A DNA stretch of 64,000 nucleotides, from NCBI GenBank assembly GCA_043810695.1, contig JBDRNV010000002.1, forward strand, positions 5,015 through 69,014, written 5' to 3'. The DNA comes from Nanobdellota archaeon. GTDB taxonomy: Archaea > Nanobdellota > Nanobdellia > Pacearchaeales > GW2011-AR1. Of this stretch, positions 1 through 64,000 are shown one piece after another (within the stretch, counting starts at the first letter, position 1; every line of letters starts with the position of its first letter). The notes beneath the pieces are model-generated. The model did not search any database. It had not been told where the DNA came from and worked only from the letters and a program-made list of their open reading frames with translations. The translations under genes were made by a program, and so were the position numbers.

Positions 1-109
1 AGCGTCAATAGGAGTCCATTTTTCATTAAAAAATCAAGAAATTCCTCTTTAAAAAGATTGCTATACTCTACTTTAGATCATTCTGAAAGCTAAAATCTTG
101 TTCAAAAAG

Positions 110-817
110 CTAAAAAATCGTTATTGTAAAAAGGAAAAGATTAAGGAAGAAGTTTATTGGAATTGTCACCCAGATATTCTCTGTTTTATTATACATAAAA
201 CACATGAGCAAATTTGCCAAAAACATGAAAATAGCAATCTTATAGCCAAAACCAAGGCTAAAAATTCCATATAATAAAGCAGGGAAAATTATAGAACTAA
301 AAATTCCATAATTCTTTTTAATTAAACTCTGAATTCCCCCTCTAAATAATAACTCTTCTGAAAACGCAATTATTGGAAGAATAAAAAAAAGCTCAGAATA
401 TCCTTTAAGCCCAAATAGCCAGCTCCCAGCAATTCCTAAAGCTCCTCCCAAAAGAATTGTTAATGGAAGAAAAGATAGCCCTCTTTTCATATTTCCAAGA
501 CTTATTCTAAATTTTATAGAATAAATTAAAACAAGAAAGAAAAGAATAAGATAAACAACAATAGCTTTTATTGGATAATCAAAATTAACAAATAGCTCTA
601 TAACTCTTATAATTGGCAAAATCATAAAAAGAATTATTAATTTTCCATAATCATTCAATGTTCCTTCTTTAGATAGAACAATCAGACATCCTGTAATTAA
701 TAAGATATAAAGAAAAAACCCAGGCACAGGACTCACATTGATAATTATCTCTGATAAAAGCAAACACAATATCAATAATATTAAAAGATATTTTTTCATT
801 TTAAAATTTAGAAGCAA
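110..817 (-). CDS. CPBP-family (CAAX-type) intramembrane protease
   Basis: Polytopic membrane ORF; 'SEELLFRGG' fits the EExxxR motif of CPBP/Abi proteases. Confidence 0.65.
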   Translation of the reverse strand: MLLNFKMKKYLLILLILCLLLSEIIINVSPVPGFFLYILLITGCLIVLSKEGTLNDYGKLIILFMILPIIRVIELFVNFDYPIKAIVVYLILFFLVLIYSIKFRISLGNMKRGLSFLPLTILLGGALGIAGSWLFGLKGYSELFFILPIIAFSEELLFRGGIQSLIKKNYGIFSSIIFPALLYGIFSLGFGYKIAIFMFLANLLMCFMYNKTENIWVTIPINFFLNLFLFTITIF

Positions 818-983
818 TGTCTATTACCATAATAATAAAGAAGACAACTAATAGAATAATAATCATAGGAAAAAGAGTTTTCTTTATTTTTTTTCCACCC
901 AGCTCTGCTAAAATAAGATATCCTATTAGCAGAACAGTCAAAAATATAGGTGAAATATCTCCTACATTATTCAAAGTTATCAT
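801..983 (-). CDS. small membrane protein, unknown function
   Basis: 60-aa ORF with two hydrophobic helices, overlaps start of downstream CPBP gene. Confidence 0.3.
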   Translation of the reverse strand: MITLNNVGDISPIFLTVLLIGYLILAELGGKKIKKTLFPMIIILLVVFFIIMVIDIASKF

Positions 984-1044
984 TAAATAAACTAAAGATA
1001 TGCTTATTTAAAGTTTTTTTGATTTCTCTCTATAATGAATCAAA

Positions 1045-1077
1045 CAACACCAGTTTCCCATCTTTATCCCTGAGAAA
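1045..1077. repeat. copy a of nuclease-gene 3' end
   Basis: acaacaccagtttcccatctttatccctgagaaa; differs at about 5 of 34 positions from copy b, more diverged from the true end. Confidence 0.7.
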
Positions 1078-1210
1078 TGTCTAAAACATTTTCAATGTTC
1101 TTCAAATCCTGCCATTTAATAAAGAAACATTTAAATAGTTTTGTTATATTAATATTACAATTGTAAATAAAATATTACATATGTAATAAAAAAATAACGC
1201 TAAAGAGAGC

Positions 1211-1735
1211 ATGCTAAATAAATACAGCAGATACAGGGTTTTAAGGGTTTTTTTGCAAAAACCAACAGAAAGTTTTGGATTAAGGGAAATCGGTCGTCTT
1301 AGCAAATTATCTCCACCATCAGTGATTAAGTATCTAAAAGAGTTTGAATTAGATGGGCTAATAATCAAAACAGAAAAAAAAGGAATTCCCTCTTATCAAG
1401 CAGCCAAAGAAAATGAAGATTTTATCTTTTATAAAAAGGTAGATATTTTATATGAACTTCATAGTTCTGGTCTTGTCGACTATTTGTGGCAGAAATTAGG
1501 CCCAAATGCAATAATTTTATATGGAAGCCATGCAAAAGGGGAAGCTGCAGAAAACTCTGACATTGACATATTTATTATAGGAAAAGATAAAGATATTGTT
1601 CTGGCAGAATTTGAGAAAAAATTAGGTAGAGAAATACATTTGATGTTTGATAATAATGTAAAAAACATTCCGAGTGAACTTAAAAATAACCTAATCAACG
1701 GAATTATATTAAAAGGTTATTTTAAGGTGTTTTAA
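1211..1735 (+). CDS. wHTH + minimal nucleotidyltransferase (MNT-type, HEPN/MNT module)
   Basis: 'ILYGSHAKGEAAENSDIDIFIIG' = GS...DxD NTase motif; N-terminal winged-helix-like region; paralog at 2841..3368. Confidence 0.75.
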   Translation: MLNKYSRYRVLRVFLQKPTESFGLREIGRLSKLSPPSVIKYLKEFELDGLIIKTEKKGIPSYQAAKENEDFIFYKKVDILYELHSSGLVDYLWQKLGPNAIILYGSHAKGEAAENSDIDIFIIGKDKDIVLAEFEKKLGREIHLMFDNNVKNIPSELKNNLINGIILKGYFKVF

Positions 1736-2139
1736 TGATAATCAAAGTTTTTCCAGATAAAGAAAAAGCAAAGTCTATTCTAAAAATGGCCAATTCAAGG
1801 GAGCAATTTCTGAAAGACATGGAAAAAATAAAAATTTATTCAACAATAATTACTGAGAATTATTACGAAATAATTAAGGAGCTTTGTATAGCTGTAATCT
1901 TAACTGATGGTTATAAGGCCATTGGAGAAAATGCTCATAAAGAATTAATTGATTTTATGCGAAGATACAAAGAATTCAATGATTTTGAGATAGAAACAAC
2001 CTAGGATCTTAGGATAAGAAGAAATAAAAGCGCCTATGAAGGAAAGCAAATAGAACTAGTTTATCTGGAAAATAACAGGAATACTTTAATTAAGATAATT
2101 TCTAAACTAAAGAAAATTTTAGAGGGAAAACTTGACTAA
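1735..2139 (+). pseudogene. HEPN-domain partner of MNT, interrupted by in-frame TAG at 2002-2004
   Basis: 89-aa ORF stops at TAG; same frame continues 'DLRIRRNKSAYEGKQ...' (HEPN-like R-x-x-RN motif) to TAA at 2137-2139; start overlaps MNT stop (TAATG). Confidence 0.55.
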
Positions 2140-2161
2140 ACAATTATTATCTCTAAAATCC

Positions 2162-2203
2162 TTTTCCACAACACCAGTTTCCCATCTCTGTCCCATAAGA
2201 AAA
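2162..2203. repeat. copy b of nuclease-gene 3' end
   Basis: ttttccacaacaccagtttcccatctctgtcccataagaaaa; 34/41 identical to 3432-3472. Confidence 0.85.
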
Positions 2204-2233
2204 GAAACATTTATAAATAACTTACCATTATTT

Positions 2234-2575
2234 ATGTGTATGAAAATTAGTAAGGAAGACTTGCTTCGCATAAACAAAGGATTTGGAGGAAATCTTAGAA
2301 GCGACTCAAGTCTTGATTTTGCTATTGATAAAATAAACAGCTCAAAATTAGGGTTTTATAATAGATTAGCCTATTTATGGAGAGCAATATTAGTTGACCA
2401 CCCCTTTTCAGATGGTAATAAGAGAACAGCTGTATTTTTAGCATATGCTTTTGCAGAAGAAAGCAAGAAATATGTAGATAGAGATATATTAGTTCATCAA
2501 GCTATTTCAATAGCAAAGAAAAATATCACCAGTATAAGACAAATAGAATGGAGACTTAAAAATGCAATTAAATAA
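2234..2575 (+). CDS. Fic/Doc-family toxin
   Basis: 'HPFSDGNKRTA' = Fic motif HxFx[DE]GNxR; the tracked ORF start at 2132 is a TTG that reads through the repeat, ATG at 2234/2240 is more plausible. Confidence 0.75.
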   Translation: MCMKISKEDLLRINKGFGGNLRSDSSLDFAIDKINSSKLGFYNRLAYLWRAILVDHPFSDGNKRTAVFLAYAFAEESKKYVDRDILVHQAISIAKKNITSIRQIEWRLKNAIK

Positions 2576-2774
2576 AAAAATAATTAATAGGATATTGAAA
2601 AAGAATAAAAAAGCATTTGAAATGCTAGAAAATTACGATAAAACAAGAGAACTTCCATTTCAAAGAAAAAGAATAGATATTACTCTATCAGTGGAAACAC
2701 TAAGAAAACTTAAGGAATTAAAGGAAAAAACAAAAAAATCAATTTCCCAAATTATTGAAGAAAAAATTCAATAG
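2562..2774 (+). CDS. putative ribbon-helix-helix antitoxin-like protein
   Basis: 70 aa; 'RIDITLSVETLRKLKELKEKT' resembles an RHH beta-strand/helix; overlaps Doc stop. Confidence 0.4.
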   Translation: MQLNKKIINRILKKNKKAFEMLENYDKTRELPFQRKRIDITLSVETLRKLKELKEKTKKSISQIIEEKIQ

Positions 2775-2775
2775 C

Positions 2776-2815
2776 TTTTCCAAAAAATCAATTTCCCCTT
2801 CATCCTTCAACAAAA
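2776..2815. repeat. copy c of nuclease-gene 3' end (most diverged)
   Basis: ttttccaaaaaatcaatttccccttcatccttcaacaaaa followed by catttatata. Confidence 0.6.
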
Positions 2816-2840
2816 CATTTATATACCAAAGGGTACTAAA

Positions 2841-3368
2841 ATGTATATTATGGTACAAAGAAGTATACCGAGCTTATTTGCAGTTATTGAAGTCTTCTTT
2901 CAAGAGCCCACAAAAATACATTTTATCAAAGAAATAAGCCGAGAGATAAAACTTGCTCATACTTCTGTGAGAAACATAATAAAATACCTGGAGAAAAATC
3001 ATATAATTGTTAAGAAAAAATCAAAACCATTTGACGGATACACTGCAGATAGAGAGAATGAGGATTTTATCTTCTATAAAAAGGCTTACAATATTTATTC
3101 GTTGAAAGATATAACCCGTGAAATAGTAAATTCTGTTTATCCTTCAGCAATCGTTCTTTTCGGGTCTTATTCTCGCGGAGAAGATGTAGAATCAAGTGAT
3201 ATTGACATATTTGTTCTTTCTAAAGCAAAAAAAGAGATAAATGTCTCCCCATTTGAAAAAAGCCTTAAGAGAAAAATAAATATAATGACTCTCGACAGAA
3301 TTGAAAAACTTGATGAATTAATAAGGAAAAAAATAAATAACGGGACTGTTTTGCATGGTGAAATATGA
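2841..3368 (+). CDS. wHTH + minimal nucleotidyltransferase (second MNT)
   Basis: 'VLFGSYSRGEDVESSDIDIFVLS'; same architecture as 1211..1735. Confidence 0.75.
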   Translation: MYIMVQRSIPSLFAVIEVFFQEPTKIHFIKEISREIKLAHTSVRNIIKYLEKNHIIVKKKSKPFDGYTADRENEDFIFYKKAYNIYSLKDITREIVNSVYPSAIVLFGSYSRGEDVESSDIDIFVLSKAKKEINVSPFEKSLKRKINIMTLDRIEKLDELIRKKINNGTVLHGEI

Positions 3369-3430
3369 TAGAAGACAGAGTATTTAGGATAAACAAAGAT
3401 AAAGAAAGGGCAGAGGATCTTTTTATATAG
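3365..3430 (+). pseudogene. 21-codon remnant of a HEPN partner gene
   Basis: ATGA overlap with MNT stop as in the first pair; 'MIEDRVFRINKDKERAEDLFI*' parallels 'MIIKVFPDKEKAKS..' then ends where the nuclease gene end begins. Confidence 0.4.
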
Positions 3431-4175
3431 ATTTCCACAGCACCAATTTCCCTTTTTCATCCCATAAGAAAATCGTGTCTCCTGTTTCTGTTAAATCTAA
3501 TTCAAAAGAAACTTCTTCTCCGTTGCCCAATGTTTTTTCCTGGAAGATTGTGTTGTTTCTTCCTTCTGCTTTTATTCTCCATCCAGTTATATCACATGAA
3601 AAATCACAGATATTTTCCAATGTCTCAGAATCTTTCAGTATTATGCAAGAAGCACATTTATGCGATGAAGCTTCGCAGAGATTAATATTACTATTAATAC
3701 AGCTATCCCAGGCTTTAGTAAATTCTGAATAATGCTTATCTTTGCCAGAAGGAAAATAATAATTACCAAATCCATTTTCTACCATTTTAATATTAATATT
3801 CTCATTTTCTAAAAAAACATATGCAAGCGTTCTGTAATATTTATCATAGCGCTCTTTTCCAAATTCAAGCAGAACTGTTTTATTGAAAACCAGCTGTTCA
3901 AGAAATTCTTTTGCCTCTAAATAATATAACTCTCCGCGTTCAGGTGTGTTAATTCCTAAAAGCCTTATACTTGTGTCATTAGACTCAATTGTATCTCCAT
4001 CTATAACTCTATTCACAAAAACTTCTTGTCTTGTATCGAGGAAATTATTAAGTGTGTTATCAAGAATAGGATAATTTAATATAAATAGGGCAAGAATAAG
4101 TGCAATTAACAAAATAATATCCCTTTTCCTAATTGACTTTTGAATAACTTTTTTATTTAACATTAATAATTGCAA
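3423..4175 (-). CDS. membrane-anchored staphylococcal-nuclease (SNase) homolog with C-terminal lamin-tail-like domain
   Basis: N-terminal TM; 'VIDGDTIE...IRLLGINTPE' and 'RYDKYYRTLAYVF' SNase motifs; C-terminal 'ITGWRIKAEG...FLWDEKGKLV' LTD-like. Confidence 0.75.
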   Translation of the reverse strand: MQLLMLNKKVIQKSIRKRDIILLIALILALFILNYPILDNTLNNFLDTRQEVFVNRVIDGDTIESNDTSIRLLGINTPERGELYYLEAKEFLEQLVFNKTVLLEFGKERYDKYYRTLAYVFLENENINIKMVENGFGNYYFPSGKDKHYSEFTKAWDSCINSNINLCEASSHKCASCIILKDSETLENICDFSCDITGWRIKAEGRNNTIFQEKTLGNGEEVSFELDLTETGDTIFLWDEKGKLVLWKSI

Positions 4176-4262
4176 TTATTATAATATATAATTATATTTT
4201 GAAGTTGTGAATATATAATTAATCATAATTAAATATATAAATTCATCTTATCCAGGGGTAAT

Positions 4263-4625
4263 ATGAGTATAGCTAATTTAGTATATGTTGAAGCACAATT
4301 GAAAGAATTAGGGATTAAGCGACTTACAAATATAGAAAAAGAAGCACTAAAAAAACAAAATATTATTTATCAAAGACAATATATTGAAGTATCTAAAAAA
4401 ATATCTGAACTTAATAAAAAGATTTCAGAATTGGAAAATACACTTAAAGAAGCTATACCAACAGCACCTGGCACAACATATATTCATCAAGGATATAGTG
4501 GATGTGGATTAAGAGCTGTTGTACAAATAGGAGTAGATGAAGCATCTCCTGTTTATTATTGTTTAATGTGTGATACTGATTTTCAATCAGATATTATATG
4601 GAATCACATAGATAAAGACTTTTAG
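4263..4625 (+). CDS. hypothetical coiled-coil + Cys-motif protein (paralog of 38655..39029)
   Basis: Shares G[IV]KRLT, YIH..(5)..GCG and YYC..CD..FQ with the 124-aa ORF at 38655. Confidence 0.5.
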   Translation: MSIANLVYVEAQLKELGIKRLTNIEKEALKKQNIIYQRQYIEVSKKISELNKKISELENTLKEAIPTAPGTTYIHQGYSGCGLRAVVQIGVDEASPVYYCLMCDTDFQSDIIWNHIDKDF

Positions 4626-4717
4626 CTAAAATCTCTGCTCCTTTTTCCATTAATCTTTTATTAATCATTGCATAATACTATCACAAAGAATTTAAATAAA
4701 TTTATATAACTAATTTT

Positions 4718-5713
4718 ATGCCAGAGATGAGTAATATGATTCTGCTTGCAGATAAGAATTCTAAAGCTTGGAATTTTGCAGAGAAAATTCAAAATTATAT
4801 CTTAACTCAAAAAGGAAATTTGATTCCTCTTCAAGAAGTAGAAATAACTCATTTCAGAAATGGAGAACTTAACGCTCATGTTCCAGAGAATGTTAGAAAA
4901 AAAGATGTTTACTTTATTCACGATTCCACAAAAAATCCACAGGAATGGTGGATAGAACTTATTTTGATAAGAGATCTTTTGCTTTCTTCATCTGCAGGCT
5001 CTATTACTCTTGTTCTTCCAAATATGCTGTATAGCAGGCAGGATAGAAAAGACAAACCTCATGTTCCAATATCAGCCCGAGCTCTTGCAGAATCAATATC
5101 TCAGGGGGTAAGCAGAATTATCACAATGGATTTGCATGCTCCTCAGATTCAAGGATTCTACCCAGCAACAACTCCTTTAGACAATCTTTACAGTTTTCCA
5201 GAAGCTGTTGACTTTCTAAGAAAAAACTTTTATTCAGATTTAGATAATATTGCAATTATTGCTACAGATGCAGGAGGAGCAGGACGTGCAAGAGCTTTTT
5301 TAAAAAAAATGAACAAAATTCAAGAAAAGGATGTTCTAAAACAAAAATATTCTCTTGCTTTAATGGATAAGATAAGGACAAAAACAGGAGAAGTAGAAGA
5401 AATGAAATTAATAGGAGATATTACTAATCAAAATATTTTAGTTGTTGAGGATATTATTGACTCTGGCGGAACATTATGCAAAGCAGCAGAATTATTAAAG
5501 AAAAACGGAGCAAAAAAATTATTCTGCTATGCAACACATGGAATTTTTACAAAAGGCGTATCAGAGCTTTCTAATTGTTATGATGTTATTCTAACAAGCA
5601 ATACTCATTATTCAGAGAACTCAAACGTGAAGATTGTTGATGTTTCCCCTTTATTTGCAGAAGCTGTTTATAGAGCACAAAAAGGACTTTCTATTTCTGA
5701 ATTGTTTGGATAG
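4718..5713 (+). CDS. prs: ribose-phosphate pyrophosphokinase
   Basis: 'FRNGELNAHV', 'RQDRKD', 'VVEDIIDSGGTL' PRPP-synthase motifs. Confidence 0.9.
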   Translation: MPEMSNMILLADKNSKAWNFAEKIQNYILTQKGNLIPLQEVEITHFRNGELNAHVPENVRKKDVYFIHDSTKNPQEWWIELILIRDLLLSSSAGSITLVLPNMLYSRQDRKDKPHVPISARALAESISQGVSRIITMDLHAPQIQGFYPATTPLDNLYSFPEAVDFLRKNFYSDLDNIAIIATDAGGAGRARAFLKKMNKIQEKDVLKQKYSLALMDKIRTKTGEVEEMKLIGDITNQNILVVEDIIDSGGTLCKAAELLKKNGAKKLFCYATHGIFTKGVSELSNCYDVILTSNTHYSENSNVKIVDVSPLFAEAVYRAQKGLSISELFG

Positions 5714-5715
5714 AT
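5679..5715. repeat. prs 3' end (genuine), left copy of a 37-nt perfect direct repeat
   Basis: aaaaaggactttctatttctgaattgtttggatagat, identical to 6528-6564. Confidence 0.9.
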
Positions 5716-5739
5716 ATCTTTTGAATTAAAATTTAGATT

Positions 5740-5760
5740 ATGAGGGTGAAAGGATTCGAC
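5740..5760 (-). pseudogene. fragment of the tRNA-Leu 3' end (T-arm/acceptor)
   Basis: atgagggtgaaaggattcgac vs atgcgggtgaaaggattcgaac at 6573-6594. Confidence 0.7.
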
Positions 5761-5860
5761 AAAAAGGAATTGCGAATTATTATACAAATCTTTAAATATG
5801 TATATTATTTTTGAGCGGTTGTTTAAAATTATATTCCAAAAATAATTCAGGACAAATAAA

Positions 5861-6247
5861 ATGAAATTTAGCTCAACACCAGCGATGCAGGCAATAGGTT
5901 GTGTGACTAGTTTAGTTAGCCTAGGTGCTTTTGCAAGTGGTATTTATCAAGGGATTTCTAATTCAAAAGGTATTGAAATAGAACCAAATACGCTAATATT
6001 AATAAGATATGGCCCTATAGCGCTTAATGGTCTTTTAGGAATTCCTGCAGCACATGCTTTTTCAAGTGATAAAGAAAATTTAGAAGAAATGGTTAATGGT
6101 GCACCACCAAACTTAGATCAACAAGAAGCAGAAGGATGTTCAAAAAGTTATGCAGGTTGCACTTTTCCTTTTATAGGTGTTGTAGCTACATCTCTTATTG
6201 AATATGCTGGTTATTTGGTCGGCGGTGCTATTGGTGCATCAGTATGA
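5861..6247 (+). CDS. Gly/Ala-rich membrane protein, unknown
   Basis: 128 aa, hydrophobic N- and C-terminal segments; ATGA-coupled to yidD. Confidence 0.4.
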   Translation: MKFSSTPAMQAIGCVTSLVSLGAFASGIYQGISNSKGIEIEPNTLILIRYGPIALNGLLGIPAAHAFSSDKENLEEMVNGAPPNLDQQEAEGCSKSYAGCTFPFIGVVATSLIEYAGYLVGGAIGASV

Positions 6248-6507
6248 AACTAGAAAAAATACTTCAATCATTAGAGATATTATCAATTAAAGGATATAAG
6301 AAAACAACTTCTCCTATATACTCTCTTTTAAATTCTTTTAATATCAATCCTTTTCGATGCAGATATACACCTTCTTGTTCACAATATGCTGAACAAGTAA
6401 TCAAAGAATGGGGTGCCTATAAAGGAACGTTTATGGCTTTAAAGAGAATTATGAGATGTAATCCTTATGGTGGATTTGGTTATGACCCTGTTCCTAAGAA
6501 AAAATAA
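6244..6507 (+). CDS. yidD: YidD-like membrane protein insertion efficiency factor
   Basis: 'CRYTPSCSQYAEQVIKEWGAYKGTFMALKRIMRCNPYGGFGYDPVP' matches the conserved YidD core. Confidence 0.75.
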   Translation: MKLEKILQSLEILSIKGYKKTTSPIYSLLNSFNINPFRCRYTPSCSQYAEQVIKEWGAYKGTFMALKRIMRCNPYGGFGYDPVPKKK

Positions 6508-6527
6508 TATGCAAAGGTAGGGGTAGA

Positions 6528-6564
6528 AAAAAGGACTTTCTATTTCTGAATTGTTTGGATAGAT
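6528..6564. repeat. second (non-coding) copy of the prs 3' end
   Basis: 37/37 identity with 5679-5715, stop codon included. Confidence 0.9.
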
Positions 6565-6573
6565 TCAAAGCCA

Positions 6574-6657
6574 TGCGGGTGAAAGGATTCGAACCTTCGC
6601 AGGCACTAAGCCACAAGATCTTAAGTCTTGTCCGTTTGACCGCTCCGGCACACCCGC
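6574..6657 (-). tRNA. tRNA-Leu (anticodon UAA), class II, no encoded CCA
   Basis: Hand fold: GCGGGTG acceptor, anticodon stem CAAGA/TCTTG with loop CTTAAGA, long variable arm, T-arm GAAGGTTCGAATCCTTT. Confidence 0.85.
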
Positions 6658-6798
6658 ATGAATGGCGCCGCTGCGACGTTCATCACGCTACAGCGTTTGT
6701 TGTATTTCTCAGAAGTTATGTTGCTTAAAAAAGTTTCTTATTAACTTAATAGCTTAATTTAGAGCAACCTTTATTAATACTTTATACTTTTTTTCTTT

Positions 6799-8505
6799 AT
6801 GAAAAGAGCTGTGATTAATGTTCTGAAAAAAGCACTGAATTCTAAAGGAGTTCATTATACAGAAGAGCAGATAGAAAAACTTATTGAAATTCCTCCTAGT
6901 TTAGGAATGGGGGATTATGCTTTTCCATGTTTCTCGCTTTCTGATAAATTAAAAGATGATCCTGCTAGAATAGCTATTGAAATAAGAGAAGAAATAGGAG
7001 AACCTTCTGCAACAGAATTTGCAGATATAGAAACAGAAGGTCCTTATTTGAATTTTTTTCTTAATCGAAAAAGTCTTGCAAGACAAACCGTTTGGGATAT
7101 AATAACCTGGAAAAAAAATTATGGAAAAGGAAAATCAGGAAAAAGAAAAAGAACAATGGTTGAATTTCCAAGCCCAAATACAAACAAACCATTGCATTTA
7201 GGACATTTAAGAAACATGGCAATTGGAGAAAGCATTTCAAGAATTCTTGAGTTTAATGGGGAAAAAGTTATACGAGCAAATCTTAATAGCGACAGAGGAA
7301 TTCATATCTGCAAATCAATGCTCGCGTATCAAAAATGGGGAAGAGAAAAAACTCCAGATAAGAAAAAAATAAAATCAGACCACTTTGTTGGAAATTTTTA
7401 TGTTAAATTTGAAAAAAAGAAGAAAAAGAAACTTGAAGAAGAAGCTCAGGAATTGCTTAGAAAATGGGAAGCAGGAGATAAACGAACTCTTCTATTATGG
7501 AAGTTAATGAATAACTGGGCTTTAGAAGGTTTTGCAGAAACTTACAAAAAATTTGGAATAAAGCATGATGTAACTTATTTTGAAAGCAAAATATATTCAA
7601 AAGGAAAAGAAATTATCGAATACGGAATAAAAAAGAGAATATTTGAAAAGTCAAAAAGTGGAGAAACAAAAATTGATTTAAAAAAAGAAGGTTTGGGAGA
7701 AAAAATTCTTTTAAGAAAAGATGGAACAGCTTTGTATATTATACCTGATTTAGCTTTGGCAAAAATAAAATTCAAAGATTATAAACTAAATCGTTCTATT
7801 TATGTAGTCGGTAATGAGCAGGAATATCATTTCAAAGTTTTATTTTCTATTCTCGAAAGATTAGGATTTCGAAAAGAAGGCAAAGAAATGAAGCATCTTT
7901 CATATGGAATGGTTAATCTTCCTTCTGGACGAATGAAATCAAGAGAAGGAATTGTTGTTGATGCAGATGATTTGATTAAAGATGTAAAATCTATTGCAGA
8001 AAAAGAACTTAAAAAAAGAGAAAAACTCCGTAAGACAGAACTCGAAAAAAGAAGTTCTATAATTGCTTTGGCTGCAATAAAATATATGCTATTAAAACAA
8101 GATATAAAGAAAAATATACTTTTCAATCCAAAAGAATCTGTTTCTTTTGATGGTGATACAGGACCATATATTCAGTATAGTTATGCAAGAGCAGGTTCTA
8201 TATTAAAAAAAGCACCTGAACAGAAAAAATTTGAGGTTTATGAACTAGAGGACAAAGAACTTGAGCTTGTAAAAAAACTTTCTCAGTTTCCAGAAGCTGT
8301 TTTGAATGCAGGCAAAAATTTAAATCCAGCAATTATTGCAAATTATTCTTATGAACTTGCTCAAATATTCAACGAATTTTATCATACCTGCAAAGTTATA
8401 GGTTCTGAACAAGAAGCATTTCGACTTACTCTTGTTCAATCTTTCAGGCAAGTAATAAAAAATTCTTTGAAACTGCTAGGAATTGATGTAGTTGAGAAAA
8501 TGTAA
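6799..8505 (+). CDS. argS: arginyl-tRNA synthetase
   Basis: 'PSPNTNKPLHLGHLRN' HIGH region; C-terminal 'YIQYSYARAGSILKKA' anticodon-binding region. Confidence 0.9.
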   Translation: MKRAVINVLKKALNSKGVHYTEEQIEKLIEIPPSLGMGDYAFPCFSLSDKLKDDPARIAIEIREEIGEPSATEFADIETEGPYLNFFLNRKSLARQTVWDIITWKKNYGKGKSGKRKRTMVEFPSPNTNKPLHLGHLRNMAIGESISRILEFNGEKVIRANLNSDRGIHICKSMLAYQKWGREKTPDKKKIKSDHFVGNFYVKFEKKKKKKLEEEAQELLRKWEAGDKRTLLLWKLMNNWALEGFAETYKKFGIKHDVTYFESKIYSKGKEIIEYGIKKRIFEKSKSGETKIDLKKEGLGEKILLRKDGTALYIIPDLALAKIKFKDYKLNRSIYVVGNEQEYHFKVLFSILERLGFRKEGKEMKHLSYGMVNLPSGRMKSREGIVVDADDLIKDVKSIAEKELKKREKLRKTELEKRSSIIALAAIKYMLLKQDIKKNILFNPKESVSFDGDTGPYIQYSYARAGSILKKAPEQKKFEVYELEDKELELVKKLSQFPEAVLNAGKNLNPAIIANYSYELAQIFNEFYHTCKVIGSEQEAFRLTLVQSFRQVIKNSLKLLGIDVVEKM

Positions 8506-8613
8506 TTTGTCGTCAGTAATTTAAATATAAAATTCTAAAAATTTTTATTAATCAAAACTTATTTAAATGATATTTCATTAATTATAAAATAAAAAGGAGG
8601 AGAATAAAGACAA

Positions 8614-9012
8614 ATGGTTAAAGTAAGAATGATGAATGAAGAACTCTTTGCTAAAACTTTAAAAGAGTTCAACGTTGCAGGAGAGCTTATTAGAGCAAGA
8701 CAGGAAGAAAAGCAAGGTCTTTTAGATGAATTCGATAAAGAGTGCAAAAGATTCTTTTTTGGAAAAATTTCAGAGAAAGCTTTGGTATCTTCTGTTAAAA
8801 AGACAAATGACGAATTGCATAGACTTGATAAAGAAACAAGAGAAAATATGTCAAAAGCAAGATCAGCAGGATCCAGAGCATTGGGAATTATTTCAGCTCA
8901 AACACCAGTAGGCTATAGAGCAACTCTTTCAGGACTTTCAGGCGGAAAAAAGAGCGCAAAGAAAAGAAAGAAAAGAAAAGCAAAAAAAGCAAGAAGGAAA
9001 AAGAAAAGATAA
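8614..9012 (+). CDS. hypothetical protein with poly-Lys/Arg tail
   Basis: AGGAGG 14 nt upstream of ATG; C-terminus KKSAKKRKKRKAKKARRKKKR. Confidence 0.4.
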   Translation: MVKVRMMNEELFAKTLKEFNVAGELIRARQEEKQGLLDEFDKECKRFFFGKISEKALVSSVKKTNDELHRLDKETRENMSKARSAGSRALGIISAQTPVGYRATLSGLSGGKKSAKKRKKRKAKKARRKKKR

Positions 9013-9115
9013 TTTTTTTAATTTTTAATTTTTTCCCTTAATTTGTCCAAGCGTAAATTAGTTTTTTATTTATAATATTGTAAATAACAAAAAGGGAGTA
9101 TTTTTTATTTGATTT

Positions 9116-9583
9116 ATGGGAAGAATATCTCTTTATAAAATTGAAGGATTTGAATCTCCAAAATATAATTTTAGAATTTCTTTACTTGATAGTTTTGTAA
9201 AAATTATATCAAAAAAAGAATTATCTAAAGATTTTTATGAAAATATCATTGAAGAAGGAAAGTATCTTATCAAACAAAATTTTTCAGCGCCCCTTATACC
9301 TAATTATGAACCATATATTTTTTCAAAAAATGAAAAAGGAAATCTTACTTATCTTTTAAATTCTGTAAGAATTCCAAAAATTCGAAAAGAAGCACCTGTT
9401 CTTGACATTTACTATAATTTTGATTTAAAAATTTCAAACTCTGAAGAATATATTGATTATTTTTCACATAACATCGATAACTGGATGCAAGCTTCCACAT
9501 TGCTTCTTCTTTGGTTAAAATGGATAAGTAATGTGAATTTAGAATTAAAACATAAACAAGGGGATTTAATTATAAAAATTTGA
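9116..9583 (+). CDS. hypothetical protein
   Basis: 155-aa ORF, no recognised motif. Confidence 0.35.
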   Translation: MGRISLYKIEGFESPKYNFRISLLDSFVKIISKKELSKDFYENIIEEGKYLIKQNFSAPLIPNYEPYIFSKNEKGNLTYLLNSVRIPKIRKEAPVLDIYYNFDLKISNSEEYIDYFSHNIDNWMQASTLLLLWLKWISNVNLELKHKQGDLIIKI

Positions 9584-9592
9584 GAAATCTAA

Positions 9593-10399
9593 TTATTTTA
9601 TAGACTTCATTTCTCTCCAGGCAAGTTCAAACAATTGCTCAAGCGCCTGAGCAAAGAATTCTGTGTTTATCCAAACACCAATATCATAGTTTGGATGGAA
9701 TTTTTCATCATCAAGGAGCATGAACATAAGCTGGGTGGAATCAATTACTGTAAATCTTGCCTTGAATTTTTCTATATTTTTTACTTCTGCAACTTTTTTG
9801 AATTCTCTTGCAACTTTTATATTATTATTGTTTATTGGTGCAGCTATCCTTATTTTTACCCCTCTTTTTTTACATTTTTCAAGACTTGGCATTAATACTT
9901 CTAATTTTCTATTAAGCCCTTCAGCTGTTGTCATGATTGTTATTGTTTCTTCAGCGTCTCTTATCATCATATCAAGATGATTGTAAAGATTTTGTCTTCC
10001 TTTAAGACTTCCAGATAAATCAGAAGGCTCTACAAATTTCACTCCTTTTGTAAAGAGTGAGGTTAGTTCCTCAAGAACCTCGTCATTTTTCAGAGCTTCA
10101 AGTCTTTTGGATCTTTCTTTTGCCTCAACCATAAGATTTTTCTTTGCTCTTTCAACAACTTCTGTAGGTTTTAATGCGAAGAATTTTATAGGTTTGCCAA
10201 GCTTCATGACAATAAACCCTTTCTTTTCAAGGCTTTCAAGGATATCATATGTTCTTGAACGTGGAACATCAGAAATACTGCTCAATTCCCCGGCTGTTGA
10301 AGTTCCCCTCGAGAGAAGGGCTGTCCATACCTTAACTTCATATAAATTCAAATCAAAAATTTTTCTTAATCTGCTTAAAAATTCTTCCTTTATTATCAT
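9593..10399 (-). CDS. trmB: TrmB-family transcriptional regulator
   Basis: 'YEVKVWTALLSRGTSTAGELSSISDVPRSRTYDILESLEKKGFI' wHTH typical of TrmB. Confidence 0.75.
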   Translation of the reverse strand: MIIKEEFLSRLRKIFDLNLYEVKVWTALLSRGTSTAGELSSISDVPRSRTYDILESLEKKGFIVMKLGKPIKFFALKPTEVVERAKKNLMVEAKERSKRLEALKNDEVLEELTSLFTKGVKFVEPSDLSGSLKGRQNLYNHLDMMIRDAEETITIMTTAEGLNRKLEVLMPSLEKCKKRGVKIRIAAPINNNNIKVAREFKKVAEVKNIEKFKARFTVIDSTQLMFMLLDDEKFHPNYDIGVWINTEFFAQALEQLFELAWREMKSIK

Positions 10400-10465
10400 T
10401 TTATTATTTTTTATAAGGGTGCATCTTTTTAAAGATTGTTATGATAAAAGAGTAACCTAAAGGGA

Positions 10466-13345
10466 TTACCCGCTGGTAATGATAATTATTATGCCTCTTT
10501 TATCTCTTATATTAAAAGAGATTTTGTTTTTAAATTTTTCCTTTAAATGAATAGTATCGAGGATGTTTTTTATTTCAATCTCCAATTTTTTTGAGTTTGT
10601 TCTCTCTTTTATAAAAGATTTTTGCGTTTCCAATATTTTTTTGAAATCTCCGTCGGTAATTATAATCAGCTCCACACTGTCTTTTTTCTGTAAACCAATT
10701 TTTTTTCTGAAATCCTGTACTTTTCTTGATAACTCGCGCGCATAACCTTCTGCTTCAAGTTCAGGAGTTAGTTTAACGTCTAATGTTATACCCAAAGAAT
10801 CTAATTTAGGAACTTTATCAAAATAAACTTCCTTAACATTTAATTGAGATTTAATTAATTCTTTAATATCATTACTAATATCAAATTTAGCAGAAATATT
10901 TGCTGATTTTAATGGCCATTTTAAACCAATTTTAGCAGTTTCTCTTTCATATAACCCTTTTTCAATTATCCCAAATACATTTTCAAATTCTCCTTCTAAT
11001 TTTTTATTAATCTTCTTTACATCTGCTTTTGGCCAGGAACACAAATGAACACTTTCTTCTCTAACAATTTTCTTTTTTCTCAAATCCTGCCATACTGCTT
11101 CTGTTAAAAAAGGAATAATTGGAGAACAAATTTTAATTAGAACTGCATAAACTTCTTTTAAAACATAAAGACAAGATTTATCTTCATTTGCTATTCTATC
11201 TCTTACAAATTTGATATATCTCCTGCTTAAATCATTCAACCAAAAATCTTGTAATAATCTAGTAGCTGTAAAGTAGCGCATTTCTCCAATTTCTTTTGTT
11301 GCATTTTTTATAAGAGAATTTAATTTTGATAAAATCCATTTGTCTTCTACTTTGGATATTTTAGTTTTACTTTTATTTTCAATAAGCCGGCTTATATTGA
11401 ATAAAATATTTAGATTATTTTGCGGTTCTTTGATAACCTTAAATCCAAATCTTAGTTCAGAAGCAGGATCTTGCAGGCAGTATAATAATCGCATTGGATC
11501 TGCCCCCATTTTTTCAACAGCGTCGTTAAACCATATTACATTTCCTTTGCTTTTATGCATTTCTTCTCCATTTTCATCTTTTACAGATTCATATCCTAAA
11601 ATTGATTTAAATGGAGCCTTGCCTGTTATTGTTACAGAAGCCCACATTAAAGCATTAAACCATCCCCTGTATTGCCCGGGCAGATTTTCAGAAATAAAGT
11701 CAGCAGGAAACCATTTTTTCCAATATTTTTTATCATTTAAATAATTCAAAGTTGAAAATGGAACAATTCCAGCATCAATCCATGCATCTCCTGTATCAGG
11801 TATTCTTTGAACTTCTTTTCCGCATTTTTTGCATTTAATCTTTATTTCATCTATCCATGGACGGTGTATTTCTTGAAGAGCATCTACTTTCTTTTTATCA
11901 ACAGCTGATTCTCTTAATTCTTTTAAATTTCCAGCAACAAAAATTTCTCCGCATGTGCATTCCCAGATTGGCAAAGGCAACCCCCAAAATCTTTTTCTTG
12001 ATATAAGCCAATCATCCATATTTTCAAACCAATCTTCCTGCCTTATTTTTCCATATTCAGGATACCATTTAATTTTCTTATTTTCACTAATTAGCTTATT
12101 TCGAATTTCCTTGCATTTTATATACCACTCATCAACCAACCTAAAAACTAATTCTTCACCGCATCTCCAGCAGTGAGGATATCTATGAGAATAATTTTCT
12201 ATCTTATACACAAATCCTCTTTTTTCCATGTCTTGCATTACTTCTTTATTAACTTCTGAATATTTTTTATTGCTGAAATTTGAATAATCATTTCCATAGA
12301 AACCCATTTCATTTAATGGAGATATTGAAGGTAGTTTCAATTTTTTTCCTAATTGATAGTCTTCTGAACCGCATCCAGGAGCGCAGTGCACGATTCCTGT
12401 TCCTTCTTCTTCAGAAGCAAAATCCCATAATACAACTTTATGAGGAGAATCTTTTTGCTGTTTTAAGTAAGAATAAGGCATTTCATATTTTATTCCTTCA
12501 AGTTCTTTTCCTTTTTTTCTTTCAATAATTTTGTAATTCCCTTTTATTTCTTCAAGTCTTTTTTCAGCAAGCCAGTAATATTCATCCTCCTGCTTTATTT
12601 TTACATAATCAATCTTTTCATTTACAGCTATAACAACATTTGCAGGAACAGTCCATGGAGTAGTTGTGAAAATTAAGAAATATTCTTTTTTCTTTCCAAG
12701 AACAGGAAATCTCATAAATAATGCTTTATGGCTTACCTCCCAATATCCTTCTGTTACTATATCATGCTTTGAACTTGCTGTCCCGCATCTCCAGCACCAC
12801 GGCACAGCATCTTTTCCTTTATACAACCAGCCCTTGTCATAATATTTTTTCAATAAAAACCAGTTATGTAAATTGTTATTTTTAGACATCGTATAATAAC
12901 TATTCTTCCAATCCATCCATTGCCCAAGTTTTAGAGATTGTTCTGTCTGTATAGCTGAGAATTTTTCAACTCTTTTCTTGCATGATTTTACAAAATTAAG
13001 AACCCCAAATCTTTCAATATCTTCTTTATTTTTTAATCCCAAATCTTTTTCTTCTTCTCTTTCAACCCATAATCCCTGACAATCAAAACCATTTTGCCAC
13101 CTTAAATCATAACCATTCATAGCCTTAAATCTAAGAAATAAATCTTTGTAGGTTCTTCCTCTTGCATGATGAACACCCATCGGGTTATTCGCAGTTATAG
13201 GTCCATCAATAAAACTACACCTTTTCTTACCCCTATTTTTCTTAACTAGTTTTTTAAATATTTTGTTTCTTTCCCAAAATTTCCTTATTTCTTCTTCTAT
13301 TTGTTTAAAGTTGTACATTTTACAAAACATAAACAAATCACTCAT
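10466..13345 (-). CDS. ileS: isoleucyl-tRNA synthetase (type 2)
   Basis: 'DGPITANNPMGVHHA' (GPxTAN..G.HH), 'WCWRCGT', 'MHKSKGN' KMSKS variant; real start may be ATG at 13318 (MYNFKQ). Confidence 0.8.
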   Translation of the reverse strand: MSDLFMFCKMYNFKQIEEEIRKFWERNKIFKKLVKKNRGKKRCSFIDGPITANNPMGVHHARGRTYKDLFLRFKAMNGYDLRWQNGFDCQGLWVEREEEKDLGLKNKEDIERFGVLNFVKSCKKRVEKFSAIQTEQSLKLGQWMDWKNSYYTMSKNNNLHNWFLLKKYYDKGWLYKGKDAVPWCWRCGTASSKHDIVTEGYWEVSHKALFMRFPVLGKKKEYFLIFTTTPWTVPANVVIAVNEKIDYVKIKQEDEYYWLAEKRLEEIKGNYKIIERKKGKELEGIKYEMPYSYLKQQKDSPHKVVLWDFASEEEGTGIVHCAPGCGSEDYQLGKKLKLPSISPLNEMGFYGNDYSNFSNKKYSEVNKEVMQDMEKRGFVYKIENYSHRYPHCWRCGEELVFRLVDEWYIKCKEIRNKLISENKKIKWYPEYGKIRQEDWFENMDDWLISRKRFWGLPLPIWECTCGEIFVAGNLKELRESAVDKKKVDALQEIHRPWIDEIKIKCKKCGKEVQRIPDTGDAWIDAGIVPFSTLNYLNDKKYWKKWFPADFISENLPGQYRGWFNALMWASVTITGKAPFKSILGYESVKDENGEEMHKSKGNVIWFNDAVEKMGADPMRLLYCLQDPASELRFGFKVIKEPQNNLNILFNISRLIENKSKTKISKVEDKWILSKLNSLIKNATKEIGEMRYFTATRLLQDFWLNDLSRRYIKFVRDRIANEDKSCLYVLKEVYAVLIKICSPIIPFLTEAVWQDLRKKKIVREESVHLCSWPKADVKKINKKLEGEFENVFGIIEKGLYERETAKIGLKWPLKSANISAKFDISNDIKELIKSQLNVKEVYFDKVPKLDSLGITLDVKLTPELEAEGYARELSRKVQDFRKKIGLQKKDSVELIIITDGDFKKILETQKSFIKERTNSKKLEIEIKNILDTIHLKEKFKNKISFNIRDKRGIIIIITSG

Positions 13346-13394
13346 TTTTAATGTTTTTGATAACTAATATAAATACAAAATCTCTCTCTAATTT

Positions 13395-13931
13395 ATGTGG
13401 GAAATAATACTTGTAATTTTAATACTATCTTGTCTTTTTGTAATGTCTTGGTTTCTTATGATTCCTTGGTTTTTTGGAGCGCCCTATGATATTACAAGAA
13501 AAAAAGCCCTGAAAAATATAATAAAATTAACAAATCTTCAATCAAAAGATAAAATTGCAGAATTAGGTTCTGGAGATGGAAGAATTTGTATTGCTTTAGC
13601 TAAGAAAAATCCAAAAGCAAAAATTTATGGTTTTGAAATAAACCCTTTTTTAGTTTTTATATCCAGAAGAAAAATCCGAAAATTAAATCTTCAAAATCAA
13701 ATAAAAATTTATTGGAAAAATTTCTTTAAAGTCAATCTAAAAGACTTTAACAAAATAGTCTTTTTTCAATTTCGTTCAATAATCCCAAGATTAGAAGAAA
13801 AATTCAGAAAAGAGCTAAAAACTGGTACAAAGATAATTTCTCATAACTGGCCTTTGCTTAATTGGAAAGCTAAAAAACAATTAGGTAAAAAGCATTTATT
13901 AGAAGGAATTGTTTATTTATATGAAAAATAA
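13395..13931 (+). CDS. class I SAM-dependent methyltransferase with N-terminal TM
   Basis: 'IAELGSGDGRICIALA' motif I. Confidence 0.6.
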   Translation: MWEIILVILILSCLFVMSWFLMIPWFFGAPYDITRKKALKNIIKLTNLQSKDKIAELGSGDGRICIALAKKNPKAKIYGFEINPFLVFISRRKIRKLNLQNQIKIYWKNFFKVNLKDFNKIVFFQFRSIIPRLEEKFRKELKTGTKIISHNWPLLNWKAKKQLGKKHLLEGIVYLYEK

Positions 13932-14639
13932 TTATTTTTCAAAATTCTTTAGAAAATCGCTTTCAACATAATGAAGTTTTAATGAAGGAATAATTAGACA
14001 AAATGGCTTTTCTATCTTTTTTGTTTTTAGTTTACTAATATCTCCATAATAAACTTTGAAATTATCTGTTCCTAATTGTGAGCAAACAATTATTTTATCC
14101 AGCTTAATTTTATATTTATCACCATTTTTAATTAATTTCTCTAAAGCATTCTTAAAATTCAAGCCAATATCAATTAAAATTAATGAATGTGCTTCAATGC
14201 TTAAATTTTGCTTAACAATGTTCATATAACTATCTGCTTCAAAACTTGGCATGCTTGTTATTTTTCCAAATTTGTAAATTTGAAGTCCTGTTTCTCCAAT
14301 CGCATCTAAAATAGAAGCATTATGAAAAACTTTTAAGTTAATTCCCTGCTTTTCAGCTTCCTCAAGTATTGAAACATGAGTGGTGGCGACTAAAGGTGAG
14401 CCATAAACCAGCAAAGCAATATCTATTTTTTTTGCTTCATCTAAAAATTTTAAACTCTCTACAAATCCCCTGTCTGCAGAAATAATTTTCTTTTTGATTA
14501 CTTCTTCTAATTTTTCAAAAGAATATGGAAAATCCACTGTGTAATTTTCAAGATAAATCTTTTTGCATTTTTTTAGTACTTCAAGACTCTGCTGTGAAAT
14601 TCCTTTTTCATTTAAACCCAAACCAATAAGATATAGCAT
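13932..14639 (-). CDS. dph5: diphthine synthase
   Basis: 'MLYLIGLGLNEKGIS...IYLENYT' tetrapyrrole-methylase-type N-terminus typical of Dph5. Confidence 0.8.
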   Translation of the reverse strand: MLYLIGLGLNEKGISQQSLEVLKKCKKIYLENYTVDFPYSFEKLEEVIKKKIISADRGFVESLKFLDEAKKIDIALLVYGSPLVATTHVSILEEAEKQGINLKVFHNASILDAIGETGLQIYKFGKITSMPSFEADSYMNIVKQNLSIEAHSLILIDIGLNFKNALEKLIKNGDKYKIKLDKIIVCSQLGTDNFKVYYGDISKLKTKKIEKPFCLIIPSLKLHYVESDFLKNFEK

Positions 14640-14875
14640 TATTTCTTTAAACTCCTGCTTGTAACTATTGCTATAAAAAGAAAACTAAATAATAAAATAT
14701 CATTTCCAATTATTAAACTTATAACCGCTCCGATTATACTAAAAACTATTATTAATCTAAACCATTGCTTACCTGATTTTAATTCTTCTTTCGTAAGCTT
14801 TGCCAGCCAATTTCCTAAGAAAATTCCTAATATAATAATTATAATTCCTATTGTAATTTTTATTATGTTCTGCAT
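14639..14875 (-). CDS. small membrane protein
   Basis: 78 aa, two TM helices. Confidence 0.35.
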   Translation of the reverse strand: MQNIIKITIGIIIIILGIFLGNWLAKLTKEELKSGKQWFRLIIVFSIIGAVISLIIGNDILLFSFLFIAIVTSRSLKK

Positions 14876-14974
14876 AATATAATCAGAAAAAAGACATTAA
14901 TAAATTATTTGGGTGAATAGTTGCGATATGTTATATAAAACTTTTTATACTCCTAAAAGATTCCAACTAAAATA

Positions 14975-15355
14975 ATGAAAGCAATATTATGTAATGATGG
15001 GGATTTGGAAATAATTCTCGAAACTGAAACAGAAGTAAAATCATTGAAATCTACTAAACTTGTATGTGATATTAATAGAGAAGGAGGAGAACCAATAAAA
15101 AAATCAATAAATACCGTTCTAACATTAAGTTATAATCCTGAAGGCAAATATAAAGATGGAATTAAAATTGAGCCAGCAGATGTTCCTTTTGTTGGTTGTA
15201 ACACAACTACAATAAGCATAGATACTTTAAGATATAATATTTTATCAAATAAATTTTTAACAGAGAGAAAAATTGGAACATCAAGAGGACGCCAGCATAT
15301 TGGAATTTATTCTCCTGGTGAATTCACTCCTTTTGCTCCATCTCAAAACATTTAA
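14975..15355 (+). CDS. hypothetical protein
   Basis: 126-aa ORF only. Confidence 0.35.
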   Translation: MKAILCNDGDLEIILETETEVKSLKSTKLVCDINREGGEPIKKSINTVLTLSYNPEGKYKDGIKIEPADVPFVGCNTTTISIDTLRYNILSNKFLTERKIGTSRGRQHIGIYSPGEFTPFAPSQNI

Positions 15356-15393
15356 ATATAATCTCCATTATTTTGTTATAAGAGGTTAAAAAG

Positions 15394-15678
15394 ATGTTAT
15401 CAGAGATACCAAAAAAACTGGAAAAAGTAAAAAAAGAAGATATAGATAAAGAAATATTGCGAGCAGGAATAATAGCAGAGCTTGACGCTGTAAATCTTTA
15501 TGAACAAATGGCAGCAATGACGGAAAATAAAAATATTAAAAAACTTCTTCTAGATATAGCAAAAGAAGAAAAGACACATATTGGAGAATTCCAGGCTTTA
15601 TTGCTTGAATTAGATTGGGAACAAAAAAAAGAGTTGGAAGAAGGTAAAAAAGAAGTAGAAAAATTAAAAAGAGAATAA
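15394..15678 (+). CDS. small ferritin-like/rubrerythrin-family protein
   Basis: 'AELDAVNLYEQMA' and 'AKEEKTHIGEF' (ExxH) helices. Confidence 0.5.
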   Translation: MLSEIPKKLEKVKKEDIDKEILRAGIIAELDAVNLYEQMAAMTENKNIKKLLLDIAKEEKTHIGEFQALLLELDWEQKKELEEGKKEVEKLKRE

Positions 15679-15697
15679 TTAAGCGCAATTTGAAAGC

Positions 15698-16093
15698 ATG
15701 AAAAAAAAGATTAGCAAAATTATTTATTGGACACCAAGAATTCTATCAATAATATTTATTCTATTTTTAATGCTATTTTCATTAGATATTTTTGAAGGAA
15801 ATTATGGATTCTGGGGAACAATTTTAGGATTATTTATGCATAATATTCCAGCACTTATTCTGCTGGCTGTTCTGATAATCTCTTGGAAACATGAAATAGT
15901 CGGTGGAATTGTTTTTATTTTAGCTGGATTAGGTTATACTTGTCTAATTATGTTTAGAGTAGTAGCTTCTGATTTTGCCGAATTGTACATGTTATTTTGG
16001 TCTTTAATAATTGCAGGACCTGCATTTCTCATAGGAATTTTATTTTTAATGAACTGGTTCGAAAAGAAAAAACACCATAAGTCGCGCAAGTAA
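15698..16093 (+). CDS. membrane protein, unknown
   Basis: 131 aa, four hydrophobic helices. Confidence 0.4.
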   Translation: MKKKISKIIYWTPRILSIIFILFLMLFSLDIFEGNYGFWGTILGLFMHNIPALILLAVLIISWKHEIVGGIVFILAGLGYTCLIMFRVVASDFAELYMLFWSLIIAGPAFLIGILFLMNWFEKKKHHKSRK

Positions 16094-16150
16094 AAGAATA
16101 TTAGTCTAAACCTCAACAAAATTTAAAACTTATAGAGTTCTTGTAGAATC

Positions 16151-16951
16151 ATGCCATATGAAAAATTTCTTATAGTTGCGAGCAAGCTTGACAAAGCAGG
16201 AATAAATATAACAACACAATTAAGCCAGTTCGGAGACTTCAGATTTTATCTTGTAGACAATGAAATAATCTATACAGAGAATCTTGATTTGGAGAAGATT
16301 AATTCTTATGATTTTATTATTTTTGCTTCAAAACATAAAGCAGAAGCCAGCAAAAAAACACTTTCTATTCACGCTCCTGGAAACTGGCGTTCTGCAGATT
16401 ATGGAGGAGAGAAGGAAAAAATATGTAAAAGCTCTGCCTTATTTTTTAAACATATTTTTGAGAAATTAAATTCAAATGCAGAACAATACAATCTTAAGGA
16501 TTACAAAATAACAATGGAGGCAACACACCACGGCCCTTTTATTGATAAACCATGTATATTCATAGAAATAGGTTCTACTGAAAACGAATGGACAGACAGA
16601 AAAGCTGCATTTATTATAGCAAAAACAATATCAGAAGCAATCAATGATTTTAAAGAAAATCCTTATAGCGAAATAGCAATTGCAATAGGCGGACCACATT
16701 ACTGCCCTAATTTCAACAAAATTCAGGCATCTTCAAATATAGCTATCTCTCATGTAATTCCAGGTTATGTTTTTCCATTAACAGAAGAAATGGTAAAAGA
16801 GGCTTTGGAAAAAACAGAAGAAGAAATTGATTTTATTCTTCTTGACTGGAAAGGACTTGGTCGGGCAGAACACAGGCAAAAAATTCTAGATATACTTGAT
16901 AAATTATATGTTCAATACAGAAAAACAAGCGAGATTTCTAAAGGAGACTAA
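16151..16951 (+). CDS. dtdA: archaeal-type D-aminoacyl-tRNA deacylase
   Basis: 'MEATHHGP' and 'GGPHY' motifs of DtdA. Confidence 0.75.
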   Translation: MPYEKFLIVASKLDKAGINITTQLSQFGDFRFYLVDNEIIYTENLDLEKINSYDFIIFASKHKAEASKKTLSIHAPGNWRSADYGGEKEKICKSSALFFKHIFEKLNSNAEQYNLKDYKITMEATHHGPFIDKPCIFIEIGSTENEWTDRKAAFIIAKTISEAINDFKENPYSEIAIAIGGPHYCPNFNKIQASSNIAISHVIPGYVFPLTEEMVKEALEKTEEEIDFILLDWKGLGRAEHRQKILDILDKLYVQYRKTSEISKGD

Positions 16952-17004
16952 TCTATTTATTGATATATAAGAATATTAATAAATATCTTTGGTTTTGCAT
17001 TGAT

Positions 17005-17319
17005 ATGTCATTGGTTAGGATAGTGGATAGGGATGGTTCAGAATTTGAGTTAATAGTCAATAAAAAAGATCCAAAGAAACAAAAAGAGTTTTTAGAAAAT
17101 ATTCCAATACCTAAAGGATACAATAGAATTGAAGTTAGAAAAGGTTATAGGATTATTCTAGTAGAGCTTAGACAATATGATTCTCAAAGTATAGCAAATT
17201 ATAAATCAAAGATGAATAAAATACACAAAAAGAACATGGCAAAGCTTAATGCTTCGCGTAGAGCAATATATTACGCAGTGCAAGAAGACCGCAAGAGAAG
17301 AATACTAAATTATCAATAA
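17005..17319 (+). CDS. hypothetical basic protein
   Basis: Tracked ORF begins at a TTG (16960); first ATG is 17005. Confidence 0.35.
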   Translation: MSLVRIVDRDGSEFELIVNKKDPKKQKEFLENIPIPKGYNRIEVRKGYRIILVELRQYDSQSIANYKSKMNKIHKKNMAKLNASRRAIYYAVQEDRKRRILNYQ

Positions 17320-18471
17320 TTAATTTATCACTTTTCCGTTTTCATAGACAAGCATGCTTCTTCTTCTTAACTCTTTAAAAAAAGGCTCGACAGGGACAAT
17401 TTCTTCAGGAGCATAGCTTCCTGGCTGTGTTATTACTTTACCAAATATCATCTGCGCAATTATACTTGCAGGCATACCTGTATCTATGTTGCATCCTGCA
17501 TCTTCCCATCCTTTCAATGGCGGAACAATACATTCCATAAGAATTTCTTTATTTTTTCCTTTATGTTTTCCTTTCATCAAAACCCACAAATTTTCAGTTT
17601 CTTTATAGCCAAGAGGATATTTTATTCTCTTAAGAACTTCTGTAAGAAATTCATTTGGTTTTATCTTCATTCCTCTAAAATCAATTAATTTTTCGCTTCC
17701 AAATCCTAACTCAAGCATAGCAAGTAGCTTTTCTGTTGAATGCTCTGGAAAACCAGCATAAAATTCAAGATTTTTTATTCCCTTATTTTTACAATATTCA
17801 TAAAAAGTATATGTCTCTGGATGATGCCCTACCTTAATTTGTTTTTGTTTTCCTATTGCTCTATGATAAACAATTTCAGCTGAATCAAGTGGTTTTACTA
17901 CTTCTATTTTGCCATTATGCAAATAAGGAGCATTCATAGTAAATTCTCCCAATATACTTTGTATTGAAAATGGAACAACAAATTTTTTTATGTTTGAATC
18001 CCATGAGAAACCAACTTTAACAGTATCAATTGTGTCAAACTTTTCATAAGCATATCTTAACATAACATCTCCTATTCCAGGAACACTTCCACAGCCAGTT
18101 ATATGTATCAGCCCTTTTTTCTTTAACTTATTATTCATAGCTAATTGTTTTTTTAGAATTGGAATATCAGAACCCAAATCAATTGAATGAACCCCAACTT
18201 CTGCAAACATTTTTAATGCTTTAAAATTAAAATCACCTTCTGCGCAGTTTATTACAACCTTTGCCCCTGAATTTTTTATAATTTTTTTGGATTTTTCCTC
18301 TTCCTTTAAATCAAGATAAGCAAAAGAGGTTTTCTTATTTTTTAGCAAATCTTTAACTCTGTTTTCATCTCTTCCACATAAGAGCACTGAATAACCGCAT
18401 TTTAACAAATCTTTAGTTACTATTCTTCCTTGCATTCCTGTTGCTCCAATCACACAAAAATCAAATTTCAT
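17320..18471 (-). CDS. saccharopine-dehydrogenase-family NAD(P)-binding oxidoreductase
   Basis: 'FCVIGATGMQGRIV' Rossmann N-terminus, size and layout of the family. Confidence 0.6.
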   Translation of the reverse strand: MKFDFCVIGATGMQGRIVTKDLLKCGYSVLLCGRDENRVKDLLKNKKTSFAYLDLKEEEKSKKIIKNSGAKVVINCAEGDFNFKALKMFAEVGVHSIDLGSDIPILKKQLAMNNKLKKKGLIHITGCGSVPGIGDVMLRYAYEKFDTIDTVKVGFSWDSNIKKFVVPFSIQSILGEFTMNAPYLHNGKIEVVKPLDSAEIVYHRAIGKQKQIKVGHHPETYTFYEYCKNKGIKNLEFYAGFPEHSTEKLLAMLELGFGSEKLIDFRGMKIKPNEFLTEVLKRIKYPLGYKETENLWVLMKGKHKGKNKEILMECIVPPLKGWEDAGCNIDTGMPASIIAQMIFGKVITQPGSYAPEEIVPVEPFFKELRRRSMLVYENGKVIN

Positions 18472-18522
18472 TTTTCCTCTTTTTTATTTATTTTAATATT
18501 AACAAATTTGATTTTAAATATA

Positions 18523-19815
18523 TTATGCCTTGAAATATTCTCGAAGATGGCTAAGCGCGAAAGTTACTCTTTTTCCAAGAATTTGTTGTATAAATCCAGA
18601 AAAAAAGAATTTTCTATCTTTTCTTAAAAATTGTGATAAATTTTCAACCTTTTTTGAGTTCATTGCTCTTCTTGCTATATAATCTCCACAAAATGCAGCC
18701 CAATTTAAACCAGCACATCCCATTGCGTATTGAATAAATTTACTGTTTTTATCATAGTCTACAATTGGTATTAAATCTTGAGTTACATCAATTAATCCAG
18801 ACCAATAATTGCTAAAACTTACATCTTTTATTTCTGGAAAATTTTTCTTTAATTTATTAATAAATTTTTCTATAACCCTAGGTGCCTTATAGGATTTTGG
18901 ATAATAAGTTGACCATGGAGAAGAACCTCCAACAAGAAGCCTATTTCCGTTTATAATACGATAATGAATGTAAAGAAGAGAAGTATCCCAACACATTAAC
19001 TCTTCTTCTGGAAATAAACTTTTTATTTCTTTTTTGTTTAGTGGTTCACTTACAGCAAGGTAAGTTTGAACGTGATATAATTTTTTTGAAATATCTTCAT
19101 TGAATTCTGTTTTCATTTTATCTATGCAGATAAGTATATTTTTTGCTTTAATAGAACCAAGATGAGTCTTTGCAGTATTTCCTTCAATTTTATGTACTTC
19201 ACTATTCTCATAAATTTTAACTCCTTTTTTAAGAAGTAACTTTTTCATTTCTTGACAGTATGCAAAAGAATTTATTCCATAAGAACCAGGATATCTTAAT
19301 GCAAAATTATAATCTTTTCCAGGATGTACCTTTTTAAGAGTTTTCGCATTATATAAAGAATATTCTTCTCCTTTTTCTTCTCTTATTTTTGCCTCTTCTT
19401 TTATCCATTTATCATGAGATTTTTTTGCAGCAAGATATAAAGCATCTTGTTTTCTTAAATCACAATTAAAATGATGTCTTTTTGCAGTATTTATAATTAG
19501 ATTAACTCCTTTTACAGGAATATTATAAATTATTTTTGCGTTTTTTTCACCATAGGTGGCAATTAATTGGGCTATATCACTTTCACTTTCAGGCACTAAA
19601 AAACCAGCACTTTGTCCTGAAGAACTTTCACCAATTGTGCTTTTTTCAAGAAGAACAATTTTTTTTCCACTGTGAGTAAGCTTTAATGCAGCATGAAGTC
19701 CTGTAAAACCTCCTCCAATAACAAGATAATCTGTTTTAATACTTTTTTTAAGTTGTGGACAATAAGGAGTTTTTATATCCAAAGAACTAGTATGCAGCCA
19801 GTTTTCATATAACAT
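18523..19815 (-). CDS. FAD-dependent oxidoreductase (DAO family)
   Basis: 'DYLVIGGGFTGLHAALKL' dinucleotide-binding motif. Confidence 0.7.
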   Translation of the reverse strand: MLYENWLHTSSLDIKTPYCPQLKKSIKTDYLVIGGGFTGLHAALKLTHSGKKIVLLEKSTIGESSSGQSAGFLVPESESDIAQLIATYGEKNAKIIYNIPVKGVNLIINTAKRHHFNCDLRKQDALYLAAKKSHDKWIKEEAKIREEKGEEYSLYNAKTLKKVHPGKDYNFALRYPGSYGINSFAYCQEMKKLLLKKGVKIYENSEVHKIEGNTAKTHLGSIKAKNILICIDKMKTEFNEDISKKLYHVQTYLAVSEPLNKKEIKSLFPEEELMCWDTSLLYIHYRIINGNRLLVGGSSPWSTYYPKSYKAPRVIEKFINKLKKNFPEIKDVSFSNYWSGLIDVTQDLIPIVDYDKNSKFIQYAMGCAGLNWAAFCGDYIARRAMNSKKVENLSQFLRKDRKFFFSGFIQQILGKRVTFALSHLREYFKA

Positions 19816-19856
19816 AAAATCACCTTTAAGTTTTTAAGAAAATTTAATATATAAAT

Positions 19857-20444
19857 TTATTCTATTAATTCGAGTTTTAATACAGAGATTGTTTCAAAGA
19901 AAAACTTTTTTTCAGAGATTTTTTTAAATTTATATCCAAGCTTATTGAAATCTATCTCTTCTGCTAAAGAACTTACTACCAATAATAAAATTCCGTTTTT
20001 ATTAAGATGATTTTTAGCTTGATTTAGAAACTCTATTATTATTTCATTTCCTCTTTTGCCACCTGTTGTGTTTTTTCTTGAATCTCTTGGTTCTCTTTTA
20101 TCTTCTGGCAAATAAGGAGGATTAAATGCAATAACATCATATTGTAAGGGAACCAAGTTTCCCTTTACATTCAACCTTCCTTTAAATGCTTCGAATAAAT
20201 TAGATTTAATACAATTAAAACCTAATAATCTACAATAATTTACAGCATTAATATTTATATCACAACTAAAAATCTTCTGTTTTAAAATATCGCTTTCTCC
20301 AGCTGATTTTAGATTAATGCCAGAACCAGCGCCAATTTCAAGAAATTTTAAATCAGGATTTTTAATTAATAATTTTGGAATTTCACTTTTAATTGTTTCA
20401 GATAAAAGATAGGAATCTTCTGCTGGTTCATATATTAAAGTCAT
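19857..20444 (-). CDS. HemK/Mtq2-like N5-glutamine methyltransferase
   Basis: 'LEIGAGSG' and 'IAFNPPYLP' (NPPY). Confidence 0.7.
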   Translation of the reverse strand: MTLIYEPAEDSYLLSETIKSEIPKLLIKNPDLKFLEIGAGSGINLKSAGESDILKQKIFSCDININAVNYCRLLGFNCIKSNLFEAFKGRLNVKGNLVPLQYDVIAFNPPYLPEDKREPRDSRKNTTGGKRGNEIIIEFLNQAKNHLNKNGILLLVVSSLAEEIDFNKLGYKFKKISEKKFFFETISVLKLELIE

Positions 20445-20449
20445 AAGAA

Positions 20450-20587
20450 CGCCTCAGGCAGGAATCGAACCTGCGAACCCCGAAGGGTCGGGATCTTTGC
20501 GTTTTCTCCAATAAAGGAGATGTCGTAAGAAGAACCTTGGTTCTTTTTACTTAGCAATCCCGTGCAATACCATTATGCGACTGAGGC
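20450..20587 (-). tRNA. tRNA-Ser (anticodon GCU) with ~57-nt intron
   Basis: Hand fold: GCCTCAG acceptor, CGGGA/TCCCG anticodon stem, loop TTGCTA|A, long variable arm ACCCTTCGGGGTTC, T-arm GCAGGTTCGATTCCTGC; 138 nt minus 81 nt mature. Confidence 0.75.
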
Positions 20588-20638
20588 ATAAAAATAAAGA
20601 GTAATTGTTAAGTTTTAAAAGTTATTGTTGAAAGAAAA

Positions 20639-20730
20639 TAGCAGGGGAAGGATTTGAACCTCCGACCTCGGGGTTTCCCTTACAATATTAATATGGGCCC
20701 CGCGACCACTCCAAGCTGGTCCACCCTGCT
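20639..20730 (-). tRNA. tRNA-Met (CAU), probable initiator, with ~17-nt intron
   Basis: A1:U72 acceptor end (AGCAGGG/CCCTGCT), G-C-rich anticodon stem CGGGG/CCCCG, CAT in loop, T-arm GGAGGTTCAAATCCTTC. Confidence 0.65.
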
Positions 20731-20871
20731 ATTATATGGTATCTGGAATTCTTTATCTTACTCTAATAAAATTTAACGAAATTCACTTATAAAGGTTTCT
20801 TTTATAGAAAAAATCTAATCCCTTTTTAGAAGTTAGAAATACTTAAAAACAAATAAATTTTCTTTTACCTT

Positions 20872-21543
20872 ATGATTCAATTAATTCTTGGTATTGATGA
20901 TGCAGGAAGAGGTCCTGTTATTGGTCCAATGGTTCTTGCTGGCTGCCTTATTAACAAAGAAATCGAAAAAGAATTTAGAGCTACCGGAGTAAGAGACAGC
21001 AAACAACTGACTCAAAAAAGACGAGAATTTCTTGAAAAAATAATAAAAGAAAAGGCAATTGCCTTTAGTATTCAGATTATGTCTCCTGATGAAATAGATG
21101 GCAAAAATAAAGATGGTATAAATCTGAATGATGTTGAAGCAATAATGGCGTCTAATATTATAAATGAAATAAACAAAGGATTCCAGAAAATAAAAGTTGT
21201 ACTTGATTGCCCCTCTCCAAACAGAATTAGATGGAGAGATACTGTAAGAACAAAAATAAAAAATCTTTCAAATCTTGAAATTGTTTGCGAGCACAAAGCA
21301 GATGTAAATCATGTAGCTGTTTCAGCTGCTTCAATTCTTGCGAAAACAGAACGAGAGAGGCAAATGGATAAATTAAAAGAAGTCTATGGAAAAGATATTG
21401 GTTCTGGTTACACCTCTGATCCATTAACTAAAAAGTTCCTTGAAAAAAATGTTAAAAGCCAAAACCACCAAAAAATATTTAGAAAATCATGGAAAACCTG
21501 GAAAAAAGCCAATTCAAATTCAACCCAAAAAAAACTTTGTTGA
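20872..21543 (+). CDS. rnhB: ribonuclease HII
   Basis: 'GIDDAGRGPVIGPMV' and 'ADVNHVAVSAASILAK'. Confidence 0.85.
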   Translation: MIQLILGIDDAGRGPVIGPMVLAGCLINKEIEKEFRATGVRDSKQLTQKRREFLEKIIKEKAIAFSIQIMSPDEIDGKNKDGINLNDVEAIMASNIINEINKGFQKIKVVLDCPSPNRIRWRDTVRTKIKNLSNLEIVCEHKADVNHVAVSAASILAKTERERQMDKLKEVYGKDIGSGYTSDPLTKKFLEKNVKSQNHQKIFRKSWKTWKKANSNSTQKKLC

Positions 21544-21576
21544 AAATTTTATTTTAATAATTAAACTGAATTCTAG

Positions 21577-21912
21577 TTACTCTCTTTTGAAAATTTCACA
21601 TAATCTTGTTTCAACTTCTTTTATTTTTTCTTTTTTTAAAGAACCAAACTTATAAGATACTATTGTTTTTCTAAGTGTGAATAATCTAGATGGTCTTATA
21701 AAACTTTTGATTTTTAAATTTCCTAATCTTAAGTCTTTTTGGAATAATAAAATTTTATCTTTATCTGGCCTGTCTTTTGTGGTAATTTGACAAAGAATTA
21801 TATCATCCCCTTCTAAATTAGCAACAACCAAAGCAGGTCTTTTTATGGTAGATGTTAAATCAGAAAAGGGAAAATAAGTAACTACAATATCTCCTTTTAC
21901 AAATCTTTCCAT
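21577..21912 (-). CDS. mazF: PemK/MazF-family toxin
   Basis: 'VKGDIVVTYFPFSDLTSTIKRPALVV' SH3-like N-terminus of MazF/PemK. Confidence 0.7.
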   Translation of the reverse strand: MERFVKGDIVVTYFPFSDLTSTIKRPALVVANLEGDDIILCQITTKDRPDKDKILLFQKDLRLGNLKIKSFIRPSRLFTLRKTIVSYKFGSLKKEKIKEVETRLCEIFKRE

Positions 21913-22130
21913 GCTTCATTGTCCTCCTTACTTAGCCAATCAATTGCTAGTAATCTTTGGTCGGCTAATATAGGGGATTTTTCATATTTATTATCATCTT
22001 TGTCAAGATGTTCCATTTGTTTTATTCTTTTTTCAATAACTTTTCTGACAAAATCACTCCATTTTATTTCAGAATATCTTTTCATTTTCTTATATATATC
22101 ATCATTAATTGATAAGGTTATATTTGTCAT
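21897..22130 (-). CDS. cognate antitoxin (putative)
   Basis: Overlaps toxin start by 16 nt; tracked start 22136 is TTG, ATG at 22130. Confidence 0.5.
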   Translation of the reverse strand: MTNITLSINDDIYKKMKRYSEIKWSDFVRKVIEKRIKQMEHLDKDDNKYEKSPILADQRLLAIDWLSKEDNEAWKDL

Positions 22131-22134
22131 AACC

Positions 22135-22156
22135 AAATAAGTGGTACCACTTATTT
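22135..22156. promoter_or_regulatory. perfect 22-nt palindrome overlapping the TATA-like box of the mazEF-like operon
   Basis: aaataagtggt|accacttattt directly upstream of the antitoxin ATG. Confidence 0.5.
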
Positions 22157-22248
22157 AAACTTTTCTGAAGGCTATGTCAATTCAGTTACTTCTATAAAAT
22201 TGCAACAAAATAGAAATATTTAAATACCTTTTATTTCTTTAAAAATGC

Positions 22249-23049
22249 ATGGAAACCGAGAATCTGGGATATGTTAAAGGATTGGGAGAAATTCATAGAA
22301 TTAATGCTCCATTTGTAGTGCAATTGGGAGCTTTTAGAGAAATAGGAATAAAGGCACCTGTAAGCGTAAGAGATACTTCTTTAATAAGGCTCAGCGGAAA
22401 ATCCACAGAAGGAACAAGGACATGTCACGCTCCTGTTTACCTTAAGAATTCTCCTACAATAGTTGCGAGAATGTCTCCTTTGGTAAGAAATTTAGGAATG
22501 GCACAAAAAGCAGTGAATGCTCACAAAAGCAGTGAATATCCTGTTTTTGGTAGCTCGATTTATGCCCAGTGGGAAAAGATTGCAAAACAGGACAAGGGAA
22601 AGAAGCCTGAGAAAAGAAGGGCAATCATACTTCCTGAAAGAAAAGATTTTGACATACATAGGGATTCAGACGAAGCAGAATTTTTCTGGCAGGACAAAAG
22701 AAAAGAATATTTTAAAAGATTTGTTTCAGCAGATAAAGTCATAGCGTATCAAATCGACCCAGAAACGGTTGATTCTCAAGATGGAGCAATTGTGAATTAT
22801 CTCTGGTTCGACGATCCCGAGGATGGTTCTTACTTGTACCTTAGGAGCAGGAGCTTGTACTATGACGACAGGGCTTTCGGGGTGTTGGAGAAAACCAGCG
22901 AAGCTGGTTTGCAAAAAATTTCAGGAAATTTGGTCAGGCATTATACTCAAAGAGAAGCAAAAAAATATACTAATATTCTTCAGGATGTTATGTCTGGAAA
23001 AACAGGAACTTCAAAATTAGAAAAAGTGCTTAAGCATTTTAAAAAATAA
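22249..23049 (+). CDS. DGR-type variable (target) protein candidate
   Basis: Contains the variable repeat 22801-22872 near its C-terminus; locally higher G+C by eye than neighbours. Confidence 0.6.
   Translation: METENLGYVKGLGEIHRINAPFVVQLGAFREIGIKAPVSVRDTSLIRLSGKSTEGTRTCHAPVYLKNSPTIVARMSPLVRNLGMAQKAVNAHKSSEYPVFGSSIYAQWEKIAKQDKGKKPEKRRAIILPERKDFDIHRDSDEAEFFWQDKRKEYFKRFVSADKVIAYQIDPETVDSQDGAIVNYLWFDDPEDGSYLYLRSRSLYYDDRAFGVLEKTSEAGLQKISGNLVRHYTQREAKKYTNILQDVMSGKTGTSKLEKVLKHFKK
22801..22872 (+). other. variable repeat (VR) of a diversity-generating-retroelement-like pair
   Basis: 72-nt ungapped match to 23310-23381; 10 of 11 mismatches lie at adenines of the other copy. Confidence 0.75.
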
Positions 23050-23309
23050 AAACAGAAAGCAATTTAAACATAAGTTTCTTTTTTTATCTGCCTTGACTCT
23101 TATTTGAAGCATATGTACAAAAACATATGCTGGTGAGAATAATAGAAAGGCCACACGCCAGTTTATTAAGGCATTATTCAAGTTTATTTTAAGTCATAAA
23201 ATTCAGAAGCGACTTGCGAGAAGCTTCGGTGCGCAAATTAAATTTTGCTGTGTGCAGGCAAGATTCCTGACGTGAAAATTATTCATGAGATAAATTGGCT
23301 ACAAAAAGT

Positions 23310-23381
23310 CTCTGGTTCAACAATCCCGAGAATGGTTCTAACTTGAACCTTAGGGACAGGAACTTGAACAATGACAACAGG
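23310..23381 (+). other. template repeat (TR), non-coding
   Basis: AAY-rich (reads LWFNNPENGSNLNLRDRNLNNDNR); the tracked ORF 23295..23480 is probably not a gene. Confidence 0.75.
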
Positions 23382-23577
23382 AACAGCTATGCTTTTGGAA
23401 TGGCCTTAAGTCAGGGCATTTTATATTTAGCATTAAAATTATTAATCATTCTTACATTAATCTTTAAAAATCCCGAATAGTTCTTTTTATAATCATGCAA
23501 TTAAAAAGGGAAGTTGAATGTGGTAAATTAAAGGAGGTTGACTGTTAAGGAACCTTGGTGCCTTACAGTGTCTTACA

Positions 23578-26442
23578 ATGGCTTACATAAAAAAACTGGT
23601 GATACATGGCTTTAAGAGTTTTCCAAGAAAAACAGAGATTCCTTTTACAAAAGGAATAAATATAATTTTAGGCCCGAATGGCTCTGGAAAATCAAACGTA
23701 TCTGATGCTTTATGCTTTGTTCTGGGAAGACTAAGCATTAAATCAATGCGTGCTGCAAAAGCAGGCAATTTAATTTTTATGGGAACAAAAGAAGCCTCTC
23801 CTGCAAAAGAAGCCTCTGTTGAAATAATTTTTGATAATTCAGATAAAACATTTTCTTTGGATAAAAATGAAATAATTATTAAGAGAATTGTAAGAAGAAA
23901 CGGGCAAAGCATTTACAAAATTGATAATGAAACAAAAACAAGACAGGAAGTTCTTTCTTTGCTTGCTCAGGCTGGAATAGATCCACAAGGATTTAATATT
24001 ATTCTTCAGGGAGAGATACAGAGTTTTGTGAGAATGCAGCCAGAAGATAGAAGAACAGTAATTGAAGAAGTTGCAGGAATATCTGTTTATGAATCAAGAA
24101 AAGAAAAGTCACTTCACGAGCTTGAAAAGACAGAAGACAGACTTAAAGAAATCAGCTCTATTCTCAGAGAGAGAACTTCTTATTTGAATAATCTTGAAAA
24201 AGAAAGACAGCAGGCACTAAGATTCAAGAAACTTGAGGCAGATATAAAAAAGTTTAGAGCAAGTATAATCTATTTCAACCTTCATAAAAAAAGAAAAGAA
24301 AATGAGAAAATAAACTCTGATATAGAACAAAGAAATAATGAAATAGAAAAAATAAAGAAAGTAATCATTGGAATTGAAACAGAAACAAAAAATTTTTCTT
24401 TTAAAATAGATAACATAAATTCTGAAATACAAAAATCTACAGGACTTGAACAGGAAAAACTTAATCAAGAAATAGCCAATTTAAGGGCAGAACTTGCAGG
24501 GCTTAATGTAAAACTTGAAAACCAAGAATCAAGACTTTCTAATTTATTAAAACAAAAAGAAGAATTCCAAAAATCGCTGAAAGAATCAGAGCTTTCAATA
24601 AAAGAGCTTCAGAAAGAGTCTCCTACACCAGAAAGAAATGCAAAAGAAATAGAGGAAAAAAAGAAAGAACTTGAGAAGCTTGAAGAAAAAAGAAAAAAAT
24701 TCTACATGATTAAATCAGAAATAAACTCTGTCAAAGAAAGAATTGAAGATAAAAATTCTCTTCTTCAGAATTATACAAACGAATCTAATTTTTTAATAAA
24801 GCAAATTGAATCCCTTTCAATACAAATTTTTGATAAAAAAGCAAATTCTGAAAAACTAGGCAGGTTTAAAATCTCTTTATCAGAAAAAAAAGAATTCCTT
24901 AATAGTTTAGTAAAAAAAGAAATAGAACTTGAAAAAAATAGTTCTATTAATTTATCAGAAATAGAAAATCAAAAAAGAATTATAGAAAAAATATCAAAAT
25001 TAGATATATGTCCTGTATGTAAAAGCAAAATAACTCCAAAACATATGGAAGAAATAAAAAAAGAAATCATCCCCCACATAGAATCTTTAAAAAAGACAAT
25101 AGAATCCTCTGATTCTGAATTAAAAACAATATATCAGAAAAAAGAAATAATAATAAAAGATATCGATGAACTAGCTCAGCAGATATCAAAAACAGATACA
25201 GATCTAAATAAACTTTCAAATATAAATGATAAAAAAAATCAGATTAAAATTTTATATGAAAAATTAGAAAATCTAAAAAAAGAGCTAGCAGAATTAACTA
25301 AGAAAAAAACTAATCTTGAAAGAATTTTTGAAACAGACTCTAATATAGAGCAAAAATATGAGACTTTGAAAATAGAAGTTCAGGAAATATCTCTAAGAAC
25401 CAAAAAAACACTAAAATCAGAAGTTGAATTTAAACAGAGAGAAATTGAAAGAATAAAAATTTCTTTGAAACAAATATCTCGGGAAGAGACTGATGCAAAT
25501 GAAGAATTATTCTCTCTTAAGAAAATATTTGAAGAAAAGAATAAAATTTTAACCAAAAAAAGACAGCAGGAAGAAGAATTAAATAAAAAATTCGAAGAAA
25601 TGCTTTCTGAAAAAGAGAGATTGCAGAAAAAAATAAGAGAAAAAGAAACAGATACTCTTTCAAAAAAACATGCAATTCATATTATAGAACTTGAAATAAA
25701 TGAATTCAAAATTGAAAAAGCAAGAGTTGATGCAGAGATAGAGAATTTTGAAACAGAGATGCTTGAATTTTCAAATGTTGAAATAATAAAGACAAATAAG
25801 GATGTTCTGGTTGAAAGGCTTGCTAAATCACAGGAAATTATTTCAAGAGTAGGAACTGTCAATCTCCGCTCCCTTGAAGTTTATGATTCAATAAAAAAAG
25901 AGTATGATGTTGTAAAAGAAAAAGCAGGAATAATAGAAAAAGAAAAAGATAATATATTAAAAGTAATACATGAAATAGATGTAAAAAAGAAAAAATCATT
26001 TATTCAGACACTTAAAAAAATAAACGAGCTTTTTTCAAGAAATCTATCTCAATTGATTCCAAAAGCAGAGGTTTTCCTTGAGCTTGAAAACAACCAAAAC
26101 CCGTTTGAACCAGGTTCTGGAGTTCAGATAATTGTAAAGACAGGACACGGGAAATACTTTGATGTTAAATCTCTTTCAGGAGGAGAACAGACTCTTGTTG
26201 CTCTCTCGCTTATATTTGCGATTCAGGAATATCGTCCTTACTACTTTTATCTTCTAGACGAAATTGATGCAGCTCTTGACAAAAGAAATTCAGAAAGGCT
26301 TGCCGGGCTTCTTAACAAATACATGCTTAATGGGCAGTATATAGTTATCACACACAATGATGAAATTATTTCAAAGGCAACAAATCTTTATGGAATAAGT
26401 ATGCATGATGGAATTTCTAAAATTATTAGTCTTAAAGTGTAG
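23578..26442 (+). CDS. smc: SMC-family ATPase with central CxxC in place of a hinge domain
   Basis: SMC head motifs 'GPNGSGKSN', 'ILQGEIQSF', 'EEVAGISVYESRK', 'LSGGEQTLVALSLIFAIQ', 'LLDEIDAALD'; CPVC at aa 478-481 of 954 (25009-25020). Confidence 0.8.
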   Translation: MAYIKKLVIHGFKSFPRKTEIPFTKGINIILGPNGSGKSNVSDALCFVLGRLSIKSMRAAKAGNLIFMGTKEASPAKEASVEIIFDNSDKTFSLDKNEIIIKRIVRRNGQSIYKIDNETKTRQEVLSLLAQAGIDPQGFNIILQGEIQSFVRMQPEDRRTVIEEVAGISVYESRKEKSLHELEKTEDRLKEISSILRERTSYLNNLEKERQQALRFKKLEADIKKFRASIIYFNLHKKRKENEKINSDIEQRNNEIEKIKKVIIGIETETKNFSFKIDNINSEIQKSTGLEQEKLNQEIANLRAELAGLNVKLENQESRLSNLLKQKEEFQKSLKESELSIKELQKESPTPERNAKEIEEKKKELEKLEEKRKKFYMIKSEINSVKERIEDKNSLLQNYTNESNFLIKQIESLSIQIFDKKANSEKLGRFKISLSEKKEFLNSLVKKEIELEKNSSINLSEIENQKRIIEKISKLDICPVCKSKITPKHMEEIKKEIIPHIESLKKTIESSDSELKTIYQKKEIIIKDIDELAQQISKTDTDLNKLSNINDKKNQIKILYEKLENLKKELAELTKKKTNLERIFETDSNIEQKYETLKIEVQEISLRTKKTLKSEVEFKQREIERIKISLKQISREETDANEELFSLKKIFEEKNKILTKKRQQEEELNKKFEEMLSEKERLQKKIREKETDTLSKKHAIHIIELEINEFKIEKARVDAEIENFETEMLEFSNVEIIKTNKDVLVERLAKSQEIISRVGTVNLRSLEVYDSIKKEYDVVKEKAGIIEKEKDNILKVIHEIDVKKKKSFIQTLKKINELFSRNLSQLIPKAEVFLELENNQNPFEPGSGVQIIVKTGHGKYFDVKSLSGGEQTLVALSLIFAIQEYRPYYFYLLDEIDAALDKRNSERLAGLLNKYMLNGQYIVITHNDEIISKATNLYGISMHDGISKIISLKV
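26401..26442. repeat. smc 3' end (genuine), left copy
   Basis: 42 nt, 41/42 identical to 26471-26512. Confidence 0.9.
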
Positions 26443-26470
26443 CATAACTTCGTCCAAGCTTGGCCGTCGT
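26443..26470. repeat. 28-nt near-palindromic element (CCAAGCTTGG core)
   Basis: cataACTTCGTCCAAG|CTTGGCCGTCGT; related elements at 56115-56153 and 52339-52366. Confidence 0.7.
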
Positions 26471-26512
26471 ATGCATGATGGAATTTCTAAAATTATTAGT
26501 CTTAAAGTATAG
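26471..26512. repeat. second copy of smc 3' end
   Basis: atgcatgatggaatttctaaaattattagtcttaaagtatag; followed by a TATA-like ttatatac and the RelBE-like cassette. Confidence 0.9.
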
Positions 26513-26548
26513 AAAACCTTATATACTATAGTTAGTTATATAGTTACT

Positions 26549-26782
26549 ATGGATACAACAATACAAATAAGCAAAGAACTTTTAGGAAAATTACAAAAAA
26601 TGAAGATGCATAATAAAGAAAGTTACGAGGATATAATTTGGGATTTAATAGAAGATAGAATGGAACTCTCTGAAGAAACAAAAAGGGATATTGCAGAATA
26701 TGAAATAGATTTAAAGAAAGGAAAATCTAGAAAATTCCATAAATGGGAAGATGTTAAAAAGGAGCTAAATCTAAATGTATGA
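26549..26782 (+). CDS. antitoxin of RelE/ParE module (putative)
   Basis: 77 aa, overlaps toxin start by 8 nt. Confidence 0.55.
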   Translation: MDTTIQISKELLGKLQKMKMHNKESYEDIIWDLIEDRMELSEETKRDIAEYEIDLKKGKSRKFHKWEDVKKELNLNV

Positions 26783-27026
26783 AATAATTCTTTCAGAAAA
26801 AGCTAAAAAACAATTAAAAAAATTAAATAAATTAACTCAGGAAAGAATAGGTTCTGTTATTGAAAGAATAAAAATTCGTCCGTTTTCTTACGATATAAAA
26901 AAACTTCAAGGAACATCTTATTACAGAGCAAGAGTGGGTGAATATAGAATTATTTTAGATATTCAACAAAATAAGTTAATTATTATTGTAATAGAAATAG
27001 GACATAGAAAAAATATTTATGATTAA
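26775..27026 (+). CDS. relE: RelE/ParE-family toxin
   Basis: 'YYRARVGEYRIILDI...IIVIEIGHRKNIY' typical RelE C-terminal half. Confidence 0.75.
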   Translation: MYEIILSEKAKKQLKKLNKLTQERIGSVIERIKIRPFSYDIKKLQGTSYYRARVGEYRIILDIQQNKLIIIVIEIGHRKNIYD

Positions 27027-27028
27027 AA

Positions 27029-27322
27029 TTAATTCGTAGAATATTTGCTAATTATTGGCTCACTATAAAATTCATATAATCTATTATCCCCACTTACAAC
27101 ATTAATTGCCTGTATTGTTCTCTGCCTTTGTTCTTTAGGTATAGAATCTAAAATTCTTTCCAACTCATTAGCCTTTTTTTGTTGCTCTCGTTTAAATTTC
27201 TCTGATTCCTCTCTCTGTGTTTCTCTTATGTTTTTGACGATTTTATATGATGAAGTAACAAATAATATTCCACATGCTAAAATTCCACCCCCACAAATAT
27301 AATTCAAAATTTCATTTTCCAT
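27029..27322 (-). CDS. small membrane + coiled-coil protein
   Basis: N-terminal TM, charged helix. Confidence 0.35.
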   Translation of the reverse strand: MENEILNYICGGGILACGILFVTSSYKIVKNIRETQREESEKFKREQQKKANELERILDSIPKEQRQRTIQAINVVSGDNRLYEFYSEPIISKYSTN

Positions 27323-27418
27323 TGATTAAAATTAGATTCTATAGTTTAAATATTTTATTAAAATTTAAACTTTTAAGTTAATCTATAGAAATATAAAGAT
27401 AAAAAGATTTATTCAAAA

Positions 27419-28033
27419 ATGAACAAATCAGAACTAATAGAACAGCTAAAAAGAATGGGTTTTTCAGAAAAAATCCTTGAGGCTTTTTCTTTAATTAAAA
27501 GAGAAAAATTTGTTTCAGAAGAGCTTCAAAAAAAAGCTTATGATGACACAGCTCTTCCTATTGGACACGGACAAACAATTTCTCAGCCATATACAATTGC
27601 TTTAATGCTTTCAGAACTGGATTTAAAAGAAGGACAAAAAATACTTGAAATAGGCTCTGGTTCTGGTTATGTTCTTGTACTTCTTTCCTATATACTTGGA
27701 CAAAAGAGTAAAATATTTGGGTTAGAAGTGATAAAACAGCTTGCAAAAAAATCAAAAGAAAATCTTGAGGATTATGGAAATATAAAGATTTACAATAAAA
27801 ATGGTTTTAACGGATTGCCTGATGAAGCACCTTTTGATAGAATTCTTATTAGTGCAGCTGCCCGTGAAATTCCAAAGAAAATTTTAAATCAGCTTAAGGA
27901 TGGTGGAATTCTTGTTGCTCCCAAAGGGCCTGTTTTTGAGCAGAATATTGTTGTGATTCAGAGACAAGGAGACAAATTTGTTACAAAAACAGAAATTCCT
28001 GGTTTTGTCTTTGTGCCGTTTGTTGAAGGGTAG
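27419..28033 (+). CDS. pcm: protein-L-isoaspartate O-methyltransferase
   Basis: 'GHGQTISQPYTIALMLSEL' and 'ILEIGSGSGY'. Confidence 0.85.
   Translation: MNKSELIEQLKRMGFSEKILEAFSLIKREKFVSEELQKKAYDDTALPIGHGQTISQPYTIALMLSELDLKEGQKILEIGSGSGYVLVLLSYILGQKSKIFGLEVIKQLAKKSKENLEDYGNIKIYNKNGFNGLPDEAPFDRILISAAAREIPKKILNQLKDGGILVAPKGPVFEQNIVVIQRQGDKFVTKTEIPGFVFVPFVEG
28001..28033. repeat. pcm 3' end (genuine)
   Basis: 20-nt core tttgtgccgtttgttgaagg (28010-28029) is identical to 28713-28732. Confidence 0.85.
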
Positions 28034-28070
28034 AAAGATTTAAGTATATACAAGTATTACATGTATTACA

Positions 28071-28322
28071 ATGGACGATGCCATAATATCTTTAAGAGTA
28101 GACAAAGAACTTAGAAAGAAAATGAGAGCGCAGGAGGAAGTTAACTGGAGTGCTATCTTAAGAAGAGCTATAATGGAAAATATTGAAAATAAAGAAAAAG
28201 TTGATTTGGAAAAAAGAAAAAAAGCCATAGAGGCAATGGATAAACTTAGAAAATCCAGGGCATTTGACCATGGCAAAAATAGCACATTAAGAATAAGAGA
28301 ATGGAGAAACAAGAGAAGGTAA
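28071..28322 (+). CDS. vapB: VapB-like antitoxin
   Basis: 'ISLRVDKELRKKM' RHH-like N-terminus; overlaps PIN gene. Confidence 0.6.
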   Translation: MDDAIISLRVDKELRKKMRAQEEVNWSAILRRAIMENIENKEKVDLEKRKKAIEAMDKLRKSRAFDHGKNSTLRIREWRNKRR

Positions 28323-28708
28323 TAGATGCTTCAGTAATAGTTAAATGGTTTCTTGATGAAGAAAATTCTGATACTGCAAGAATATTAAGGTCGGAATTAG
28401 CAAAAGAAAATTTAATATTGATTGTTCCTGATTTATTATTCTTAGAAGTCTTAAATACTTTAAGATATAAAATGGTGAAAAAAGATGATCTAATAAAGGC
28501 TAATGAGATACTGGCTGGACTGAGTTTAAAGACAGTAAGAGTAAATAAAGAAATTATGTCAAAGACAATAGAAAACTCTGTGAAATACAAAATAACTATT
28601 TACGATGCCTTGTACATCACATTGGCACAAATTCATGGGACATTTTTGGTAACTGCAGATAAAGAACTGTATAAAGTTCCTAATGTGATTGCCTTGGAGA
28701 AGGTTTAG
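28301..28708 (+). CDS. vapC: PIN-domain VapC toxin
   Basis: 'VIDASVIVKWFLDEE' N-terminal acidic PIN motif; later 'YDALYITLA'. Confidence 0.75.
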   Translation: MEKQEKVIDASVIVKWFLDEENSDTARILRSELAKENLILIVPDLLFLEVLNTLRYKMVKKDDLIKANEILAGLSLKTVRVNKEIMSKTIENSVKYKITIYDALYITLAQIHGTFLVTADKELYKVPNVIALEKV

Positions 28709-28736
28709 AGTTTTTGTGCCGTTTGTTGAAGGAGAA
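28702..28736. repeat. copy of pcm 3' end closing the vapBC cassette
   Basis: ggtttagagtttttgtgccgtttgttgaaggagaa. Confidence 0.85.
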
Positions 28737-28745
28737 TTTATCTTT

Positions 28746-28970
28746 TTATGAAAGAGCTATAGATATCATTGTTCCAGAAATTAACATACCATTGTATAAA
28801 TATAATGTTGCTTCTCTTATCTTTTTTTCCTTTGCATGTTCTTTAAAATTTGATTCTTCATAAACTCTTGAACAATAATTAACTATGCCATAAACAGGAA
28901 TAAAATCTTTAGATTGTAATTTATAATAAGGCTTTGATTTTTTTGTTCTGTTTTCTAAATTTTCTGCCAT
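28746..28970 (-). CDS. small C-terminally anchored protein, MAENLEN paralog 1
   Basis: Shares the first 7 codons and upstream nt with 28973..29185. Confidence 0.4.
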   Translation of the reverse strand: MAENLENRTKKSKPYYKLQSKDFIPVYGIVNYCSRVYEESNFKEHAKEKKIREATLYLYNGMLISGTMISIALS

Positions 28971-28972
28971 TT

Positions 28973-29185
28973 TTATTTTAATAAAAGATATCCTATAGAA
29001 AATAATATATCATTACATACAATTATTCCCAAACTTCTTTTTAAAGGATTAATTAACTCTTTTATAGATTTGGCATTTTCACCGCATCTTTTGGCATGTC
29101 TATAAATTCCATAAAGAGGTATTAAATCAGGATTAGGATGTATTTTATAAAATTCCTTTGCCCCATTTTCTAAATTTTCTGCCAT
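28973..29185 (-). CDS. small C-terminally anchored protein, MAENLEN paralog 2
   Basis: Tandem paralog; 'IPLYGIY' vs 'IPVYGIV'. Confidence 0.4.
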   Translation of the reverse strand: MAENLENGAKEFYKIHPNPDLIPLYGIYRHAKRCGENAKSIKELINPLKRSLGIIVCNDILFSIGYLLLK

Positions 29186-29188
29186 TTT

Positions 29189-29485
29189 TTAAAGTTCAGC
29201 TAATCTTATATCAAATTTTTTTTCTAATTTTGATTTTGTTTTCCTGCACCCATCTTCTTCTCCGGTTATATCAACAAAAATTTCAGGTGAGGTCTCATAT
29301 CCTATTATTATAACAGTTGTATTTCCTAATTTCTCTCCAAAATGATAAATAGATCCAATATTAGTTCCCATTTGTATTTTATGCCTAATTATTTGTATAG
29401 CATCTCCAAATGCTTTTCTGATATAACTTCCAGTAGTCAACTCTTTTTCTCTTTTTCCAATAGCCATATATCTTATATTTTCCAT
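29189..29485 (-). CDS. hypothetical protein
   Basis: 98-aa ORF 3 nt upstream of the paralog pair. Confidence 0.35.
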   Translation of the reverse strand: MENIRYMAIGKREKELTTGSYIRKAFGDAIQIIRHKIQMGTNIGSIYHFGEKLGNTTVIIIGYETSPEIFVDITGEEDGCRKTKSKLEKKFDIRLAEL

Positions 29486-29548
29486 CTTATCTCTTCATAA
29501 AAAGAAAGAGAGAAAGTTAAATAAAAAAATAAAAAATAAAAAAGGAAT

Positions 29549-30793
29549 TTAGTAATAACTTTCTCCGAATTCTTCAGTTTTTCTTGGTTTCTTTCCAATC
29601 AGTATAATTAACACGACTAGCAATACAATAAAGATTATTGCCAATACAACTGTTAAAACAACGATTGGGCTTGTAGCACTTTTTCCTTCAAAAGTTTTGC
29701 TGAAGTTAACTGTATCAACCAGTGATCCATCTGAAGCAAATATACTTATAGAATAAGCATATGTTCCAGCGACATCTGCGGTTGCATCAACTGTAACTGT
29801 TTTGCTTGAACCTGCAGCAACTGCAACAAGGCTCTCACTCAAACTTACAGATACTCCACTAGTTGTCTGTGGAACAAGTCTGTAAACAACCAATTCATTT
29901 GTAGGATTTACAATAAGAAGCTGGTTTCCAGATACAATAAAGTTTCCTTCAGAAAAAGCGTTTTTGATAAAGACTTGAACAGTTTTACTTTCTACAACAT
30001 CTCCGTTCTCAACCTTTACCTCAAGGGCGTAGACACCTGATTTGGCATCATAAGGAAGCTGAACAAATACTCTTCCAGATGTAGTTTCTCTGTCATCTTC
30101 ATTACACTTTCTTTCAATGTCAACACCGTAGTTTTCTATTGCATCATATCGGTCATCACATTCAAGTGCAACAAGATCTCCAAAGAAAGCTGTTCTTTCT
30201 AGATTCAATGCAGAAATTCTAACAGTAACAAATAAGTCATTAAGGTCATTGTAACCTTTATTCTTCAAAACAATATCTACAGGGAAATTTTCTCCTGCAT
30301 TAAGTGTTTGAGGAATACTTATTGACATTATATCTGCGTTGTAAGATTCTCTCTGTATTCTCAACTGATAAGTTTTTTCTGATTTGTAGCCGCTTCCACT
30401 TATCTTAACGTTAAGATCAACAAAGTCACTAAGTTCGTCTGCAAGATCAAATGGAACATCAAGTCTTAAAGACTTGCTGTATCTCTGTCCTGATTCAACG
30501 TCAAAAGGTGCTGTTTCTGCATTAACATCTTTCTTATCGCCTTCTATTTCTACTTCTACTGTAATATCAGATGCATTAACAGCTGATCTAAACTCAACTC
30601 TTATAAGTATTGAGTCTCCAACAACAATTGCTGGATTGAAATTAGCAAGAGTTCCATCAACTTCTGTTTGGATTCCTCCACAACCTACAACCTCTTGAGC
30701 ACTTACAGTACTAATAAGAAATAAAACGCTTACAAGCAATACCAAAAAAGCTAAAAGCTTTTTCATATTCATCTTGTTTTTCTCGTTTTTCAT
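29549..30793 (-). CDS. secreted cell-surface (S-layer-like) protein with C-terminal TM anchor
   Basis: Signal peptide ..STVSAQE, beta-rich Ig/CARDB-like body, 'IVVLTVVLAIIFIVLLVVLIILIGKKPRK' anchor; G+C visibly above neighbours. Confidence 0.5.
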   Translation of the reverse strand: MKNEKNKMNMKKLLAFLVLLVSVLFLISTVSAQEVVGCGGIQTEVDGTLANFNPAIVVGDSILIRVEFRSAVNASDITVEVEIEGDKKDVNAETAPFDVESGQRYSKSLRLDVPFDLADELSDFVDLNVKISGSGYKSEKTYQLRIQRESYNADIMSISIPQTLNAGENFPVDIVLKNKGYNDLNDLFVTVRISALNLERTAFFGDLVALECDDRYDAIENYGVDIERKCNEDDRETTSGRVFVQLPYDAKSGVYALEVKVENGDVVESKTVQVFIKNAFSEGNFIVSGNQLLIVNPTNELVVYRLVPQTTSGVSVSLSESLVAVAAGSSKTVTVDATADVAGTYAYSISIFASDGSLVDTVNFSKTFEGKSATSPIVVLTVVLAIIFIVLLVVLIILIGKKPRKTEEFGESYY

Positions 30794-30950
30794 ATTTATT
30801 TTTTGTCAAAAGACTAAGTCTTTTGTTAGTTTTACAAACCTAAAAATCCCTTATAAACTTTATGGTGATAACATGTAATATTAATTTAATAGTACTAAAT
30901 GTGAGTAACAATTAGTTAAAAAGCTTTTTCCGACGAAAATAAATAAATTT

Positions 30951-31184
30951 TTATTTTATTTTAAGATATTTATAACCTTCTGGTTCTAAGCTATAATCCA
31001 CTTTTCCATCTTTAAAATGTCTTTCTTCTATTAGATTTTTTTCTTCAAGCTCTATTAATATCAATTTTAATTCTTTCCAAGAAAATTTTATGTTTTTATC
31101 TTCTAATTGTTTCTTTAATTCTAAAAATGTTAAGCCTTCTTCCCCTTTAAGAATTTGCAATATATTAAATTTTAAATCTGTCAT
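30951..31184 (-). CDS. small winged-helix DNA-binding protein
   Basis: 'ILQILKGEEGLTFLELKKQL...' wHTH pattern. Confidence 0.45.
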   Translation of the reverse strand: MTDLKFNILQILKGEEGLTFLELKKQLEDKNIKFSWKELKLILIELEEKNLIEERHFKDGKVDYSLEPEGYKYLKIK

Positions 31185-31223
31185 AATTTAAAAAATGTTT
31201 AATAGATAATAAACTTTACTATT

Positions 31224-32015
31224 TTAGGATAAGTTTCTTTCCTTTATGTCCTCGTAAATTTTAACCCCCAAAACAGAATCTTTTACAGGAGCAGGGCTTT
31301 CATTTATTATAACATTCTCTTTGTCCGTCGGCAAATTCAATATTAATTCTTTCAGATCATTTTCAGGAGTTTCTTTATGATATTTTTCTCCTTTCTCTCC
31401 ATATTCTATTCCTGAAAAATGTATATGCATTTCTTTGTATTTGCTGAATTTTTTTAGAGTTTCTTCAAAATTATATTTTTTTTCTCTTGCTAAAATATGT
31501 GCAAAATCTATGCAAAAACTGCATCCTGTTTCTTCACATAATTTAAGAATTTCATCAACACTTCCAAAAACATTTACTTTTCCTGTTGTTTCAGGCGCTA
31601 ACTTAGGAGAGTATTTTCTTGCCTTTATTTCAGCCTGTAAATTATTAATCTCATTTTTTATTTTTTCATATGTTTCTTTTTTATCTTTTTTTCCATAATA
31701 TCCAGGATGAAAAACAACCCTATAAGCGTCAAGCAATGTTCCAATCTCACAACATTTAAGAATTCTTTCCTTACTTTTTTCAACCTTTTCCTTATCCTCT
31801 GAATTAAGGTTTATCCAGTAAGGAGCATGTATGCTTAACTTTATTCCTAATTTTTTTGCAGCCTTTCCTATTCTGACTGCATCTTCTTTTTCCTTTATGT
31901 ATATACCATAAGTGAACGCTATCTCGCATGCTTCCAAGCCAAGTTCATTATATTTTTCAAGATTATAAACAGCTTCCTTCACACCGCCTAATCCAGCTGG
32001 CCCGAATTTTATCAT
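31224..32015 (-). CDS. AP-endonuclease-2 / xylose-isomerase-like TIM-barrel protein (Nfo-like)
   Basis: 'SIHAPYWINL', 'VVFHPGYY', 'IDFAHI' metal-ligand pattern. Confidence 0.55.
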   Translation of the reverse strand: MIKFGPAGLGGVKEAVYNLEKYNELGLEACEIAFTYGIYIKEKEDAVRIGKAAKKLGIKLSIHAPYWINLNSEDKEKVEKSKERILKCCEIGTLLDAYRVVFHPGYYGKKDKKETYEKIKNEINNLQAEIKARKYSPKLAPETTGKVNVFGSVDEILKLCEETGCSFCIDFAHILAREKKYNFEETLKKFSKYKEMHIHFSGIEYGEKGEKYHKETPENDLKELILNLPTDKENVIINESPAPVKDSVLGVKIYEDIKERNLS

Positions 32016-32065
32016 GACCTCTCAAGAACAATAATCAATAAAAAGGTTTGTGTAGGTTTGATATT

Positions 32066-32302
32066 ATGGGAGAACAAAAACAACTAGAAGAAATGGGTTT
32101 AGGAGAATTGGTTAATGTATTAGTTACATTAAAAGATGAATTTAGGGGAAGAATAGTGGATGAAAATCATCCCCGCCCAGAAACATGGGAAAAATATGGT
32201 GGAATTCATGCATATAATGAAGGAATTCGGAGAGAATATAAGCACCGACGAGAAGTATTAATTTTAGAGCTAAATAAAAGAGAACAAAGTTATTCTAGAT
32301 AA
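32066..32302 (+). CDS. hypothetical protein
   Basis: Tracked start 32048 is TTG; ATG at 32066. Confidence 0.3.
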   Translation: MGEQKQLEEMGLGELVNVLVTLKDEFRGRIVDENHPRPETWEKYGGIHAYNEGIRREYKHRREVLILELNKREQSYSR

Positions 32303-32377
32303 AAAAAGCATTCAAAAAATATAACAAATCGGGTTAAAATAGGTTAGATAGATTCTAAAACACTTTTTAAATTAACA

Positions 32378-34873
32378 TTAAGTTGCAAGACGTAAGAGAG
32401 GAAATGTCTTAATATATTTACAAGAACCATCTAACATACATGTAAAACCGCTTTGACAACTACAAATATAACATTTATTGATCAATATTCCTGTGTCTGT
32501 ACAATATTTTGGACTTGTTGTAGAACATCTATTAAAAGGTGTACCATCTAAACAAGAACCAGTAATTATACTAAAGATTCCTTCTTGATTAGACTCTGCA
32601 TATCTACTTTCATTATCAAAAAACTTGCAGTTCCAGGTATAAGTAGTGTTGCTAGTTGGATTAAAGCTCTTATTAAATGTTTGGACACTAAATTTTCCGC
32701 TAATTATTCTAGTCTCGCTTAAAACAGGACCTATACCAGGAGTGTCTACCCATAATTCAACCTTGTTTAAATTTTTATCATCACTAGCATTACACTTAAA
32801 AAAGATTTTCAACGGATTCATAAAGCTCTGGTTCAATGGTGAAATTAGTTTAACTATTGGTGGTTCATTAGGTTCAATACTCTGGCAATTTAGATTATCG
32901 CTTGAAACATATGGACCTAATGCTCCATTAGAATCATCACAATCTTTTTCTGCTTTACAAAATAAAGGACATGTATCTGGTTTTTCATCTGTGATTCCCC
33001 AATTGCAATATTCATCATTATCATTATCCACGCATCTTATTTCATTAGTGAATCCTTCTGGCCAATAATTAGAATCTGTAGGAGGAGTATAAGGCCCAAT
33101 ATTTAATGTACCATCTGCTAAATTACCAAGAGATAATGCTATTTTTGTATATCCATTTTCTCCCCATTCACTGCCCCAACTATTTTTAAATATCCAGTAA
33201 TTATCTCCTTGACTTGGAGTATATTCAGATATTTCTGTAAAATAACCATTATTTGATGCACTGCATTCTAATTCGCCTTCAATTAAAGGTTGTTTAGGCT
33301 GACATTGGTTGTTAATACACATTTCATTAATTCCACAAGGTGAATAATAATCCCAGTTTATTGTCCATTCATTATTACCAGGCGATAATTCCTGACAAAA
33401 ATAAGTATAAACACCGCTATAATTCCAATCTTCAAGATATGTATCTACACACACATTCATAGATGCTCCAAGATTACTGCACACTTTATTCATACATTCT
33501 TTTGTTGCATTGCATAATTGATCAAAACTGCAGTTTTGAATAGTTTTCCAGTCACTTCTTCCATTATATCCAACTAATACCATTGCATGATTCCAAGATT
33601 TAATATCGCTGAATAATGGGCCTTTTTCTATTAACAATTTTTTGAATTCTTCTTCTGAAGGATCAATTGTTTGTTTTGGACAAGTAGGAGTACCAAAAGA
33701 ACTCATAAATTTATAATCGTGGAAATCAGAATTTTTCCAAATTCTATTTTGCCAATCACTACATATATATTCTGTATTACAATAATCTGGATTAATATCT
33801 CTTTGAACATATGGATCACATGCTTCATCAGAAATACCATGCTGGCTTATTACACAAGAAGTATAACCAGGATAACACATATTATCTCCTGAACATTCAG
33901 GATAAACTCCAAAGCTCATACCTATTGGTAATGTTGTTTCACTAATACAATCTACTAATTGCTGCTCAGAAAGATCTGTATCAACATGTTGATTATTATA
34001 AACATTGATTTGTGATTCTATAGCACCTATTGTAGCAAATGCCCAACAAGTTCCTGCACTACCTTGATTTTTTATAGATGTTAACCAATTTTCACCATGT
34101 ACATTTCTCCAATCCCATGAATCTGGAACAATTATATCTGACGTAGATTCTATTGATTGTTCACCATCTGATTTTAGAACAAAGATTCCTCCTTTATAAT
34201 ATTCAAATCCTTGAAGATTAGGTAAATATTCAGGAACTATCCCCTCTTGATTTCTAAACAAATTTTTCTTCTCCCCATAACTTAATTTAGATACAGAAGT
34301 TTCTCCAGCAATCCAAGAATTTTGAATACTATTAATTGCATCAATTTTAAATTTGATTTGGCTTTCTAATAATTCTTCTGCAGACATTATTGTATTAATT
34401 TTTTTATCAGCAGTCAAATAATTAATAGAATTCAAAACAAGTTTAGCATTTTCAATTTGAATCTTTAATTTTTTTGGAGCTATTGAATTTAAAATACAAG
34501 TTTCTGAACAGAGATTATTAATACTAAATAATTTTCTAGGTTCAATAGCAGGATAAGATTCAAAAATCAGATATTCGTGATTATTTTCATCAACTAAAAT
34601 AATTCGAACAAGACTATAATCAGAATAAAATTCAATATTAGCATTTAGAGATAAAGATTTTATATCTGAATTAATATTTAAACAAATAATTTTATTTGAA
34701 AGGGCTATCTGATTGATATTTAATGCAGACAAAGAATCACTAGTTGGAATATTAAAAATTGAAGAAGTTTTGCTAATGTCATCTTCAACAGAAGAAGATA
34801 CTATAGCTTGAACATAAATCAAATTAAAAATAATAAAAAATACAGGCAAAATATAAATTGATTTAATTTCCAT
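32378..34873 (-). CDS. secreted papain-like (C1) cysteine protease with Cys-rich and Ig-like C-terminal domains
   Basis: Signal peptide; '[17 protein letters not shown]' catalytic Cys motif; 'HAMVLVGY' His motif; '[12 protein letters not shown]'. Confidence 0.75.
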
Positions 34874-34980
34874 TTTATAATTAAAGTATAAAATAGTATA
34901 TTATTTAAAGATTTATATAAAAATTCTTAAGAAACTCTTATTATAACAATATCTAAAAACTCTTCTTTAATAAAAATACA

Positions 34981-35244
34981 ATGATAACTCTGGAAGATAG
35001 AACTGAACAAATTTCAACTCTTAAAGAAAAGTGTATTGATGATAAAGAACATCAGCTTGAGTCATTTATTTATGAGGGTCAAAAAAGTGATTTTGAAGAT
35101 GTTTGTGCAAAGTGCGGGGATTTTAAGATAAATATTCCTTTGATTTGTTTTCGTAAAGGTTTATTGCATTATATTGATTCTCCAAGATATCAAGATTTAT
35201 CAGAGTATTCGGAGCATATAAAAAAGAAGAATAAAATTATATAA
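34981..35244 (+). CDS. hypothetical protein
   Basis: 87-aa ORF, 3' end overlaps fabD 3' end. Confidence 0.3.
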   Translation: MITLEDRTEQISTLKEKCIDDKEHQLESFIYEGQKSDFEDVCAKCGDFKINIPLICFRKGLLHYIDSPRYQDLSEYSEHIKKKNKII

Positions 35245-36160
35245 TAACTCTCTTCTCTAAAACTTCAATTCTTTTATCCTGATAATCTCTTTGTAATAAT
35301 TTTGTTTGGATATCTCCAGAACCAGATTCTGCAAATGTCTTAAATCCATCTTGAATTGATTTTTCTAAAGATTGTCTCCACTTTACTGCTCCACATATTT
35401 GCTTAACTAACATATCTTTAATTTGATTAGGTTCATAAACATAATCAGCACAAAAATTTGCTATATAAGGTATTAAAGGTTTCTTAATTAGAACCTCGCT
35501 TAATTCTTCTTTCATACGCATTGCGGCCGGTTTCATAAGTTCTGAATGGAACGGCCCTTCAACCTTAAGGTATCTTATTCTTGATACATCTTTATTGCTT
35601 TTAAGATAACTAACTGCTCTAATTACAGCGTCATTATTTCCAGAAATTACTATTTGAGAAGAAGAATTTATATTCGCAACTTGAACAATATTCTCCTTTA
35701 ACGAACATTTTTTACAAGCATCATAAACCAAATTTAAATTATTAGTTATAATCACAGCCATATGAGAAGTTTTATCCATTTTAGTTTCATTAGGAATACA
35801 TTCATTCATTAGTTTAGCTCTTATTTTTACTAATTTTATTGCATCTTCTAACAATAAAGCACCAGAAGCAACTAAAGCAGAATATTCACCAACTGAATGC
35901 CCGATGGTTAATGAACAAGGAATATATTTTTTCAGTGCAAAGAAATATGCCAAATTGGAGAGTAAGATAGCGGGCTGACAATTAATTGTTTTCGTTAATT
36001 CTTCTTCCGGACCTCTAAACATTAAATCAGTAATATCAAATCCTAAAACTTTATTACCAATTAGAAAAATTTTTCTAGATAAGGGATATTTATCATAAAT
36101 ATCTTTTCCCATTCCAACATTGTGCGATCCTTGACCAGGAAATACATAACAGACTTTCAT
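35237..36160 (-). CDS. fabD: malonyl-CoA:ACP transacylase-like acyltransferase
   Basis: 'VFPGQGSHNVGMG' and 'GHSVGEYSALV' (GHSxG nucleophile elbow). Confidence 0.75.
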   Translation of the reverse strand: MKVCYVFPGQGSHNVGMGKDIYDKYPLSRKIFLIGNKVLGFDITDLMFRGPEEELTKTINCQPAILLSNLAYFFALKKYIPCSLTIGHSVGEYSALVASGALLLEDAIKLVKIRAKLMNECIPNETKMDKTSHMAVIITNNLNLVYDACKKCSLKENIVQVANINSSSQIVISGNNDAVIRAVSYLKSNKDVSRIRYLKVEGPFHSELMKPAAMRMKEELSEVLIKKPLIPYIANFCADYVYEPNQIKDMLVKQICGAVKWRQSLEKSIQDGFKTFAESGSGDIQTKLLQRDYQDKRIEVLEKRVII

Positions 36161-36308
36161 AAAATAGATAAGAAAGGAGAAGATAAAAAGGTTTTGAATT
36201 GATTTGTTGAATCATCTTATTGTATAAATATTTATGTCTGAGTTAAATAAGTTGTTAGTTATTAAGATAATAATATCAAATCAAAAAATTCAACAACTAA
36301 AGACCCAA

Positions 36309-36346
36309 CAGATTAATATTAATGTCTGTTGTTGCCGAAAGTCTTA
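36309..36346. repeat. copy of dnaG 3' end
   Basis: acagattaat...tgtctgttgttgc vs acagactaat...tgtctgttgttgc at 36967-37002 (7-nt gap). Confidence 0.7.
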
Positions 36347-36380
36347 AAAACTTCGAAACTCTGTTATAATTATATACGCT

Positions 36381-36403
36381 CATCCTTGCTTCGGCAAGGG
36401 ATG
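36381..36403 (+). promoter_or_regulatory. UUCG-tetraloop hairpin in the leader of the NYN gene
   Basis: catccttgc-ttcg-gcaagggatg (9 bp, one bulge) between TATA-like ttataattatata and the ATG at 36416. Confidence 0.45.
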
Positions 36404-36415
36404 GGCATTATTTAA

Positions 36416-36961
36416 ATGAAAAGGGTTGCTGTTTTTATAGATGGTAACAATTTTTATTTTGGCTTAAGAAAATTATACGGCAAAAATAAAAGTTTAAAGT
36501 ATTTTGATTTTGAAAAATTCTCTCAATTTTTGGCAGGAAAAGATAAGGTTGTGGATATCTATTATTATAATGCTTTACTTGATAAGGAGCATAATCTAGG
36601 GAAATATAAGAGTCAAAAAGAATTTCTTGAAAAACTAAAAGAAACCCCTAATTTACATCTTGTTCTGTGTAAATTACTTAAAAGGAACATAACTGGAACA
36701 GACAAATTCTATTACATAATAAAGGAAGATGATATAAATATGGCTGTAGATATGGTGGAAAATGCCTACGATGATAATTTTGATATTTCCATTCTTGTAT
36801 CTGGTGATGGTGATTTTGTTCCAGCAGTCCGTTCTGTAAAGAAAAAGGGAAAAATTGTAAAAAATATTTACTTCAAAAATAGCTCATCAAGAAATCTTAA
36901 AAGTTTCTGTGATGAATCTTTTGATTTAACAAAAGAGATATTAGATAAATTCTTTAATTGA
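36416..36961 (+). CDS. NYN/LabA-like nuclease-domain protein
   Basis: 'VAVFIDGNNFYFGL' and 'ILVSGDGDFVPAV' NYN acidic motifs. Confidence 0.7.
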   Translation: MKRVAVFIDGNNFYFGLRKLYGKNKSLKYFDFEKFSQFLAGKDKVVDIYYYNALLDKEHNLGKYKSQKEFLEKLKETPNLHLVLCKLLKRNITGTDKFYYIIKEDDINMAVDMVENAYDDNFDISILVSGDGDFVPAVRSVKKKGKIVKNIYFKNSSSRNLKSFCDESFDLTKEILDKFFN

Positions 36962-36963
36962 AA

Positions 36964-38127
36964 TTACAGACTAATCAGTTTTATTTTAGTGTCTGTTGTT
37001 GCAAAATTCTTAGCAATAATTAACTGGCATTTTGCGTCTGCTGCAGCATTCAATATCGGCATTGTTGCAGTGCCATCAACAGATAGCGCATAAATTTCCT
37101 TTAGTTTTTTTAAAGAGGAAACCAGGCTTTTTCCAGAAACTTTTTTTATTTCATTCATCTCTTTATCAAGAATTATAGCTTTTTCTTTTCCAGAATTTTC
37201 TTTGAATATTTGTTTTAGTTTTTCCTCTTCATTTTCATTAGTGCTTGAAGCAGTTTCTTCATTATTTCTTTTATTATAATTAGTTTGATAAGGAGCCCTG
37301 GAGAGATATCTCCTTTTGGATAAAAATTCCCCAACAGAAATTTTTTTCCTTAAATTCATTAATATCTCTTTTCCTGTAAGCTCTTCAACTTCCTTTCCAT
37401 CTGGAGCAACAACAATGTATTTTATTCTTGCGTTATCTAATACATTTTTTATTATAAGTTCTCCTCCTCTATCTCCATCAACAAAAAGAATTATATCTTT
37501 TTCTTCGCTTAATTTTCTAATACTGTCAGGAAGTTTTGTGCCATTCATTGCAACAACATTTTTTACGCCAGCTCTTATAAGATTTAATACATCTGCACGG
37601 CCTTCAACAACAATTATCTCTTGTTCAGACAATTCTCCACAAGGCAGTTTTTCCTCTCCATATTCTTTTACTTCTGCTACTCTCGCAGAGTCTTTGATTT
37701 CTTTTGAAATTTCTCTTGAGTCTGTCTTGCCGCTTATCTCAGACATTAGTTTTTTGGCTCTTTCAATTATGTAATCTCTTTTGCTGCCTCTAACATCTTC
37801 AATTCTTTCTACTTCAACCTGTGCGTCACAAGGACCTATCTTTTCAATTGTCTCAACAGCAGCTGCAATAAGAGTTGTTTCTGATTGGTCAAGAGCTGTT
37901 GGAACTTTTATTGTTCCTGTAGTTGTCTTGTCTTTTCTTTCAATTTCAACCTCTATTCTTCCAATCTTTCCCTCTTTCTGCAGTTCTCTCATCTCAAGAT
38001 CAGCGCCAAGCAAACCTTCTGTCTGGCCGAAAATAGCTCCTATTATATCTGGCTTTTCCAAGGCACCTTCTACTCTAAAATTTGCATGTATCATATATTT
38101 TATAGATACAGGACTTATTTTTGCCAT
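36964..38127 (-). CDS. dnaG: archaeal DnaG primase (TOPRIM)
   Basis: 'YMIHANFRVEGALEKPDIIGAIFGQTEGLLG' N-terminus, 'IVVEGRADV' and 'LFVDGDRGG' TOPRIM motifs. Confidence 0.85.
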   Translation of the reverse strand: MAKISPVSIKYMIHANFRVEGALEKPDIIGAIFGQTEGLLGADLEMRELQKEGKIGRIEVEIERKDKTTTGTIKVPTALDQSETTLIAAAVETIEKIGPCDAQVEVERIEDVRGSKRDYIIERAKKLMSEISGKTDSREISKEIKDSARVAEVKEYGEEKLPCGELSEQEIIVVEGRADVLNLIRAGVKNVVAMNGTKLPDSIRKLSEEKDIILFVDGDRGGELIIKNVLDNARIKYIVVAPDGKEVEELTGKEILMNLRKKISVGEFLSKRRYLSRAPYQTNYNKRNNEETASSTNENEEEKLKQIFKENSGKEKAIILDKEMNEIKKVSGKSLVSSLKKLKEIYALSVDGTATMPILNAAADAKCQLIIAKNFATTDTKIKLISL

Positions 38128-38416
38128 TTTCTTTGTTTTTTTGTTTCAATTTAATTAAAATAAAGTCAAAATGACTTTATAGAGAAATATACTTAATTTG
38201 AAATTTTAACTCCAAATTCTTTTCTTCACTAACTTCCAACAATAAAGCATGAATGCTAAATGAATGTGATAATATGTGAATAAATAAATTCAATATATCT
38301 CTCTTAATTATCTAATTATCCTGCTTTTTAAGGCTTTCTGTAAATTTTCTAGTGCATAAAGTGGTTTTTTAATAATATTTAGAACATTTTATAAAAGAGA
38401 TTATTTTTTATTATTT

Positions 38417-38605
38417 ATGAAAGATATACATAAATATGGAATAGGTTTTTGGATAGGAGCCCTTGTCTATAGTTTGATAAACATGATTTTCAATCTTAAT
38501 CATGTTCTCCAGAGTAATATCCTAATGTATAACTATGAGATAGCAGGAATTGCTGTTCTTGGCTTAATTTTAAATATAGTTTTAATGAAAAGGGCTAAAA
38601 GGTAA
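38417..38605 (+). CDS. small membrane protein
   Basis: 62 aa, two TM helices. Confidence 0.3.
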   Translation: MKDIHKYGIGFWIGALVYSLINMIFNLNHVLQSNILMYNYEIAGIAVLGLILNIVLMKRAKR

Positions 38606-38623
38606 TTATTGAATACTTTTCTC

Positions 38624-38649
38624 AATCAATTCCAACCATTTATTAAAAG
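38624..38649. repeat. 26-nt direct repeat, left
   Basis: aatcaattccaaccatttattaaaag; 25/26 identical to 39117-39142. Confidence 0.85.
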
Positions 38650-38654
38650 CTTAA

Positions 38655-39029
38655 TTATATAGCTGATTGCACCCCACTATATCTCAAATCATCTGGATCA
38701 AGTTGAAAATGCTTATCACAATAAACACAATAATACAAATCTTCTCCACCTGTATTTTTTTCTAATTTTAAAACAGTTTTAAATCCACATCCACCAATAT
38801 CTGAATCATGAATATATTCTGCTTCAAGTATAGAAGGCAATTTTTTCTCTAATTTAGCTTCAATTTCTGATATTTGTTTTCTTAGATCATTTAAAGCTAA
38901 TTTTTCATTTTGATATATTCTTATTTTTTCATCAAATTCTTTTTTTTCTTCAGTTGTTAATCGTTTAACTCCCATCATCCTAAGTCTTTCATTTACATAA
39001 GCTTCATTTCTTCCAGCCATAATACTCAA
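38655..39029 (-). CDS. hypothetical coiled-coil + Cys-motif protein (paralog of 4263..4625)
   Basis: Shared GVKRLT / YIH..GCG / YYC..CD..FQ pattern; bracketed by 26-nt direct repeats. Confidence 0.5.
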   Translation of the reverse strand: MSIMAGRNEAYVNERLRMMGVKRLTTEEKKEFDEKIRIYQNEKLALNDLRKQISEIEAKLEKKLPSILEAEYIHDSDIGGCGFKTVLKLEKNTGGEDLYYCVYCDKHFQLDPDDLRYSGVQSAI

Positions 39030-39116
39030 GAATATTAATATTCTTTAAAAGGATTTATGTTAATTATTATATCTAAAAAAGATAAAATTTAGATTATAAT
39101 TTTAACTTGATAATCT

Positions 39117-39142
39117 AATCAATTCCAACCATCTATTAAAAG
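39117..39142. repeat. 26-nt direct repeat, right
   Basis: aatcaattccaaccatctattaaaag. Confidence 0.85.
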
Positions 39143-39200
39143 TTTTAAATTCTAATTTTACCACACAAATCTTTAAATAAGAAACCAATTATTTATTTTT

Positions 39201-39614
39201 ATGACAATTGAAGAAGTTGTTAAAAGAACTACAATAGAATTTCCCCAAAAGATTAGTTTCAGTCAGGTAGAAGATTTAATTAAGCATATAGCAAAGGAAC
39301 TGCCTGCAAATATTCATTATGACTTTTTATCTCATACAGATGTTGGATATTCTTTTGGTACTGAAGAACTTGTTAAAAATACATTAAAATCACCAGTGAC
39401 TGGAAGAATAATCAAGGTTAAAGAGCCTTTAATCTTTGGTTCTTTTAGCTTTATAAATTCAAAACAAGATATTTTTAGCTCTTCGTCAATGCAATTCCAT
39501 CTTGGACATGACTGGGAACTTGAAAAATATAGTCCAAAAGTTAGAAAATTATGGGATGATGTAAAGAAGATAGTAGATGAATATTTTGAAATACAGAATT
39601 ATGGGACATGGTAA
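39201..39614 (+). CDS. hypothetical protein
   Basis: 137-aa ORF. Confidence 0.35.
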   Translation: MTIEEVVKRTTIEFPQKISFSQVEDLIKHIAKELPANIHYDFLSHTDVGYSFGTEELVKNTLKSPVTGRIIKVKEPLIFGSFSFINSKQDIFSSSSMQFHLGHDWELEKYSPKVRKLWDDVKKIVDEYFEIQNYGTW

Positions 39615-39656
39615 AAAAGCTGGTAAATAAATACTTCTAGAATGAACATTAGATTA

Positions 39657-40214
39657 TTACATTTCTCTGCTTTTTAATAAAAAATATTCTTTTCTTCTTC
39701 CCAACTGTTCGTATAAATTCAGGAGTTTTTCTTTCAACTCTATTCTTTCAGGATTACTAATTTTCATTTCAATGAGTTTTTCATAAGCTTTTACAGCATG
39801 AATCTTTTTGGAATTTTTTTCAAAAGTCTCTGCTTGTTGTTTGTAAAGATTCTTCATTGTTGAATAAATCTCATTTCTTTGCATTGAATTTGCCTCTGCC
39901 ATTGCTTTTTTCATTGATTCTTCTGCTTTATCAAATTCAGCAGCTCTTATGCATAGTTCTGCTGCTCTCATAAAATGTTTTATTTTTTCTACAAATGTTA
40001 CTGAAAAAGTGCTTACGCTTTCATAATTTTTTGCAGCATCTTTTAACATATCTACTTTCTCATAAATATCTGCAAGTTTAAGATAAGCAAATTTTTTCAT
40101 ATCCATGCTAAGAGGTTCTTTAAGAAATCTTGTAAGATAATCTATCTGGACATAATCTCCTTTTCCAGCAAGCTCTTTTTCTATCTCGCTTTTTGTCATC
40201 CCTTTGCGCAGCAT
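39657..40214 (-). CDS. hypothetical all-helical (TPR-like) protein
   Basis: 185-aa ORF, repeated A/E/K-rich helices. Confidence 0.35.
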   Translation of the reverse strand: MLRKGMTKSEIEKELAGKGDYVQIDYLTRFLKEPLSMDMKKFAYLKLADIYEKVDMLKDAAKNYESVSTFSVTFVEKIKHFMRAAELCIRAAEFDKAEESMKKAMAEANSMQRNEIYSTMKNLYKQQAETFEKNSKKIHAVKAYEKLIEMKISNPERIELKEKLLNLYEQLGRRKEYFLLKSREM

Positions 40215-40442
40215 AAATTAAGAATAAAAGTTTAGTATTTAAGGATTATGGATATTTTCTTATATTAGAATATTAAAAGTATAATAGAATCGTACTCATT
40301 AAAACATAAGAATTCTTTTAAACCAATTATTTTTCTATTAATTAACAAAGAATTCACCAATCCCCTAAGCGTTTAGTTTTACTAAACGATTTTATAGAGA
40401 ATATAAAAATTAATTTTTTAACTCGGCTACGCTTAAACGAGT

Positions 40443-41729
40443 TCAGTTCTTCTTCTTAACAATCTCTGTGCATATTCCAGCTGCAACTGTCTGTCCTGCA
40501 TCTCTTACTGCAAATCTGCTCATGAACGGATTTTCCTTTTGTGTTTCAAGACAGAGATTTCCTTGAGGCCTTATTCTTACTTTTGCGCTGTCTCCGTTTT
40601 TCAGGAAATCAGGGCTTTTCTTTATTGATTCACCGCTTCTAGGGTCAATCTGGTCAATTAATTCAACAAATTGGCATGGAACCTGCGCTGTGTGAACATG
40701 GAATACAGGAGTGTACCCTTTAGCCAAAACAGACTGATGATTTATTACAGTGATTGTTGCAATAAATTCCTCAACAATATTTGATGGTTTTGCAGCATCA
40801 CATATAACATCTCCTCTTGCAATATCTTTTTTTCCAACTCCACGAATGTTTATACCAACATTATCTCCTGCATCTGCCTGTGAAAGAGTTTCATGATGCA
40901 TTTCTATTGTTTTAACCTCTCCTTCAATTCCTTTTCCAGTTCTTCCAGGCAATACTATAACTTTTTGTCCTGTCTTCATAATTCCTGTTTCAATCTTTCC
41001 AACAGGCACTGTTCCTATTCCTGTAATTTCATAAACATCTTGTACAGGCATTCTCAAGGGCAATTCAGTAGGCATTTTTGGCTGAGGGAACTGATCAAAC
41101 TGCTCTTGAATTGTTGGTCCTTTGTACCACGCCATTTTATCTGATTTTTTTGAAACATTATCTCCTTTTAATCCAGAGCAAGCAATAAATGTAGTTGTAT
41201 CTGAATTTATTCCCACACCCTGAAGTAATTTACCTACTTCTTCTTTAGTCTTATTGAATTTGTCTTCACTATATTCAACAGCATCCATTTTACTGATTGC
41301 AACTGCAACATTTTTCACACCCATTGTTCTAAGAAGCCATAAATGTTCTGTTGTCTGAAGCTGTACACCATGTGTAGCAGCAATAACCAAGAAAGCAGCA
41401 TCTGCCTGGCTAGCTCCTGTAATCATGTTTTTAACAAAGTCCCTGTGCCCTGGAGCGTCAATTATTGTTATTTGGTATTTCTGTGTTAATATTTTTCGAT
41501 AAGCAAGATCAATTGTAACTCCTCTTTCTCTTTCCTCTTTGATTTTATCCATTATATAAGCGAATTCAAAACCAATTTTTCCGTGTTTTTCAGTTTCCTG
41601 TTTTAATTTTACCATTTCCTGCTCTGAAACAAGACCTGTATCAAAAAGAAGTCTTCCTACTATTGTCGATTTTCCTGCATCGACATGCCCAACGAAGATA
41701 ACATTCATATTTGGTTTTTCTTTTGCCAT
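40443..41729 (-). CDS. tuf: translation elongation factor aEF-1alpha
   Basis: 'VGHVDAGKST', 'DAPGHRDF', 'NKMD'-type 'SKMD'; tracked start 41738 is TTG, ATG (MAKEKP) at 41729. Confidence 0.9.
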   Translation of the reverse strand: MAKEKPNMNVIFVGHVDAGKSTIVGRLLFDTGLVSEQEMVKLKQETEKHGKIGFEFAYIMDKIKEERERGVTIDLAYRKILTQKYQITIIDAPGHRDFVKNMITGASQADAAFLVIAATHGVQLQTTEHLWLLRTMGVKNVAVAISKMDAVEYSEDKFNKTKEEVGKLLQGVGINSDTTTFIACSGLKGDNVSKKSDKMAWYKGPTIQEQFDQFPQPKMPTELPLRMPVQDVYEITGIGTVPVGKIETGIMKTGQKVIVLPGRTGKGIEGEVKTIEMHHETLSQADAGDNVGINIRGVGKKDIARGDVICDAAKPSNIVEEFIATITVINHQSVLAKGYTPVFHVHTAQVPCQFVELIDQIDPRSGESIKKSPDFLKNGDSAKVRIRPQGNLCLETQKENPFMSRFAVRDAGQTVAAGICTEIVKKKN

Positions 41730-41764
41730 TTTTCTCAATGAAAATTTTAGTAATTATGTAAAAA

Positions 41765-41788
41765 AAATTGTATTTAAAAATGTTTTGG
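41765..41788 (-). promoter_or_regulatory. conserved BRE/TATA promoter motif upstream of tuf
   Basis: minus strand CCAAAACATTTTTAAATACAATTT; same motif at 55638-55661 and 57765-57788. Confidence 0.6.
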
Positions 41789-41809
41789 TTAAAAATTTAT
41801 TATTGCCTT

Positions 41810-42376
41810 CTAAATTTCAAACTCACTTTTACCTCTTTTTAACTTTTTTACCAAAAAAATGCTTAAATCACTTATAAAATAACCCAGAATAAGTCCTGCT
41901 ATTACGTCGCTTAGATAATGCATTCCAAGATAAACTCTTGAAAATATGATTAATATTGTCATAGCTATCCAGATATATAATAATATTTTGTTAAATTCAA
42001 AAAATCTTATTATAGAAGCGCTTGCTGTTGCATGCCCGCTTGGAAAACTTCTGTTTATATCTTCTGCTCCAAGATCTGAAAAATCAAATTTTGCAAAAGG
42101 TCTTGGTCTTGCAACAATTATTTTAATCAGCTGAGTTGTTCCCAAATAAAGTATAAATGTTAACAGCATTGGTAGAATTTTGTCTTTTTGCCTGAACACA
42201 AGCAAAATAACTAGTACAAATGCAAATAATAAATATCCTTCTATATTATGAATAAATACTGATAAATTATCAAGAAAGAGTAATCTATTATTTACAAAAA
42301 AGTTTGCAATAATATTATCTAGGAAAAAAGAGATTATTAGCAAAATTATTCCAATAAAATAATAAACCTTCTTCAT
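41810..42376 (-). CDS. PAP2-family membrane phosphatase
   Basis: 'SFPSGHATASA' and 'SRVYLGMHYLSDV'. Confidence 0.8.
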   Translation of the reverse strand: MKKVYYFIGIILLIISFFLDNIIANFFVNNRLLFLDNLSVFIHNIEGYLLFAFVLVILLVFRQKDKILPMLLTFILYLGTTQLIKIIVARPRPFAKFDFSDLGAEDINRSFPSGHATASASIIRFFEFNKILLYIWIAMTILIIFSRVYLGMHYLSDVIAGLILGYFISDLSIFLVKKLKRGKSEFEI

Positions 42377-42439
42377 AAACTAATAAATTTTTATTAATTT
42401 AAATACCTTATTAAAAGAAAGTTTTATAATCTAAAAAAG

Positions 42440-43216
42440 ATGGTTAATAATATGTTTAAGAAAATTAAAGGAGGGCTGATTTTTATATTTATAACTTTAT
42501 TTTTATTTGTAGTTTTATTAACAAATTTAACTACTGCTCAAGATGTTAATTATTCAAACTTTAAAGTGTTATATGATATTAGGGAGGATGTATCCTGGCA
42601 AAATGGGCAATTTATAGACATAGTCTTAACCAACGGCTCAATAATACTTTTTGATGCTTCACTTGATGAATATGAAATTGAAGCCTGTAAATTAACTTTA
42701 ACAAATGTCCAAAAAACAACAAGAATTATAGGTGTTTTTTCTTTAGAATGTTTTGATCAAAATGCTCGACCATTTTCATTAACAAAGGGAACTAATAGGG
42801 AAATAGATGTTAATTATGATGATTTAAGTGATATAGTCTTATATTTTAAAAAAATGGATATAAGAACTGATAAAGTCACAATTAGCATTAGAAAAGCTGT
42901 TGAACTCGAGAAAGACAACAGCGGCCTTATACTTACACTAATTATAATCGCAACATTAATTTTAATTGGCTTAGATTCTTATTATTATATTAAAATTAAT
43001 AAAAATCATTATAATAAAATTAAAGAAATGCTTATACAATTAGAGAATCATTTATCTTTAAAAGATTATGAAAAAGCTAAATCTTTGCGTGATGAAATGA
43101 ATAGTCTATATAAAGGACTAACAAGAAAACAGAAAAAAAACTTTAATCAACAAATTTCAGAATTATTTAAGCAATTTAAAAATGAAGAAGATATTATTAG
43201 CAAAAGTAAATTGTAA
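42440..43216 (+). CDS. membrane protein, unknown
   Basis: N-terminal signal/TM, mid TM, C-terminal coiled coil. Confidence 0.35.
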   Translation: MVNNMFKKIKGGLIFIFITLFLFVVLLTNLTTAQDVNYSNFKVLYDIREDVSWQNGQFIDIVLTNGSIILFDASLDEYEIEACKLTLTNVQKTTRIIGVFSLECFDQNARPFSLTKGTNREIDVNYDDLSDIVLYFKKMDIRTDKVTISIRKAVELEKDNSGLILTLIIIATLILIGLDSYYYIKINKNHYNKIKEMLIQLENHLSLKDYEKAKSLRDEMNSLYKGLTRKQKKNFNQQISELFKQFKNEEDIISKSKL

Positions 43217-43411
43217 ATATTTTTTCTTTAATTATGAAAAAAAAGGGTTGAATAATTACTCTTAGTTGCTCTGATTGAAAGGAGAGCACAGCGTGGCAAA
43301 ATCAGAAGGATTTTGCGTTCAGAATTCAGATGTTATTGATATTAACTCCTAAGTAGTAAGTCCTCCAAAGATTTATAAAGATAAGGTTTACACTGAATAT
43401 AAGAGATTAAA

Positions 43412-43774
43412 ATGGATAGAACAAATATTATAATTGCATTATCCCAGCATCAAGATATACAGAAAGATGTTGATGCTTTAGTATGTAGAATAACTGAAAT
43501 TGGAAAAAGAAATCCAATGGTTGATAGGCTTACAAACGTTATTGATGCTGAAAAAAAAGTAATAAACTTTATTAACGATTCTGAAAAAATTTGGAAAGAT
43601 ACAAATAGGGCAGGGTTATATGCTTCTGCACATATAAAAGATTATATTATTTCTTTTAAAGAATATGAAAGATTATGGGCTTCAAGAAAAAAGGAAGGAA
43701 CTCCGGAAAAGGATTGGTATAAGATGCAAATTGAATTAGCTGAATATATTAGCAATTTTTCGTTGAATATATAA
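43412..43774 (+). CDS. hypothetical protein
   Basis: 120-aa ORF. Confidence 0.3.
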   Translation: MDRTNIIIALSQHQDIQKDVDALVCRITEIGKRNPMVDRLTNVIDAEKKVINFINDSEKIWKDTNRAGLYASAHIKDYIISFKEYERLWASRKKEGTPEKDWYKMQIELAEYISNFSLNI

Positions 43775-43800
43775 AATTAAGAGAAATTCCACCAAGCTGG

Positions 43801-46800
43801 TTAAAGATACTTTTTCATAACCTGGTTTAATAAATTAATCCTCTGTTTTATTAATCCGGCTTTTTTGTCATCCCAATTAAACCTTAAATTTTTTATTAGT
43901 TGTTCTATTCTAATCAATTCACTTCTTAATTCTAACACAATTTTATTTTCACCTAATTTTTTCTTAACTTCTTTATAATTTTTCAAAATTTCATTATAAG
44001 GCTTTTCCACTTCTACATATTTCGCTCTCTCTACATTTGCCTCATTAATTGATTTTTCTATTACTTCTTCTTTAATCAACTTTGGTCTAGTCATGCTAAT
44101 ATTAGGATATTTAGCTATTATTGGCTGTAATGCAGAATCAATATTGTTTAAAACAGCTTCTAATTTTACAAAATCACCACTAATTAAAATATCACAAGCT
44201 TTTTTATAATTATATTCTAAATCTTCGTAATTAAGAATAGACCCTCTTAAATCTATATTGTATTGTCTTAAAACATCTAATTGATATCTTATATCTTCAA
44301 CTTTATTACTGTAATAATTATACCTCTTTAATTCCTCATCACTTAATCTCTTTGTTGCATGCAGTATTGGCCTGACAACCATAAAATAAGGCCTGCCTTT
44401 ATTATATTCTGCATTGACAAACATCCCTGTACCAACAGGAGCCCTTACCAATGCGCCAGAGATTTTTTCACCAAAATTATCCTTAATTCTATTTAAGTCA
44501 TTTTCATAACGAGTACGCATTTGAATTTCTGTAGAAATATTAGCTTTTATTTCACCAATAAAGTCGCTTGAAACCTGCGATATTAAAACCATTCCAATTC
44601 CCCATTTTCTGAACTCTCTTATACCTCTTTCAATTTGTACAAATCCTTTTCCTTTACCTCCAAATTTCTCAAGCAATCTATGGACTTCATCATAAACTAA
44701 AAGTACTTTTAATTTATCGCTTTCTGTAGGTTGTAATGCGAAAATTTCACGAACAGTATTAGCAATAAATAAATCCATAGCATCTGGTTCAAGTTTGTTT
44801 AGACAATAAATTGTTATACTGCCTTCTTTTCCTTCTTTATTTTTTTCTCTTAATAAATCTCTAACATTTATTTTTTCTCTTGGATCTTCAATCATCTCAA
44901 TTTTTCCTGAAAACGATCTTGCAGCATTGTTAGTTAATCCAAATTCTGCATATTGATTAAGCATTTTTGGTTCTTGGCACTTTTTTAAAAACCCTGTCCA
45001 TTGTGCAGAAGGATCAAATACAATAACATGAGTGCCCCTCATTAAAGCTCCTTCACAAATTGCTTGTGCGCAGATAGTTTTTCCGCTGCCTGTTGAACCA
45101 GATACAATAGTGTGTAATTTCAAAGATTCTAAATTAACATAGGCTTTTTTATCTGATTCTGCAATTTTTCCAATTATGGCGCTTCTTAAACCAGGTTTTG
45201 GTAATAGATTATAATCAATGTCAACTTTATATTTTAAAGCTTCTTTTCTTTTTTTCTCCATTAGTTTTCTGTAATAGATTATTCCGCTTGTTGTTAAACC
45301 TGCAAGTATTAAGAATAAAGCATAATAAGTTAATTTTATTCCTAAAAACTTTCGAGTTTTTAAGAAATCTAGAGCAACCTGAAAAATATTTTTTTTAATC
45401 TCAAATGTATCAATAGCATCGGTTAATTTATCTCCATCATAAATAACTACTGCTTCTATGAGATATTTTCCTTTAGTTAGAAGAGATAATGGTTGTATTG
45501 TTTTTTGAGTTGAACTTGTTGAATAAAACTCTGCAAAATCAGAATCTTGTGCTACTACCTCTCCTTTATAATTTCTAACTGTATAATCAATTAAAGCCTC
45601 TATTTTTGTCATTTTTCCTAAATTAATCAGTTGTGTTGTTAATAATATGCCTCCATCCTGTGTTATTGTAAGAAATTGAACATTAGCATTTAAGAGCTGG
45701 TCCTCTTCTGTTAATTCTTCTATATTCAGAGTAACTGGAAATTTAACTTTTTTATTTAAATTAATAGCTTCATTAACAGCATCAATAACCATGTTGCCCA
45801 CATATGTTTTAATTTCAACATTGCTAGGAATTTTAACAAATATTTTTACTATTTCTGTTCCAAATCCTGCCAGATTAATTTCTTTTTTTTCAAAATCAAT
45901 AAATTCAGCAACACCACCATCATCACTAATTTTAAATTTAATGTTTTCAGTAATTTTGTTTATAAATTTAAGAGTGTATTCTCTGTTTTCTCCTGGATGA
46001 AGTGTTGCTGTCATCAACGTGGTTTCTATTCTAAACTCATCTGTTTCATAAATGCCTTTTTCTGTTAAACCTTCACCTGTTTCATTATCAAGACCAAAGC
46101 ATCCAGGACATACTTCTGTTAATGCAAATGCTCCAATTTTTTCATCTTTGTCGAAATCTACAGAAGCTGTATAAATTGTTTCATTTAATATCATTCCACT
46201 TTCTTGATCATAACCAATCCAATCACTATCAACACAAATTTTATTTTCAAAATCCCAGCTAGGACAATGAAGAATCATTAAATTGTTAATATCAACCTTC
46301 AAATTTTCGACTAAATTTCTATAATTAAAACTAATTGTCTTAGGATAAAGTTGATTATTATTAGAAATAACAGCTAAGGTTTTTACTTTTATTGGTTCTA
46401 TGTCCACTGGAAGCTCTTGTGAAATAGCAGGGCTTTCTCCAAATGCTGTAATAAAACCAGTTATATCCTGATCAAAAAGAACATCATGATAAGCAACACT
46501 ATCACCTGATAATTCTGGATTTTCTGTATTTTTAATAATTACATTATATTCTCCAGAATCAATATCTTTTGAATAATCTCCATTTGGCGGTGTGCTTGCA
46601 AATGAAAAAGATTTTCCTTGTATTAATGAATTAATATCAAAACTTGCAATCTTGCCTTTTTCTAAATAATCAACGTCTTTTATACTACCACTAAATTTAA
46701 TTTTATCAGCAAATGTAAATTCAAATGTTCTTTCAGCAGAATTACTATTTTCATCTACAGCTGAGAAAACTAATTTATGTTTTTTATCTTTATCAACAAG

Positions 46801-49050
46801 TGTTGTTGACAGTTCTTCAGATTGCCACACATCTACAAATTTAGCTTGATCTGTATCATAATAAGTATCATGGTTAAAACTAACTGGTATAGAAGTTCCA
46901 TTTGGAAAGGTTAATTGTCCACTACCAGAAGTTGTTCCAGTTACATCTCTTGTTGTAACAGTTATTTCAATAAACTTAATTAAATTATCTTGTTTTTGCC
47001 AATCACCTGTATCTAAAAAAGGATCAATAATAGGAGGTGTTATATCTTTATATTTAATTACTTCACGAACAACTTTTTCTAAATCAAGAATAGTCCCATC
47101 TGCATTATATGTTAATTTAATTCTTGCATCATATTTTCTACCATCTTCTAAATTTCTAGATTTTTCACCAAGATAAGGATAACATTTTATTATGGGAGAT
47201 GATTTATAAGTTAAATCTTGTCCGTAAAAACAAGATTCCTCATTACCTGCTTTATCTATTATTAAAATATTACTAAAATTAGTTATATTAGAAGTTTTAT
47301 CAACTGTGCCTAAATATGCTTTTGTTTCTATATTAATGGGCTGTGGATTATTTTTATCATATTCCTCATATGGTGGTAAAGGTGTTAAAGTTAAATTTAA
47401 ATCAAGAACTCTTAAAGTAAAAGAAACTGTTTTTTCATATGTTGAATAGCAAACACTTGTTCCAAAAAAACAAGGAAGAATTTTTATATTAATTAAATTA
47501 TTTCCAGAGGATAGATTTTTAGAAGTAATTTCTAGAGTTTTTTTACCACCGTTATTACTAACAGTAATTTTATTATAATTATAATCTAGAAAACTCCTCC
47601 CCCCTGAGAAATTAAAATCAAAAGCCATCTCGCCATTATTAGTTATTGTTATACCTGGTAATCTTGCTTCTGAATCTGTTAACACATATTGGTCTGGATA
47701 AGGATTAGGACTAAAACTAAAATCAATTTGTGGAATTAAATTAACATTCAATACAACGCTTGCTCCAGGTATATCAACACCTGATTTTTTAGCTTTAAAT
47801 GTTATTGTACATTGCGGATTTGTAATACCTGATAAACTTCCTGTAAACTTTACAGTTAATGGAAATTGTTGAGTTCCTGATAATTCCCTATCTTCTAAAT
47901 TAAAAGTTTCTAAACCACTAATCTCAAAATTTAAATTTCTACATTTTTCTTCCACAATATATTCCAATTCAACATCTGTTAATTTATTAATCATTGTTGC
48001 TATTAAATTTGTACGTAAGATAACACTTTTTCCCACCCCTGATTTTAAATCTAAGGGGTTATTATCCAAGGTAAGTGAAAGTGTATATGTATTTTGATTA
48101 ACTTCTTTTTGTCCTAATCCCCCATCTTTACAATTTGAATTTACGTAACCAGCTCTACCTCCAGAAACATCAATTAAACTTTTTATTGTATCATTACTTT
48201 TACTAGATTCAATATAATTTATTATAACAAAACCACCACTACCTCCACCACTACAAACACCATCAAAACCAGAATCATATTGTCCATTACCTCCTTTAAC
48301 ACTAATAAAACCTGATATTGCTAATTTAGATGTAGCTATACTTATTTTACCACCACTACCACCACCTGCAACATGATAACCCTCTTTTCCTCCATTTCCT
48401 CCATTAGCTAGAATTGAACAACCTAAATCAATATTTACTTCTGACGCAGAAATTTCTATTTTTCCTCCACCATTTCCCCCACTTGGTTGATTTAAATAAA
48501 GTGAACAACTACTTAATCTTCTAGGTTCTCCACCTCCTCTACCATAAGAACAATAATTTTGAATACCTCCTTTACTTCCAGGAAAAATATCTACATCAGA
48601 TGTACAGTGCCAACAACCATTTCCTCCATCATTAACAAAACCAGAACCACCACAAGCCCGCGCAGTACTACAACAATTTTCAGCACCACAACCATCTATT
48701 CGTGCAACTCCTCCTTTGTAACCCTTACCACTAGCATCTATTTTAGAATTATAAGAAAGACTAAGTTTGTTAACATATATTTTAAAGTTTCCTTCTAAAT
48801 TACCACCTTGTAAATTAAGCTCTGCATTTGGCGCATCAATAATACATTCACCAGGTGTATCTCCAAGATATTCTGTAGAAACTGTTACACCTGATTTAAT
48901 ATTTATTATGGTTGTACCTGCTGGAATAAATAATTTACCAGAACAAGTGGTAGTTGAAACAGTATAAGTCTGCGCACTAACATTTTGCACAGAAGCAACT
49001 AAAAAAATTATAAAACTTATTAGAAATATAAAAATTATTTTATTTTTCAT
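43801..49050 (-). CDS. giant fusion protein: secreted Gly-rich beta-helix + Ig-like ectodomain, one TM helix, cytoplasmic HerA/FtsK-type P-loop ATPase
   Basis: Signal peptide ..VQNVSAQ; GGNGG/GGGSGG repeats; TM 'YYALFLILAGLTTSGIIYY' (~45271-45330); Walker A 'GSTGSGKT' (~45076-45099); Walker B 'LLVYDEVHRL'; 'REFRKWGIGMVLISQ' HerA-like. Confidence 0.7.
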   Translation of the reverse strand: MKNKIIFIFLISFIIFLVASVQNVSAQTYTVSTTTCSGKLFIPAGTTIINIKSGVTVSTEYLGDTPGECIIDAPNAELNLQGGNLEGNFKIYVNKLSLSYNSKIDASGKGYKGGVARIDGCGAENCCSTARACGGSGFVNDGGNGCWHCTSDVDIFPGSKGGIQNYCSYGRGGGEPRRLSSCSLYLNQPSGGNGGGKIEISASEVNIDLGCSILANGGNGGKEGYHVAGGGSGGKISIATSKLAISGFISVKGGNGQYDSGFDGVCSGGGSGGFVIINYIESSKSNDTIKSLIDVSGGRAGYVNSNCKDGGLGQKEVNQNTYTLSLTLDNNPLDLKSGVGKSVILRTNLIATMINKLTDVELEYIVEEKCRNLNFEISGLETFNLEDRELSGTQQFPLTVKFTGSLSGITNPQCTITFKAKKSGVDIPGASVVLNVNLIPQIDFSFSPNPYPDQYVLTDSEARLPGITITNNGEMAFDFNFSGGRSFLDYNYNKITVSNNGGKKTLEITSKNLSSGNNLINIKILPCFFGTSVCYSTYEKTVSFTLRVLDLNLTLTPLPPYEEYDKNNPQPINIETKAYLGTVDKTSNITNFSNILIIDKAGNEESCFYGQDLTYKSSPIIKCYPYLGEKSRNLEDGRKYDARIKLTYNADGTILDLEKVVREVIKYKDITPPIIDPFLDTGDWQKQDNLIKFIEITVTTRDVTGTTSGSGQLTFPNGTSIPVSFNHDTYYDTDQAKFVDVWQSEELSTTLVDKDKKHKLVFSAVDENSNSAERTFEFTFADKIKFSGSIKDVDYLEKGKIASFDINSLIQGKSFSFASTPPNGDYSKDIDSGEYNVIIKNTENPELSGDSVAYHDVLFDQDITGFITAFGESPAISQELPVDIEPIKVKTLAVISNNNQLYPKTISFNYRNLVENLKVDINNLMILHCPSWDFENKICVDSDWIGYDQESGMILNETIYTASVDFDKDEKIGAFALTEVCPGCFGLDNETGEGLTEKGIYETDEFRIETTLMTATLHPGENREYTLKFINKITENIKFKISDDGGVAEFIDFEKKEINLAGFGTEIVKIFVKIPSNVEIKTYVGNMVIDAVNEAINLNKKVKFPVTLNIEELTEEDQLLNANVQFLTITQDGGILLTTQLINLGKMTKIEALIDYTVRNYKGEVVAQDSDFAEFYSTSSTQKTIQPLSLLTKGKYLIEAVVIYDGDKLTDAIDTFEIKKNIFQVALDFLKTRKFLGIKLTYYALFLILAGLTTSGIIYYRKLMEKKRKEALKYKVDIDYNLLPKPGLRSAIIGKIAESDKKAYVNLESLKLHTIVSGSTGSGKTICAQAICEGALMRGTHVIVFDPSAQWTGFLKKCQEPKMLNQYAEFGLTNNAARSFSGKIEMIEDPREKINVRDLLREKNKEGKEGSITIYCLNKLEPDAMDLFIANTVREIFALQPTESDKLKVLLVYDEVHRLLEKFGGKGKGFVQIERGIREFRKWGIGMVLISQVSSDFIGEIKANISTEIQMRTRYENDLNRIKDNFGEKISGALVRAPVGTGMFVNAEYNKGRPYFMVVRPILHATKRLSDEELKRYNYYSNKVEDIRYQLDVLRQYNIDLRGSILNYEDLEYNYKKACDILISGDFVKLEAVLNNIDSALQPIIAKYPNISMTRPKLIKEEVIEKSINEANVERAKYVEVEKPYNEILKNYKEVKKKLGENKIVLELRSELIRIEQLIKNLRFNWDDKKAGLIKQRINLLNQVMKKYL

Positions 49051-49185
49051 GAATCATCCTCTTTTTAAATAAGATTATAACTAAAATATACTCGATTAAT
49101 TTAAATAGTTTTGGTTTTTATATACAATTAGATTAACAAAACTTAAAAACTTAAATATACATCTTGCTATAAAGGTTAAATAAAG

Positions 49186-51723
49186 ATGCCAAATAAAAAA
49201 AAGAGTGGAAAAATAAGAGTTTTAAATAATATAACAAAAAAAAATCAAGATACTAAAACAAAATCAAAAATTCCTCTAATTTTATTATTGTTATTTTTTG
49301 GTGCTATTATAATCTTATTATTTTATATTCAGTATAAACCAAAAATGACAGGATTTGCTGTATGTGTTGTAGATGGTTTTTGTAATAGCCCAATTGAAGA
49401 TTATTTTAACTGTCCAACAGATTGTTTACCTGCATGTCCTAATGCAGTATGTGAAGTTCCAGCAGAATACAGTTGTGGTGGTGCAGCCTGTGTTGCAGAT
49501 TGCGGTGCTTGTGGTACAATAGCACTCTCTATTACTTATCCAAGTAATAATCAGTATGTTCCTTCTTCTTCAATAACCGTTACAGGAACTTCAAATAATA
49601 CAAATGAGGTAAGAATTAAACTTAATTTAGACCCTGATAGTCGAGTTTGTTTTGGAGCTGTTGGAACTTGTAACTCTTGGAATAAAATTTTATTTTTGAA
49701 TCTTGGAAGTAATACCATAGAAGTTTCCGCTAGTAACGGAGGTGAACTAATACCTTATCTTTCAAGAACAGTATATTATGATCCAACACCCCCAACAATT
49801 ACTATAAATTCACCTTCAAATGCATCTAATGTAAGTTCTAGTCCAATAAATATTAATGGTGTAGCTAGTGATAATGTTAATCTAAATAAAGTTGAATTAA
49901 GAGTTAATGGTAAAACATGGGAATTAGCTTCTGGAACAACTTATTGGAATAGAGGAATGTATTTAGATAGTGGAATTAATTATATAGAAGCAAGAGCAAC
50001 AGATGGTGCTGGAAATACTCAAATCGCAGCTATAACTCTTTACTATAATGTTCCACCAATTCCAACAAATCTTATTGCAAACACAATATCAACAACACAA
50101 ATAAATTTAAGTTGGACAGATGTAGATTCTGAATTAGATTATTATATTGAAAGATCTTCAGATGGAATTAATTTTGCTCTAATTGATGTTGTTAATGCAA
50201 ATATTATCTCTTATTCAAGTACAGGCTTAACAGTTAATACACAATACTGGTATAGAATAAAAGCTCATAATAATGCAGGAAATTCTTCTTATTCAGGTAT
50301 CGCTACAGCCACAACTTTTGCAGTACCTCCTCCTTCTGTAACTCTAATTACTCCCTTAGATAATAAAATATCTCAATCTCCAGTAAGTTTTTCTTGTAGT
50401 TCTAGCAACACCGACTTAGTTAGTATGTCTTTGTATGGACAATGGAACACAGGATGGCATTTAGAAGAAACTCAAAGTTGTACTCTTGGACAAGCTTGTT
50501 CAATTAATTTTATTAATAAACCAATTTCCGACGGAACTTATAATTGGAACTGTCAAGCATGTACATTAGAAGTTTGTGGATTTGCTATTTTTAATAGAAC
50601 AATTATAATAGACACAACAAATCCAGTTGTATCTTTTATTGATCCAACACCTTTAAATGATGAATTTGTAACTAGAACCTGGATTAATATGTATGTTTCT
50701 GTTACAGAATTAAATGAAGCAAATATAACTTTTAATTTATATGATTCAAATTCAATACGAATAAATTCAACTACTTTTTTTACTTCTTTTGATAGAAGTA
50801 TAGCTTTTATTAATTTAAGTTATGGAAATTATAGTTATGATGTGGTTGTAATTGATAGAGCAAATAATATTGGTAGTACAGAAAGAAGAATTATACGTCT
50901 GCAAGAACCAGTTCCAGTTCCAGGTGCTCCTAACATAACTTTTGTTTATCCAACACCTGATAATTTTAAATCACAATCTGAAACAAGTGCTATTATTAAT
51001 GTAACTGTAAATGATACTGTTAGTGAAATAAAAAATTGTACATTAAGATGGAATAATGCTAATTTTTCGATGACTAAAGTTGGTTCTGGTTTAAATGTGA
51101 GTTGTTATCTTCAAAAAACTTCTTTATTGCCTGGAAGTTATATTTACTCTGTTTATTCTACAAATTCGCAAAATATCACAGGAATGAGCGAAGAAAGACT
51201 TTTGCATGTTGTAGGTGAGGATATAACCACAGGAGAACCTGTATTTGAATTGCTTACTACAGTTATTTCTGGAAGTAATTTTGTTAACGAGAGTATTTTA
51301 TCTTTAATTGAAATTAGTACAGGAACTTCAGAACCAATTACTGTTGGATTAAGTTATATTATAATGGACGAAAATGAAATGCCATTTTATAAAGAAAATG
51401 ACAATATTAAAATAACAGGTGGCTTAATAATAAATAAATGGTTTACAGCTCCAGCTGAAAATGGAAATTATAGGCTAAGAGTTATTTTAGATTATAAAAA
51501 TCTAGAAAAAGAATCAGAAGATAGATTTAGTGTTGGTTCTAGAATTATACCAAAAATAGAACCTAGCATTTGGAATGTTATAATATCAGTAATTATTATT
51601 ATTGCAATTGTTTTTGGATTAAGATTATTAGGTCCAATCGGTGCATTGCATGAGAAAAAGAAAAAATCAAATTCATCTGAGAATAATAAATCAGATACTT
51701 CTTCAGAGAAAAAATCTTCCTAA
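49186..51723 (+). CDS. bitopic cell-surface protein with Cys-rich, Ig-like and fibronectin-III domains
   Basis: N-terminal TM, 'CNSPIEDYFNCPTDCLPACPNAVC', FN3 'INLSWTDVDSELDYYIERSSDG..YWYRIKAHN', C-terminal TM. Confidence 0.65.
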   Translation: MPNKKKSGKIRVLNNITKKNQDTKTKSKIPLILLLLFFGAIIILLFYIQYKPKMTGFAVCVVDGFCNSPIEDYFNCPTDCLPACPNAVCEVPAEYSCGGAACVADCGACGTIALSITYPSNNQYVPSSSITVTGTSNNTNEVRIKLNLDPDSRVCFGAVGTCNSWNKILFLNLGSNTIEVSASNGGELIPYLSRTVYYDPTPPTITINSPSNASNVSSSPININGVASDNVNLNKVELRVNGKTWELASGTTYWNRGMYLDSGINYIEARATDGAGNTQIAAITLYYNVPPIPTNLIANTISTTQINLSWTDVDSELDYYIERSSDGINFALIDVVNANIISYSSTGLTVNTQYWYRIKAHNNAGNSSYSGIATATTFAVPPPSVTLITPLDNKISQSPVSFSCSSSNTDLVSMSLYGQWNTGWHLEETQSCTLGQACSINFINKPISDGTYNWNCQACTLEVCGFAIFNRTIIIDTTNPVVSFIDPTPLNDEFVTRTWINMYVSVTELNEANITFNLYDSNSIRINSTTFFTSFDRSIAFINLSYGNYSYDVVVIDRANNIGSTERRIIRLQEPVPVPGAPNITFVYPTPDNFKSQSETSAIINVTVNDTVSEIKNCTLRWNNANFSMTKVGSGLNVSCYLQKTSLLPGSYIYSVYSTNSQNITGMSEERLLHVVGEDITTGEPVFELLTTVISGSNFVNESILSLIEISTGTSEPITVGLSYIIMDENEMPFYKENDNIKITGGLIINKWFTAPAENGNYRLRVILDYKNLEKESEDRFSVGSRIIPKIEPSIWNVIISVIIIIAIVFGLRLLGPIGALHEKKKKSNSSENNKSDTSSEKKSS

Positions 51724-51728
51724 TAGAA

Positions 51729-51760
51729 CTATTGGTTTTCACTGATGTCTTCCGATGTCT
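51729..51760. repeat. copy B3 of the aEF-2 3' end
   Basis: ctattggttttcactgatgtcttccgatgtct; closer to B1 than to the genuine end. Confidence 0.65.
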
Positions 51761-51852
51761 TTTTTCTGAAAAACCATTGTAGGGTTTTATTGATTTTTCT
51801 GGAAGTACTTTTTTTAGTATATTTTTTAAATAACAATTTATTATAGAATTAT

Positions 51853-52062
51853 ATGAAATTGAAAAATATTAAATCAAAAGAGGTTATTAAGATTTTAGAA
51901 AAGAATGGTTTTGAAATTAAAAGACAAACAGGAACACATGTTATTTTAAAGAATAATGGAAAAATGGTTGTTGTTCCAATTCATCATAAAACTATTCCAA
52001 CAGGAACTTTAAAAAGTATAGAAAAACAATCAGAAATTAATTTTAGAGAAATAATCGGGTAA
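51853..52062 (+). CDS. hicA: HicA-family toxin
   Basis: 'KSKEVIKILEKNGFEIKRQTGTHVIL' YcfA/HicA pattern. Confidence 0.75.
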   Translation: MKLKNIKSKEVIKILEKNGFEIKRQTGTHVILKNNGKMVVVPIHHKTIPTGTLKSIEKQSEINFREIIG

Positions 52063-52276
52063 TCATTAAGGGTTCTTCCTTTTTCAAAAGTTCTTTTTTT
52101 TCAGGGGCTTCTTCCAACAAAAGCCTAATAGCATTTTTGAGATTATCAAAAGCCTTATCAATAGTCTCTCCAAAATCACCCACTCCCAATTCAACAGCTT
52201 CAACTACAAAAATTTTAGTTCCATCACTTAATTCTTCTTCATGTATAGAAACATTGCAGGATAATTTTTCTTCCAT
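52043..52276 (-). CDS. hicB: HicB-like antitoxin
   Basis: 'FVVEAVELGVGDFGETIDKAFDNLKNAIRLLLEE' UPF0150/HicB-like; convergent with hicA and overlapping it. Confidence 0.55.
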   Translation of the reverse strand: MEEKLSCNVSIHEEELSDGTKIFVVEAVELGVGDFGETIDKAFDNLKNAIRLLLEEAPEKKELLKKEEPLMITRLFL

Positions 52277-52306
52277 ATTTAAAATAAAATTCCAGAATAT
52301 TTAAGG

Positions 52307-52338
52307 TTATTGGTTTTCGGCCAAACCCTTCCTCTGCT
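52307..52338. repeat. copy B2 of the aEF-2 3' end
   Basis: ttattggttttcggccaaacccttcctctgct; 23/32 vs 53380-53411. Confidence 0.65.
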
Positions 52339-52366
52339 TTGACTTTTAGGCGAAGTAACTAAAGGC
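52339..52366. repeat. degenerate copy of the near-palindromic element
   Basis: minus strand GCCTTTAGTTACTTCGCCTAAAAGTCAA vs rps7-locus GGCTTTCATTACTTCGCCCAAGCTTGGTCAA. Confidence 0.6.
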
Positions 52367-52402
52367 TTATTGGTTTTCACTGAGGCCTTTACGTTGCCTC
52401 AT
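52367..52402. repeat. copy B1 of the aEF-2 3' end
   Basis: ttattggttttcactgaggcctttacgttgcctcat; 27/36 vs 53380-53415. Confidence 0.75.
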
Positions 52403-52413
52403 TCTAAAATCAA

Positions 52414-52713
52414 CTAAGAAAGTAGCTCATCTAATTTTTTTCTAATCATCTCTTCTATTTTTTCACCAAACATTTTTGCTACAAAAGGTAATTTTCCTTC
52501 TAAACTAATTTGCTTATCTTTTAAATGAATTTGTCCACTAGTTTTAAATCCCATAACTTTCATACTAAAATTCATTTGAGTACAGTCAAGATTCCAATTT
52601 AATTGAGAGTCACTTATTTTATCAGAATATTCTTCTTGTAACTCTGGCAGAAGTTTATTTATTCGTTCATATGTTTCTTGAATTGTTAAATTATGAAGAT
52701 AATCTATTCTCAT
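52414..52713 (-). CDS. hypothetical protein (faint resemblance to PHA-granule-region proteins)
   Basis: 99-aa ORF; 'GKLPFVAKMFGEKIEEMIRKKLDELL' tail. Confidence 0.3.
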   Translation of the reverse strand: MRIDYLHNLTIQETYERINKLLPELQEEYSDKISDSQLNWNLDCTQMNFSMKVMGFKTSGQIHLKDKQISLEGKLPFVAKMFGEKIEEMIRKKLDELLS

Positions 52714-52796
52714 ATTTTTATATAAAAACTTTTGTTTATAAGATTTATGAATTATTTTTCTTTAACAAAATTTTGCTGATTTTCTGATTGATGAAA

Positions 52797-53378
52797 TTAT
52801 TTATTTTTAATTATTTTAATAAATCTACAAGCGTCATAAATATTTTCTGCTATAAACTTTGCCCTGGTTTTTTCAATTTCTTTCTCATTTCTTTTTACAA
52901 GTATTCCTGTCATTTTAAGTTTTTCTGCAAGTAGTAAATCAGATTCTCTATCACCTATAACATAAGAGTTCACAAAATCTATATCATATTCTCCCTTCAA
53001 AGAATCTATCAAGCCTGTTTTTGGCTTTCTGCATGTGCAAATTTCTTCTGAAGTATGTGGACAAAAAAGCCATTTTTCAATTGTAATACCATGTTTACCA
53101 AATTTATCTGTTAAGATATTCTCAATCTTATTGTATAATTCTATTGTTAATGTACCCCTATTAATTGCATCTTGATTGGTGATAATGAAAATAGTATAAC
53201 CCATATTAATCATTTTCTTAAGGCCTTTAATCGCATTTGGTAAAATATGTAATTTAGAAATTGAATCTACATCAGCATCTGAAGTATTTTTCCTTCTTAA
53301 ACTGCCGGGTTCTTCTACAATTGTTCCATCCCTGTCTAAAAATATCGCTTTTATGGAAAATTTTTTATTATTTATCAT
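52797..53378 (-). CDS. HAD-IIIA phosphatase (GmhB/histidinol-phosphatase-like)
   Basis: 'IFLDRDGTIV', 'CPH...CTCRKPKTG' Zn loop, 'VIGDRESD'. Confidence 0.7.
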   Translation of the reverse strand: MINNKKFSIKAIFLDRDGTIVEEPGSLRRKNTSDADVDSISKLHILPNAIKGLKKMINMGYTIFIITNQDAINRGTLTIELYNKIENILTDKFGKHGITIEKWLFCPHTSEEICTCRKPKTGLIDSLKGEYDIDFVNSYVIGDRESDLLLAEKLKMTGILVKRNEKEIEKTRAKFIAENIYDACRFIKIIKNK

Positions 53379-53379
53379 T

Positions 53380-55569
53380 TTACTGATTCTCGCTCAAACC
53401 CTTACGTTGCCTTATCTTTCTTACAATGTCTGGCTGAAGGCTTGCAGGAACTTTTTCAAACAGCTGGTCTAACAAAGACGATGTTCCTCTTCCTTCTGTC
53501 GCGCTTCTTAAATCACTGCTCCACCCAATCATTTCTGCGACAGGAAGTTTTGCTTTCATGTCTGCTTGTGTACCTTCTTGTCTTACTTCAAGCATCTGTC
53601 CTCTTTTTCCTCCAACTAATTTTGTAACAGCACTTAAGAATTTATCAGGCATTTCTATAAGATAAATCTGTATTGGTTCAAAAAGATAGGCATTTGCTTT
53701 TTTCATTGCTTCTACAATTGCTTCTCTTACAGCAGGATAAACCTGTGCAGGCCCTCTGTGAATTGCATCTTCGTGAAGTCTTGTATCTACAAGTGAAACC
53801 CTAAGTTTTATACAGGGTTCTCTTGCTAAAGGTCCCTGGTTAATAACCATTTCAAATGCATCAAGAACCATTTCAATTACTTCTCCTATATGAACCTCTC
53901 CTCTTGTTTCATCAAGAAAAATATTTCCTTTGTAAATATCTCTTACATTTCGTATTGTATCACCAGACCATCCTAATTTTGAAAGAACATTTGCAATTTC
54001 CTCATTTTTTTTCTTAATTCTTCCTTCTCTTAATTCTCCGCTTTTTATTGCCTTGTATACTTCATCTTCAAGAGGCTCAACTTTCATATAAAAGCTGTTA
54101 TGTTTATTAGGGCTTCTTCCTTCTATTTCAGGAGATTCTCGACCTATTGTTTCTCTGTAAACTATGATTGGAGAAGAGGTTTTAACATCAAGTCCTTTTT
54201 CTGTTTTAATTCTGTTTTCTATAATCTCAAGATGAAGTTCTCCCATTCCAGACATAAGGCTCTCTCCTGTTTGCTCGTTTATTTCTATTTTTATGGAAGG
54301 GTCTTCTTTTGCAACTTTTTTTAGAATCTCAACAAGCTTTGGAAGGTCAGATGTTTTTGTAACTTCAATTGCTTTTGTTATAACTGGTTCAAAAATATGT
54401 TTGAGTTCTTCAAAAGAAGTTTCTGGTTCAATTGTTACTGTTTCTCCTGCTTCACCAGTAACACCTGCTATTGCCAAAACATTTCCACATCCTATTTCTT
54501 CAAGCTGTTCAGGCTTTATTCCATTATAAATAAATACCTGCTGTATTTTCTGTCTTTTTTTTGCAAGATTTAGATAGACTTCCATCCCTTGTTTTAATGT
54601 TCCTGAGAATAATCTTCCAGCTGAAATCTCTTTTCCAGACTTTGGGTCTATTACAATTCTTGTTATAACAAATGCTGGTTTTCCTTTTGGATCGCAGTTT
54701 ATAAGGGATTTTCCAAAATCACTATTTAAATCTCCTCTCCATATTTTTGGAATTCGATATTTTTGTGCTTCCAGAGGGCTTGGAAGGTGCTTAACAACCA
54801 TATCCAGAAGAACTTCATAAAGAGGAGCATTTTTCCAGCACCATTCTTTTCTTTCAGCATCTGACATTTCATAAAGATTGAAAATATCTTTAAAAGTTAT
54901 TTTTTTCTTTTGCATAAAAGGAACAGAAAGCGCCCAGTTTTCTCTTGCAGAACCAAAAGCAACGCTTCCGTCTTTTATATCAACTTCCCACTTTTTCTTG
55001 AATTCAGATTCTGCAATATTATTAATTAATTTATTGAAGTCTTCATATATTTTTATGAATCTTTGCTGCATCTGCTCTGGCGTTAGTTTAAGCTCTTTAA
55101 TTAGCCTGTCTACTTTATTGATGAACAAAACAGGTTGTACCCTTTCTCTTAATGCTTGTTTTATAACAGTCTCTGTCTGAGGCATTATTCCTTCAACAGC
55201 ACATACAAGAACAATTGTTCCATCAATAGCCCTCATCGCTCTTGTAACATTTCCAGAGAAATCCACATGTCCTGGTGTATCAATAAGATTAATCAAATAC
55301 TCATCTCCATGAAATTCATGAACCATTGAAACGTTTGCAGCATCAACTGTCAATAATCTCTCCTGTTCGTCTGCATGCTGCCAGGTTGCCATACCTGCTT
55401 CCAAATCTCCTGCAGATTTTACAGCCATAAATCCAGAAGCAGCGAGAAGATTATCTGTCATTGCCGTCTTGCCATGATGAATATGTGCAGAAGTTGCAAT
55501 ATTACGAATATATTTTTGTTCTCTGCTAAGTCTCTGAATTTTCTTGAACTGTGTTTCTTTCTCTACCAT
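53380..55569 (-). CDS. fusA: translation elongation factor aEF-2
   Basis: 'SAHIHHGKTA', 'DTPGHVDF', diphthamide loop 'HEDAIHRGPAQV'. Confidence 0.9.
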   Translation of the reverse strand: MVEKETQFKKIQRLSREQKYIRNIATSAHIHHGKTAMTDNLLAASGFMAVKSAGDLEAGMATWQHADEQERLLTVDAANVSMVHEFHGDEYLINLIDTPGHVDFSGNVTRAMRAIDGTIVLVCAVEGIMPQTETVIKQALRERVQPVLFINKVDRLIKELKLTPEQMQQRFIKIYEDFNKLINNIAESEFKKKWEVDIKDGSVAFGSARENWALSVPFMQKKKITFKDIFNLYEMSDAERKEWCWKNAPLYEVLLDMVVKHLPSPLEAQKYRIPKIWRGDLNSDFGKSLINCDPKGKPAFVITRIVIDPKSGKEISAGRLFSGTLKQGMEVYLNLAKKRQKIQQVFIYNGIKPEQLEEIGCGNVLAIAGVTGEAGETVTIEPETSFEELKHIFEPVITKAIEVTKTSDLPKLVEILKKVAKEDPSIKIEINEQTGESLMSGMGELHLEIIENRIKTEKGLDVKTSSPIIVYRETIGRESPEIEGRSPNKHNSFYMKVEPLEDEVYKAIKSGELREGRIKKKNEEIANVLSKLGWSGDTIRNVRDIYKGNIFLDETRGEVHIGEVIEMVLDAFEMVINQGPLAREPCIKLRVSLVDTRLHEDAIHRGPAQVYPAVREAIVEAMKKANAYLFEPIQIYLIEMPDKFLSAVTKLVGGKRGQMLEVRQEGTQADMKAKLPVAEMIGWSSDLRSATEGRGTSSLLDQLFEKVPASLQPDIVRKIRQRKGLSENQ

Positions 55570-55637
55570 TTTTTTCTCCAGAGGAGAGAGTGGACGGACT
55601 TTGTTCGTACTCTTTCAGCCATATTATATTGAATCAA

Positions 55638-55661
55638 AAAATTGTTTTTAAATGTTTTTGG
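55638..55661 (-). promoter_or_regulatory. conserved BRE/TATA promoter motif upstream of aEF-2
   Basis: minus strand CCAAAAACATTTAAAAACAATTT-type motif. Confidence 0.55.
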
Positions 55662-55708
55662 TGTTGAATAATACAAGAATTTAAAAAGAAAATAAAGAAA
55701 ATACATCA

Positions 55709-56089
55709 ATGAAAAAAATATTAATACAAGATAGATTTTCTACTGATAGTCATATTGATTCATTAAAGAATCTTTTAGAGTTGGAGTTTAAGGATAAACA
55801 AATTGAATTCAATCTTGTTTTCTGTTTGAGAGGCGCTAAATTTCCTATAATCGATTACAATTTAATTATTTCACACCCACCTATTTTTGATAATTGCTGT
55901 GTTCCATTGATTGAACAAGCTGTTAGAAAGAATGTTCCTGTTGTTTTTAGATATCATACTAAATATCCTCATGGTAATGAAATAGAAGCCATAGCTCAAA
56001 ATCTTGGGATGGATATAAACTATAGTAGTAGTGGAAATTGGAGAGAAGTATATGGTAATATAATCAAAAAGTTTATAGAAAAAGATTAA
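55709..56089 (+). CDS. hypothetical protein (cassette ORF, antisense to the ribosomal operon)
   Basis: 126-aa ORF whose stop abuts the rps7-end copy. Confidence 0.4.
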   Translation: MKKILIQDRFSTDSHIDSLKNLLELEFKDKQIEFNLVFCLRGAKFPIIDYNLIISHPPIFDNCCVPLIEQAVRKNVPVVFRYHTKYPHGNEIEAIAQNLGMDINYSSSGNWREVYGNIIKKFIEKD

Positions 56090-56114
56090 TTATCGTGCGC
56101 TATCTACCTGCTTT
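56090..56114. repeat. degenerate copy of the rps7 3' end
   Basis: ttatcgtgcgctatctacctgcttt vs ttatcgtgccgagtcggcttgcttt at 56154-56178. Confidence 0.6.
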
Positions 56115-56153
56115 ACTTTGACCAAGCTTGGGCGAAGTAATGAAAGCCGACAA
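56115..56153. repeat. 39-nt near-palindromic element (CCAAGCTTGG core)
   Basis: ACTTTGACCAAG|CTTGGGCGAAGT (10/12 arm pairs) plus aatgaaagccgacaa. Confidence 0.7.
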
Positions 56154-56774
56154 TTATCGTGCCGAGTCGGCTTGCTTTTCAGATTCAATTTTCTTTTTAA
56201 CAGCAAAGCTTTCTTGATTTCCTTCAGAAGCAAGCATTATTTCTTCTGCAATTCCCTGAGCAAGATCTTTTTTCTTGCCGAATGCTTTTTCAGAAGCACC
56301 ATGAATAATATGCTTTAAAGCAAGATTTACTCTTCTTAAAGGAGATACGTCAACTGCCTGGGGATATCTTGCTCCACCATATTCTATTACTGTTATTTCA
56401 TCTCTTGGTGCAGAATTTTCAACAGCTTTTATGAGAATCTCTATAGGATTTTTTCCTGTTTTTTTTGCTATTTGTTCAAAAGCATCAAGTACAATCCCTG
56501 TATTTTTTGAATATTTTCCAGTTGAAGTCCCAACCATAAGTTTATGTTTTTTTCCTCTATGCCCTGCAACACCTATTTTATTTATCAGCCTTTCAACTAT
56601 ATTGACTTTTGTCTGCCCGAATTTCTGAACATTTCTTCCATGGCTTTTCAGAGCCAGCTTTGGAGTTAGGTTTATCGCATCCTTAAGTCCTACATCTTTT
56701 ACCTGAATTCCTTCTGTCTCATATAAATCAAAAATTTTGAATGTAAGTGGCTGTATGTTTTTTTGTTCTGTCAT
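56154..56774 (-). CDS. rps7: 30S ribosomal protein S7 (uS7)
   Basis: 'VNIVERLINK', 'IEYGGARYPQAVDVSP.RR' conserved uS7 blocks. Confidence 0.9.
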   Translation of the reverse strand: MTEQKNIQPLTFKIFDLYETEGIQVKDVGLKDAINLTPKLALKSHGRNVQKFGQTKVNIVERLINKIGVAGHRGKKHKLMVGTSTGKYSKNTGIVLDAFEQIAKKTGKNPIEILIKAVENSAPRDEITVIEYGGARYPQAVDVSPLRRVNLALKHIIHGASEKAFGKKKDLAQGIAEEIMLASEGNQESFAVKKKIESEKQADSAR

Positions 56775-56775
56775 T

Positions 56776-56997
56776 TTATCTTGATGTTAATGGAGTTTTT
56801 CTTTCAGATATAATTATTTTTGTTTTTAAATTTAGATAAAGAATTCGAGATCCTTTATTTATATCAAATTCATTTACAACATATAAATTATCTCCTCTTT
56901 CTTCTACTTTTATGAGTTCATCATATCTGTCTTCTTCTTCATTTATTCTGCTTGTTTTTCCTTCTCCACGCAAAATTTTATCTAGGAATCTTGTCAT
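56776..56997 (-). CDS. unknown 73-aa protein embedded between rps12 and rps7
   Basis: 1-2 nt spacers to both neighbours. Confidence 0.45.
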   Translation of the reverse strand: MTRFLDKILRGEGKTSRINEEEDRYDELIKVEERGDNLYVVNEFDINKGSRILYLNLKTKIIISERKTPLTSR

Positions 56998-56999
56998 TT

Positions 57000-57320
57000 T
57001 TATGCTCCCATCTTACTATTTAATTCGGAATGATAACTTTTTTGCTGAACAAAATCTTTTATGTTAGTAAAGTCTTCTCCAAAATCCATTTTATATTCAT
57101 TTACTTTTATTTTATCCTTGTATATATAAACAATACTAGTTCTAAATTTAGTTCTATCTTTTCTTTCTAAAATTAAGAAACCACTTCCCATATCAATCAA
57201 TTGGTTTGCTGTATGATAAATATGCGGAATTAATTCTTCTAATTGTTCAGCCCCAAAAATATTTTCAACACCTACTAATTCCTCATATAAGTCCTCTGTT
57301 GTGTTTTCTAAATTAATCAT
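57000..57320 (-). CDS. unknown 106-aa protein embedded between rps12 and rps7
   Basis: ATGA start/stop overlap with rps12. Confidence 0.45.
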
Positions 57321-57739
57321 CTTCTACCCTTCTCTATCTTGCCTTTTACAAGCAAATGCAAAGACTGGTCATTTACATGAATAACTTTAAATCGAACACC
57401 TGGAATATCTCCTTTTGTTCTTCCTTGTTTTCCGCCTATTCTTTCAATCATTACTTCATCATGCTCATCAAGAAATCTCTGCGCAAGATTTCCAGGAATA
57501 AACGCTGTTACAAATTTTCCATTTTTTGTAAGCTGAACCTTGCAGCATTTTCTCATCGCAGAGTTTGGCTGTTTTGCTTCTTTCTGGATTTTTTGTATGA
57601 CAATTCCCTTTGCCTGATTTGCCCCTTCAAGCGGATCTGCTTTTGCATAAAGCCCGAGAGTTTTCACCTTGTAATGCCTATCACTCCATCTAAATTTCTT
57701 TCTGTTTTTCTTAAGTTTTAATGCGTTTTTTAATCCCAT
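57317..57739 (-). CDS. rps12: 30S ribosomal protein S12 (uS12)
   Basis: '[28 protein letters not shown]'. Confidence 0.9.
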
Positions 57740-57764
57740 TTTATTACCTTATAATACAATTGAG

Positions 57765-57788
57765 AAATTGCTTTTTAAATGTTTTTGG
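57765..57788 (-). promoter_or_regulatory. conserved BRE/TATA promoter motif upstream of rps12
   Basis: minus strand CCAAAAACATTTAAAAAGCAATTT, ~35 nt before the ATG. Confidence 0.6.
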
Positions 57789-57845
57789 AAAGAATTTATT
57801 GATAAAAGTAAAAACATTTAAGAATAATCTCATGTTTAATAAGAA

Positions 57846-58736
57846 ATGAAAATTCTTTTGATTGGTTGTGGTCTCACTGGCGGCGCAATTGTTTCAAATC
57901 TCATTAGATTAAATAATGTAAAAGAAATCTCTCTATATAGCAGAACCTTAAAAAGTGCTAAGAGATTAGCATTTTCTCTAAATAATAAAAAAGTAAGTGT
58001 TATTAATAATCTTGAGAATATAAAAAACTCCGATTATATAATAATTGTTTTATCAGGAATGAGTGATAGCGCGAGAGAAGAAAGCATATTCAAAAGTAAG
58101 ACAACGTATGAAGTTCGCCAGGATGAACTAAAATATAATTTAGGAGCAATAATTGGAATAGAAAGTTATCTAAAGAAAACTTCTCCTAAAACTAAAATAA
58201 TTGTGGTAACAAATCCTGTTGATGAAATCACCAATTATCTTAGAATAACTCTCAATAACAAAGATATTCTTGGATTTGGATTAGATTTGGATTCTAAAAG
58301 ATATTCAAGGATTCTTGGGAAATCTGTTTTGTGTATAGGAACACATGGAAAAGCTATTCCTTTAATAAATTCTGATTCAGAAAAAAATTATAATCTTTTA
58401 TATAAAAAAGTTGATTTAGAATTGATGGATTATATAAGAAGAAACGGCATTCCACACCAAGCAGCAGGAGAATCTTTTGCAAATTTCTTTTCTAAACTTA
58501 CTTCAAATAAAAAAGAAATAATTCATGTTTCTTATTATCTAAAAAAAGAATTTTTAGGAGTTAAGGACATCTCTATTTCATTACCCTTTATTGTAAGCAA
58601 AGGGAAAATTCTTGGGATAGCAAAAATAAAAGTTAATAATATAGAAAAAAGAAAATTTCTGAATTTAGCTAGTGATCTAAAAAAATCAGTAGATCATATA
58701 CTTCTAACACACGAGAAACTTATTGGTTACAAATAA
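57846..58736 (+). CDS. lactate/malate-dehydrogenase-family protein (divergent)
   Basis: 'MKILLIGCGLTGGAI', 'VVTNPVD', 'LDSKRYSR', 'GTHG' at the catalytic-His position. Confidence 0.6.
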   Translation: MKILLIGCGLTGGAIVSNLIRLNNVKEISLYSRTLKSAKRLAFSLNNKKVSVINNLENIKNSDYIIIVLSGMSDSAREESIFKSKTTYEVRQDELKYNLGAIIGIESYLKKTSPKTKIIVVTNPVDEITNYLRITLNNKDILGFGLDLDSKRYSRILGKSVLCIGTHGKAIPLINSDSEKNYNLLYKKVDLELMDYIRRNGIPHQAAGESFANFFSKLTSNKKEIIHVSYYLKKEFLGVKDISISLPFIVSKGKILGIAKIKVNNIEKRKFLNLASDLKKSVDHILLTHEKLIGYK

Positions 58737-58742
58737 GAATTT

Positions 58743-59156
58743 TCAAACCACTCTAAACTCTTTTCCAAAAAAATTTTCGATGATTTTCTGCATTTCCAGA
58801 AGCCTTCTTTTGTTTCTTCCTATTAGAGCAGCCTTGTTGCTTCCACCTGCGATTATGATTTCATTATTTTTTACTTCCAGATTCTTGAAATTTACAGGAC
58901 TTACAATTGCTCTAATAAAAGTTTCCGCGTTATGAATTCCTTCTGGATATACCACAACCTTTATTCTTCTGCTAAGAATCCTGCTCATTTCTTTTATATT
59001 TCTGCCATTTTCTCCTATTGCCTTTGACAAAAGATATCTTGGAACACAAAAAAATATTGCTTCGTTGTATCTGAAACAGAATCTTGTTCTTATCTTCATT
59101 ATTTTTTCAAATAAATTTAGATAACGCATTTCCTGCATATCAATTGTTTTAACCAT
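58743..59156 (-). CDS. nusA: archaeal NusA-like KH-domain protein
   Basis: 'YLNLFEKI...LLSKAIGENGRNIKEMSRIL' two-KH layout, operon position. Confidence 0.75.
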   Translation of the reverse strand: MVKTIDMQEMRYLNLFEKIMKIRTRFCFRYNEAIFFCVPRYLLSKAIGENGRNIKEMSRILSRRIKVVVYPEGIHNAETFIRAIVSPVNFKNLEVKNNEIIIAGGSNKAALIGRNKRRLLEMQKIIENFFGKEFRVV

Positions 59157-59310
59157 TTTTTGAATATGAATTATTAATGTCCAATCCAGTCATTTAATGA
59201 TAAGCAACATCTATATTAACTTAACTTTAATTCTTTACTATAGCTATATAATTCCCGTAATCTTTTAATTTAATCATATTAAAATATTAATTTAAATCTA
59301 TTAATCCTCT

Positions 59311-62300
59311 TTATTTATCTATCTCATCTATAATCTCTTTTTTTGCAGCCTTTTTCTCAGAATCCTTCTTTGTTAATGGACCAACTACTTTAACAAAAAG
59401 TCCTGGAAGTCCTGTTCCTATAGGGACAGGCTGATTTAATATTACATTTTCTATAACACTTGTGAGCTGATCTTTGCTTCCTTTTATTGTTGCATTTACA
59501 AACTGCTTTACAGGTGTTTCGAAAGTTGCTCGTGCAAGTATCGATGATTTTTGTGCAATAATTCCTATTCTAGTTACCCCCTTTACTTCTCCTGTGTTTG
59601 TCATGGCATCTGCAACAAACTTTAAATGTCTTTTATCTATATTCAAGCCTTGAACATTCAAAACATCTTGAATTTCATTTATTATAAGCTGTCTTGCAGC
59701 CTCTATCCCAAATACAATTGCAACTTCATGGAGATCATTTGAAATTAATAGATTTGGGTCAACTTCTTTCATCTCAAGCATTTTCTTGAGATTTGTTCCA
59801 AGTGTCATTATAATATAATCTCTATCCTTTTTAACTATGAGAACTTGTCTTATTCCTTTGACACCTGAAATTCTTGTCTTCTTGAGTTTTTCCTTAAGTT
59901 GATAGATTTCTTTAAAGCTCATTTCAGATGCATTTAGAACTATTAAATCTCCTTTTTCTTTTGCACTAAATCCTAGCTCCTGAAGTCTTTCAACAATTGT
60001 TTTTAGAGAAACATGTGTTTGCCTAATTCCCTCCTTGTCTATTTTTATTTCTATTTTTTTGTTGCTAAAATCAAGGTCAATTTCAGAGGCAATGTCTTTT
60101 ATTGTTATCTCTTTAATCTTTTCAGCAAAAACTCTGGAATCATTTTCATTATTATATTCTTTTTTCAGATATACTTCCATCTTTGGAGATGAGGGTTTTT
60201 TTCTGGCATCAAAAATTTCTATAAGTCTTGGAAGACCCTGAGTTACCTGCATCTCAGAAATACCAGCGAAGTGGAAAGTTCTTAAGACCATTTGCGTTGA
60301 AGGCTCTCCAAAACTTTGTGCAGTTATTACTCCTATAGCCTCCCCAGGTTCTAATTCTCCATTTATATGAAGCTTTGAAACATCTAAACCATCGTCTCCG
60401 TATATAAACTGGATAATGTTGTTGTTGCTGTCTCTTATTGTTCCGTCATATTCTTTTCTCAAATCCTGCAAGGCATTTGCAAGCCTTCTGTACAAATATC
60501 CAGACTTAGGAGTTCTTAATGCAGTATCCATAAGTGTTGCTCTTCCAGTCATTGCTCCGAAGAAAAATTCATCAGGCCTTAGCCCTTTTATAAATGGACT
60601 TCGTATGAATCCTTTTGCTCTAGGAGATAAATCTCCTTCTTTGAAACAAGAAAGTGTTCTGTTTACATAACCTAAATCAATTCTTTTTCCTTCTAAATCC
60701 TGCTGCCCTACACAGCAAGCCATTTGAGTTATATTAAGCATGTTCCCTCCTCCTCCTGATCTTATCATATGAGTTACAGGATTTTCTTCTGGGAATTCTT
60801 TCTTTACAACCTCTCCTATTTTTGTTCTTATTTCATTCAAAACTTTTAGTATTTTGATTTCCCTTGATTCTTCTTTACTTTTTCCCTGTATTATTTCAAG
60901 TGTTCCTTTATTGTACGCGTCTATTATTTCTTTTGTTTTTTCTTCTGCCTTTTTTATTATTTCTTCACCGCTTTCTATTACTTTTTGTTCTACATCAAGA
61001 TCTCCCAAAGAAATAGTAATTCCGGTATCTGTAAGATAATTTTTCCCAAGATTAAATGCTTTTTTGATAGTTTCAAAAGAAGTTGTTCTTCCGAATTTCT
61101 TATCAATTTCTTTTATTAATAATCCATCTTCATCACCAAAAAGTCCTTTATCTATAATTCCTTTGATTATTTGCCCTTCGTGTATTTTCACCTTGTCTCT
61201 TATAAAGTTTATTTTTGGAAGTATTTCTGAGAAAATTTCTGTTCCCAAAACTGTTTTTTTGGAAAACTGTTTATTAACTCCTGATTTGTAAAGAATCTGA
61301 TTTGCATCTTCTCTTGAAAATTCCTTTAATCCAAGAAGATATCCTCCTGTTATTGCGTCGCTTATGCATCCTACCCAGTTTGTATTATTCTTTGGAGAAA
61401 AAAGATTTTTTTTGACTTCAAGTATAACTTTTGCTTCAGCTCTTGCTTCCTCTGTCTGAGGGCTGTGAATGTTCATTTCATCACCGTCAAAATCAGCGTT
61501 GTATGGTGTTGCAACAGCAGGATGCAGCCTAAATGTTCTTCCTGTCAGAACTTTTACATAATGAGCCATAAGACTTCCTTTATGAAGACTTGGATGTCTA
61601 TTGAATAAAACAATATCTCCATTTTCAAGATGTCTTTCAACTTTATAACCAGGTGTAAGCTCATTAATTACTTCTTCTTTCAATTCATTAGTTATCTTTT
61701 TTCTTTTTCCGTCAGGTCGTATAACATAATTTGCTCCAGGATATTCAGAACCGCTTTGTATAAGTTTTTTTAATCTCTCAATATTTAAGTCATTGACTGT
61801 TTCTGCAACAGTAACTGTTTTTGCAATTTCATAAGGAACTCCTACTTCATTAATTTCTATTGATGGATCAGGCGAGATAACTGTTCTTCCTGAATAATTT
61901 ACTCTTTTACCAGCAAGATTTTTTCTTATTCTTCCTTCTTTTCCTTTAATTCTTTCTGAAATTGTTTTTAGTGGCTGCCCGCTTCTATGTCTTGCAGGAG
62001 GAATTCTTGCAACACTATTATCAAAAAAAGTTGTAATATGAAACTGAAGCAAATCCCACAAATCTTCTATAATGACTTCAGGAGCTCCTGCATTAAGATT
62101 TTCCCATAGTCTTTGATTTGCTCTTATAATATCTGAAAGCTTGTGCGTTAAATCATCTTCGCTTCTTTCACCAGATTCAAGTATGATGCTTGGTCTTACA
62201 GTAACAGGAGGAACAAGAAGAGCTGTCAGAACAGCCCATTCAGGCCTGAAGTTCTTTGGATTTATTCCTATTTTTACAAGCTCTTCGTCCGGAATATTTA

Positions 62301-62796
62301 CAAGTATTTCTCTTATCTCTGTTGGAAAAATTCTTGTTTTTCCTTTATAAAAAGTTGTAGGTTTATCAAGACGAATTTTTTCCTGGGTTGTGTTGCAATG
62401 AGGACATTTTTTTGAATCCTTTGCTTTCTTTACTCTCTGGCTTGGAGTATTTTTTTCAATTTCTTTTTCAGTAAGCATTAATTTCCAGCAGTTGCTGCAG
62501 AAAGCTCTTAGACATAATTCAATTACAGGAATATATTTAAGATGAACAACAGCTCTTGCAAGGTCAATGCTTCCAGAATGTCCTAAACATTCTTTCAATC
62601 TTCCTCCGCATGTTCGACATCTCACACCAGGATCAATTGCACCAAGCCTTAAATCCATTAATCCTCCGTCAACAGGATATCCATCTATATCATAAAGCTC
62701 AGGAGTTACAATCTTTGCAACAGAGATTTTTTTTATCTTGTCAGGACTAAGCAGAGAAAATACTATTTCCTTTATGTTTTTTTTAATCGGTTTCAT
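59311..62796 (-). CDS. rpoA: RNA polymerase largest subunit, A' and A'' parts in a single ORF
   Basis: 'NADFDGDEMN' active site (A' part) and trigger-loop 'GEAIGVITAQSFGEPSTQMVLRTFHFAG' (A'' part) in the same frame; no separate A'' gene downstream. Confidence 0.8.
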   Translation of the reverse strand: MKPIKKNIKEIVFSLLSPDKIKKISVAKIVTPELYDIDGYPVDGGLMDLRLGAIDPGVRCRTCGGRLKECLGHSGSIDLARAVVHLKYIPVIELCLRAFCSNCWKLMLTEKEIEKNTPSQRVKKAKDSKKCPHCNTTQEKIRLDKPTTFYKGKTRIFPTEIREILVNIPDEELVKIGINPKNFRPEWAVLTALLVPPVTVRPSIILESGERSEDDLTHKLSDIIRANQRLWENLNAGAPEVIIEDLWDLLQFHITTFFDNSVARIPPARHRSGQPLKTISERIKGKEGRIRKNLAGKRVNYSGRTVISPDPSIEINEVGVPYEIAKTVTVAETVNDLNIERLKKLIQSGSEYPGANYVIRPDGKRKKITNELKEEVINELTPGYKVERHLENGDIVLFNRHPSLHKGSLMAHYVKVLTGRTFRLHPAVATPYNADFDGDEMNIHSPQTEEARAEAKVILEVKKNLFSPKNNTNWVGCISDAITGGYLLGLKEFSREDANQILYKSGVNKQFSKKTVLGTEIFSEILPKINFIRDKVKIHEGQIIKGIIDKGLFGDEDGLLIKEIDKKFGRTTSFETIKKAFNLGKNYLTDTGITISLGDLDVEQKVIESGEEIIKKAEEKTKEIIDAYNKGTLEIIQGKSKEESREIKILKVLNEIRTKIGEVVKKEFPEENPVTHMIRSGGGGNMLNITQMACCVGQQDLEGKRIDLGYVNRTLSCFKEGDLSPRAKGFIRSPFIKGLRPDEFFFGAMTGRATLMDTALRTPKSGYLYRRLANALQDLRKEYDGTIRDSNNNIIQFIYGDDGLDVSKLHINGELEPGEAIGVITAQSFGEPSTQMVLRTFHFAGISEMQVTQGLPRLIEIFDARKKPSSPKMEVYLKKEYNNENDSRVFAEKIKEITIKDIASEIDLDFSNKKIEIKIDKEGIRQTHVSLKTIVERLQELGFSAKEKGDLIVLNASEMSFKEIYQLKEKLKKTRISGVKGIRQVLIVKKDRDYIIMTLGTNLKKMLEMKEVDPNLLISNDLHEVAIVFGIEAARQLIINEIQDVLNVQGLNIDKRHLKFVADAMTNTGEVKGVTRIGIIAQKSSILARATFETPVKQFVNATIKGSKDQLTSVIENVILNQPVPIGTGLPGLFVKVVGPLTKKDSEKKAAKKEIIDEIDK

Positions 62797-63047
62797 TTGA
62801 TATTTTTAAGGATATCATAAATTTTTACTAAAGTATTATAATTTTTTAAATTACCACCAGCATTAATTGGATTTGGTATTTGTGCGCTTATATAATGAAA
62901 TTTTCCTTTTGTATCTTGTCCTTGCATATTTACAGATATATCTCCACTAGGAAGCACTTCAATTTCTAAAAAACATCGTGCTTTTCCATCTTCACCTATT
63001 AAACTTCCTTCCAAAGACATTAAATTTAATCTTCTTTGCTTGTTCAT
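62793..63047 (-). CDS. unknown 84-aa protein between rpoB and rpoA
   Basis: ATGA overlap with rpoA start; 3 nt after rpoB stop. Confidence 0.4.
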   Translation of the reverse strand: MNKQRRLNLMSLEGSLIGEDGKARCFLEIEVLPSGDISVNMQGQDTKGKFHYISAQIPNPINAGGNLKNYNTLVKIYDILKNIK

Positions 63048-63050
63048 TTT

Positions 63051-64000
63051 TTACTCATATTTATTTTTTAATCCAAATGTTGTATGAATGTGAAGCCCCT
63101 GCAACTCTTCAACAAGAAGTTTGAATGCATATGAAACCTCAACAGATTCAACATCCTCGCTGTTGCATACAGAGCATATTCTCTTGTCCCTAATATTGTC
63201 ATCTATTGCAATTGAACCACAGTGCAAACATATTGGAAGAACAACTTTGTCAGAGTCATATCTTTCTTTCAAAAGAAGAGAAGCACCATGTGCGACAAGC
63301 GCTTGTTGTTCCATTTCTCCTAGTCTTAATGCTCCACCTCTTGAACGCCCCTCAATAGGCTGTCTTGTAAGCAAAGCAACTTTTCCAGAAGCTCTTCCAT
63401 GCAGTTTATTTGCAACCATATATTTAAGTTTAAGATAATATAAATTTCCGATAAATATTTTCGCTTCCATCTTTTTCCCTGTTATTCCAGAATACATTGT
63501 TTCTTTACCATCATATCTAAATCCTATATCCTGCAACTGCTCTTCAAGTTCGTTTTTGCTTACTCCTGAAAAAGCTGTCCCATCAATTATTTCTCCTTTA
63601 AGACAGCCTACTTTTCCAGCAAGCAATTCAAGTAGATAACCAACAGTCATTCTGCTTGGAAGTCCATGCGGATTAAATATAACATCTGGTCTGATTCCTT
63701 TTGAAGTGAATGGAATATCTTCTTCATTAGCTATAAGACCAACTACCCCTTTCTGTCCGTGTGAAGTTGCAAATTTGTCTCCAATTTCAGGTATTCTTAC
63801 ATCACGTGTTTTTACTTGAACTATTTTGTTTCCATCTTCATCTTTTGTTATCAATACTAATTCAATAGTTCCTTTTTCTTCCTGTTTCATAGATATACTT
63901 GATTCTTTCTTTGTTCTTATTGAAATCTCTCTTGCTTCTGACAAGAACTTTGGAGGACTCATTTTTCCAATCAATACTTCTCCTTCGCTAATTTCTGCCT
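63051..64000 (-). CDS. rpoB: RNA polymerase subunit B, C-terminal part (runs off the window)
   Basis: 'GDKFATSHGQKGV', 'GLPSRMTVG', 'GGALRLGEME', C-terminal CxxC..CxxC. Confidence 0.9.
   Translation of the reverse strand, partial: AEISEGEVLIGKMSPPKFLSEAREISIRTKKESSISMKQEEKGTIELVLITKDEDGNKIVQVKTRDVRIPEIGDKFATSHGQKGVVGLIANEEDIPFTSKGIRPDVIFNPHGLPSRMTVGYLLELLAGKVGCLKGEIIDGTAFSGVSKNELEEQLQDIGFRYDGKETMYSGITGKKMEAKIFIGNLYYLKLKYMVANKLHGRASGKVALLTRQPIEGRSRGGALRLGEMEQQALVAHGASLLLKERYDSDKVVLPICLHCGSIAIDDNIRDKRICSVCNSEDVESVEVSYAFKLLVEELQGLHIHTTFGLKNKYE

Follow-up and report, generated by a model that had tools for sequence, protein, structure and literature searches.

A SPEARE-family surface protein with a membrane-tethered HerA-clade ATPase in a Nanobdellota archaeon

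Introduction

What might an archaeal cell do with a ring-type ATPase that is joined, through one membrane helix, to a very large surface structure? The question arises from a 64,000-nucleotide stretch of Nanobdellota contig JBDRNV010000002.1 (assembly GCA_043810695.1; hereafter the window), in which an earlier note, made from the sequence alone, described a 1749-aa ORF of this design and proposed a contact-dependent uptake or transfer device, without recognising a named system. All of the features it listed for the ORF were found at the positions given (Table 1), and the archaeal, DPANN-like setting it assumed agrees with a context of housekeeping genes (aEF1A, aEF2, S7, RpoA) and with relatives in Woesearchaeota, Pacearchaeota and Nanohaloarchaeota.

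Results

Gene integrity and family membership

The 1749-residue ORF is a genuine, uninterrupted gene. An identical protein was called in a second, independent ENA assembly, orthologues are 44% identical across 96% of the length, and the full architecture, from signal peptide and ectodomain through the single TM helix to HerA-clade ATPase and helical tail, is kept in three orthologue groups, with proteins of 1691, 1742 and 1816 aa. The earlier note had allowed for two genes joined by a frameshift or sequencing error at the TM region, and a related metagenome locus (L080) does carry a same-frame stop between its ectodomain and its TM-plus-ATPase part. This artefact reading, now of negligible probability, is refuted by the independent assembly, by retention of the fusion in the orthologue groups and in hundreds of clusters, and by an alignment to a SPEARE protein that runs unbroken through Ig2, TM helix and ATPase.

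[quoted passage not shown] The Gly-rich N-terminal module matches a Gly-rich SPEARE N-terminus (E 2e-5), and the layout is the one published: a signal peptide, then a giant ectodomain, a single TM helix and a cytoplasmic P-loop domain (Hamm et al. 2019, PMC6642349; re-analysed in PMC10266531). Because of this agreement, the protein almost certainly belongs to the SPEARE family, and the system does have a name. A SPEARE protein is expressed in culture (PMC6642349), and the uptake or transfer idea is in essence the hypothesis already published for SPEARE.

The window protein is a mid-sized member of this family, which spans DPANN and other archaea; at E<1e-30, more than 340 protein clusters carry the ATPase near the C-terminus, in proteins of up to 6253 aa. 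The family core comprises a pair of beta-sandwich domains close to the membrane, followed by TM helix, ATPase and helical tail; wherever Walker A could be located, a TM helix lies just upstream of it (73 of 81 sequences). Giant forms are interspersed with short ones, and distal ectodomains are hypervariable. Some members come from bins of Hadarchaeales and Altiarchaeota, which are not known to be episymbionts; none was found on IMG/VR viral contigs.

With the SPEARE comparators (Ca. Nanohaloarchaeum antarcticus NAR1_1133, 5998 aa; Ca. Nanopetramus SG9; SVXNc_0300, 9409 aa) the window protein shares the signal peptide, an ectodomain of adhesin type, one TM helix close to the C-terminus, a conserved cytoplasmic P-loop ATPase with DUF87/ResIII signature, a helical or coiled-coil end after it, and the Gly-rich module. 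However, it is much shorter, has one copy of that module where SPEARE has about eight, and yielded no detectable laminin-G, PQQ-propeller or 'toxin-like' regions; its genome is low-GC and Woesearchaeota/Pacearchaeota-like rather than that of a halophile.

Table 1 Features of the locus (window positions; residues refer to the protein named)
Feature	Position	Strand	Basis
SPEARE-family gene, 1749 aa	43801..49050	-	ORF and translation; SPEARE alignment; orthologues
Sec-type signal peptide, residues 1-27	48970..49050	-	hydropathy 2.49; VSA-Q cleavage-like site
Gly-rich, Cys-rich N-terminal module, residues 28-320	48091..48969	-	Gly motifs, Cys count, SPEARE match
Variable beta-rich ectodomain, residues 321-1000, modelled as a string of Ig-like sandwiches	46051..48090	-	AF2, Foldseek
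Two conserved membrane-proximal beta-sandwich domains, residues 1001-1225	45376..46050	-	phmmer, AF2, Foldseek
Single TM helix, residues 1240-1258	45277..45333	-	hydropathy; AF2 helix, model residues 266-297
HerA-clade P-loop ATPase core, residues 1291-1560	44371..45180	-	Pfam, PADLOC, PDB, Foldseek
Walker A GSTGSGKT, residue 1318	45076-45099	-	sequence motif
Walker B LLVYDEVH, residue 1450	44680-44703	-	sequence motif
REFRKWG motif	44575-44619	-	sequence motif
C-terminal helical tail, residues 1561-1749	43804..44370	-	AF2 long helices, model residues 597-775
Divergent intergenic region, 135 bp, AT-rich	49051..49185	.	sequence
845-aa bitopic FN3/Ig surface protein, divergent partner	49186..51723	+	Pfam, hydropathy, Cys positions
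Cys-rich module, 845-aa protein	49363-49512	+	10 Cys, residues 60-109
Big_7/Glucodextran_B, 845-aa protein, residues 203-286	49792-50043	+	Pfam
fn3, 845-aa protein, residues 293-374	50062-50307	+	Pfam
SPEARE-type membrane-proximal domain, 845-aa protein	51325-51534	+	family Ig2 HMM, residues 714-783, E 5.3e-7
C-terminal TM, 845-aa protein	51553-51651	+	hydropathy
258-aa bitopic protein, convergent neighbour	42440..43216	+	38% identity to L005 230-aa gene, same position

Topology and ectodomain

The 1749-aa protein is a type I membrane protein. Its N-terminus (MKNKIIFIFLISFIIFLVASVQNVSAQ, residues 1-27) is signal-peptide-like, as had been read from the ORF, and the sole hydrophobic segment beyond it (residues 1240-1258) is the single TM helix placed near residue 1240, followed by a basic cytoplasmic stretch (RKLMEKKRKE).

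The N-terminal module is 20.5% Gly, contains 13 Cys, and bears GG(N/G)(G/S)GG-type motifs (GGNGGGK at 191, GGNGGK at 217, GGGSGGK at 229 and GGGSGGF at 268). The Gly-rich repeats described earlier are thus present, and the beta-helix (beta-solenoid) proposed for them is plausible given an AlphaFold2 pLDDT of 80-90 at ectodomain-model residues 170-250. A weak AgmC_N profile match was also obtained. Residues 321-1000, just 32-34% identical between orthologues, were modelled as all-beta at low confidence (pLDDT 62), with Foldseek matches for the ectodomain model to titin, cadherin, complement MG domains and an S-layer protein; the roughly 900 aa of beta-rich Ig-like sequence claimed before are consistent with this low-confidence model. 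Residues 1001-1225 are better defined: two sandwiches with pLDDT about 85-95, Foldseek matches to WxLIP, RbmA and PapD-like folds, and 41-55% identity between orthologues. Phmmer searches with the ectodomain matched many family members, solely within these residues.

The ATPase is of the HerA clade

In the cytoplasmic part, the Walker A, Walker B (DE) and R-x-x-R-K-x-G motifs (the last within REFRKWGIGMVLISQ at residue 1478) are all intact, and they are invariant among 81 homologue sequences. The ATPase is the best-conserved region (66-70% identity between orthologues, against 30-36% for the ectodomain and 38-44% for the helical tail). Two Pfam profiles exceeded their cut-offs, the DUF87/HerA central domain at 36.9 bits and HerA_C at 33.2 bits; PDB phmmer matched HerA structures 8wiv (9e-10) and 4d2i across Walker B and the R-x-x-R-K-x-G motif, and the AlphaFold2 model of residues 975-1749 (pLDDT 87.4) matched HerA structures in Foldseek. 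Profile and structure searches narrow the HerA/FtsK-superfamily class suggested earlier to the HerA clade, with features well beyond a P-loop.

These results speak against two published readings of the domain. A type III restriction-enzyme-like, DNA-degrading module was first proposed for SPEARE, with a ResIII signature in the supplement (PMC6642349), and the window protein gives the same match (residues 1309-1462). That match scores 20.5 bits against a cut-off of 22.5, is outscored by DUF87 and HerA_C, and comes from a profile of a helicase-type P-loop with no nuclease; with a HerA fold and no nuclease domain found in the 1749-aa protein, the reading is effectively refuted and retains a minimal probability, in line with the conclusion of PMC10266531.

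The second is a T4SS-like secretion 'straw', proposed for nanohaloarchaeal homologues with the ATPase read as VirB4/TraG-like (PMC10266531), in which the Ig-rich ectodomain would bind the host and the ATPase export protein effectors into it. TraD, TraC and VirB4 profiles do match weakly, the TcpA coupling protein is among the Foldseek matches, and small helical proteins (about 110-190 aa) and coiled-coil proteins directly downstream in many family loci could be substrates. However, the VirB4 and TraD matches lie far under cut-offs and cover only the P-loop, HerA and CedD are nearer relatives than VirB4/TraG, and a VirB4 N-terminal domain is absent, Walker A following the TM helix after only approximately 45 aa. 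No other T4SS genes were found in the window or orthologous loci, nor, unlike in SVXNc, a second VirB4-like ATPase downstream in the window. The ATPase is not a bona fide VirB4/TraG, and effector secretion as such appears improbable.

The PADLOC HerA model also matched (9.6e-18), and Sir2-HerA and DUF4297-HerA defence complexes are among the nearest solved structures; HerA rings also serve as non-transport scaffolds in defence systems. An ectodomain sensing viruses or foreign cells, with a HerA ring activating an effector, nevertheless seems very unlikely: the PADLOC matches reflect generic HerA similarity, the context is housekeeping, and no effector gene, whether Sir2, DUF4297, NurA-like or other, lies beside it in the window or recurs across 83 locus groups.

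Conserved neighbours

The divergent 845-aa bitopic protein was found as described, with Cys-rich module, Ig-like repeats, FN3 domain and 135-bp spacer, which presumably contains both promoters. Its hydrophobic segments lie at residues 25-52 and 790-822, its identity to the divergently placed genes of L001 and L005 is 29-35%, and the pairing is conserved in all four orthologue groups. All four also have the convergent 258-aa protein, in which a signal peptide and a small ectodomain precede the TM and a cytoplasmic coiled coil.

In 56 of 61 locus groups of the wider family, the gene is followed directly, on its own strand, by one for a ~430-aa cytoplasmic coiled-coil protein, a feature that lends itself to a mechanical role: a hexamer clustering six adhesin arms into a fibre or attachment complex, in which ATP hydrolysis would remodel a coiled-coil partner so that the adhesin is tensioned, assembled or released, with no transmembrane transport. 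Consistent with this, the bitopic protein kept in the window clade has a coiled coil on its cytoplasmic side, membrane-proximal domains common to ATPase-less paralogues and the FN3 partner suggest mixed surface assemblies, the Gly-rich module weakly resembles gliding protein AgmC, and 83 locus groups yielded no conserved polytopic (CedA/VirB6-like) channel partner close to the gene. Against it, the ~430-aa partner has no recognisable family and is missing from the window clade, an ATPase-tail HMM detected none of the neighbouring proteins, and we know of no FtsK-HerA member acting as a mechanical adhesin-organising motor. We regard this role as unlikely, somewhat less so than effector secretion.

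Orthologous genes adjoin a type IV pilus cluster (pilins, two T2SSF genes, T2SSE), which is seen beside the gene only in the window's sub-clade, yet not in the window itself. This arrangement parallels the pairing of Ups pili and Ced in Sulfolobales (PMC11868833).

Discussion

Among NCBIfam profiles, CedD ranked first for the window protein and for seven of ten other diverse members (second for the remaining three), with TraD and HerA profiles next, although the similarity is limited to 33-53 bits (36.7 for the window protein) against a cut-off of 600 and to ~60 residues around Walker A. Like CedB/CedD of crenarchaeal Ced DNA import, the window protein has a membrane-anchored HerA-clade ATPase; unlike them it has no VirB4-NTD-like domain or detected CedA-like polytopic partner, and carries a huge extracellular N-terminal region rather than a simple N-terminal anchor. 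When cells exchange DNA on contact, Ced acts together with type IV (Ups) pili (PMC11868833).

With HerA the window protein has in common a RecA-like core, the Walker motifs and the R-x-G-R-K-x-G motif, and its closest solved structures are 4d2i, 8wiv, 8xau and 9x1m. HerA is known as the HerA-NurA DNA end-resection helicase and from defence systems, whereas the window protein is membrane-tethered, scores far under equivalog cut-offs, lacks a NurA or effector partner, and has no N-terminal (HAS) barrel, the ATPase lying directly under the TM helix. VirD4/TraD/TrwB and FtsK/SpoIIIE, which translocate DNA across or at membranes, are ring ATPases of the same superfamily held by N-terminal TM helices. 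They have two to four of these, in contrast to one here, and match only in the P-loop region (TrwB_AAD_bind, 23.4 bits over 43 residues; FtsK_SpoIIIE, 15 bits, under cut-off); the window protein is without their all-alpha and gamma domains, and its gene without a conjugation or division context.

From homology and topology, we infer that the most likely role is a contact-dependent motor translocating a polymer, probably DNA, a tentative reading to which we give a probability of roughly 0.35-0.4 (0.4 as the best explanation overall). The ATPase would form a hexameric ring against the inner membrane face, as in the FtsK-HerA superfamily, gathering six copies each of the TM helix and the ectodomain into a single surface complex with which the FN3 protein, sharing the membrane-proximal domain, and the 258-aa protein probably co-assemble. 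The ectodomain would bind a partner cell or surface, and the ATP-driven ring would move a polymer at the contact site. DNA would be the likeliest substrate by analogy with CedB/CedD, VirD4 and FtsK; we lean towards import, and a type IV pilus encoded beside orthologous genes may help. Several points weigh against this reading. A pore wide enough for DNA is unlikely to arise from six lone TM helices, the 83 locus groups gave no conserved channel partner, and neither a relaxase, T4SS/VirB-type genes or NurA, nor a DNA-binding domain, was detected. The CedD similarity is weak, HerA rings can be non-transport scaffolds, the pilus cluster is confined to one sub-clade, and the Hadarchaeales and Altiarchaeota members are from groups not known to be episymbionts.

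To the published picture of SPEARE proteins, this analysis adds the HerA-clade assignment of the motor and its missing HerA barrel, the definition of a family core, the window protein's own conserved partners (FN3 and 258-aa), and orthologous loci that adjoin type IV pilus genes.

Architecture of the locus and integrity of the fusion

The gene for the 1749-aa protein lies in AT-rich archaeal DNA (~30% GC), surrounded by housekeeping genes and separated by 135 bp from the divergent gene for the 845-aa protein (see table). By sequence inspection and hydropathy, every motif that the earlier note had described in the 1749-aa protein was located: the signal peptide (residues 1-27), Gly-rich motifs at residues 191, 217, 229 and 268, and the Walker A (1318), Walker B (1450) and REFRKWGIGMVLISQ (1478) motifs. 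A low-confidence model of the ectodomain is beta-rich and Ig-like. The sole other hydrophobic segment is a helix at residues 1240-1258, followed by a basic stretch; both hydropathy and an AlphaFold2 (AF2) model of residues 975-1749 place the ATPase C-terminal to this single transmembrane (TM) helix, which establishes the topology proposed earlier. The 845-aa protein has hydrophobic segments at both its N- and C-terminal ends, 10 Cys inside residues 60-109, and Big_7/Glucodextran_B and fn3 domains (Pfam). It also carries, after the N-terminal hydrophobic segment, an M-T-G-F-x-(V/I) motif that stands at the same place in a 1148-aa bitopic surface protein of locus L065 and may be a shared processing or sorting signal.

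Coordinates of features in the window and at related loci
Feature	Sequence	Position	Strand	Remark
tRNA match (Rfam), 138 nt	window	20450-20587	-	45.9 bits
266-aa ORF	window	22249-23049		unannotated
RT-16 RNA (RF03019)	window	23091-23307	+	76 bits; gathering score 50
SMC/Rad50-like gene	window	23578-26442
414-aa protein	window	29549-30793	-	candidate surface/secreted
831-aa papain-family (C1) peptidase	window	32378-34873	-	candidate surface/secreted
aEF1A	window	40443-41738		housekeeping
258-aa ORF	window	42440-43216		bitopic
1749-aa ORF	window	43801-49050	-	adhesin–ATPase
845-aa ORF	window	49186-51723	+	divergent from 1749-aa ORF
M-T-G-F-x-(V/I) region	window	49258-49360		in 845-aa ORF
aEF2	window	53380-55569		housekeeping
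RNA polymerase subunit A	window	59311-62796	-	1161-aa ORF
PAP2 phosphatase	window			housekeeping context
HAD hydrolase	window			housekeeping context
Ribosomal protein S7, RpoA	window			housekeeping
Bitopic protein with M-T-G-F-x-(V/I)	L065	3778-7224		1148 aa
Ectodomain ORF	L080	3035-10861		2608 aa
ATPase ORF	L080	10865-12202		445 aa
Intein-containing gene	L005	17724-20753		LAGLIDADG
Intein-containing gene	L001	2-1741		LAGLIDADG
Coiled-coil protein, ~430 aa	L021	6962-8239		example
ATPase-less paralogue	L011	6119-8014
ATPase-less paralogue	L078	574-2472
ATPase-less paralogue	L075	4784-6778

The earlier note had allowed for two genes being joined by error at the TM region. The identical protein is, however, called on an independent ENA assembly, and orthologues 1691, 1742 and 1816 aa in length share the complete domain layout, with an overall identity of 44%. 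Together with the hundreds of clusters in the family and an uninterrupted alignment to a SPEARE protein, these results rule out a frameshift or assembly fusion, and the probability that the protein is an artefact is close to nil. At one wider-family locus (L080), a same-frame stop separates an ectodomain ORF, which holds both membrane-proximal domains, from an ATPase ORF. Pseudogenisation, an error in sequencing or a natural split into two genes might explain this.

The motor is a HAS-less branch of the HerA clade

In Pfam searches, DUF87 (HerA central) and HerA_C scored above their gathering scores, whereas FtsK_SpoIIIE, AAA_10 and ResIII fell below theirs. HerA also ranked first in the PDB (8wiv, 4d2i, 9c1m, 9x1l; phmmer and family profile), followed weakly by the VirD4-type protein IcmO and FtsK. 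The AF2 model (pLDDT 87.4, alignment of 81 sequences) runs from two beta-sandwich domains through a long TM helix to a RecA-like core and ends in a helical bundle at the C-terminus; Foldseek matched the motor to HerA structures and the extracellular part to tandem sandwiches of the WxLIP, RbmA and PapD-like type. The catalytic motifs are intact. Across the 81-sequence alignment there is no variation in the G-x-x-G-x-G-K residues of Walker A, in the Asp and subsequent His of Walker B, in the R-E-F-R-K-W-G block or in the S-Q sensor; the Glu that follows the Asp of Walker B is almost invariant. The ATPase features thus extend past the P-loop (HerA_C, the invariant block, the RecA-like model), so that the refuting case named in the earlier note, a domain with no such features beyond the P-loop, does not apply. 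Between the TM helix (model residues 266-297) and Walker A there are just ~45 residues, so the N-terminal HAS beta-barrel of canonical HerA is absent; within the HerA clade, the motor represents a distinct branch without this domain.

The window protein scored 22.7 bits against the anti-phage HerA equivalog (cut-off 800) and did not match the repair-HerA equivalogs; ten other family members reached at most 37.7 bits (cut-offs 800-970), and Pfam scanning of the window neighbours found no NurA. PADLOC HerA models matched down to 9.6e-18. A role in sensing for defence is nonetheless highly improbable, as these PADLOC matches are to generic HerA only and no effector partner was found. Still more remote is a restriction-enzyme role, given that the ResIII match is sub-threshold and comes without a nuclease.

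The earlier note had proposed comparison with VirB4, FtsK and TraG. TraC (21 bits, cut-off 567), TraD (30 bits, cut-off 366) and VirB4 matches are tiny and restricted to the P-loop, as is that of TrwB_AAD_bind; the motor is therefore not a bona fide VirB4/TraG. Export of effectors in the manner of a type IV secretion system (T4SS) we rate as quite unlikely; no T4SS genes were found in the window. FtsK/SpoIIIE differs in its multi-pass N-terminal anchor, against one TM helix here; the window protein scored 15 bits on the Pfam FtsK_SpoIIIE domain (cut-off 24) and did not match the gamma domain. CedD, a DNA-import ATPase (PMC11868833), was the top curated (NCBIfam) profile for the window protein (36.7 bits, residues 1255-1358) and for seven of ten other members, and second-best in the remaining three (33-53 bits in the ten; cut-off 600). 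The VirB4-NTD-like domain of CedD nevertheless has no counterpart, there being nothing between TM helix and ATPase in the window protein, and no conserved polytopic neighbour of the CedA type was found in 83 locus groups.

Relationship to SPEARE proteins

SPEARE proteins of Nanohaloarchaeota lie mostly outside the cytoplasm and cross the membrane once, near the C-terminus; conservation is highest in an intracellular domain, which has been annotated as type III restriction enzyme, P-loop or DUF87, and one such protein was seen by mass spectrometry (Hamm et al. 2019, PMC6642349). Gel fractions in that work hint that the ectodomain may be cut off from the TM–ATPase portion. The same study lists versions down to 655-717 aa and similar sequences in Woesearchaeota, Aenigmarchaeota, Micrarchaeota and Altiarchaeales. 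A re-analysis interpreted the intracellular domain as an ATPase of VirB4/TraG-like type with a coiled coil behind it, and proposed a secretion 'straw' (PMC10266531).

Using the 5998-aa SPEARE sequence of Ca. Nanohaloarchaeum antarcticus (Nha. antarcticus) printed in the SI of PMC6642349 as the BLASTP reference, we aligned window residues 975-1749 with its C-terminal 569 aa (35% identity over 543 aa, E 5e-108), spanning the second beta-sandwich, the TM helix and the motor. Both proteins contain the block LxVYDEVHRLLEKFGGxGKGxxQxERGxREFRKWGxGMxLxSQV, their Gly-rich N-terminal modules match (E 2e-5), and the layout of signal peptide (1-27), single TM helix (1240-1258) and following ATPase is the same. 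The C-terminal alignment and matching Gly-rich modules identify the window gene as a new, smaller member of the known SPEARE family; 1749 aa is small for SPEARE, but the original paper lists shorter versions. Pfam found no laminin-G domain, and Pfam and NCBIfam no protease or nuclease domain. The latter does not exclude membership, because serine protease and restriction endonuclease assignments are disputed for the founding members (PMC10266531). Seeding a homology search with L004, a nanohaloarchaeal fragment, brought up none of the named SPEARE proteins. Cryo-ET papers that deal with the attachment organelles and nanotubes of DPANN archaea do not name an ATPase of this kind. The observations of the earlier note were thus confirmed and its interpretation stood in part, but the SPEARE alignment puts a name to what it had not recognised as a named system; its functional inference repeats published hypotheses, and the window gene itself is an ordinary family member.

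Breadth and shape of the family

Searching the full library by HMMER with the last 525 residues of the window protein retrieved 813 clusters (50% identity) at E<=1e-3 and 340 at E<=1e-30. Among the best 150 matches, the matched region lies in the C-terminal part of proteins 452-6253 aa long; in the 81 of these with a locatable strict Walker A motif, a TM helix lies just upstream of it in 73, and the same survey found an N-terminal hydrophobic segment in 81 members. NCBI names them DUF87, DUF853 or ATP-binding proteins, from Woesearchaeota, Pacearchaeota, Nanoarchaeota/Nanobdellota and Aenigmarchaeota, with further members in bins of Hadarchaeales and Altiarchaeota. A mobile-element or viral origin was rejected: IMG/VR viral contigs gave no match, PHROG matches showed generic terminase-type and ATPase P-loop similarity only, and the window context is housekeeping.

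The commonest form (~780 aa) consists of a signal peptide, two beta-sandwich domains, a TM helix, the ATPase and a tail. Giant and short forms are intermixed by motor similarity, so ectodomains were added repeatedly. The motor is under strong purifying selection and the ectodomain is hypervariable: identity among the four orthologues is 66-70% in the motor core, 41-55% in the membrane-proximal pair, 38-44% in the tail and 30-36% in the ectodomain.

Conserved neighbours

The bitopic partners are conserved. The divergent pairing noted earlier is kept at all three orthologous loci (L001, L005, L008), where the giant gene forms a trio with genes for a divergent bitopic protein (FN3 or FN3-related) and for a convergent bitopic protein of ~230 aa; the 258-aa ORF of the window is 38% identical to the latter. 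A type IV pilus locus with two pilins bearing class III signal peptides, two T2SSF and an intein-containing T2SSE adjoins the trio in L001 and L005; in L008 pilins are present and the contig ends thereafter. tblastn and Pfam found no type IV pilus genes in the window. Two genes adjoining orthologues contain LAGLIDADG inteins, encoding the pilus ATPase (T2SSE) and a metallo-beta-lactamase-fold protein whose L005/L008 counterparts have RNase J-type domains.

Neighbourhood clustering of 83 non-redundant loci, most from a metagenome scan, showed a ~430-aa cytoplasmic protein to be encoded by the very next same-strand gene downstream in 56 of the 61 informative locus groups of the wider family. Its Pro-rich N-terminus leads into a long coiled coil and a very basic tail; Pfam and PDB searches gave spurious coiled-coil matches only and assigned it to no family, and the window clade lacks it. 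A motor that works with such coiled-coil partners in an organising or mechanical role, without transport, is conceivable but, in our judgement, unlikely.

Large FN3/Ig bitopic proteins lie nearby in 25 locus groups, and across the 83 no conserved polytopic membrane protein was found. A profile of the second membrane-proximal domain matched residues 714-783 of the 845-aa protein (E 5e-7), directly preceding its C-terminal TM helix, and its orthologues (E 3e-11); BLASTP found no similarity when the two divergent proteins were compared in their membrane-proximal regions, so the likeness is evident at the profile level only. In five locus groups, ATPase-less paralogues that have both membrane-proximal domains and a TM helix lie directly upstream of short forms; the tabulated examples, of ~631 aa, start with a signal peptide, also contain Ig-like domains and end in a short tail of helical character. 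These shared domains suggest that partners and paralogues may co-assemble with the ATPase proteins. In L011/L012 the published gene call of the paralogue overlaps the ATPase gene. A helical-hairpin domain common to the ATPase tail and small neighbours was considered and dropped, the tail HMM having matched no neighbour.

Other features of the window

The RT-16 RNA is flanked by the 266-aa ORF and the SMC/Rad50-like gene, with no reverse transcriptase nearby, the motif name notwithstanding. The 138-nt tRNA match, not reported by ARAGORN, is probably an intron-containing archaeal tRNA. RNA polymerase subunit A, usually split in archaea as A' and A'', has Rpb1 domains 1-5 in a single ORF. The 414-aa protein shows weak FixG_C and Kre9-like Ig-fold matches.

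Proposed function

By homology to HerA hexamers, the motor would form a hexameric ring with a central pore; following the FtsK-HerA superfamily, this ring would dock under the membrane and bundle six TM helices and six ectodomains. Our preferred reading, to which we give a probability of roughly 35-40%, is a contact-dependent motor that translocates a polymer, most probably DNA. The CedD/TraD affinity of the ATPase, the membrane-flush geometry, and the pilus-locus adjacency in orthologues, which parallels Ups plus Ced, argue for it; however, neither a channel partner nor DNA-processing genes were found, a DNA pore would need more than six helices, and the family also occurs in lineages not known as episymbionts. 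A more elaborate form of the translocation motor, which we hold as doubtful, would make the SPEARE core (two membrane-proximal beta-sandwiches, TM helix, HAS-less HerA-clade ring, and bitopic or coiled-coil partners) a self-contained, archaea-specific contact-dependent machine that imports host DNA or another polymer together with type IV pili. Such a machine would be distinct from T4SS and Ced, with six adhesin arms serving as the extracellular conduit.

Significance

DPANN archaea depend on physical contact with their hosts, yet we know of no molecule established as moving material between the two cells. SPEARE-type proteins are, to our knowledge, the most conspicuous candidates, and have been discussed almost only for Nanohaloarchaeota, with conflicting domain assignments. 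The HerA-clade assignment corrects the 'restriction enzyme' and 'VirB4' labels, and the family proves very broad, with at least 340 clusters at 50% identity across several archaeal groups. Its compact conserved core of ~780 aa with recurrent partners offers experimentalists a small, tractable construct. If the self-contained machine is real, the SPEARE core would be the long-sought motor of DPANN-host material transfer; the function of the family is an important question, which the core and partners defined here make more testable.

Follow-up and report, generated by a model that had tools for sequence, protein, structure and literature searches.

We analyzed a 64,000-nt stretch of DNA (hereafter the window) from Nanobdellota archaeon contig JBDRNV010000002.1 (GCA_043810695.1, positions 5,015–69,014). 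The source organism is a tiny DPANN archaeon, and its genome is of metagenome type, with 30% G+C and abundant weak repeats. Behind the aEF-2 gene, whose encoded C-terminus (IRxRKGL[AS]ENQ*, the asterisk denoting a stop) is kept in about 155 relatives, lies a stacked array in which copies of the gene's own end separate successive units (Table 1). An earlier note, made from the sequence alone, had claimed four copies delimiting three units. This held only in part, because a fifth, degenerate copy (B2b) brings the array to five copies and four units. Two of the four units (one palindromic, one hairpin) are short non-coding spacers rather than gene cassettes, and the window's end copies lie solely on the strand of the gene and solely downstream of it.

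Table 1. Features of the aEF-2 array and the S7 unit, with coordinates in the window.
Feature	Coordinates	Strand	Description
aEF-2, anchor gene	53380..55569	-	729-aa ORF, EF-G/EF-2 Pfam domains
Live repeat copy	53380-53412	-	Last 33 nt of aEF-2; genuine-end peptide KIRQRKGLSENQ*
Cassette 1	52400..53401	-	With one 11-mer, the 1013-nt insert
HAD-IIIA phosphatase	52797-53378	-	Pfam PF13242/PF08645
PHA_gran_rgn 99-aa ORF	52414-52713	-	Pfam PF09650
Copy B1, putative former live EF-2 end	52367..52399	-	Encodes RQRKGLSENQ* (B1 peptide in full comparison, RMRQRKGLSENQ*); live end in L170
Short unit 1, degenerate palindromic spacer	52339..52366	-	GCCTTTAGTTACTTCGCCTAAAAGTCAAAG..
Copy B2	52307..52346	-	Encodes KSKQRKGLAENQ*
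Cassette 2	51811..52306	.	Holds hicB-like antitoxin and hicA toxin
hicB-like antitoxin	52043-52276	-	Protein related to L031 HicB
hicA toxin	51853-52062	+	PF07927, E = 1.7e-20
Copy B2b, newly found, putative decayed former EF-2 end	51787..51808	-	GTACTTCCAGAAAAATCAATAA
Short unit 2, hairpin spacer	51765..51786	-	AACCCTACAATGGTTTTTCAGA.., 'GCCCTGCGATGGTTTC..GAAACACA' family
Copy B3, most distal and most decayed	51729..51764	-	RKKTSEDISENQ*
S7 gene	56154-56774	-	Anchor of its own unit
S7 unit	56090..56153	-	40-nt spacer with palindromic element, then 24-nt S7-end copy (KQVDSAR*)

In a 36-nt comparison frame (genuine end, 53380-53415; B1, 52367-52402; B3, 51729-51764), B1 matched the genuine end at 27/36 positions (P = 9e-10 per position; P = 1.5e-6 corrected for 1700 downstream positions) and B2, taken from 52307, at 25/36 (corrected P = 9.6e-5), including 19 of the last 24 nt. 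B3 was not significantly similar to the genuine end (18/36) but was to B1 (24/36, corrected P = 5e-4; 20/24 over the last 24 nt only, corrected P = 1.2e-5). By comparison, the strongest background match to the query in the whole window (both strands, 128,000 positions) was 21/36. The repeats are real and far beyond chance. The coordinates and identities that the earlier note gave for these four copies held, as did its claim that B3 is closer to B1 than to the genuine end; lack of significant similarity, which it named as a refuting outcome, did not apply to B1 and B2, and B3 was significant via B1 and not via the genuine end. Every copy is terminated by a stop codon on the minus strand and, collectively, the copies share the coding pattern ...RKGL[S/A]ENQ*. 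The B2b peptide ('..YFQKNQ*') scored 4 in the peptide scan.

The distal part of the array has counterparts elsewhere. In eight other species, a true EF-2 end followed by a short unit aligned in register with B2b, the next 22 nt and B3, and short unit 2 aligned with units behind the live EF-2 end in L086, L082, L028, L030, L046, L107, L112, and L121. B3 carries a cross-species motif (ACATCGGAAG...) common to the second copies of L028, L030, and L046, with a related variant (TCGTCGGAGGG) in L043. In L092, the true end and its spacer agreed with B1 and its spacer at 55/62 positions (~89%, counted by eye on printed sequences), compared with about 77–80% nucleotide identity between the EF-2 genes of the window and its nearest relatives. 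Several relatives still show the state of B2b, hairpin spacer and B3 right at their live end.

At the edge of cassette 1, 22 nt belong to a synonymous EF-2 end that it brings along (GGGTTTGAGCGAGAATCAGTAA). HAD begins 1 nt past the EF-2 stop (TAA-A-ATG), as previously claimed. Read by eye, this leaves HAD without room for a promoter of its own, and therefore requires co-transcription with EF-2 and translation by re-initiation; TATA-like boxes lie about 25–30 nt upstream of the 99-aa ORF and of hicB (also by eye, on the printed sequence). The earlier note had left open whether HAD was a cassette or a resident gene. No HAD homologue was found behind EF-2 in 80 GTDB loci, nor any sign of one in 80 extra metagenome loci, and the gene was absent from the post-EF-2 position in 140 related Pacearchaeota loci; homologues elsewhere lie inside a kinase-HAD-aldolase operon. 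Together with its absence from the allele described below, this resolves HAD plus the 99-aa ORF as a cassette and not a resident gene.

A natural allele (L170, one 1.1-kb contig only) is missing precisely the 1013-nt HAD block; it reads ...DIVRKIRQRKGLSENQ*, and its live EF-2 end is the B1 sequence. It was 99.5% identical to window positions 51811-52399 and then continued directly into EF-2 coding sequence. The switch from EF-2 context to B1 context falls inside an 11-nt stretch that the genuine end (53402..53412, minus strand) and B1 (52389-52399) have in common (AGGCAACGTAA, gene orientation); the two alignment blocks overlap inside the shared repeat, and the 19 nt upstream of the 11-mer match the window exactly. 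The 11-mer is therefore the inferred crossover patch. Identity drops at about 51811-51823, no more than 15 nt from B2b. The genuine end and B1 carry nine synonymous differences despite the 99.5% identical flanks of the two alleles. Logan assemblies use k = 31, and 11 nt of shared identity is too short to explain a de Bruijn chimera; moreover, the cassette-bearing allele (L168) was found in the sequencing run that also gave L170. A natural allele without the newest cassette shows that the cassettes are real insertions. L170 fits precise excision of the cassette as well as it fits the state before insertion.

We consider homologous allele replacement a very unlikely source of this pattern. Here related strains would swap the entire 3′ region of EF-2, along with the insertions behind it, by double crossover (left arm, the EF-2 body; right arm, a distal end copy), the first duplication being an unrelated accident. 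Such replacement needs no special enzyme and accounts for the transfer of units too small to circularize and for copies resembling other lineages' genuine ends, and the EF-2/EF-1alpha interval is already a hot spot of gene content. However, in the only case that is resolved, L170 and the window are identical over the 30 nt before the first difference between the end and B1, so the imported DNA begins at the repeat and not deeper in EF-2; a donor about 20% divergent would be expected to bring roughly 6 mismatches in 30 nt (0.8^30 is about 0.001). Nor does replacement explain the origin of the duplication and its exact in-register extent. A sliding-window EF-2 comparison gave no mosaic signal, with no relative close enough; nucleotide identity between the window's EF-2 and its nearest relatives is about 77–80%.

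Among relatives, the canonical neighbor of EF-2 is EF-1alpha, from about 0 to 5.3 kb behind it, and the interval is a general hot spot for gene-content change. A syntenic block shared by all relatives, also named beforehand as a refuting outcome, was tested for and not found. Extra EF-2-end copies recurred in about 30 of 140 relatives, always behind the gene and on its strand. Across the 140 loci, the ENQ* pattern occurred downstream 37 times on the same strand and once on the other; the upstream counts for the two strands were 7 and 0 (20 vs 1, and 2 and 0, in an earlier locus set). Distal copies matched their own live end at 13.5/18 positions and other species' ends at 13.2/18 (median rank 0.55), and kept reading frame and amino acids. 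Since they are no closer to their own end and the frame is kept, they appear to be displaced or imported genuine ends rather than in-situ duplications that are decaying, and their being as far from the live end as other species' orthologues argues against simple target-site duplication. For the nearly identical pairs (17/18) in L028, L064, L082, L121, and L127, in-situ duplication fits equally well.

Differences between close relatives were also evident. At 98.3% EF-2 identity, L151 is empty whereas L064 has 1442 nt including hicBA and a copy after the stop; the closely related L141 and L144 have unlike content directly after the EF-2 stop, and L048 and L052, likewise close, differ by an 885-nt insert. 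Insertions after EF-2 without a bounding copy occur in L052 and in the distal 960 nt of L064. The hicB and hicA genes of cassette 2 are convergent with a 20-nt overlap, and hicB-hicA cassettes with a bounding EF-2-end copy also occur in L031, L064, and L067. Further such cassettes are present in L047, L149, and L152; no bounding copy was seen in the contig-truncated L047 sequence, the only one of these three inspected.

Artefact or chance, meaning a mis-assembly that concatenated strain variants or a fortuitous AT-rich similarity, is all but excluded. The metagenome-type origin, base composition and repeat content of this genome would favor it. Against it stand the corrected P values (from 1e-6 to 5e-4) and the recurrence of the pattern in 30/140 other loci, where the controls for strand and position came out clean. 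The arrangement was 99.9–100% identical in contigs L001, L164, L168, L171, and L172 from other assemblies (two ENA MEGAHIT, one JGI, one ENA k127, and one Logan), and this agreement argues against an assembly artefact.

The end-copy pattern is not confined to aEF-2, being found in the 64-kb window also behind S7, SMC, PCMT, DnaG, a nuclease, and prs/tRNA-Leu. The nuclease locus has the same architecture (copies at 3432, 2163, and 1039), so the earlier likening of the two stacked arrays held. When the 7-aa tails of every ORF were compared with downstream stops, 38 hits reached ≥5/7 vs 1 in the reverse-complement control, and a scan with 30-nt ends produced 12 hits at ≥22/30, vs 0. S7 units also occur in L006, L007, L018, and L087; in 4/4 unit-bearing relatives the S7 serine codon is AGC at the live end and TCY in the copy, both types being common native variants. 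The two prs/tRNA-Leu copies differ in the spacer between prs end and tRNA piece (24 vs 8 nt), and thus do not derive from in-situ duplication.

The palindromic element of short unit 1, ACTTCG(C/T)CCAAGCTTGG(T/C)C, is also present behind S7 (56116-56138) and SMC (26448-26470), and copies of its core are more alike within this genome than are the copies in other genomes. Its presence behind three different genes, with like copies within the genome, suggests that the core moves between anchors; such movement, which is only a possibility, is not explained by a purely homology-addressed model. For the short units alone, 'copy-hairpin-copy' could conceivably be a functional 3′-UTR or DNA structure and not an insertion scar. 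It might be a landing pad, or a hairpin around the stop codon that stabilizes or terminates the mRNA, and this reading can stand beside the main model of the gene cassettes. In its favor, the spacer start is complementary to the preceding K-G-L codons, with both sides changing between species (AAAGGC/GCCTTT, AAAGGT/ACCTTT, AGGGA/TCCCT, AGGACTTTCA/TGAAAGTCCT, AAGGTTTGG/CCAAACCTT); short unit 1 opens with 7 nt complementary to the B1 K-G codons. A perfect stem of at least 6 nt was present in 6/16 loci with units vs 10/122 without, fold z-scores were -3.0 in L082, -3.0 in the L092 homologue of short unit 1, and -4.6 in L043, and units are kept at the live end in at least eight species. However, the window units fold no more stably than shuffled sequence (z = -1.2 for short unit 1, then -1.1 and -0.1), neither an RNAalifold consensus structure nor an Rfam match was found, stem position varies by locus, and most species have no such units.

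In the best reading, which we regard as likely, units carrying a synonymous mimic of the live gene end were inserted there serially, in Campbell fashion. Horizontally acquired units would have piled up chronologically, each entering at the then-live aEF-2 3′ end through a single Campbell-type crossover inside the last 6–11 codons. The EF-2-proximal edge of each unit would consist of its own synonymous codons, an attP-like mimic or 'address label' that would turn into the new EF-2 end and leave the essential gene intact, while the old end would be displaced downstream and decay there. The oldest step would have been B2b, the hairpin spacer and B3, followed by the hicBA cassette arriving with B2, the palindromic short unit with B1, and finally HAD and the 99-aa ORF with the present end. 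This order, with B1 as the previous live end and the most distal B2b and B3 as the most decayed, is inferred, as are the circular intermediate and the identity of the catalyst. Short units of 51–62 nt are too small for double-stranded circles, which counts against the model, and neither a circular form nor a free element bearing attP turned up; in a degenerate search, viral contigs yielded only two matches, attributed to chance and lying inside genes.

No recombinase was found in cis. Pfam detected no integrase, Cas1, PolB, or transposase in 27 window ORFs, and no recombinase in 143 EF-2/EF-1alpha gap ORFs (only the 25 most frequent families being reported) or in the 20 largest gap ORFs scanned individually; phmmer seeded with a tyrosine recombinase returned one relative (in L130) in 1.79 Mb. 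Because just 64 kb was examined, a trans-acting integrase or Cas1 elsewhere in the genome is not excluded. Candidates for the catalysis are a site-specific recombinase acting in trans and recombination at short homology. Because the pattern recurs at seven or more unrelated gene ends within 64 kb, we lean slightly toward a homology-guided reaction over many dedicated integrases.

A casposase-/Cas1-like or other transposase is the remaining alternative, and an unlikely one. It would make staggered cuts about 20–30 bp apart at the gene end and insert any DNA, whether genes or 27–40-nt hairpin oligonucleotides, new ones always at the gene-proximal repeat, and gap repair would duplicate the target, as for CRISPR repeats and casposon target-site duplications. 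Against it, Cas1, PolB, and transposase were not found in the scanned window or gap ORFs, the gene cassettes are without terminal inverted repeats, repeat length is variable (15–18 to 33, 52, and >90 nt), and most copy pairs are orthologue-like in divergence yet coding; the unequal prs/tRNA-Leu spacers and the synonymous differences between the genuine end and B1 in otherwise near-identical alleles also speak against it. In its favor are a fairly constant short-unit geometry (copy about 24–26 nt, spacer 27–40 nt), two to three tandem short units each in L043, L087, and L121, a palindromic spacer that is possibly two abutting terminal inverted repeats, certain repeat pairs 17/18 or 48/52 identical, and the known targeting of casposons. 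For family-1 casposons the target is the 3′-distal part of aEF-2, and for family 2 it is tRNA 3′ ends, that of tRNA-Leu among them; casposons in tandem arrays have one common target-site duplication, and duplications reach up to 27 nt (PMC4046053, PMC4779613). The N. koreensis casposase integrates DNA of 7 nt to 4 kb and hardly requires terminal inverted repeats (PMC8464041). Within the window, arrays likewise lie both at aEF-2 and at prs/tRNA-Leu.

The last 36 nt of the aEF-2 gene (End) recur downstream in the window, a stretch of archaeal DNA with 30% G+C. An earlier note had placed four copies of this terminus, the genuine one and downstream copies B1, B2 and B3, around a stacked array of units, and the four positions held (see table). 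Under a null model corrected for 1700 downstream positions, End was significantly similar to B1 (27 of 36 positions identical, P = 1.5e-6) and B2 (25 of 36, P = 9.6e-5), as was B1 to B3 (24 of 36, P = 5e-4; 20 of the last 24 nt, P = 1.2e-5), while the match of End to B3 (18 of 36) was not significant. The top unrelated match among 128,000 window positions was 21 of 36. Every copy is closed by a stop codon on the gene strand, the four peptides reading KIRQRKGLSENQ, RMRQRKGLSENQ, KSKQRKGLAENQ and RKKTSEDISENQ before the stop, and all nine positions that differ between End and B1 are synonymous. The same arrangement was present at 99.9–100% identity in contigs from several other assemblies, which together with the significant copy identities confirms the observation.

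The claim of four copies required one addition. A decayed copy, B2b (GTACTTCCAGAAAAATCAATAA, ending in YFQKNQ and a stop), lies between hicA and B3. B2b, the next 22 nt and B3 align in register with a structure that sits at the live EF-2 end of relatives L086, L082, L028, L030, L046, L107, L112 and L121: a true EF-2 end, a hairpin spacer of about 30 nt and a second copy. The array therefore has five copies, ordered End, HAD phosphatase and 99-aa genes (cassette 1), B1, palindromic spacer, B2, hicB/hicA (cassette 2), B2b, hairpin spacer and B3. Past the HicA gene lies the end of a convergent 845-aa surface protein. The interpretation as a stacked array is supported.

Genes, end copies and side features of the window (positions in nt)
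Feature	Position	Strand	Remarks
Nuclease (SNase-like) gene	3423-4175	minus	end copies at 3432, 2163 and 1039
Nuclease end, downstream copies	2163-2203; 1039-1079		first is FLWDRDGKLVLWK; second more decayed
Cys-rich paralogues	4263-4625; 38624-39145		120-124 aa
prs/tRNA-Leu unit	5679-6660		copies at 5679 and 6528; 37-nt perfect repeat of prs (PRPP synthetase) end plus 21-nt partial tRNA-Leu 3' end
tRNA match (Rfam)	20450-20587	minus	138 nt; missed by ARAGORN
RT-16 RNA (Rfam)	23091-23307	plus	76 bits, E = 5e-10; just upstream of SMC
SMC end duplication	26399-27026		copies at 26399 and 26469; last 52 nt repeated 70 nt downstream, 92% identity
PCMT/vapBC	28004-28740		end FVPFVEG-stop copied at ~28711, directly after vapB/vapC (RHH_12 + PIN)
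DnaG primase gene	36964-38127	minus	end copies at 36295 and 36962
DnaG end repeat	36295-36335		78% identity; region 36295-37002
Paralogue within 29-nt direct repeat	38655-39029		repeat 93% identical
EF-1alpha	40443-41738		11.6 kb from EF-2
B3	51729-51760		
B2b	51787-51808		
HicA toxin gene	51853-52062	plus	convergent
HicB-like ORF	52043-52276	minus	
B2	52307-52338		
B1	52367-52402		
99-aa PHA_gran_rgn protein	52414-52713	minus	
HAD-superfamily phosphatase	52797-53378	minus	directly after aEF-2
End	53380-53415	minus	genuine aEF-2 3' end
aEF-2	53380-55569	minus	
126-aa ORF, unknown family	55709-56089	opposite to S7 and EF-2	wedged between S7 and EF-2
S7 end copy	56090-56113		24 nt, KQVDSAR-stop; S7 end is KQADSAR-stop; spacer 40 nt with perfect palindromic element
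Ribosomal protein S7	56154-56774	minus	

The HAD gene, which the earlier note had left as either a cassette or a resident gene, is a cassette. The decisive evidence is L170, a natural allele without cassette 1 (Logan assembly, run ERR2191545). It is 99.5% identical to window positions 51811–52399 and past 52399 passes straight into EF-2 coding sequence, reading DIVRKIRQRKGLSENQ before the stop, so that the nucleotides of B1 form the live end. In L170, B1 is followed by the palindromic spacer, B2, hicB and hicA, and the 1013-nt block of HAD and 99-aa genes is missing. The junction falls within an 11-nt identity (AGGCAACGTAA) common to End and B1. Assuming k = 31 for Logan assemblies, 11 nt is too short to give a de Bruijn chimera. 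Both alleles agree over the 30 nt of EF-2 that precede the first End/B1 difference, which places the start of the imported DNA at the repeat. A cassette-bearing allele (L168) is present in the same run, and both alleles were found in one groundwater-type sample. On the distal side, allele identity drops at ~51811–51823, at most 15 nt from B2b, at the predicted distal edge of the hicBA cassette. The phosphatase is of the HAD-IIIA type (GmhB/histidinol-phosphatase-like), and its relatives elsewhere in DPANN lie inside a kinase-phosphatase-aldolase operon. No HAD or 99-aa homologue followed EF-2 among the first 80 relatives inspected, where the usual next gene is EF-1alpha at a distance of ~0 to 5.3 kb.

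Searches of Pacearchaeota/Nanoarchaeota (DPANN) genomes and metagenomes returned 160 EF-2 loci (140 non-redundant), the closest EF-2 having 88% protein identity. Across the 140 loci, the pattern GARAAYCARTAR (ENQ and stop) had 37 same-strand occurrences downstream of EF-2 and one on the opposite strand, versus 7 and 0 times on the two strands of an equal amount of upstream DNA. At least one extra EF-2-end copy was present in 30 of the 140. Cassettes between the live end and a copy comprised ORFs of 70 aa (L003, also L082), 91 aa (L014), 100 aa (L054) and 208 aa (L024), and hicB-hicA (L031, L064 and L067); the HicA of L067 runs into the end copy (C-terminus EEFMELAENQ and stop). Content behind the stop differed at 98.3% EF-2 identity between L151 (empty) and L064 (1442-nt insert), and the close pairs L141/L144 and L048/L052 also differed directly behind it.

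Other features of these loci were observed in passing. The EF-2 match was split in relatives L020, L029, L031, L057, L064, L067 and L079, with residues 1–50 and 24–729 separated near the P-loop by ~0.5 kb (L029) to ~1.5 kb, which suggests an intein or another insertion in EF-2. In the window, the interval at 40443–51723 contains the cassette array and a PAP2 phosphatase, together with the 845-aa surface protein (Ig/fn3), a protein of 1749 aa and two unknown ORFs, and PAP2 genes also lie within the EF-2/EF-1alpha interval in five relatives. S7 and EF-2 are merely 4–11 nt apart in relatives such as L003 and L035.

In cassette 2, the HicA toxin domain is present (PF07927, E = 1.7e-20), and its 77-aa neighbor has only a weak DUF7387 match and is 39% identical to L031's HicB-like protein. 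Convergent in the window, the two genes are co-directional in L031, L064 and L067. Horizontal transfer of hicBA among relatives L064, L067 and L047 was considered and is unsupported: cassette identity (78–86%) is barely above that of EF-2 (75–78%), and the cassette looks vertically inherited within this clade.

The signature is not confined to EF-2. Comparing the last seven residues of all ORFs with the residues before each downstream stop across ~1.5 Mb gave 38 matches at ≥5/7, versus 1 in a reverse-complement control, and a 30-nt DNA version at ≥22/30 gave 12 versus 0. Within the 64 kb of the window, at least seven unrelated gene ends are used. The palindromic element CCAAGCTTGG sits between the two SMC end copies, and a relB/relE-type (ParE_toxin) pair follows them. 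The NYN-domain gene between the DnaG end and its copy is on the opposite strand, as are the MNT (nucleotidyltransferase)/HEPN-like and Doc-like genes in the nuclease-locus units. Within the prs/tRNA-Leu unit (~800 nt) are a membrane-like ORF of 128 aa and a gene of the YidD family. The vapBC module at PCMT is likewise bracketed by end copies; no vapBC-less allele was found there, the four other contigs with the exact PCMT protein all carrying VapBC.

Besides these loci, relative L048 also shows this SMC-end duplication, at +162. The two Cys-rich paralogues share Cys-rich C-terminal halves, and the direct repeat flanking one of them is unmatched to any neighboring gene end. The 138-nt tRNA match is likely an intron-containing tRNA.

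Some units carry no genes. These short units are G+C-rich, with a repeat of ~24–26 nt and a hairpin spacer of 27–40 nt, and in their first 5–10 nt they complement the K-G-L codons of the end before them, both sides varying between species. Perfect stems of at least 6 nt occurred in 6 of 16 unit loci versus 10 of 122 other loci, and fold z-scores were −3.0 to −4.6 in three relatives and weak in the window. Rfam gave no match in the array (gathering threshold on the whole window; E-value search on 51500–56400), and RNAalifold found no consensus structure in a nine-species short-unit alignment because the stem register shifts between species; the evidence for structure rests on per-sequence stem statistics and single-sequence folds. 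One family, the imperfect palindrome ACTTCGCCCAAGCTTGGTCAAAGT, follows three genes of this genome (S7, SMC and EF-2), and in relatives L006 and L061 it follows S7 or EF-2. Its copies are most alike within a genome, a hint that the element may move between anchor genes. Palindromes are confined to short non-coding units; gene cassettes end directly in an EF-2-end copy without a hairpin.

Distal copies matched their own live end (13.5 of 18) about as well as the ends of other species (13.2; median rank 0.55) and nonetheless retain the reading frame and amino acids. In all four unit-bearing relatives, the S7 serine codon is AGC in the live end and TCY in the copy, both types being common native variants in the clade. 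B1 with its spacer is ~89% identical to the live end and spacer of relative L092, the EF-2 genes being ~77–80% identical. Given this divergence, the S7 codons, the likeness to L092 and the L170 allele, we conclude that the moving unit consists of a mimic of the gene end, that is, a synonymous version of its last codons, plus cargo. Duplication of the target site in situ cannot yield synonymous-only differences between alleles otherwise 99.5% identical, nor can it produce at prs/tRNA-Leu the different spacers between prs end and tRNA piece (24 versus 8 nt) in the two copies.

On this reading, the incoming mimic becomes the working gene end and displaces the old one. Decay grows with distance, as seen for B3 and B2b and for copy 2 at the nuclease locus. 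The direct repeats are exactly mimic-length and in register with the reading frame, the geometry that results when a circular molecule recombines with the gene end in a single crossover. For one cassette, insertion by crossover within the terminal codons, with the mimic brought by the element, is shown; the circular intermediate is inferred, and the catalyst is unidentified. The use of at least seven unrelated ends in 64 kb implies either a trans-acting enzyme that reads a non-sequence cue or a reaction guided by short homology, and we could not decide between them. Sliding-window identity could not resolve a donor-derived EF-2 3' part, all relatives being too distant (just ~78–80% identical).

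Three other readings were rejected. A bulge-helix-bulge intron fails as no pairing brings the would-be splice sites together. Translational bypass is at odds with the stop codon retained in the first copy and with unconstrained spacer lengths. Polymorphic-toxin "orphan" arrays do not apply, EF-2 being no toxin and the repeats covering the last codons only.

Pfam scans of 27 window ORFs (all array ORFs and 23 further ones), of 143 ORFs from EF-2/EF-1alpha gaps (family counts only) and, individually, of the 20 largest gap ORFs detected no Cas1, PolB, transposase or recombinase of the tyrosine or serine type; matches were to ordinary metabolic or housekeeping genes. Seeded with an archaeal tyrosine recombinase, a phmmer search of 1.79 Mb gave a single match, which lay outside the window. 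No cognate integrase in cis was found within the 64 kb. The single match is a recombinase-like ORF (L130:84-998, plus strand, E = 7e-12) directly upstream of EF-2, in the usual place of S7. That contig also has an EF-2-end copy at +408. Among IMG/VR viral contigs, a degenerate EF-2-end pattern sought as the mark of an attP-bearing free element matched twice, both times inside unrelated phage genes.

The genomes of DPANN archaea are tiny and contain few recognizable genes of mobile elements, and little is understood of how accessory genes are acquired. The cassettes offer a concrete route, in which ~1-kb segments enter behind essential genes while rebuilding the gene end, with cargo ranging from toxin-antitoxin pairs to a sugar-phosphate phosphatase and small unknown ORFs. 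As the signature follows seven or more genes of the 64 kb and is present at about one-fifth of related EF-2 loci, end-of-gene cassettes may rank among the main sources of gene-content change here. The loci add a second archaeal superphylum in which aEF-2, a casposon target in Thaumarchaeota, recurrently receives insertions, and end-of-gene duplications could act as a simple annotation-free marker of recent gene gain in metagenome-assembled archaeal genomes. The full-text literature searched contained no prior description of such duplications flanking cassettes in DPANN. A bolder reading, which we consider unlikely, is that Pacearchaeota have a genome-wide integrase-less cassette system, an "integron without attC", in which any small DNA becomes mobile via a synonymous mimic of a conserved host gene's last 6–11 codons and the short units are footprints of a casposase/Cas1-like or unknown ruler-type integrase. 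If so, an address label would let DNA enter, stack and leave behind essential genes (aEF-2, S7, SMC, DnaG, PCMT and others) across species, and the short units could parallel, in living cells, the transition from casposons to CRISPR that has been proposed, at casposons' own target gene.

Among known systems, the repeat and spacer geometry of the short units resembles the repeat duplication of Cas1-type integrases. Unlike in a CRISPR array, the spacers are homologous between loci and species rather than unique, the repeats are non-identical coding ends, and no cas genes were seen. The palindromic spacer invites comparison with REP/BIME-type or MITE-like intergenic hairpin elements, sharing a short G+C-rich imperfect palindrome just past stop codons, several copies per genome and within-genome likeness. 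However, a 24–52-nt duplicate of the coding end of the gene upstream flanks each palindrome here, the adjacent arm complements that end, only three copies occur in 64 kb, and no RAYT or other transposase was identified.

Integron gene-cassette arrays, among them those of archaeal integrons (Ghaly et al. 2022, PMC9668308), are similar in their small, mostly one- or two-gene cassettes without mobility genes, richness in toxin-antitoxin modules, proximal-end acquisition with order reflecting history and, as inferred from sequence alone, expression of the first cassette (HAD) from the upstream promoter. They differ in that IntI, attI and attC are lacking here (no Phage_integrase match in scanned window ORFs, no phmmer match in the window and no attC palindrome at each cassette's 3' end), in that each cassette is bounded by copies of the last codons of the host gene, and in that there are many small arrays of mixed cassette orientation behind housekeeping genes rather than one platform. 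Tycheposons and cargo-only satellites are described in Prochlorococcus (preprint 10.1101/2020.12.28.424599). Tycheposons target tRNA/tmRNA genes and encode tyrosine recombinases; a streamlined genome without classical transfer machinery, islands that grew as a few conserved sites were used for integration again and again, and partial target copies delimiting cargo modules, some without integrase, are points of likeness. Here the targets are mostly protein-gene ends, and no recombinase was found.

Family-1 casposons target the aEF-2 3' end in Thaumarchaeota and family-2 casposons tRNA-Leu, leaving the gene intact and forming tandem arrays (PMC4046053, PMC4779613), and one casposase can insert nearly any DNA between 7 nt and 4 kb in length (PMC8464041). 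Our loci share the aEF-2 and tRNA-Leu targets, insertion in the 3'-distal part with the gene left intact, direct duplication of terminal nucleotides and tandem arrays separated by a shared repeat. In contrast to casposons, neither Cas1 nor PolB was found in scanned ORFs, and there are no terminal inverted repeats: none at the ends of cassettes 1 and 2 rose above the AT-rich background, the best pair at the hicBA ends (24 nt, 71% complementarity) being one of 48 such in 3 kb. Casposon direct repeats are mostly perfect (median 15 nt; 13 bp in N. koreensis, 14 bp in M. mazei; PMC4046053, PMC4779613, PMC8464041), whereas ours measure 15–33 nt or more, and most are non-identical and differ at synonymous positions; a short identical target-site duplication of 13–15 bp does not fit End and B1, which differ at 9 of 36 positions in alleles with 99.5% identical flanks. 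Casposons are also much larger and polymerase-encoding, while cargo here is 0.3–1.2 kb and many other gene ends are used.

Integrase elements that enter a gene's 3' end rebuild it from attP, accrete in tandem and give rise to integrase-less derivatives (cis-mobilisable elements, CIMEs); tyrosine-recombinase elements occur at tRNA-Leu of M. mazei (PMC4779613). Our units differ from them in lacking an integrase inside or nearby, in their tiny size (0.3–1.2 kb with one or two genes, or 50–60 nt with none), in the variety of protein-gene ends used (at least seven in 64 kb) and in a short identical core (11 nt in the resolved case). They are alike in the attL/attR-like direct repeats that flank each unit, restoration of the target gene's end by an element-borne copy, reuse of one site to give a stacked array, an empty-site (or excised) allele with its junction inside the repeat (L170), and a partial tRNA 3' end within the prs/tRNA-Leu repeat. 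The best fit is to the general class of integrative elements that target gene 3' ends, accrete in tandem and have derivatives lacking an integrase, of which this would be an unusually miniaturized, multi-site DPANN version.

Follow-up and report, generated by a model that had tools for sequence, protein, structure and literature searches.

A palindrome at duplicated gene ends is one of a family of miniature non-coding hairpin elements in Woese-, Pace- and Nanoarchaeota

Several genes in a 64,000-nucleotide stretch of archaeal DNA (the window, GC about 0.30) are followed by a near-palindromic sequence that has a copy of the local gene terminus on either side. The question raised by this locus is what the palindrome is and how the gene ends around it came to be duplicated. 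The original prediction regarded it as a candidate recombination site or as a hairpin-forming mini-element of a cassette system, always placed between two gene-end copies and always in one orientation. The minus strand of the window carries the genes rpoB-rpoA-...-rps12-rps7-aEF-2, and smc, aEF-1alpha and numerous small accessory genes are also present. The top rps7 and ThrRS homologues carry Pacearchaeota or Nanoarchaeota annotations. The genomes of DPANN archaea are tiny and gene-dense, and few transposons have been recognised in them. The copies in the window and their surroundings are as follows.

23578..26442, plus strand: smc gene
26401-26442, plus strand: upstream (L) copy of the smc end, the functional terminus including the TAG stop; 44-nt alignment with 1 mismatch
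26447-26470, plus strand: smc hairpin core, ACTTCGTCCAAGCTTGGCCGTCGT; covariance model 31.4 bits, E 1.6e-8
26471-26512, plus strand: downstream (R) copy of the smc end, a target-site duplication of 42-44 nt with 1 difference from the L copy
40420..40443, minus strand: fourth copy, AACTCGTTTAAGCGTAGCCGAGTT, beginning at the A of the aEF-1alpha TGA stop; covariance model 23 bits, E 2e-5
52307..52340, minus strand: aEF-2 terminus copy 3 (QRKGLAENQ, stop), downstream flank of the decayed hairpin
52337..52366, minus strand: decayed aEF-2 hairpin with left extension, GCCTTTAGTT then ACTTCGCCTAAAAGTCAAAG; covariance model only 10 bits
52367..52402, minus strand: aEF-2 terminus copy 2 (RQRKGLSENQ, stop), upstream flank of the decayed hairpin
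56090..56114, minus strand: R copy of the rps7 end, AAAGCAGGTAGATAGCGCACGATAA, an untranslated second terminus (KQVDSAR, stop) that abuts the hairpin
56115..56138, minus strand: rps7 hairpin core, ACTTCGCCCAAGCTTGGTCAAAGT; covariance model 38.1 bits, E 4e-11
56139..56153, minus strand: variable left extension of the rps7 hairpin, TTGTCGGCTTTCATT, between the TAA stop and the hairpin; conserved in L156 and L159
56154..56178, minus strand: L copy of the rps7 end, AAAGCAAGCCGACTCGGCACGATAA, the functional terminus (..KQADSAR, stop)
56154..56774, minus strand: rps7 gene

The palindrome was confirmed at the smc, rps7 and aEF-2 ends, where all three quoted strings were found, the aEF-2 version being decayed. 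At smc, the TAG stop is followed by CATA (26443-26446) and then by the hairpin core. The aEF-2 locus is an array of four gene termini with the decayed hairpin between the second and the third. This copy has lost its centre, retains the outer stem ACTT/AAGT and is a deletion derivative; an orthologous hairpin is located directly 3' of the aEF-2 stop at locus L157. The copy at aEF-1alpha was overlooked in the original prediction. Every window copy is sense to its host gene, as predicted, and the rule of two bracketing gene-end copies holds at smc, rps7 and aEF-2 but not at aEF-1alpha, where no clear flanking duplicate is recognisable. A RelBE-like pair (26549..27026) lies downstream of the smc R copy, and a HicA/HicB-like pair follows aEF-2 terminus copy 3.

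The 17-mer ACTTCGYCCAAGCTTGG, allowing up to 3 mismatches, matched the window only at the smc and rps7 sites, with 4 matches over the two strands together against 0.06 expected; CCAAGCTTGG by itself was not significant in the window. A chance or generic palindrome was ruled out by this expectation and by the recurrence of the 24-28-mer only in DPANN contigs. A weaker occurrence had also been proposed at 43790-43800. This motif, CCAGCTTGG, has no flanking duplicate, is unscored by the covariance model and is probably a chance match rather than a family member.

The element is a 24-nt unit composed of N4, C/U, G, Y, CC, ARGCKT, GG, Y, C, A/G and N4', and in some copies the 5' side is extended by a variable stretch or another small hairpin is present. 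The view of the palindrome as a hairpin-forming mini-element is borne out by strong stem covariation. Across 14 distinct variants, base pairing is kept in 95.9% of cells, and five of the seven stem pairs change on both sides. The covariation score of these variants is 0.444 versus 0.133 in shuffles, with none of 500 shuffles as high, and slid registers collapse. The outer four pairs may be wholly different yet complementary (ACTT/AAGT, ACCT/AGGT, GATT/AATC, AACT/AGTT, AGAA/TTCT and TAAA/TTTA), whereas the centre CG-Y-CC-ARGCKT-GG-Y-CA is kept. The conservation of mismatched arm positions, suggested earlier as a check, was also observed, with C.A and Y.Y mismatches conserved. Position 7.18 is mismatched in every copy, and position 5.20 is C.A, with U.G in one family and U-A in L163.

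The sense-strand fold is weak (-3.3 kcal/mol as RNA, -0.9 as DNA). The complementary (bottom) strand folds better (-7.2 kcal/mol as RNA, -4.6 as DNA), because C.A turns into U.G or T.G. The arms covary, whereas a duplex site for a symmetric protein would conserve them, and the relevant form is therefore a single-stranded hairpin. A second hairpin is found upstream in a subset of copies (L153, L121, L065, L032, L017 and rps7), and upstream stems of at least 6 bp show a modest enrichment (21% versus 10% at random positions). In the rps7 left extension, GTCGGCTT can form 8 bp with AAGCCGAC of the gene end; around rps7, no stable long-range RNA structure beyond that of shuffles was found (z -0.9 and 0.0).

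The palindrome is one of a family of miniature non-coding hairpin elements in Woese-, Pace- and Nanoarchaeota that is apparently undescribed. It is not confined to the window: exact-pattern scans located the core, 22-28 nt in length, in about 45 low-GC contigs from these DPANN groups. The genome scan used an exact pattern with 16 specified bases and one genome per species, and most of its matches were chance bacterial ones, as expected. The extended 28-mer ACTTCGYCCAAGCTTGGYCAAAGTAAAG was present in about 10 of the 119 genome matches, all of them Woese-, Pace- or Nanoarchaeota, and the bacterial matches did not contain its right half. A stricter 20-base pattern yielded 36 metagenome contigs, all with a GC of 0.30-0.38, and looser scans over the loci found gave variants with other outer stems. 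Viral contigs (IMG/VR) contained no exact match and a relaxed pattern gave only high-GC chance matches there; a viral or plasmid origin was dropped for want of a convincing match in these scans. Rfam gave no match for any of the hairpins, whether gathering or E-value thresholds were applied. Neither the exact nucleotide strings nor the peptide strings occurred in the searchable literature, and topical searches returned nothing relevant.

The placement of about 45 non-redundant copies was surveyed. Twenty-four are inside long open reading frames (ORFs), with 120-760 aa open across the hairpin, and about 13 lie 0-17 nt past the stop codon of a sense ORF. Three copies are at tRNA 3' ends, and a few are in a 5' UTR or in DGR spacer RNA. 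At each of the 24 ORF-internal copies, a reading frame of at least 120 aa stays open: 19 use one frame, which reads T-S-S/P-K-L-G-Q-S, five use a second and none uses the third. The host genes include ThrRS, GluRS, rps7, EF-2, EF-1alpha, family-B DNA polymerase (PolB), Cbf5, the CCA-adding enzyme, GatD, Elp3 and tRNAs, and in rpS17 the hairpin is in the N-terminal tail. About 40 copies are sense and one is antisense, L089 being the sole antisense family as judged by the C.A asymmetry.

This distribution bears on several simple readings. A generic intrinsic terminator, which had been named as the finding that would undo the original idea, does not fit a sequence with more than half of its copies within ORFs. 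At the smc and rps7 copies no adjacent T run was found, and the sense strand has the low stability given above. Archaeal bulge-helix-bulge introns have two 3-nt bulges with a 4-bp helix between them and are removed from the RNA. This candidate was rejected for a plain hairpin with 1x1 mismatches whose ORF-internal copies are all in frame, as if translated. Removal of the intervening DNA or RNA, with expression of the downstream gene end, is unlikely in general because of the same in-frame placement, but may apply to post-stop copies, where it is the alternative to the exchange between lineages proposed below. Read-through, frameshifting or bypass into the downstream copy was rejected on the inconsistent frames at smc and rps7. 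A CRISPR-like array was also considered at L154 and rejected; the two hairpins there are 30 nt apart, are flanked by diverged duplicates of their own and are not organised as an array.

Comparison of related loci identifies the hairpin as an insertion. At rps7, the 97% relative L159 is identical to the window, and the 89% relative L156 has an orthologous insertion with a compensatory stem change from C-G to U-A. The 86% relative L161 has an empty site, in which 12 nt separate the rps7 stop from the start of aEF-2 and the hairpin, the second terminus and ORF126 are absent. Near-perfect duplications were found at the following copies.

L154: 33 nt, solo hairpin
L148: 18 nt, solo hairpin
L145: 11 nt, solo hairpin
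L123 and L125: 12-13 nt, at tRNA ends

The duplication lengths observed are 11, 12-13, 18-21, 25-27, 33 and 42-44 nt, and most duplications begin purine-rich (AAAG..). Wherever the junctions are clear, the downstream copy begins 0-2 nt 3' of the hairpin. The distance from the end of the upstream copy to the hairpin is 0-27 nt, which gives rise to the variable left extension, and the 5' junction is ragged (TTCG.. in L145; extra GG, CATA or 15 nt elsewhere).

The ThrRS gene provides a series of filled and empty sites. About 9 of 62 alignable close homologues have the insertion, at a single site after SREIRxx and with REIRxx duplicated in each, and the identity of these carriers to the query ranges widely, from 60% to 95%. 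In L162 a canonical hairpin separates two identical copies of 18 nt (21 nt counting the preceding AGT), whereas the closest empty orthologue, L164 (84%), has a single AGGGAGATTCGTGTTGAA. L125 and L163 have variant hairpins, and the two copies within each are more similar to one another than to the copies in other lineages. The duplication limits recur in three lineages. Either this one site has received the insertion repeatedly, with identical limits each time, or the two copies have evolved in concert.

The junctions contain short shared sequences. In ThrRS, the hairpin ends in the same 3 nt as the Ser codon ahead of the upstream copy (AGT in L162, AGC in L163), and hairpin nucleotides 1-3 are complementary to that codon; the smc upstream copy is likewise preceded by AAGT. 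Such microhomology is what would be expected if no dedicated machinery existed and the palindrome spread by template switching or ectopic copying at microhomologies on purine-rich sense strands. Shared left-flank pieces (TTCGGTCT in L094 and L122; GCARAGYCYTTNNCT in L153, L121, L136 and L032) are in keeping with this, as is a strand composition that tracks gene direction, and template switching of this kind would explain the orientation. Copying of this kind does not, however, explain the conservation of the loop and the mismatches across orders, nor why only this palindrome spreads, and it is considered very unlikely.

The same junctions resemble those of retroposed sequences. If a reverse transcriptase, such as one of the DGR type, copied a small hairpin RNA into nicked DNA in a SINE-like manner, the result would be variable duplications (here 11-44 nt), an exact 3' junction (0-2 nt) and a ragged or truncated left end, and the purine-rich start of most duplications also agrees. 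DGR-type reverse transcriptases are common in these lineages and are template-specific. The window itself contains a DGR.

22800-22872: variable repeat (VR)
23091-23307: RT-16 RNA
23309-23381: template repeat (TR)

Ten of the 11 TR/VR differences in this DGR are at TR adenines, and at L072 the hairpin is inside the same kind of DGR spacer. A TR/VR relation of the copies flanking the hairpin was rejected, the rps7 differences not being adenine-specific. No reverse-transcriptase gene was found in the window or beside any copy, and the insertions have no A-tail. Target-primed reverse transcription alone leaves the co-orientation unexplained, as well as the recurring ThrRS duplication limits, and the template specificity of DGR enzymes also counts against it. 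Retroposition is considered improbable.

The idea that the hairpin is the recombination site of the cassette system in the window requires separate consideration. A folded single-strand site (attC-like, CTX-attP-like or dif-like with 11-6-11 geometry) would allow a recombinase to join a gene-end copy and a cassette downstream of conserved genes. The imperfect palindrome, the conserved mismatches and the better folding of the bottom strand would suit such a site. The order gene end, hairpin, diverged end copy and accessory cassette is found at four places (rps7/ORF126, aEF-2/HicAB, smc/RelBE and L157 aEF-2/VapBC), and the order of the Ala-type and Ser-type aEF-2 termini is reversed between the window and L157, a weak point in its favour. 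A systematic scan of the window nevertheless revealed at least four hairpin-free cassettes (0.6-1.3 kb) between gene-end duplicates.

3423..4175: cassette between gene-end duplicates, no hairpin
27419..28033: cassette with a 22/23 nt duplicate, no hairpin
36964..38127: cassette between gene-end duplicates, no hairpin
PRPP synthase/tRNA-Leu: cassette with a 37/37 nt duplicate and a tRNA 3' fragment, no hairpin

The covariance model detected no hairpin in these window cassettes at E values up to 10, and the aEF-2 copy 1/copy 2 and copy 3/copy 4 pairs are also hairpin-free. Gene-end duplicates thus flank cassettes that have no hairpin, and the cassette system therefore does not use the hairpin as its attachment site, contrary to that part of the original prediction. 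Most copies, moreover, are solo, with simple or perfect duplications and no cargo, and some are within ORFs. Known site-specific recombination proceeds without target duplication. No third gene-end copy closing the cassettes after the R copies was found, and no integrase or other recombinase gene was recognised by eye among the window ORFs. A role as a folded recombination site is considered unlikely.

The paired gene-end copies have diverged in an unusual manner. Most differences between the two copies in rps7, aEF-2, L017, L030 and L069 are synonymous. The L and R copies of rps7 (25-27 nt) share an identical final 11 nt, GCACGATAATT, and their middle has diverged chiefly at synonymous sites, for example Ser TCG versus AGC; the C-terminus reads KQADSAR in all 120 best homologues. 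Between the window and L156, the R copy of rps7 shows only 3 changes, all of which would be synonymous, whereas the L copy and the extension are identical. In aEF-2, copy 2 differs from the real gene end at 8 positions, and all eight differences are synonymous. This pattern is ill-suited to a decaying duplicate, and the copies must have diverged as working ends in separate lineages. A second step is probably involved. Lineages that each carry the insertion would exchange DNA lying 3' of the hairpin or gene end, and the crossover would fall at the gene end or the conserved hairpin, or close by. Such exchange between lineages is weakly supported by the Ala-type and Ser-type aEF-2 termini, whose positions relative to the hairpin are reversed between the window and L157, and by the accessory cassettes that follow the downstream gene-end copies.

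Two observations suggest that some copies have a function where they stand. L124 and L135 have identical 24-mers in orthologous genes with flanks that are only about 70% identical, and the orthologous rps7 copy in L156 has the compensatory change described above. Together with the nearly uniform sense orientation and the translation and replication genes among the hosts, they would fit a functional cis-acting RNA or DNA signal, serving as the site of a host protein on housekeeping transcripts, with spread as a secondary feature. Against this, the position in the transcript is arbitrary (5' UTR, N-terminal tails, linkers, post-stop sites and tRNA trailers), occurrence among close orthologues is patchy, the fold of the sense strand is marginal, and recent spread or copy correction could account for the conservation. 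A primary role as a signal is regarded as quite unlikely.

From the observed hairpin, insertions, duplications, empty sites, orientation bias and taxonomic range, the explanation that appears probable, though far from secure, is that of a non-autonomous, target-duplicating hairpin insertion element, with its gene-end location set by selection, that is moved in trans via a single-stranded intermediate. Each insertion duplicates 11-44 nt of target and is nearly always co-oriented with the host transcript. Mobilisation would be carried out in trans by a putative structure-specific protein that reads the conserved internal loop on a single strand. Mobility as such is deduced solely from the products of insertion. 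No transposase, integrase or reverse transcriptase is encoded beside any copy, and no HUH/RAYT gene was recognised by eye among the window ORFs. No larger parent element or separated half-sites were found in a limited sample of about 400 kb of DPANN loci; on this ground, a footprint or internal deletion of a larger TIR element was ruled out.

Under this insertion model, selection would keep only harmless insertions because these genomes have almost no spacer DNA, and the gene-end location would be a matter of survivorship. Three classes of survivors may be distinguished. In the first, the duplication would span the stop codon, leaving an intact end upstream and a dead copy downstream (smc, rps7 and aEF-2). 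In the second it would span a tRNA 3' end, and the third would comprise in-frame insertions in tolerant linkers or tails. The apparent rule that the element is always between two gene termini would likewise follow from survivorship, other insertions being mostly lethal in dense genomes.

Further features count against the insertion element. The 11-44 nt duplication range is unlike that of any characterised transposase, yet the ThrRS limits recur. The compensatory change in L156 and the 100% identity of L124 and L135 amid diverging flanks suggest function in situ rather than pure selfishness. The hairpin of the sense strand is weak. With duplications of 11-44 nt, enzymes with a fixed ruler (DDE transposases, casposase/Cas1) are unsuitable, and to our knowledge HUH enzymes and site-specific recombinases produce no target duplication. 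A bolder and more doubtful proposal is that the hairpin of about 24 nt is a new kind of mobile element, with structure- and strand-specific insertion tied to transcription or to a single-stranded intermediate, and with the target and the outer stem set by pairing to the target.

A mobile hairpin family of this kind would be an unrecognised source of genome change in DPANN archaea. It adds 8-14 residues to essential proteins (ThrRS, GluRS, PolB, Cbf5 and ribosomal proteins), generates second copies of gene and tRNA termini, and is conserved to the base across orders. It provides a straightforward and testable explanation of the puzzling gene-end duplications in DPANN genomes, is a marker of insertion and loss dynamics in uncultured lineages, and points to a putative hairpin-recognising protein. 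If the long, variable duplications and strict orientation reflect a new insertion chemistry, they would be relevant to the mobile-DNA and genome-engineering fields. If the bolder proposal is true, such hairpins could be portable crossover points for DNA swaps downstream of conserved genes between diverged DPANN genomes.

Several known systems share part of these features, and the hairpin fails at least one defining feature of each. Rickettsia palindromic elements (RPEs), as Ogata and colleagues reportedly set out in 2000, are palindromic non-coding repeats inserted in frame in essential protein and RNA genes of a reduced genome, with no known transposase. The DPANN hairpin is also in frame in protein genes of a reduced genome, but the likeness is one of analogy only, with no relation in sequence, size or taxon. 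RPEs are bacterial and about 100-150 bp in length, whereas the present element is archaeal, 24-40 nt in length, and has target duplications of 11-44 nt, near-absolute sense orientation and numerous post-stop copies.

REP/BIME and IS200/IS605 sequences (RAYT, TnpA, HUH) resemble it in having short imperfect hairpins, covarying stems, conserved irregularities, tens of copies and frequent locations at gene 3' ends. They are extragenic and have a fixed tetra- or pentanucleotide without target duplication, whereas the hairpin has long, variable duplications and more than half of its copies within ORFs. The attC sites of integrons are likewise imperfect palindromes in uniform orientation to genes. 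In the DPANN hairpin, conserved unpaired positions and a strand asymmetry could specify one folded strand; the conserved positions, 5.20 and 7.18, are 1x1 mismatches and not bulges of the attC type. The original prediction had already stated that the attC cores are not matched, and this was confirmed by the ends ACTT../..AAGT, which covary freely. The attC sites have R''(RYYYAAC)/R'(GTTRRRY) cores, IntI, attI and a cassette array, none of which was recognised alongside the DPANN hairpin. They are 57-141 nt in length rather than 24 nt, and the hairpin has a target duplication. The 11-6-11 geometry of dif/lox sites is also fitted by the hairpin, but its outer arms covary for intrastrand pairing and its insertions carry duplications.

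MITEs are miniature non-autonomous repeats with target duplications, as the hairpin is, but their duplications are of fixed length and an autonomous IS shares their ends; the hairpin duplications vary and no such IS was found in about 400 kb. SINEs are alike in the varying length of their duplications, in a precise 3' junction and in a ragged or truncated 5' end. Their tail is A-rich or LINE-matched and an RT/EN partner serves them, whereas the hairpin has no tail (the AAAG belongs to the duplication) and no such partner was found. Integrative elements at tRNA and gene 3' ends are similar in that duplicated termini flank the insert, arrays occur at aEF-2 and at a tRNA 3' end, and an element-borne terminus keeps the gene intact. 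The aEF-2 gene is a casposon target in Thaumarchaeota (PMC4046053). The hairpin insert is geneless and 24-50 nt in length, whereas casposons have 14-15 bp duplications, cas1 and polB. DGR target hairpins, which have a GC-rich stem and a 4-nt loop immediately 3' of the VR, are a different structure: the DGR at L072 has its own, GACGC-GTAA-GCGTC, by the VR, and the element is about 150 nt further. By analogy, the family appears closest to Rickettsia palindromic elements in behaviour, to REP/IS200-type hairpins and attC sites in anatomy, and to SINE-like insertions in its junctions.

A fourth member of the hairpin family (a 24-nt imperfect-palindrome element) overlaps the aEF-1alpha stop codon at 40420-40443 (-) in the window. 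This copy was overlooked in the original prediction, and no obvious gene-end duplicate (second copy of the local gene terminus) accompanies it. Tandem pairs of hairpins, 4-30 nt apart, were identified at the following related loci:
L123 955-1003
L125 4448-4499
L128 663-722
L154 2248-2325
L162 (ThrRS locus), ThrRS linker

The members of these pairs often belong to different subfamilies, and the arrangement points to repeated insertion at or beside an existing copy.

In the window, the otherwise universal rps12-rps7-aEF-2 operon contains inserted small ORFs of 106, about 74 and 126 aa:
56775-57320 (-), small-ORF insertions
55709-56089 (+), small-ORF insertions

In L160 and L161 no spacer separates rps12 from rps7 (the genes touch or overlap), and the rps7-aEF-2 gap is 12 nt in L161, an 86% relative. 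In L157 (87% relative), positions 720-745 after the rps7 stop contain what remains of a second rps7 terminus (AGCTAGCGAGATAATTAAT). No hairpin is present with this relic, which suggests that the hairpin was lost or that some other replacement event took place there. A duplication in the window at 55567-55622 (-) likewise affects the start of aEF-2, in the order ATGGCTGAAA, 43 nt (GAGTACGAACAAAGTCCGTCCACTCTCTCCTCTGGAGAAAAAA) and ATGGTAGAGAAAG; L156 (89% relative) and L157 contain one ATGGCTGAAAAAGAAAC only. This is a small insert unlike the hairpin, and its duplication spans the start codon.

The window also contains a diversity-generating retroelement (DGR) at 22249-23381 (+), composed of:
22800-22872 (+), variable repeat (VR) within ORF266
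23091-23307, RT-16 RNA (Rfam, 76 bits) between VR and TR
23309-23381 (+), template repeat (TR) paired with the ORF266 VR

VR and TR match at 85%, with TR adenines accounting for 10 of the 11 differences; no RT gene was found near this DGR. L072 has a DGR of this family whose spacer contains an inserted hairpin.

Duplicated upstream-gene termini, some identical and the rest diverged with coding sense kept, bracket three further small cassettes in the window:
28007-28029/28710-28732 (+)
37002/36335 (-)
3467/2198 (-)

By eye, their contents are VapC-like, NYN-like and nucleotidyltransferase/HEPN-like.

An additional tRNA of 138 nt was detected by Rfam (46 bits) at 20450-20587 (-) and was not reported by ARAGORN; given its length, it probably contains an intron. 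Another tRNA gene adjoins a cassette of ~0.8 kb:
5679-5715 and 6528-6564 (+), PRPP-synthase gene-end duplicate (37 nt, perfect)
5861..6247, cassette ORF
6573-6658 (-), tRNA-Leu

This cassette, flanked by the 37-nt duplicate and a 15-nt tRNA-Leu 3'-end fragment, lacks the hairpin and resembles an element without an integrase that has integrated at the tRNA 3' end.
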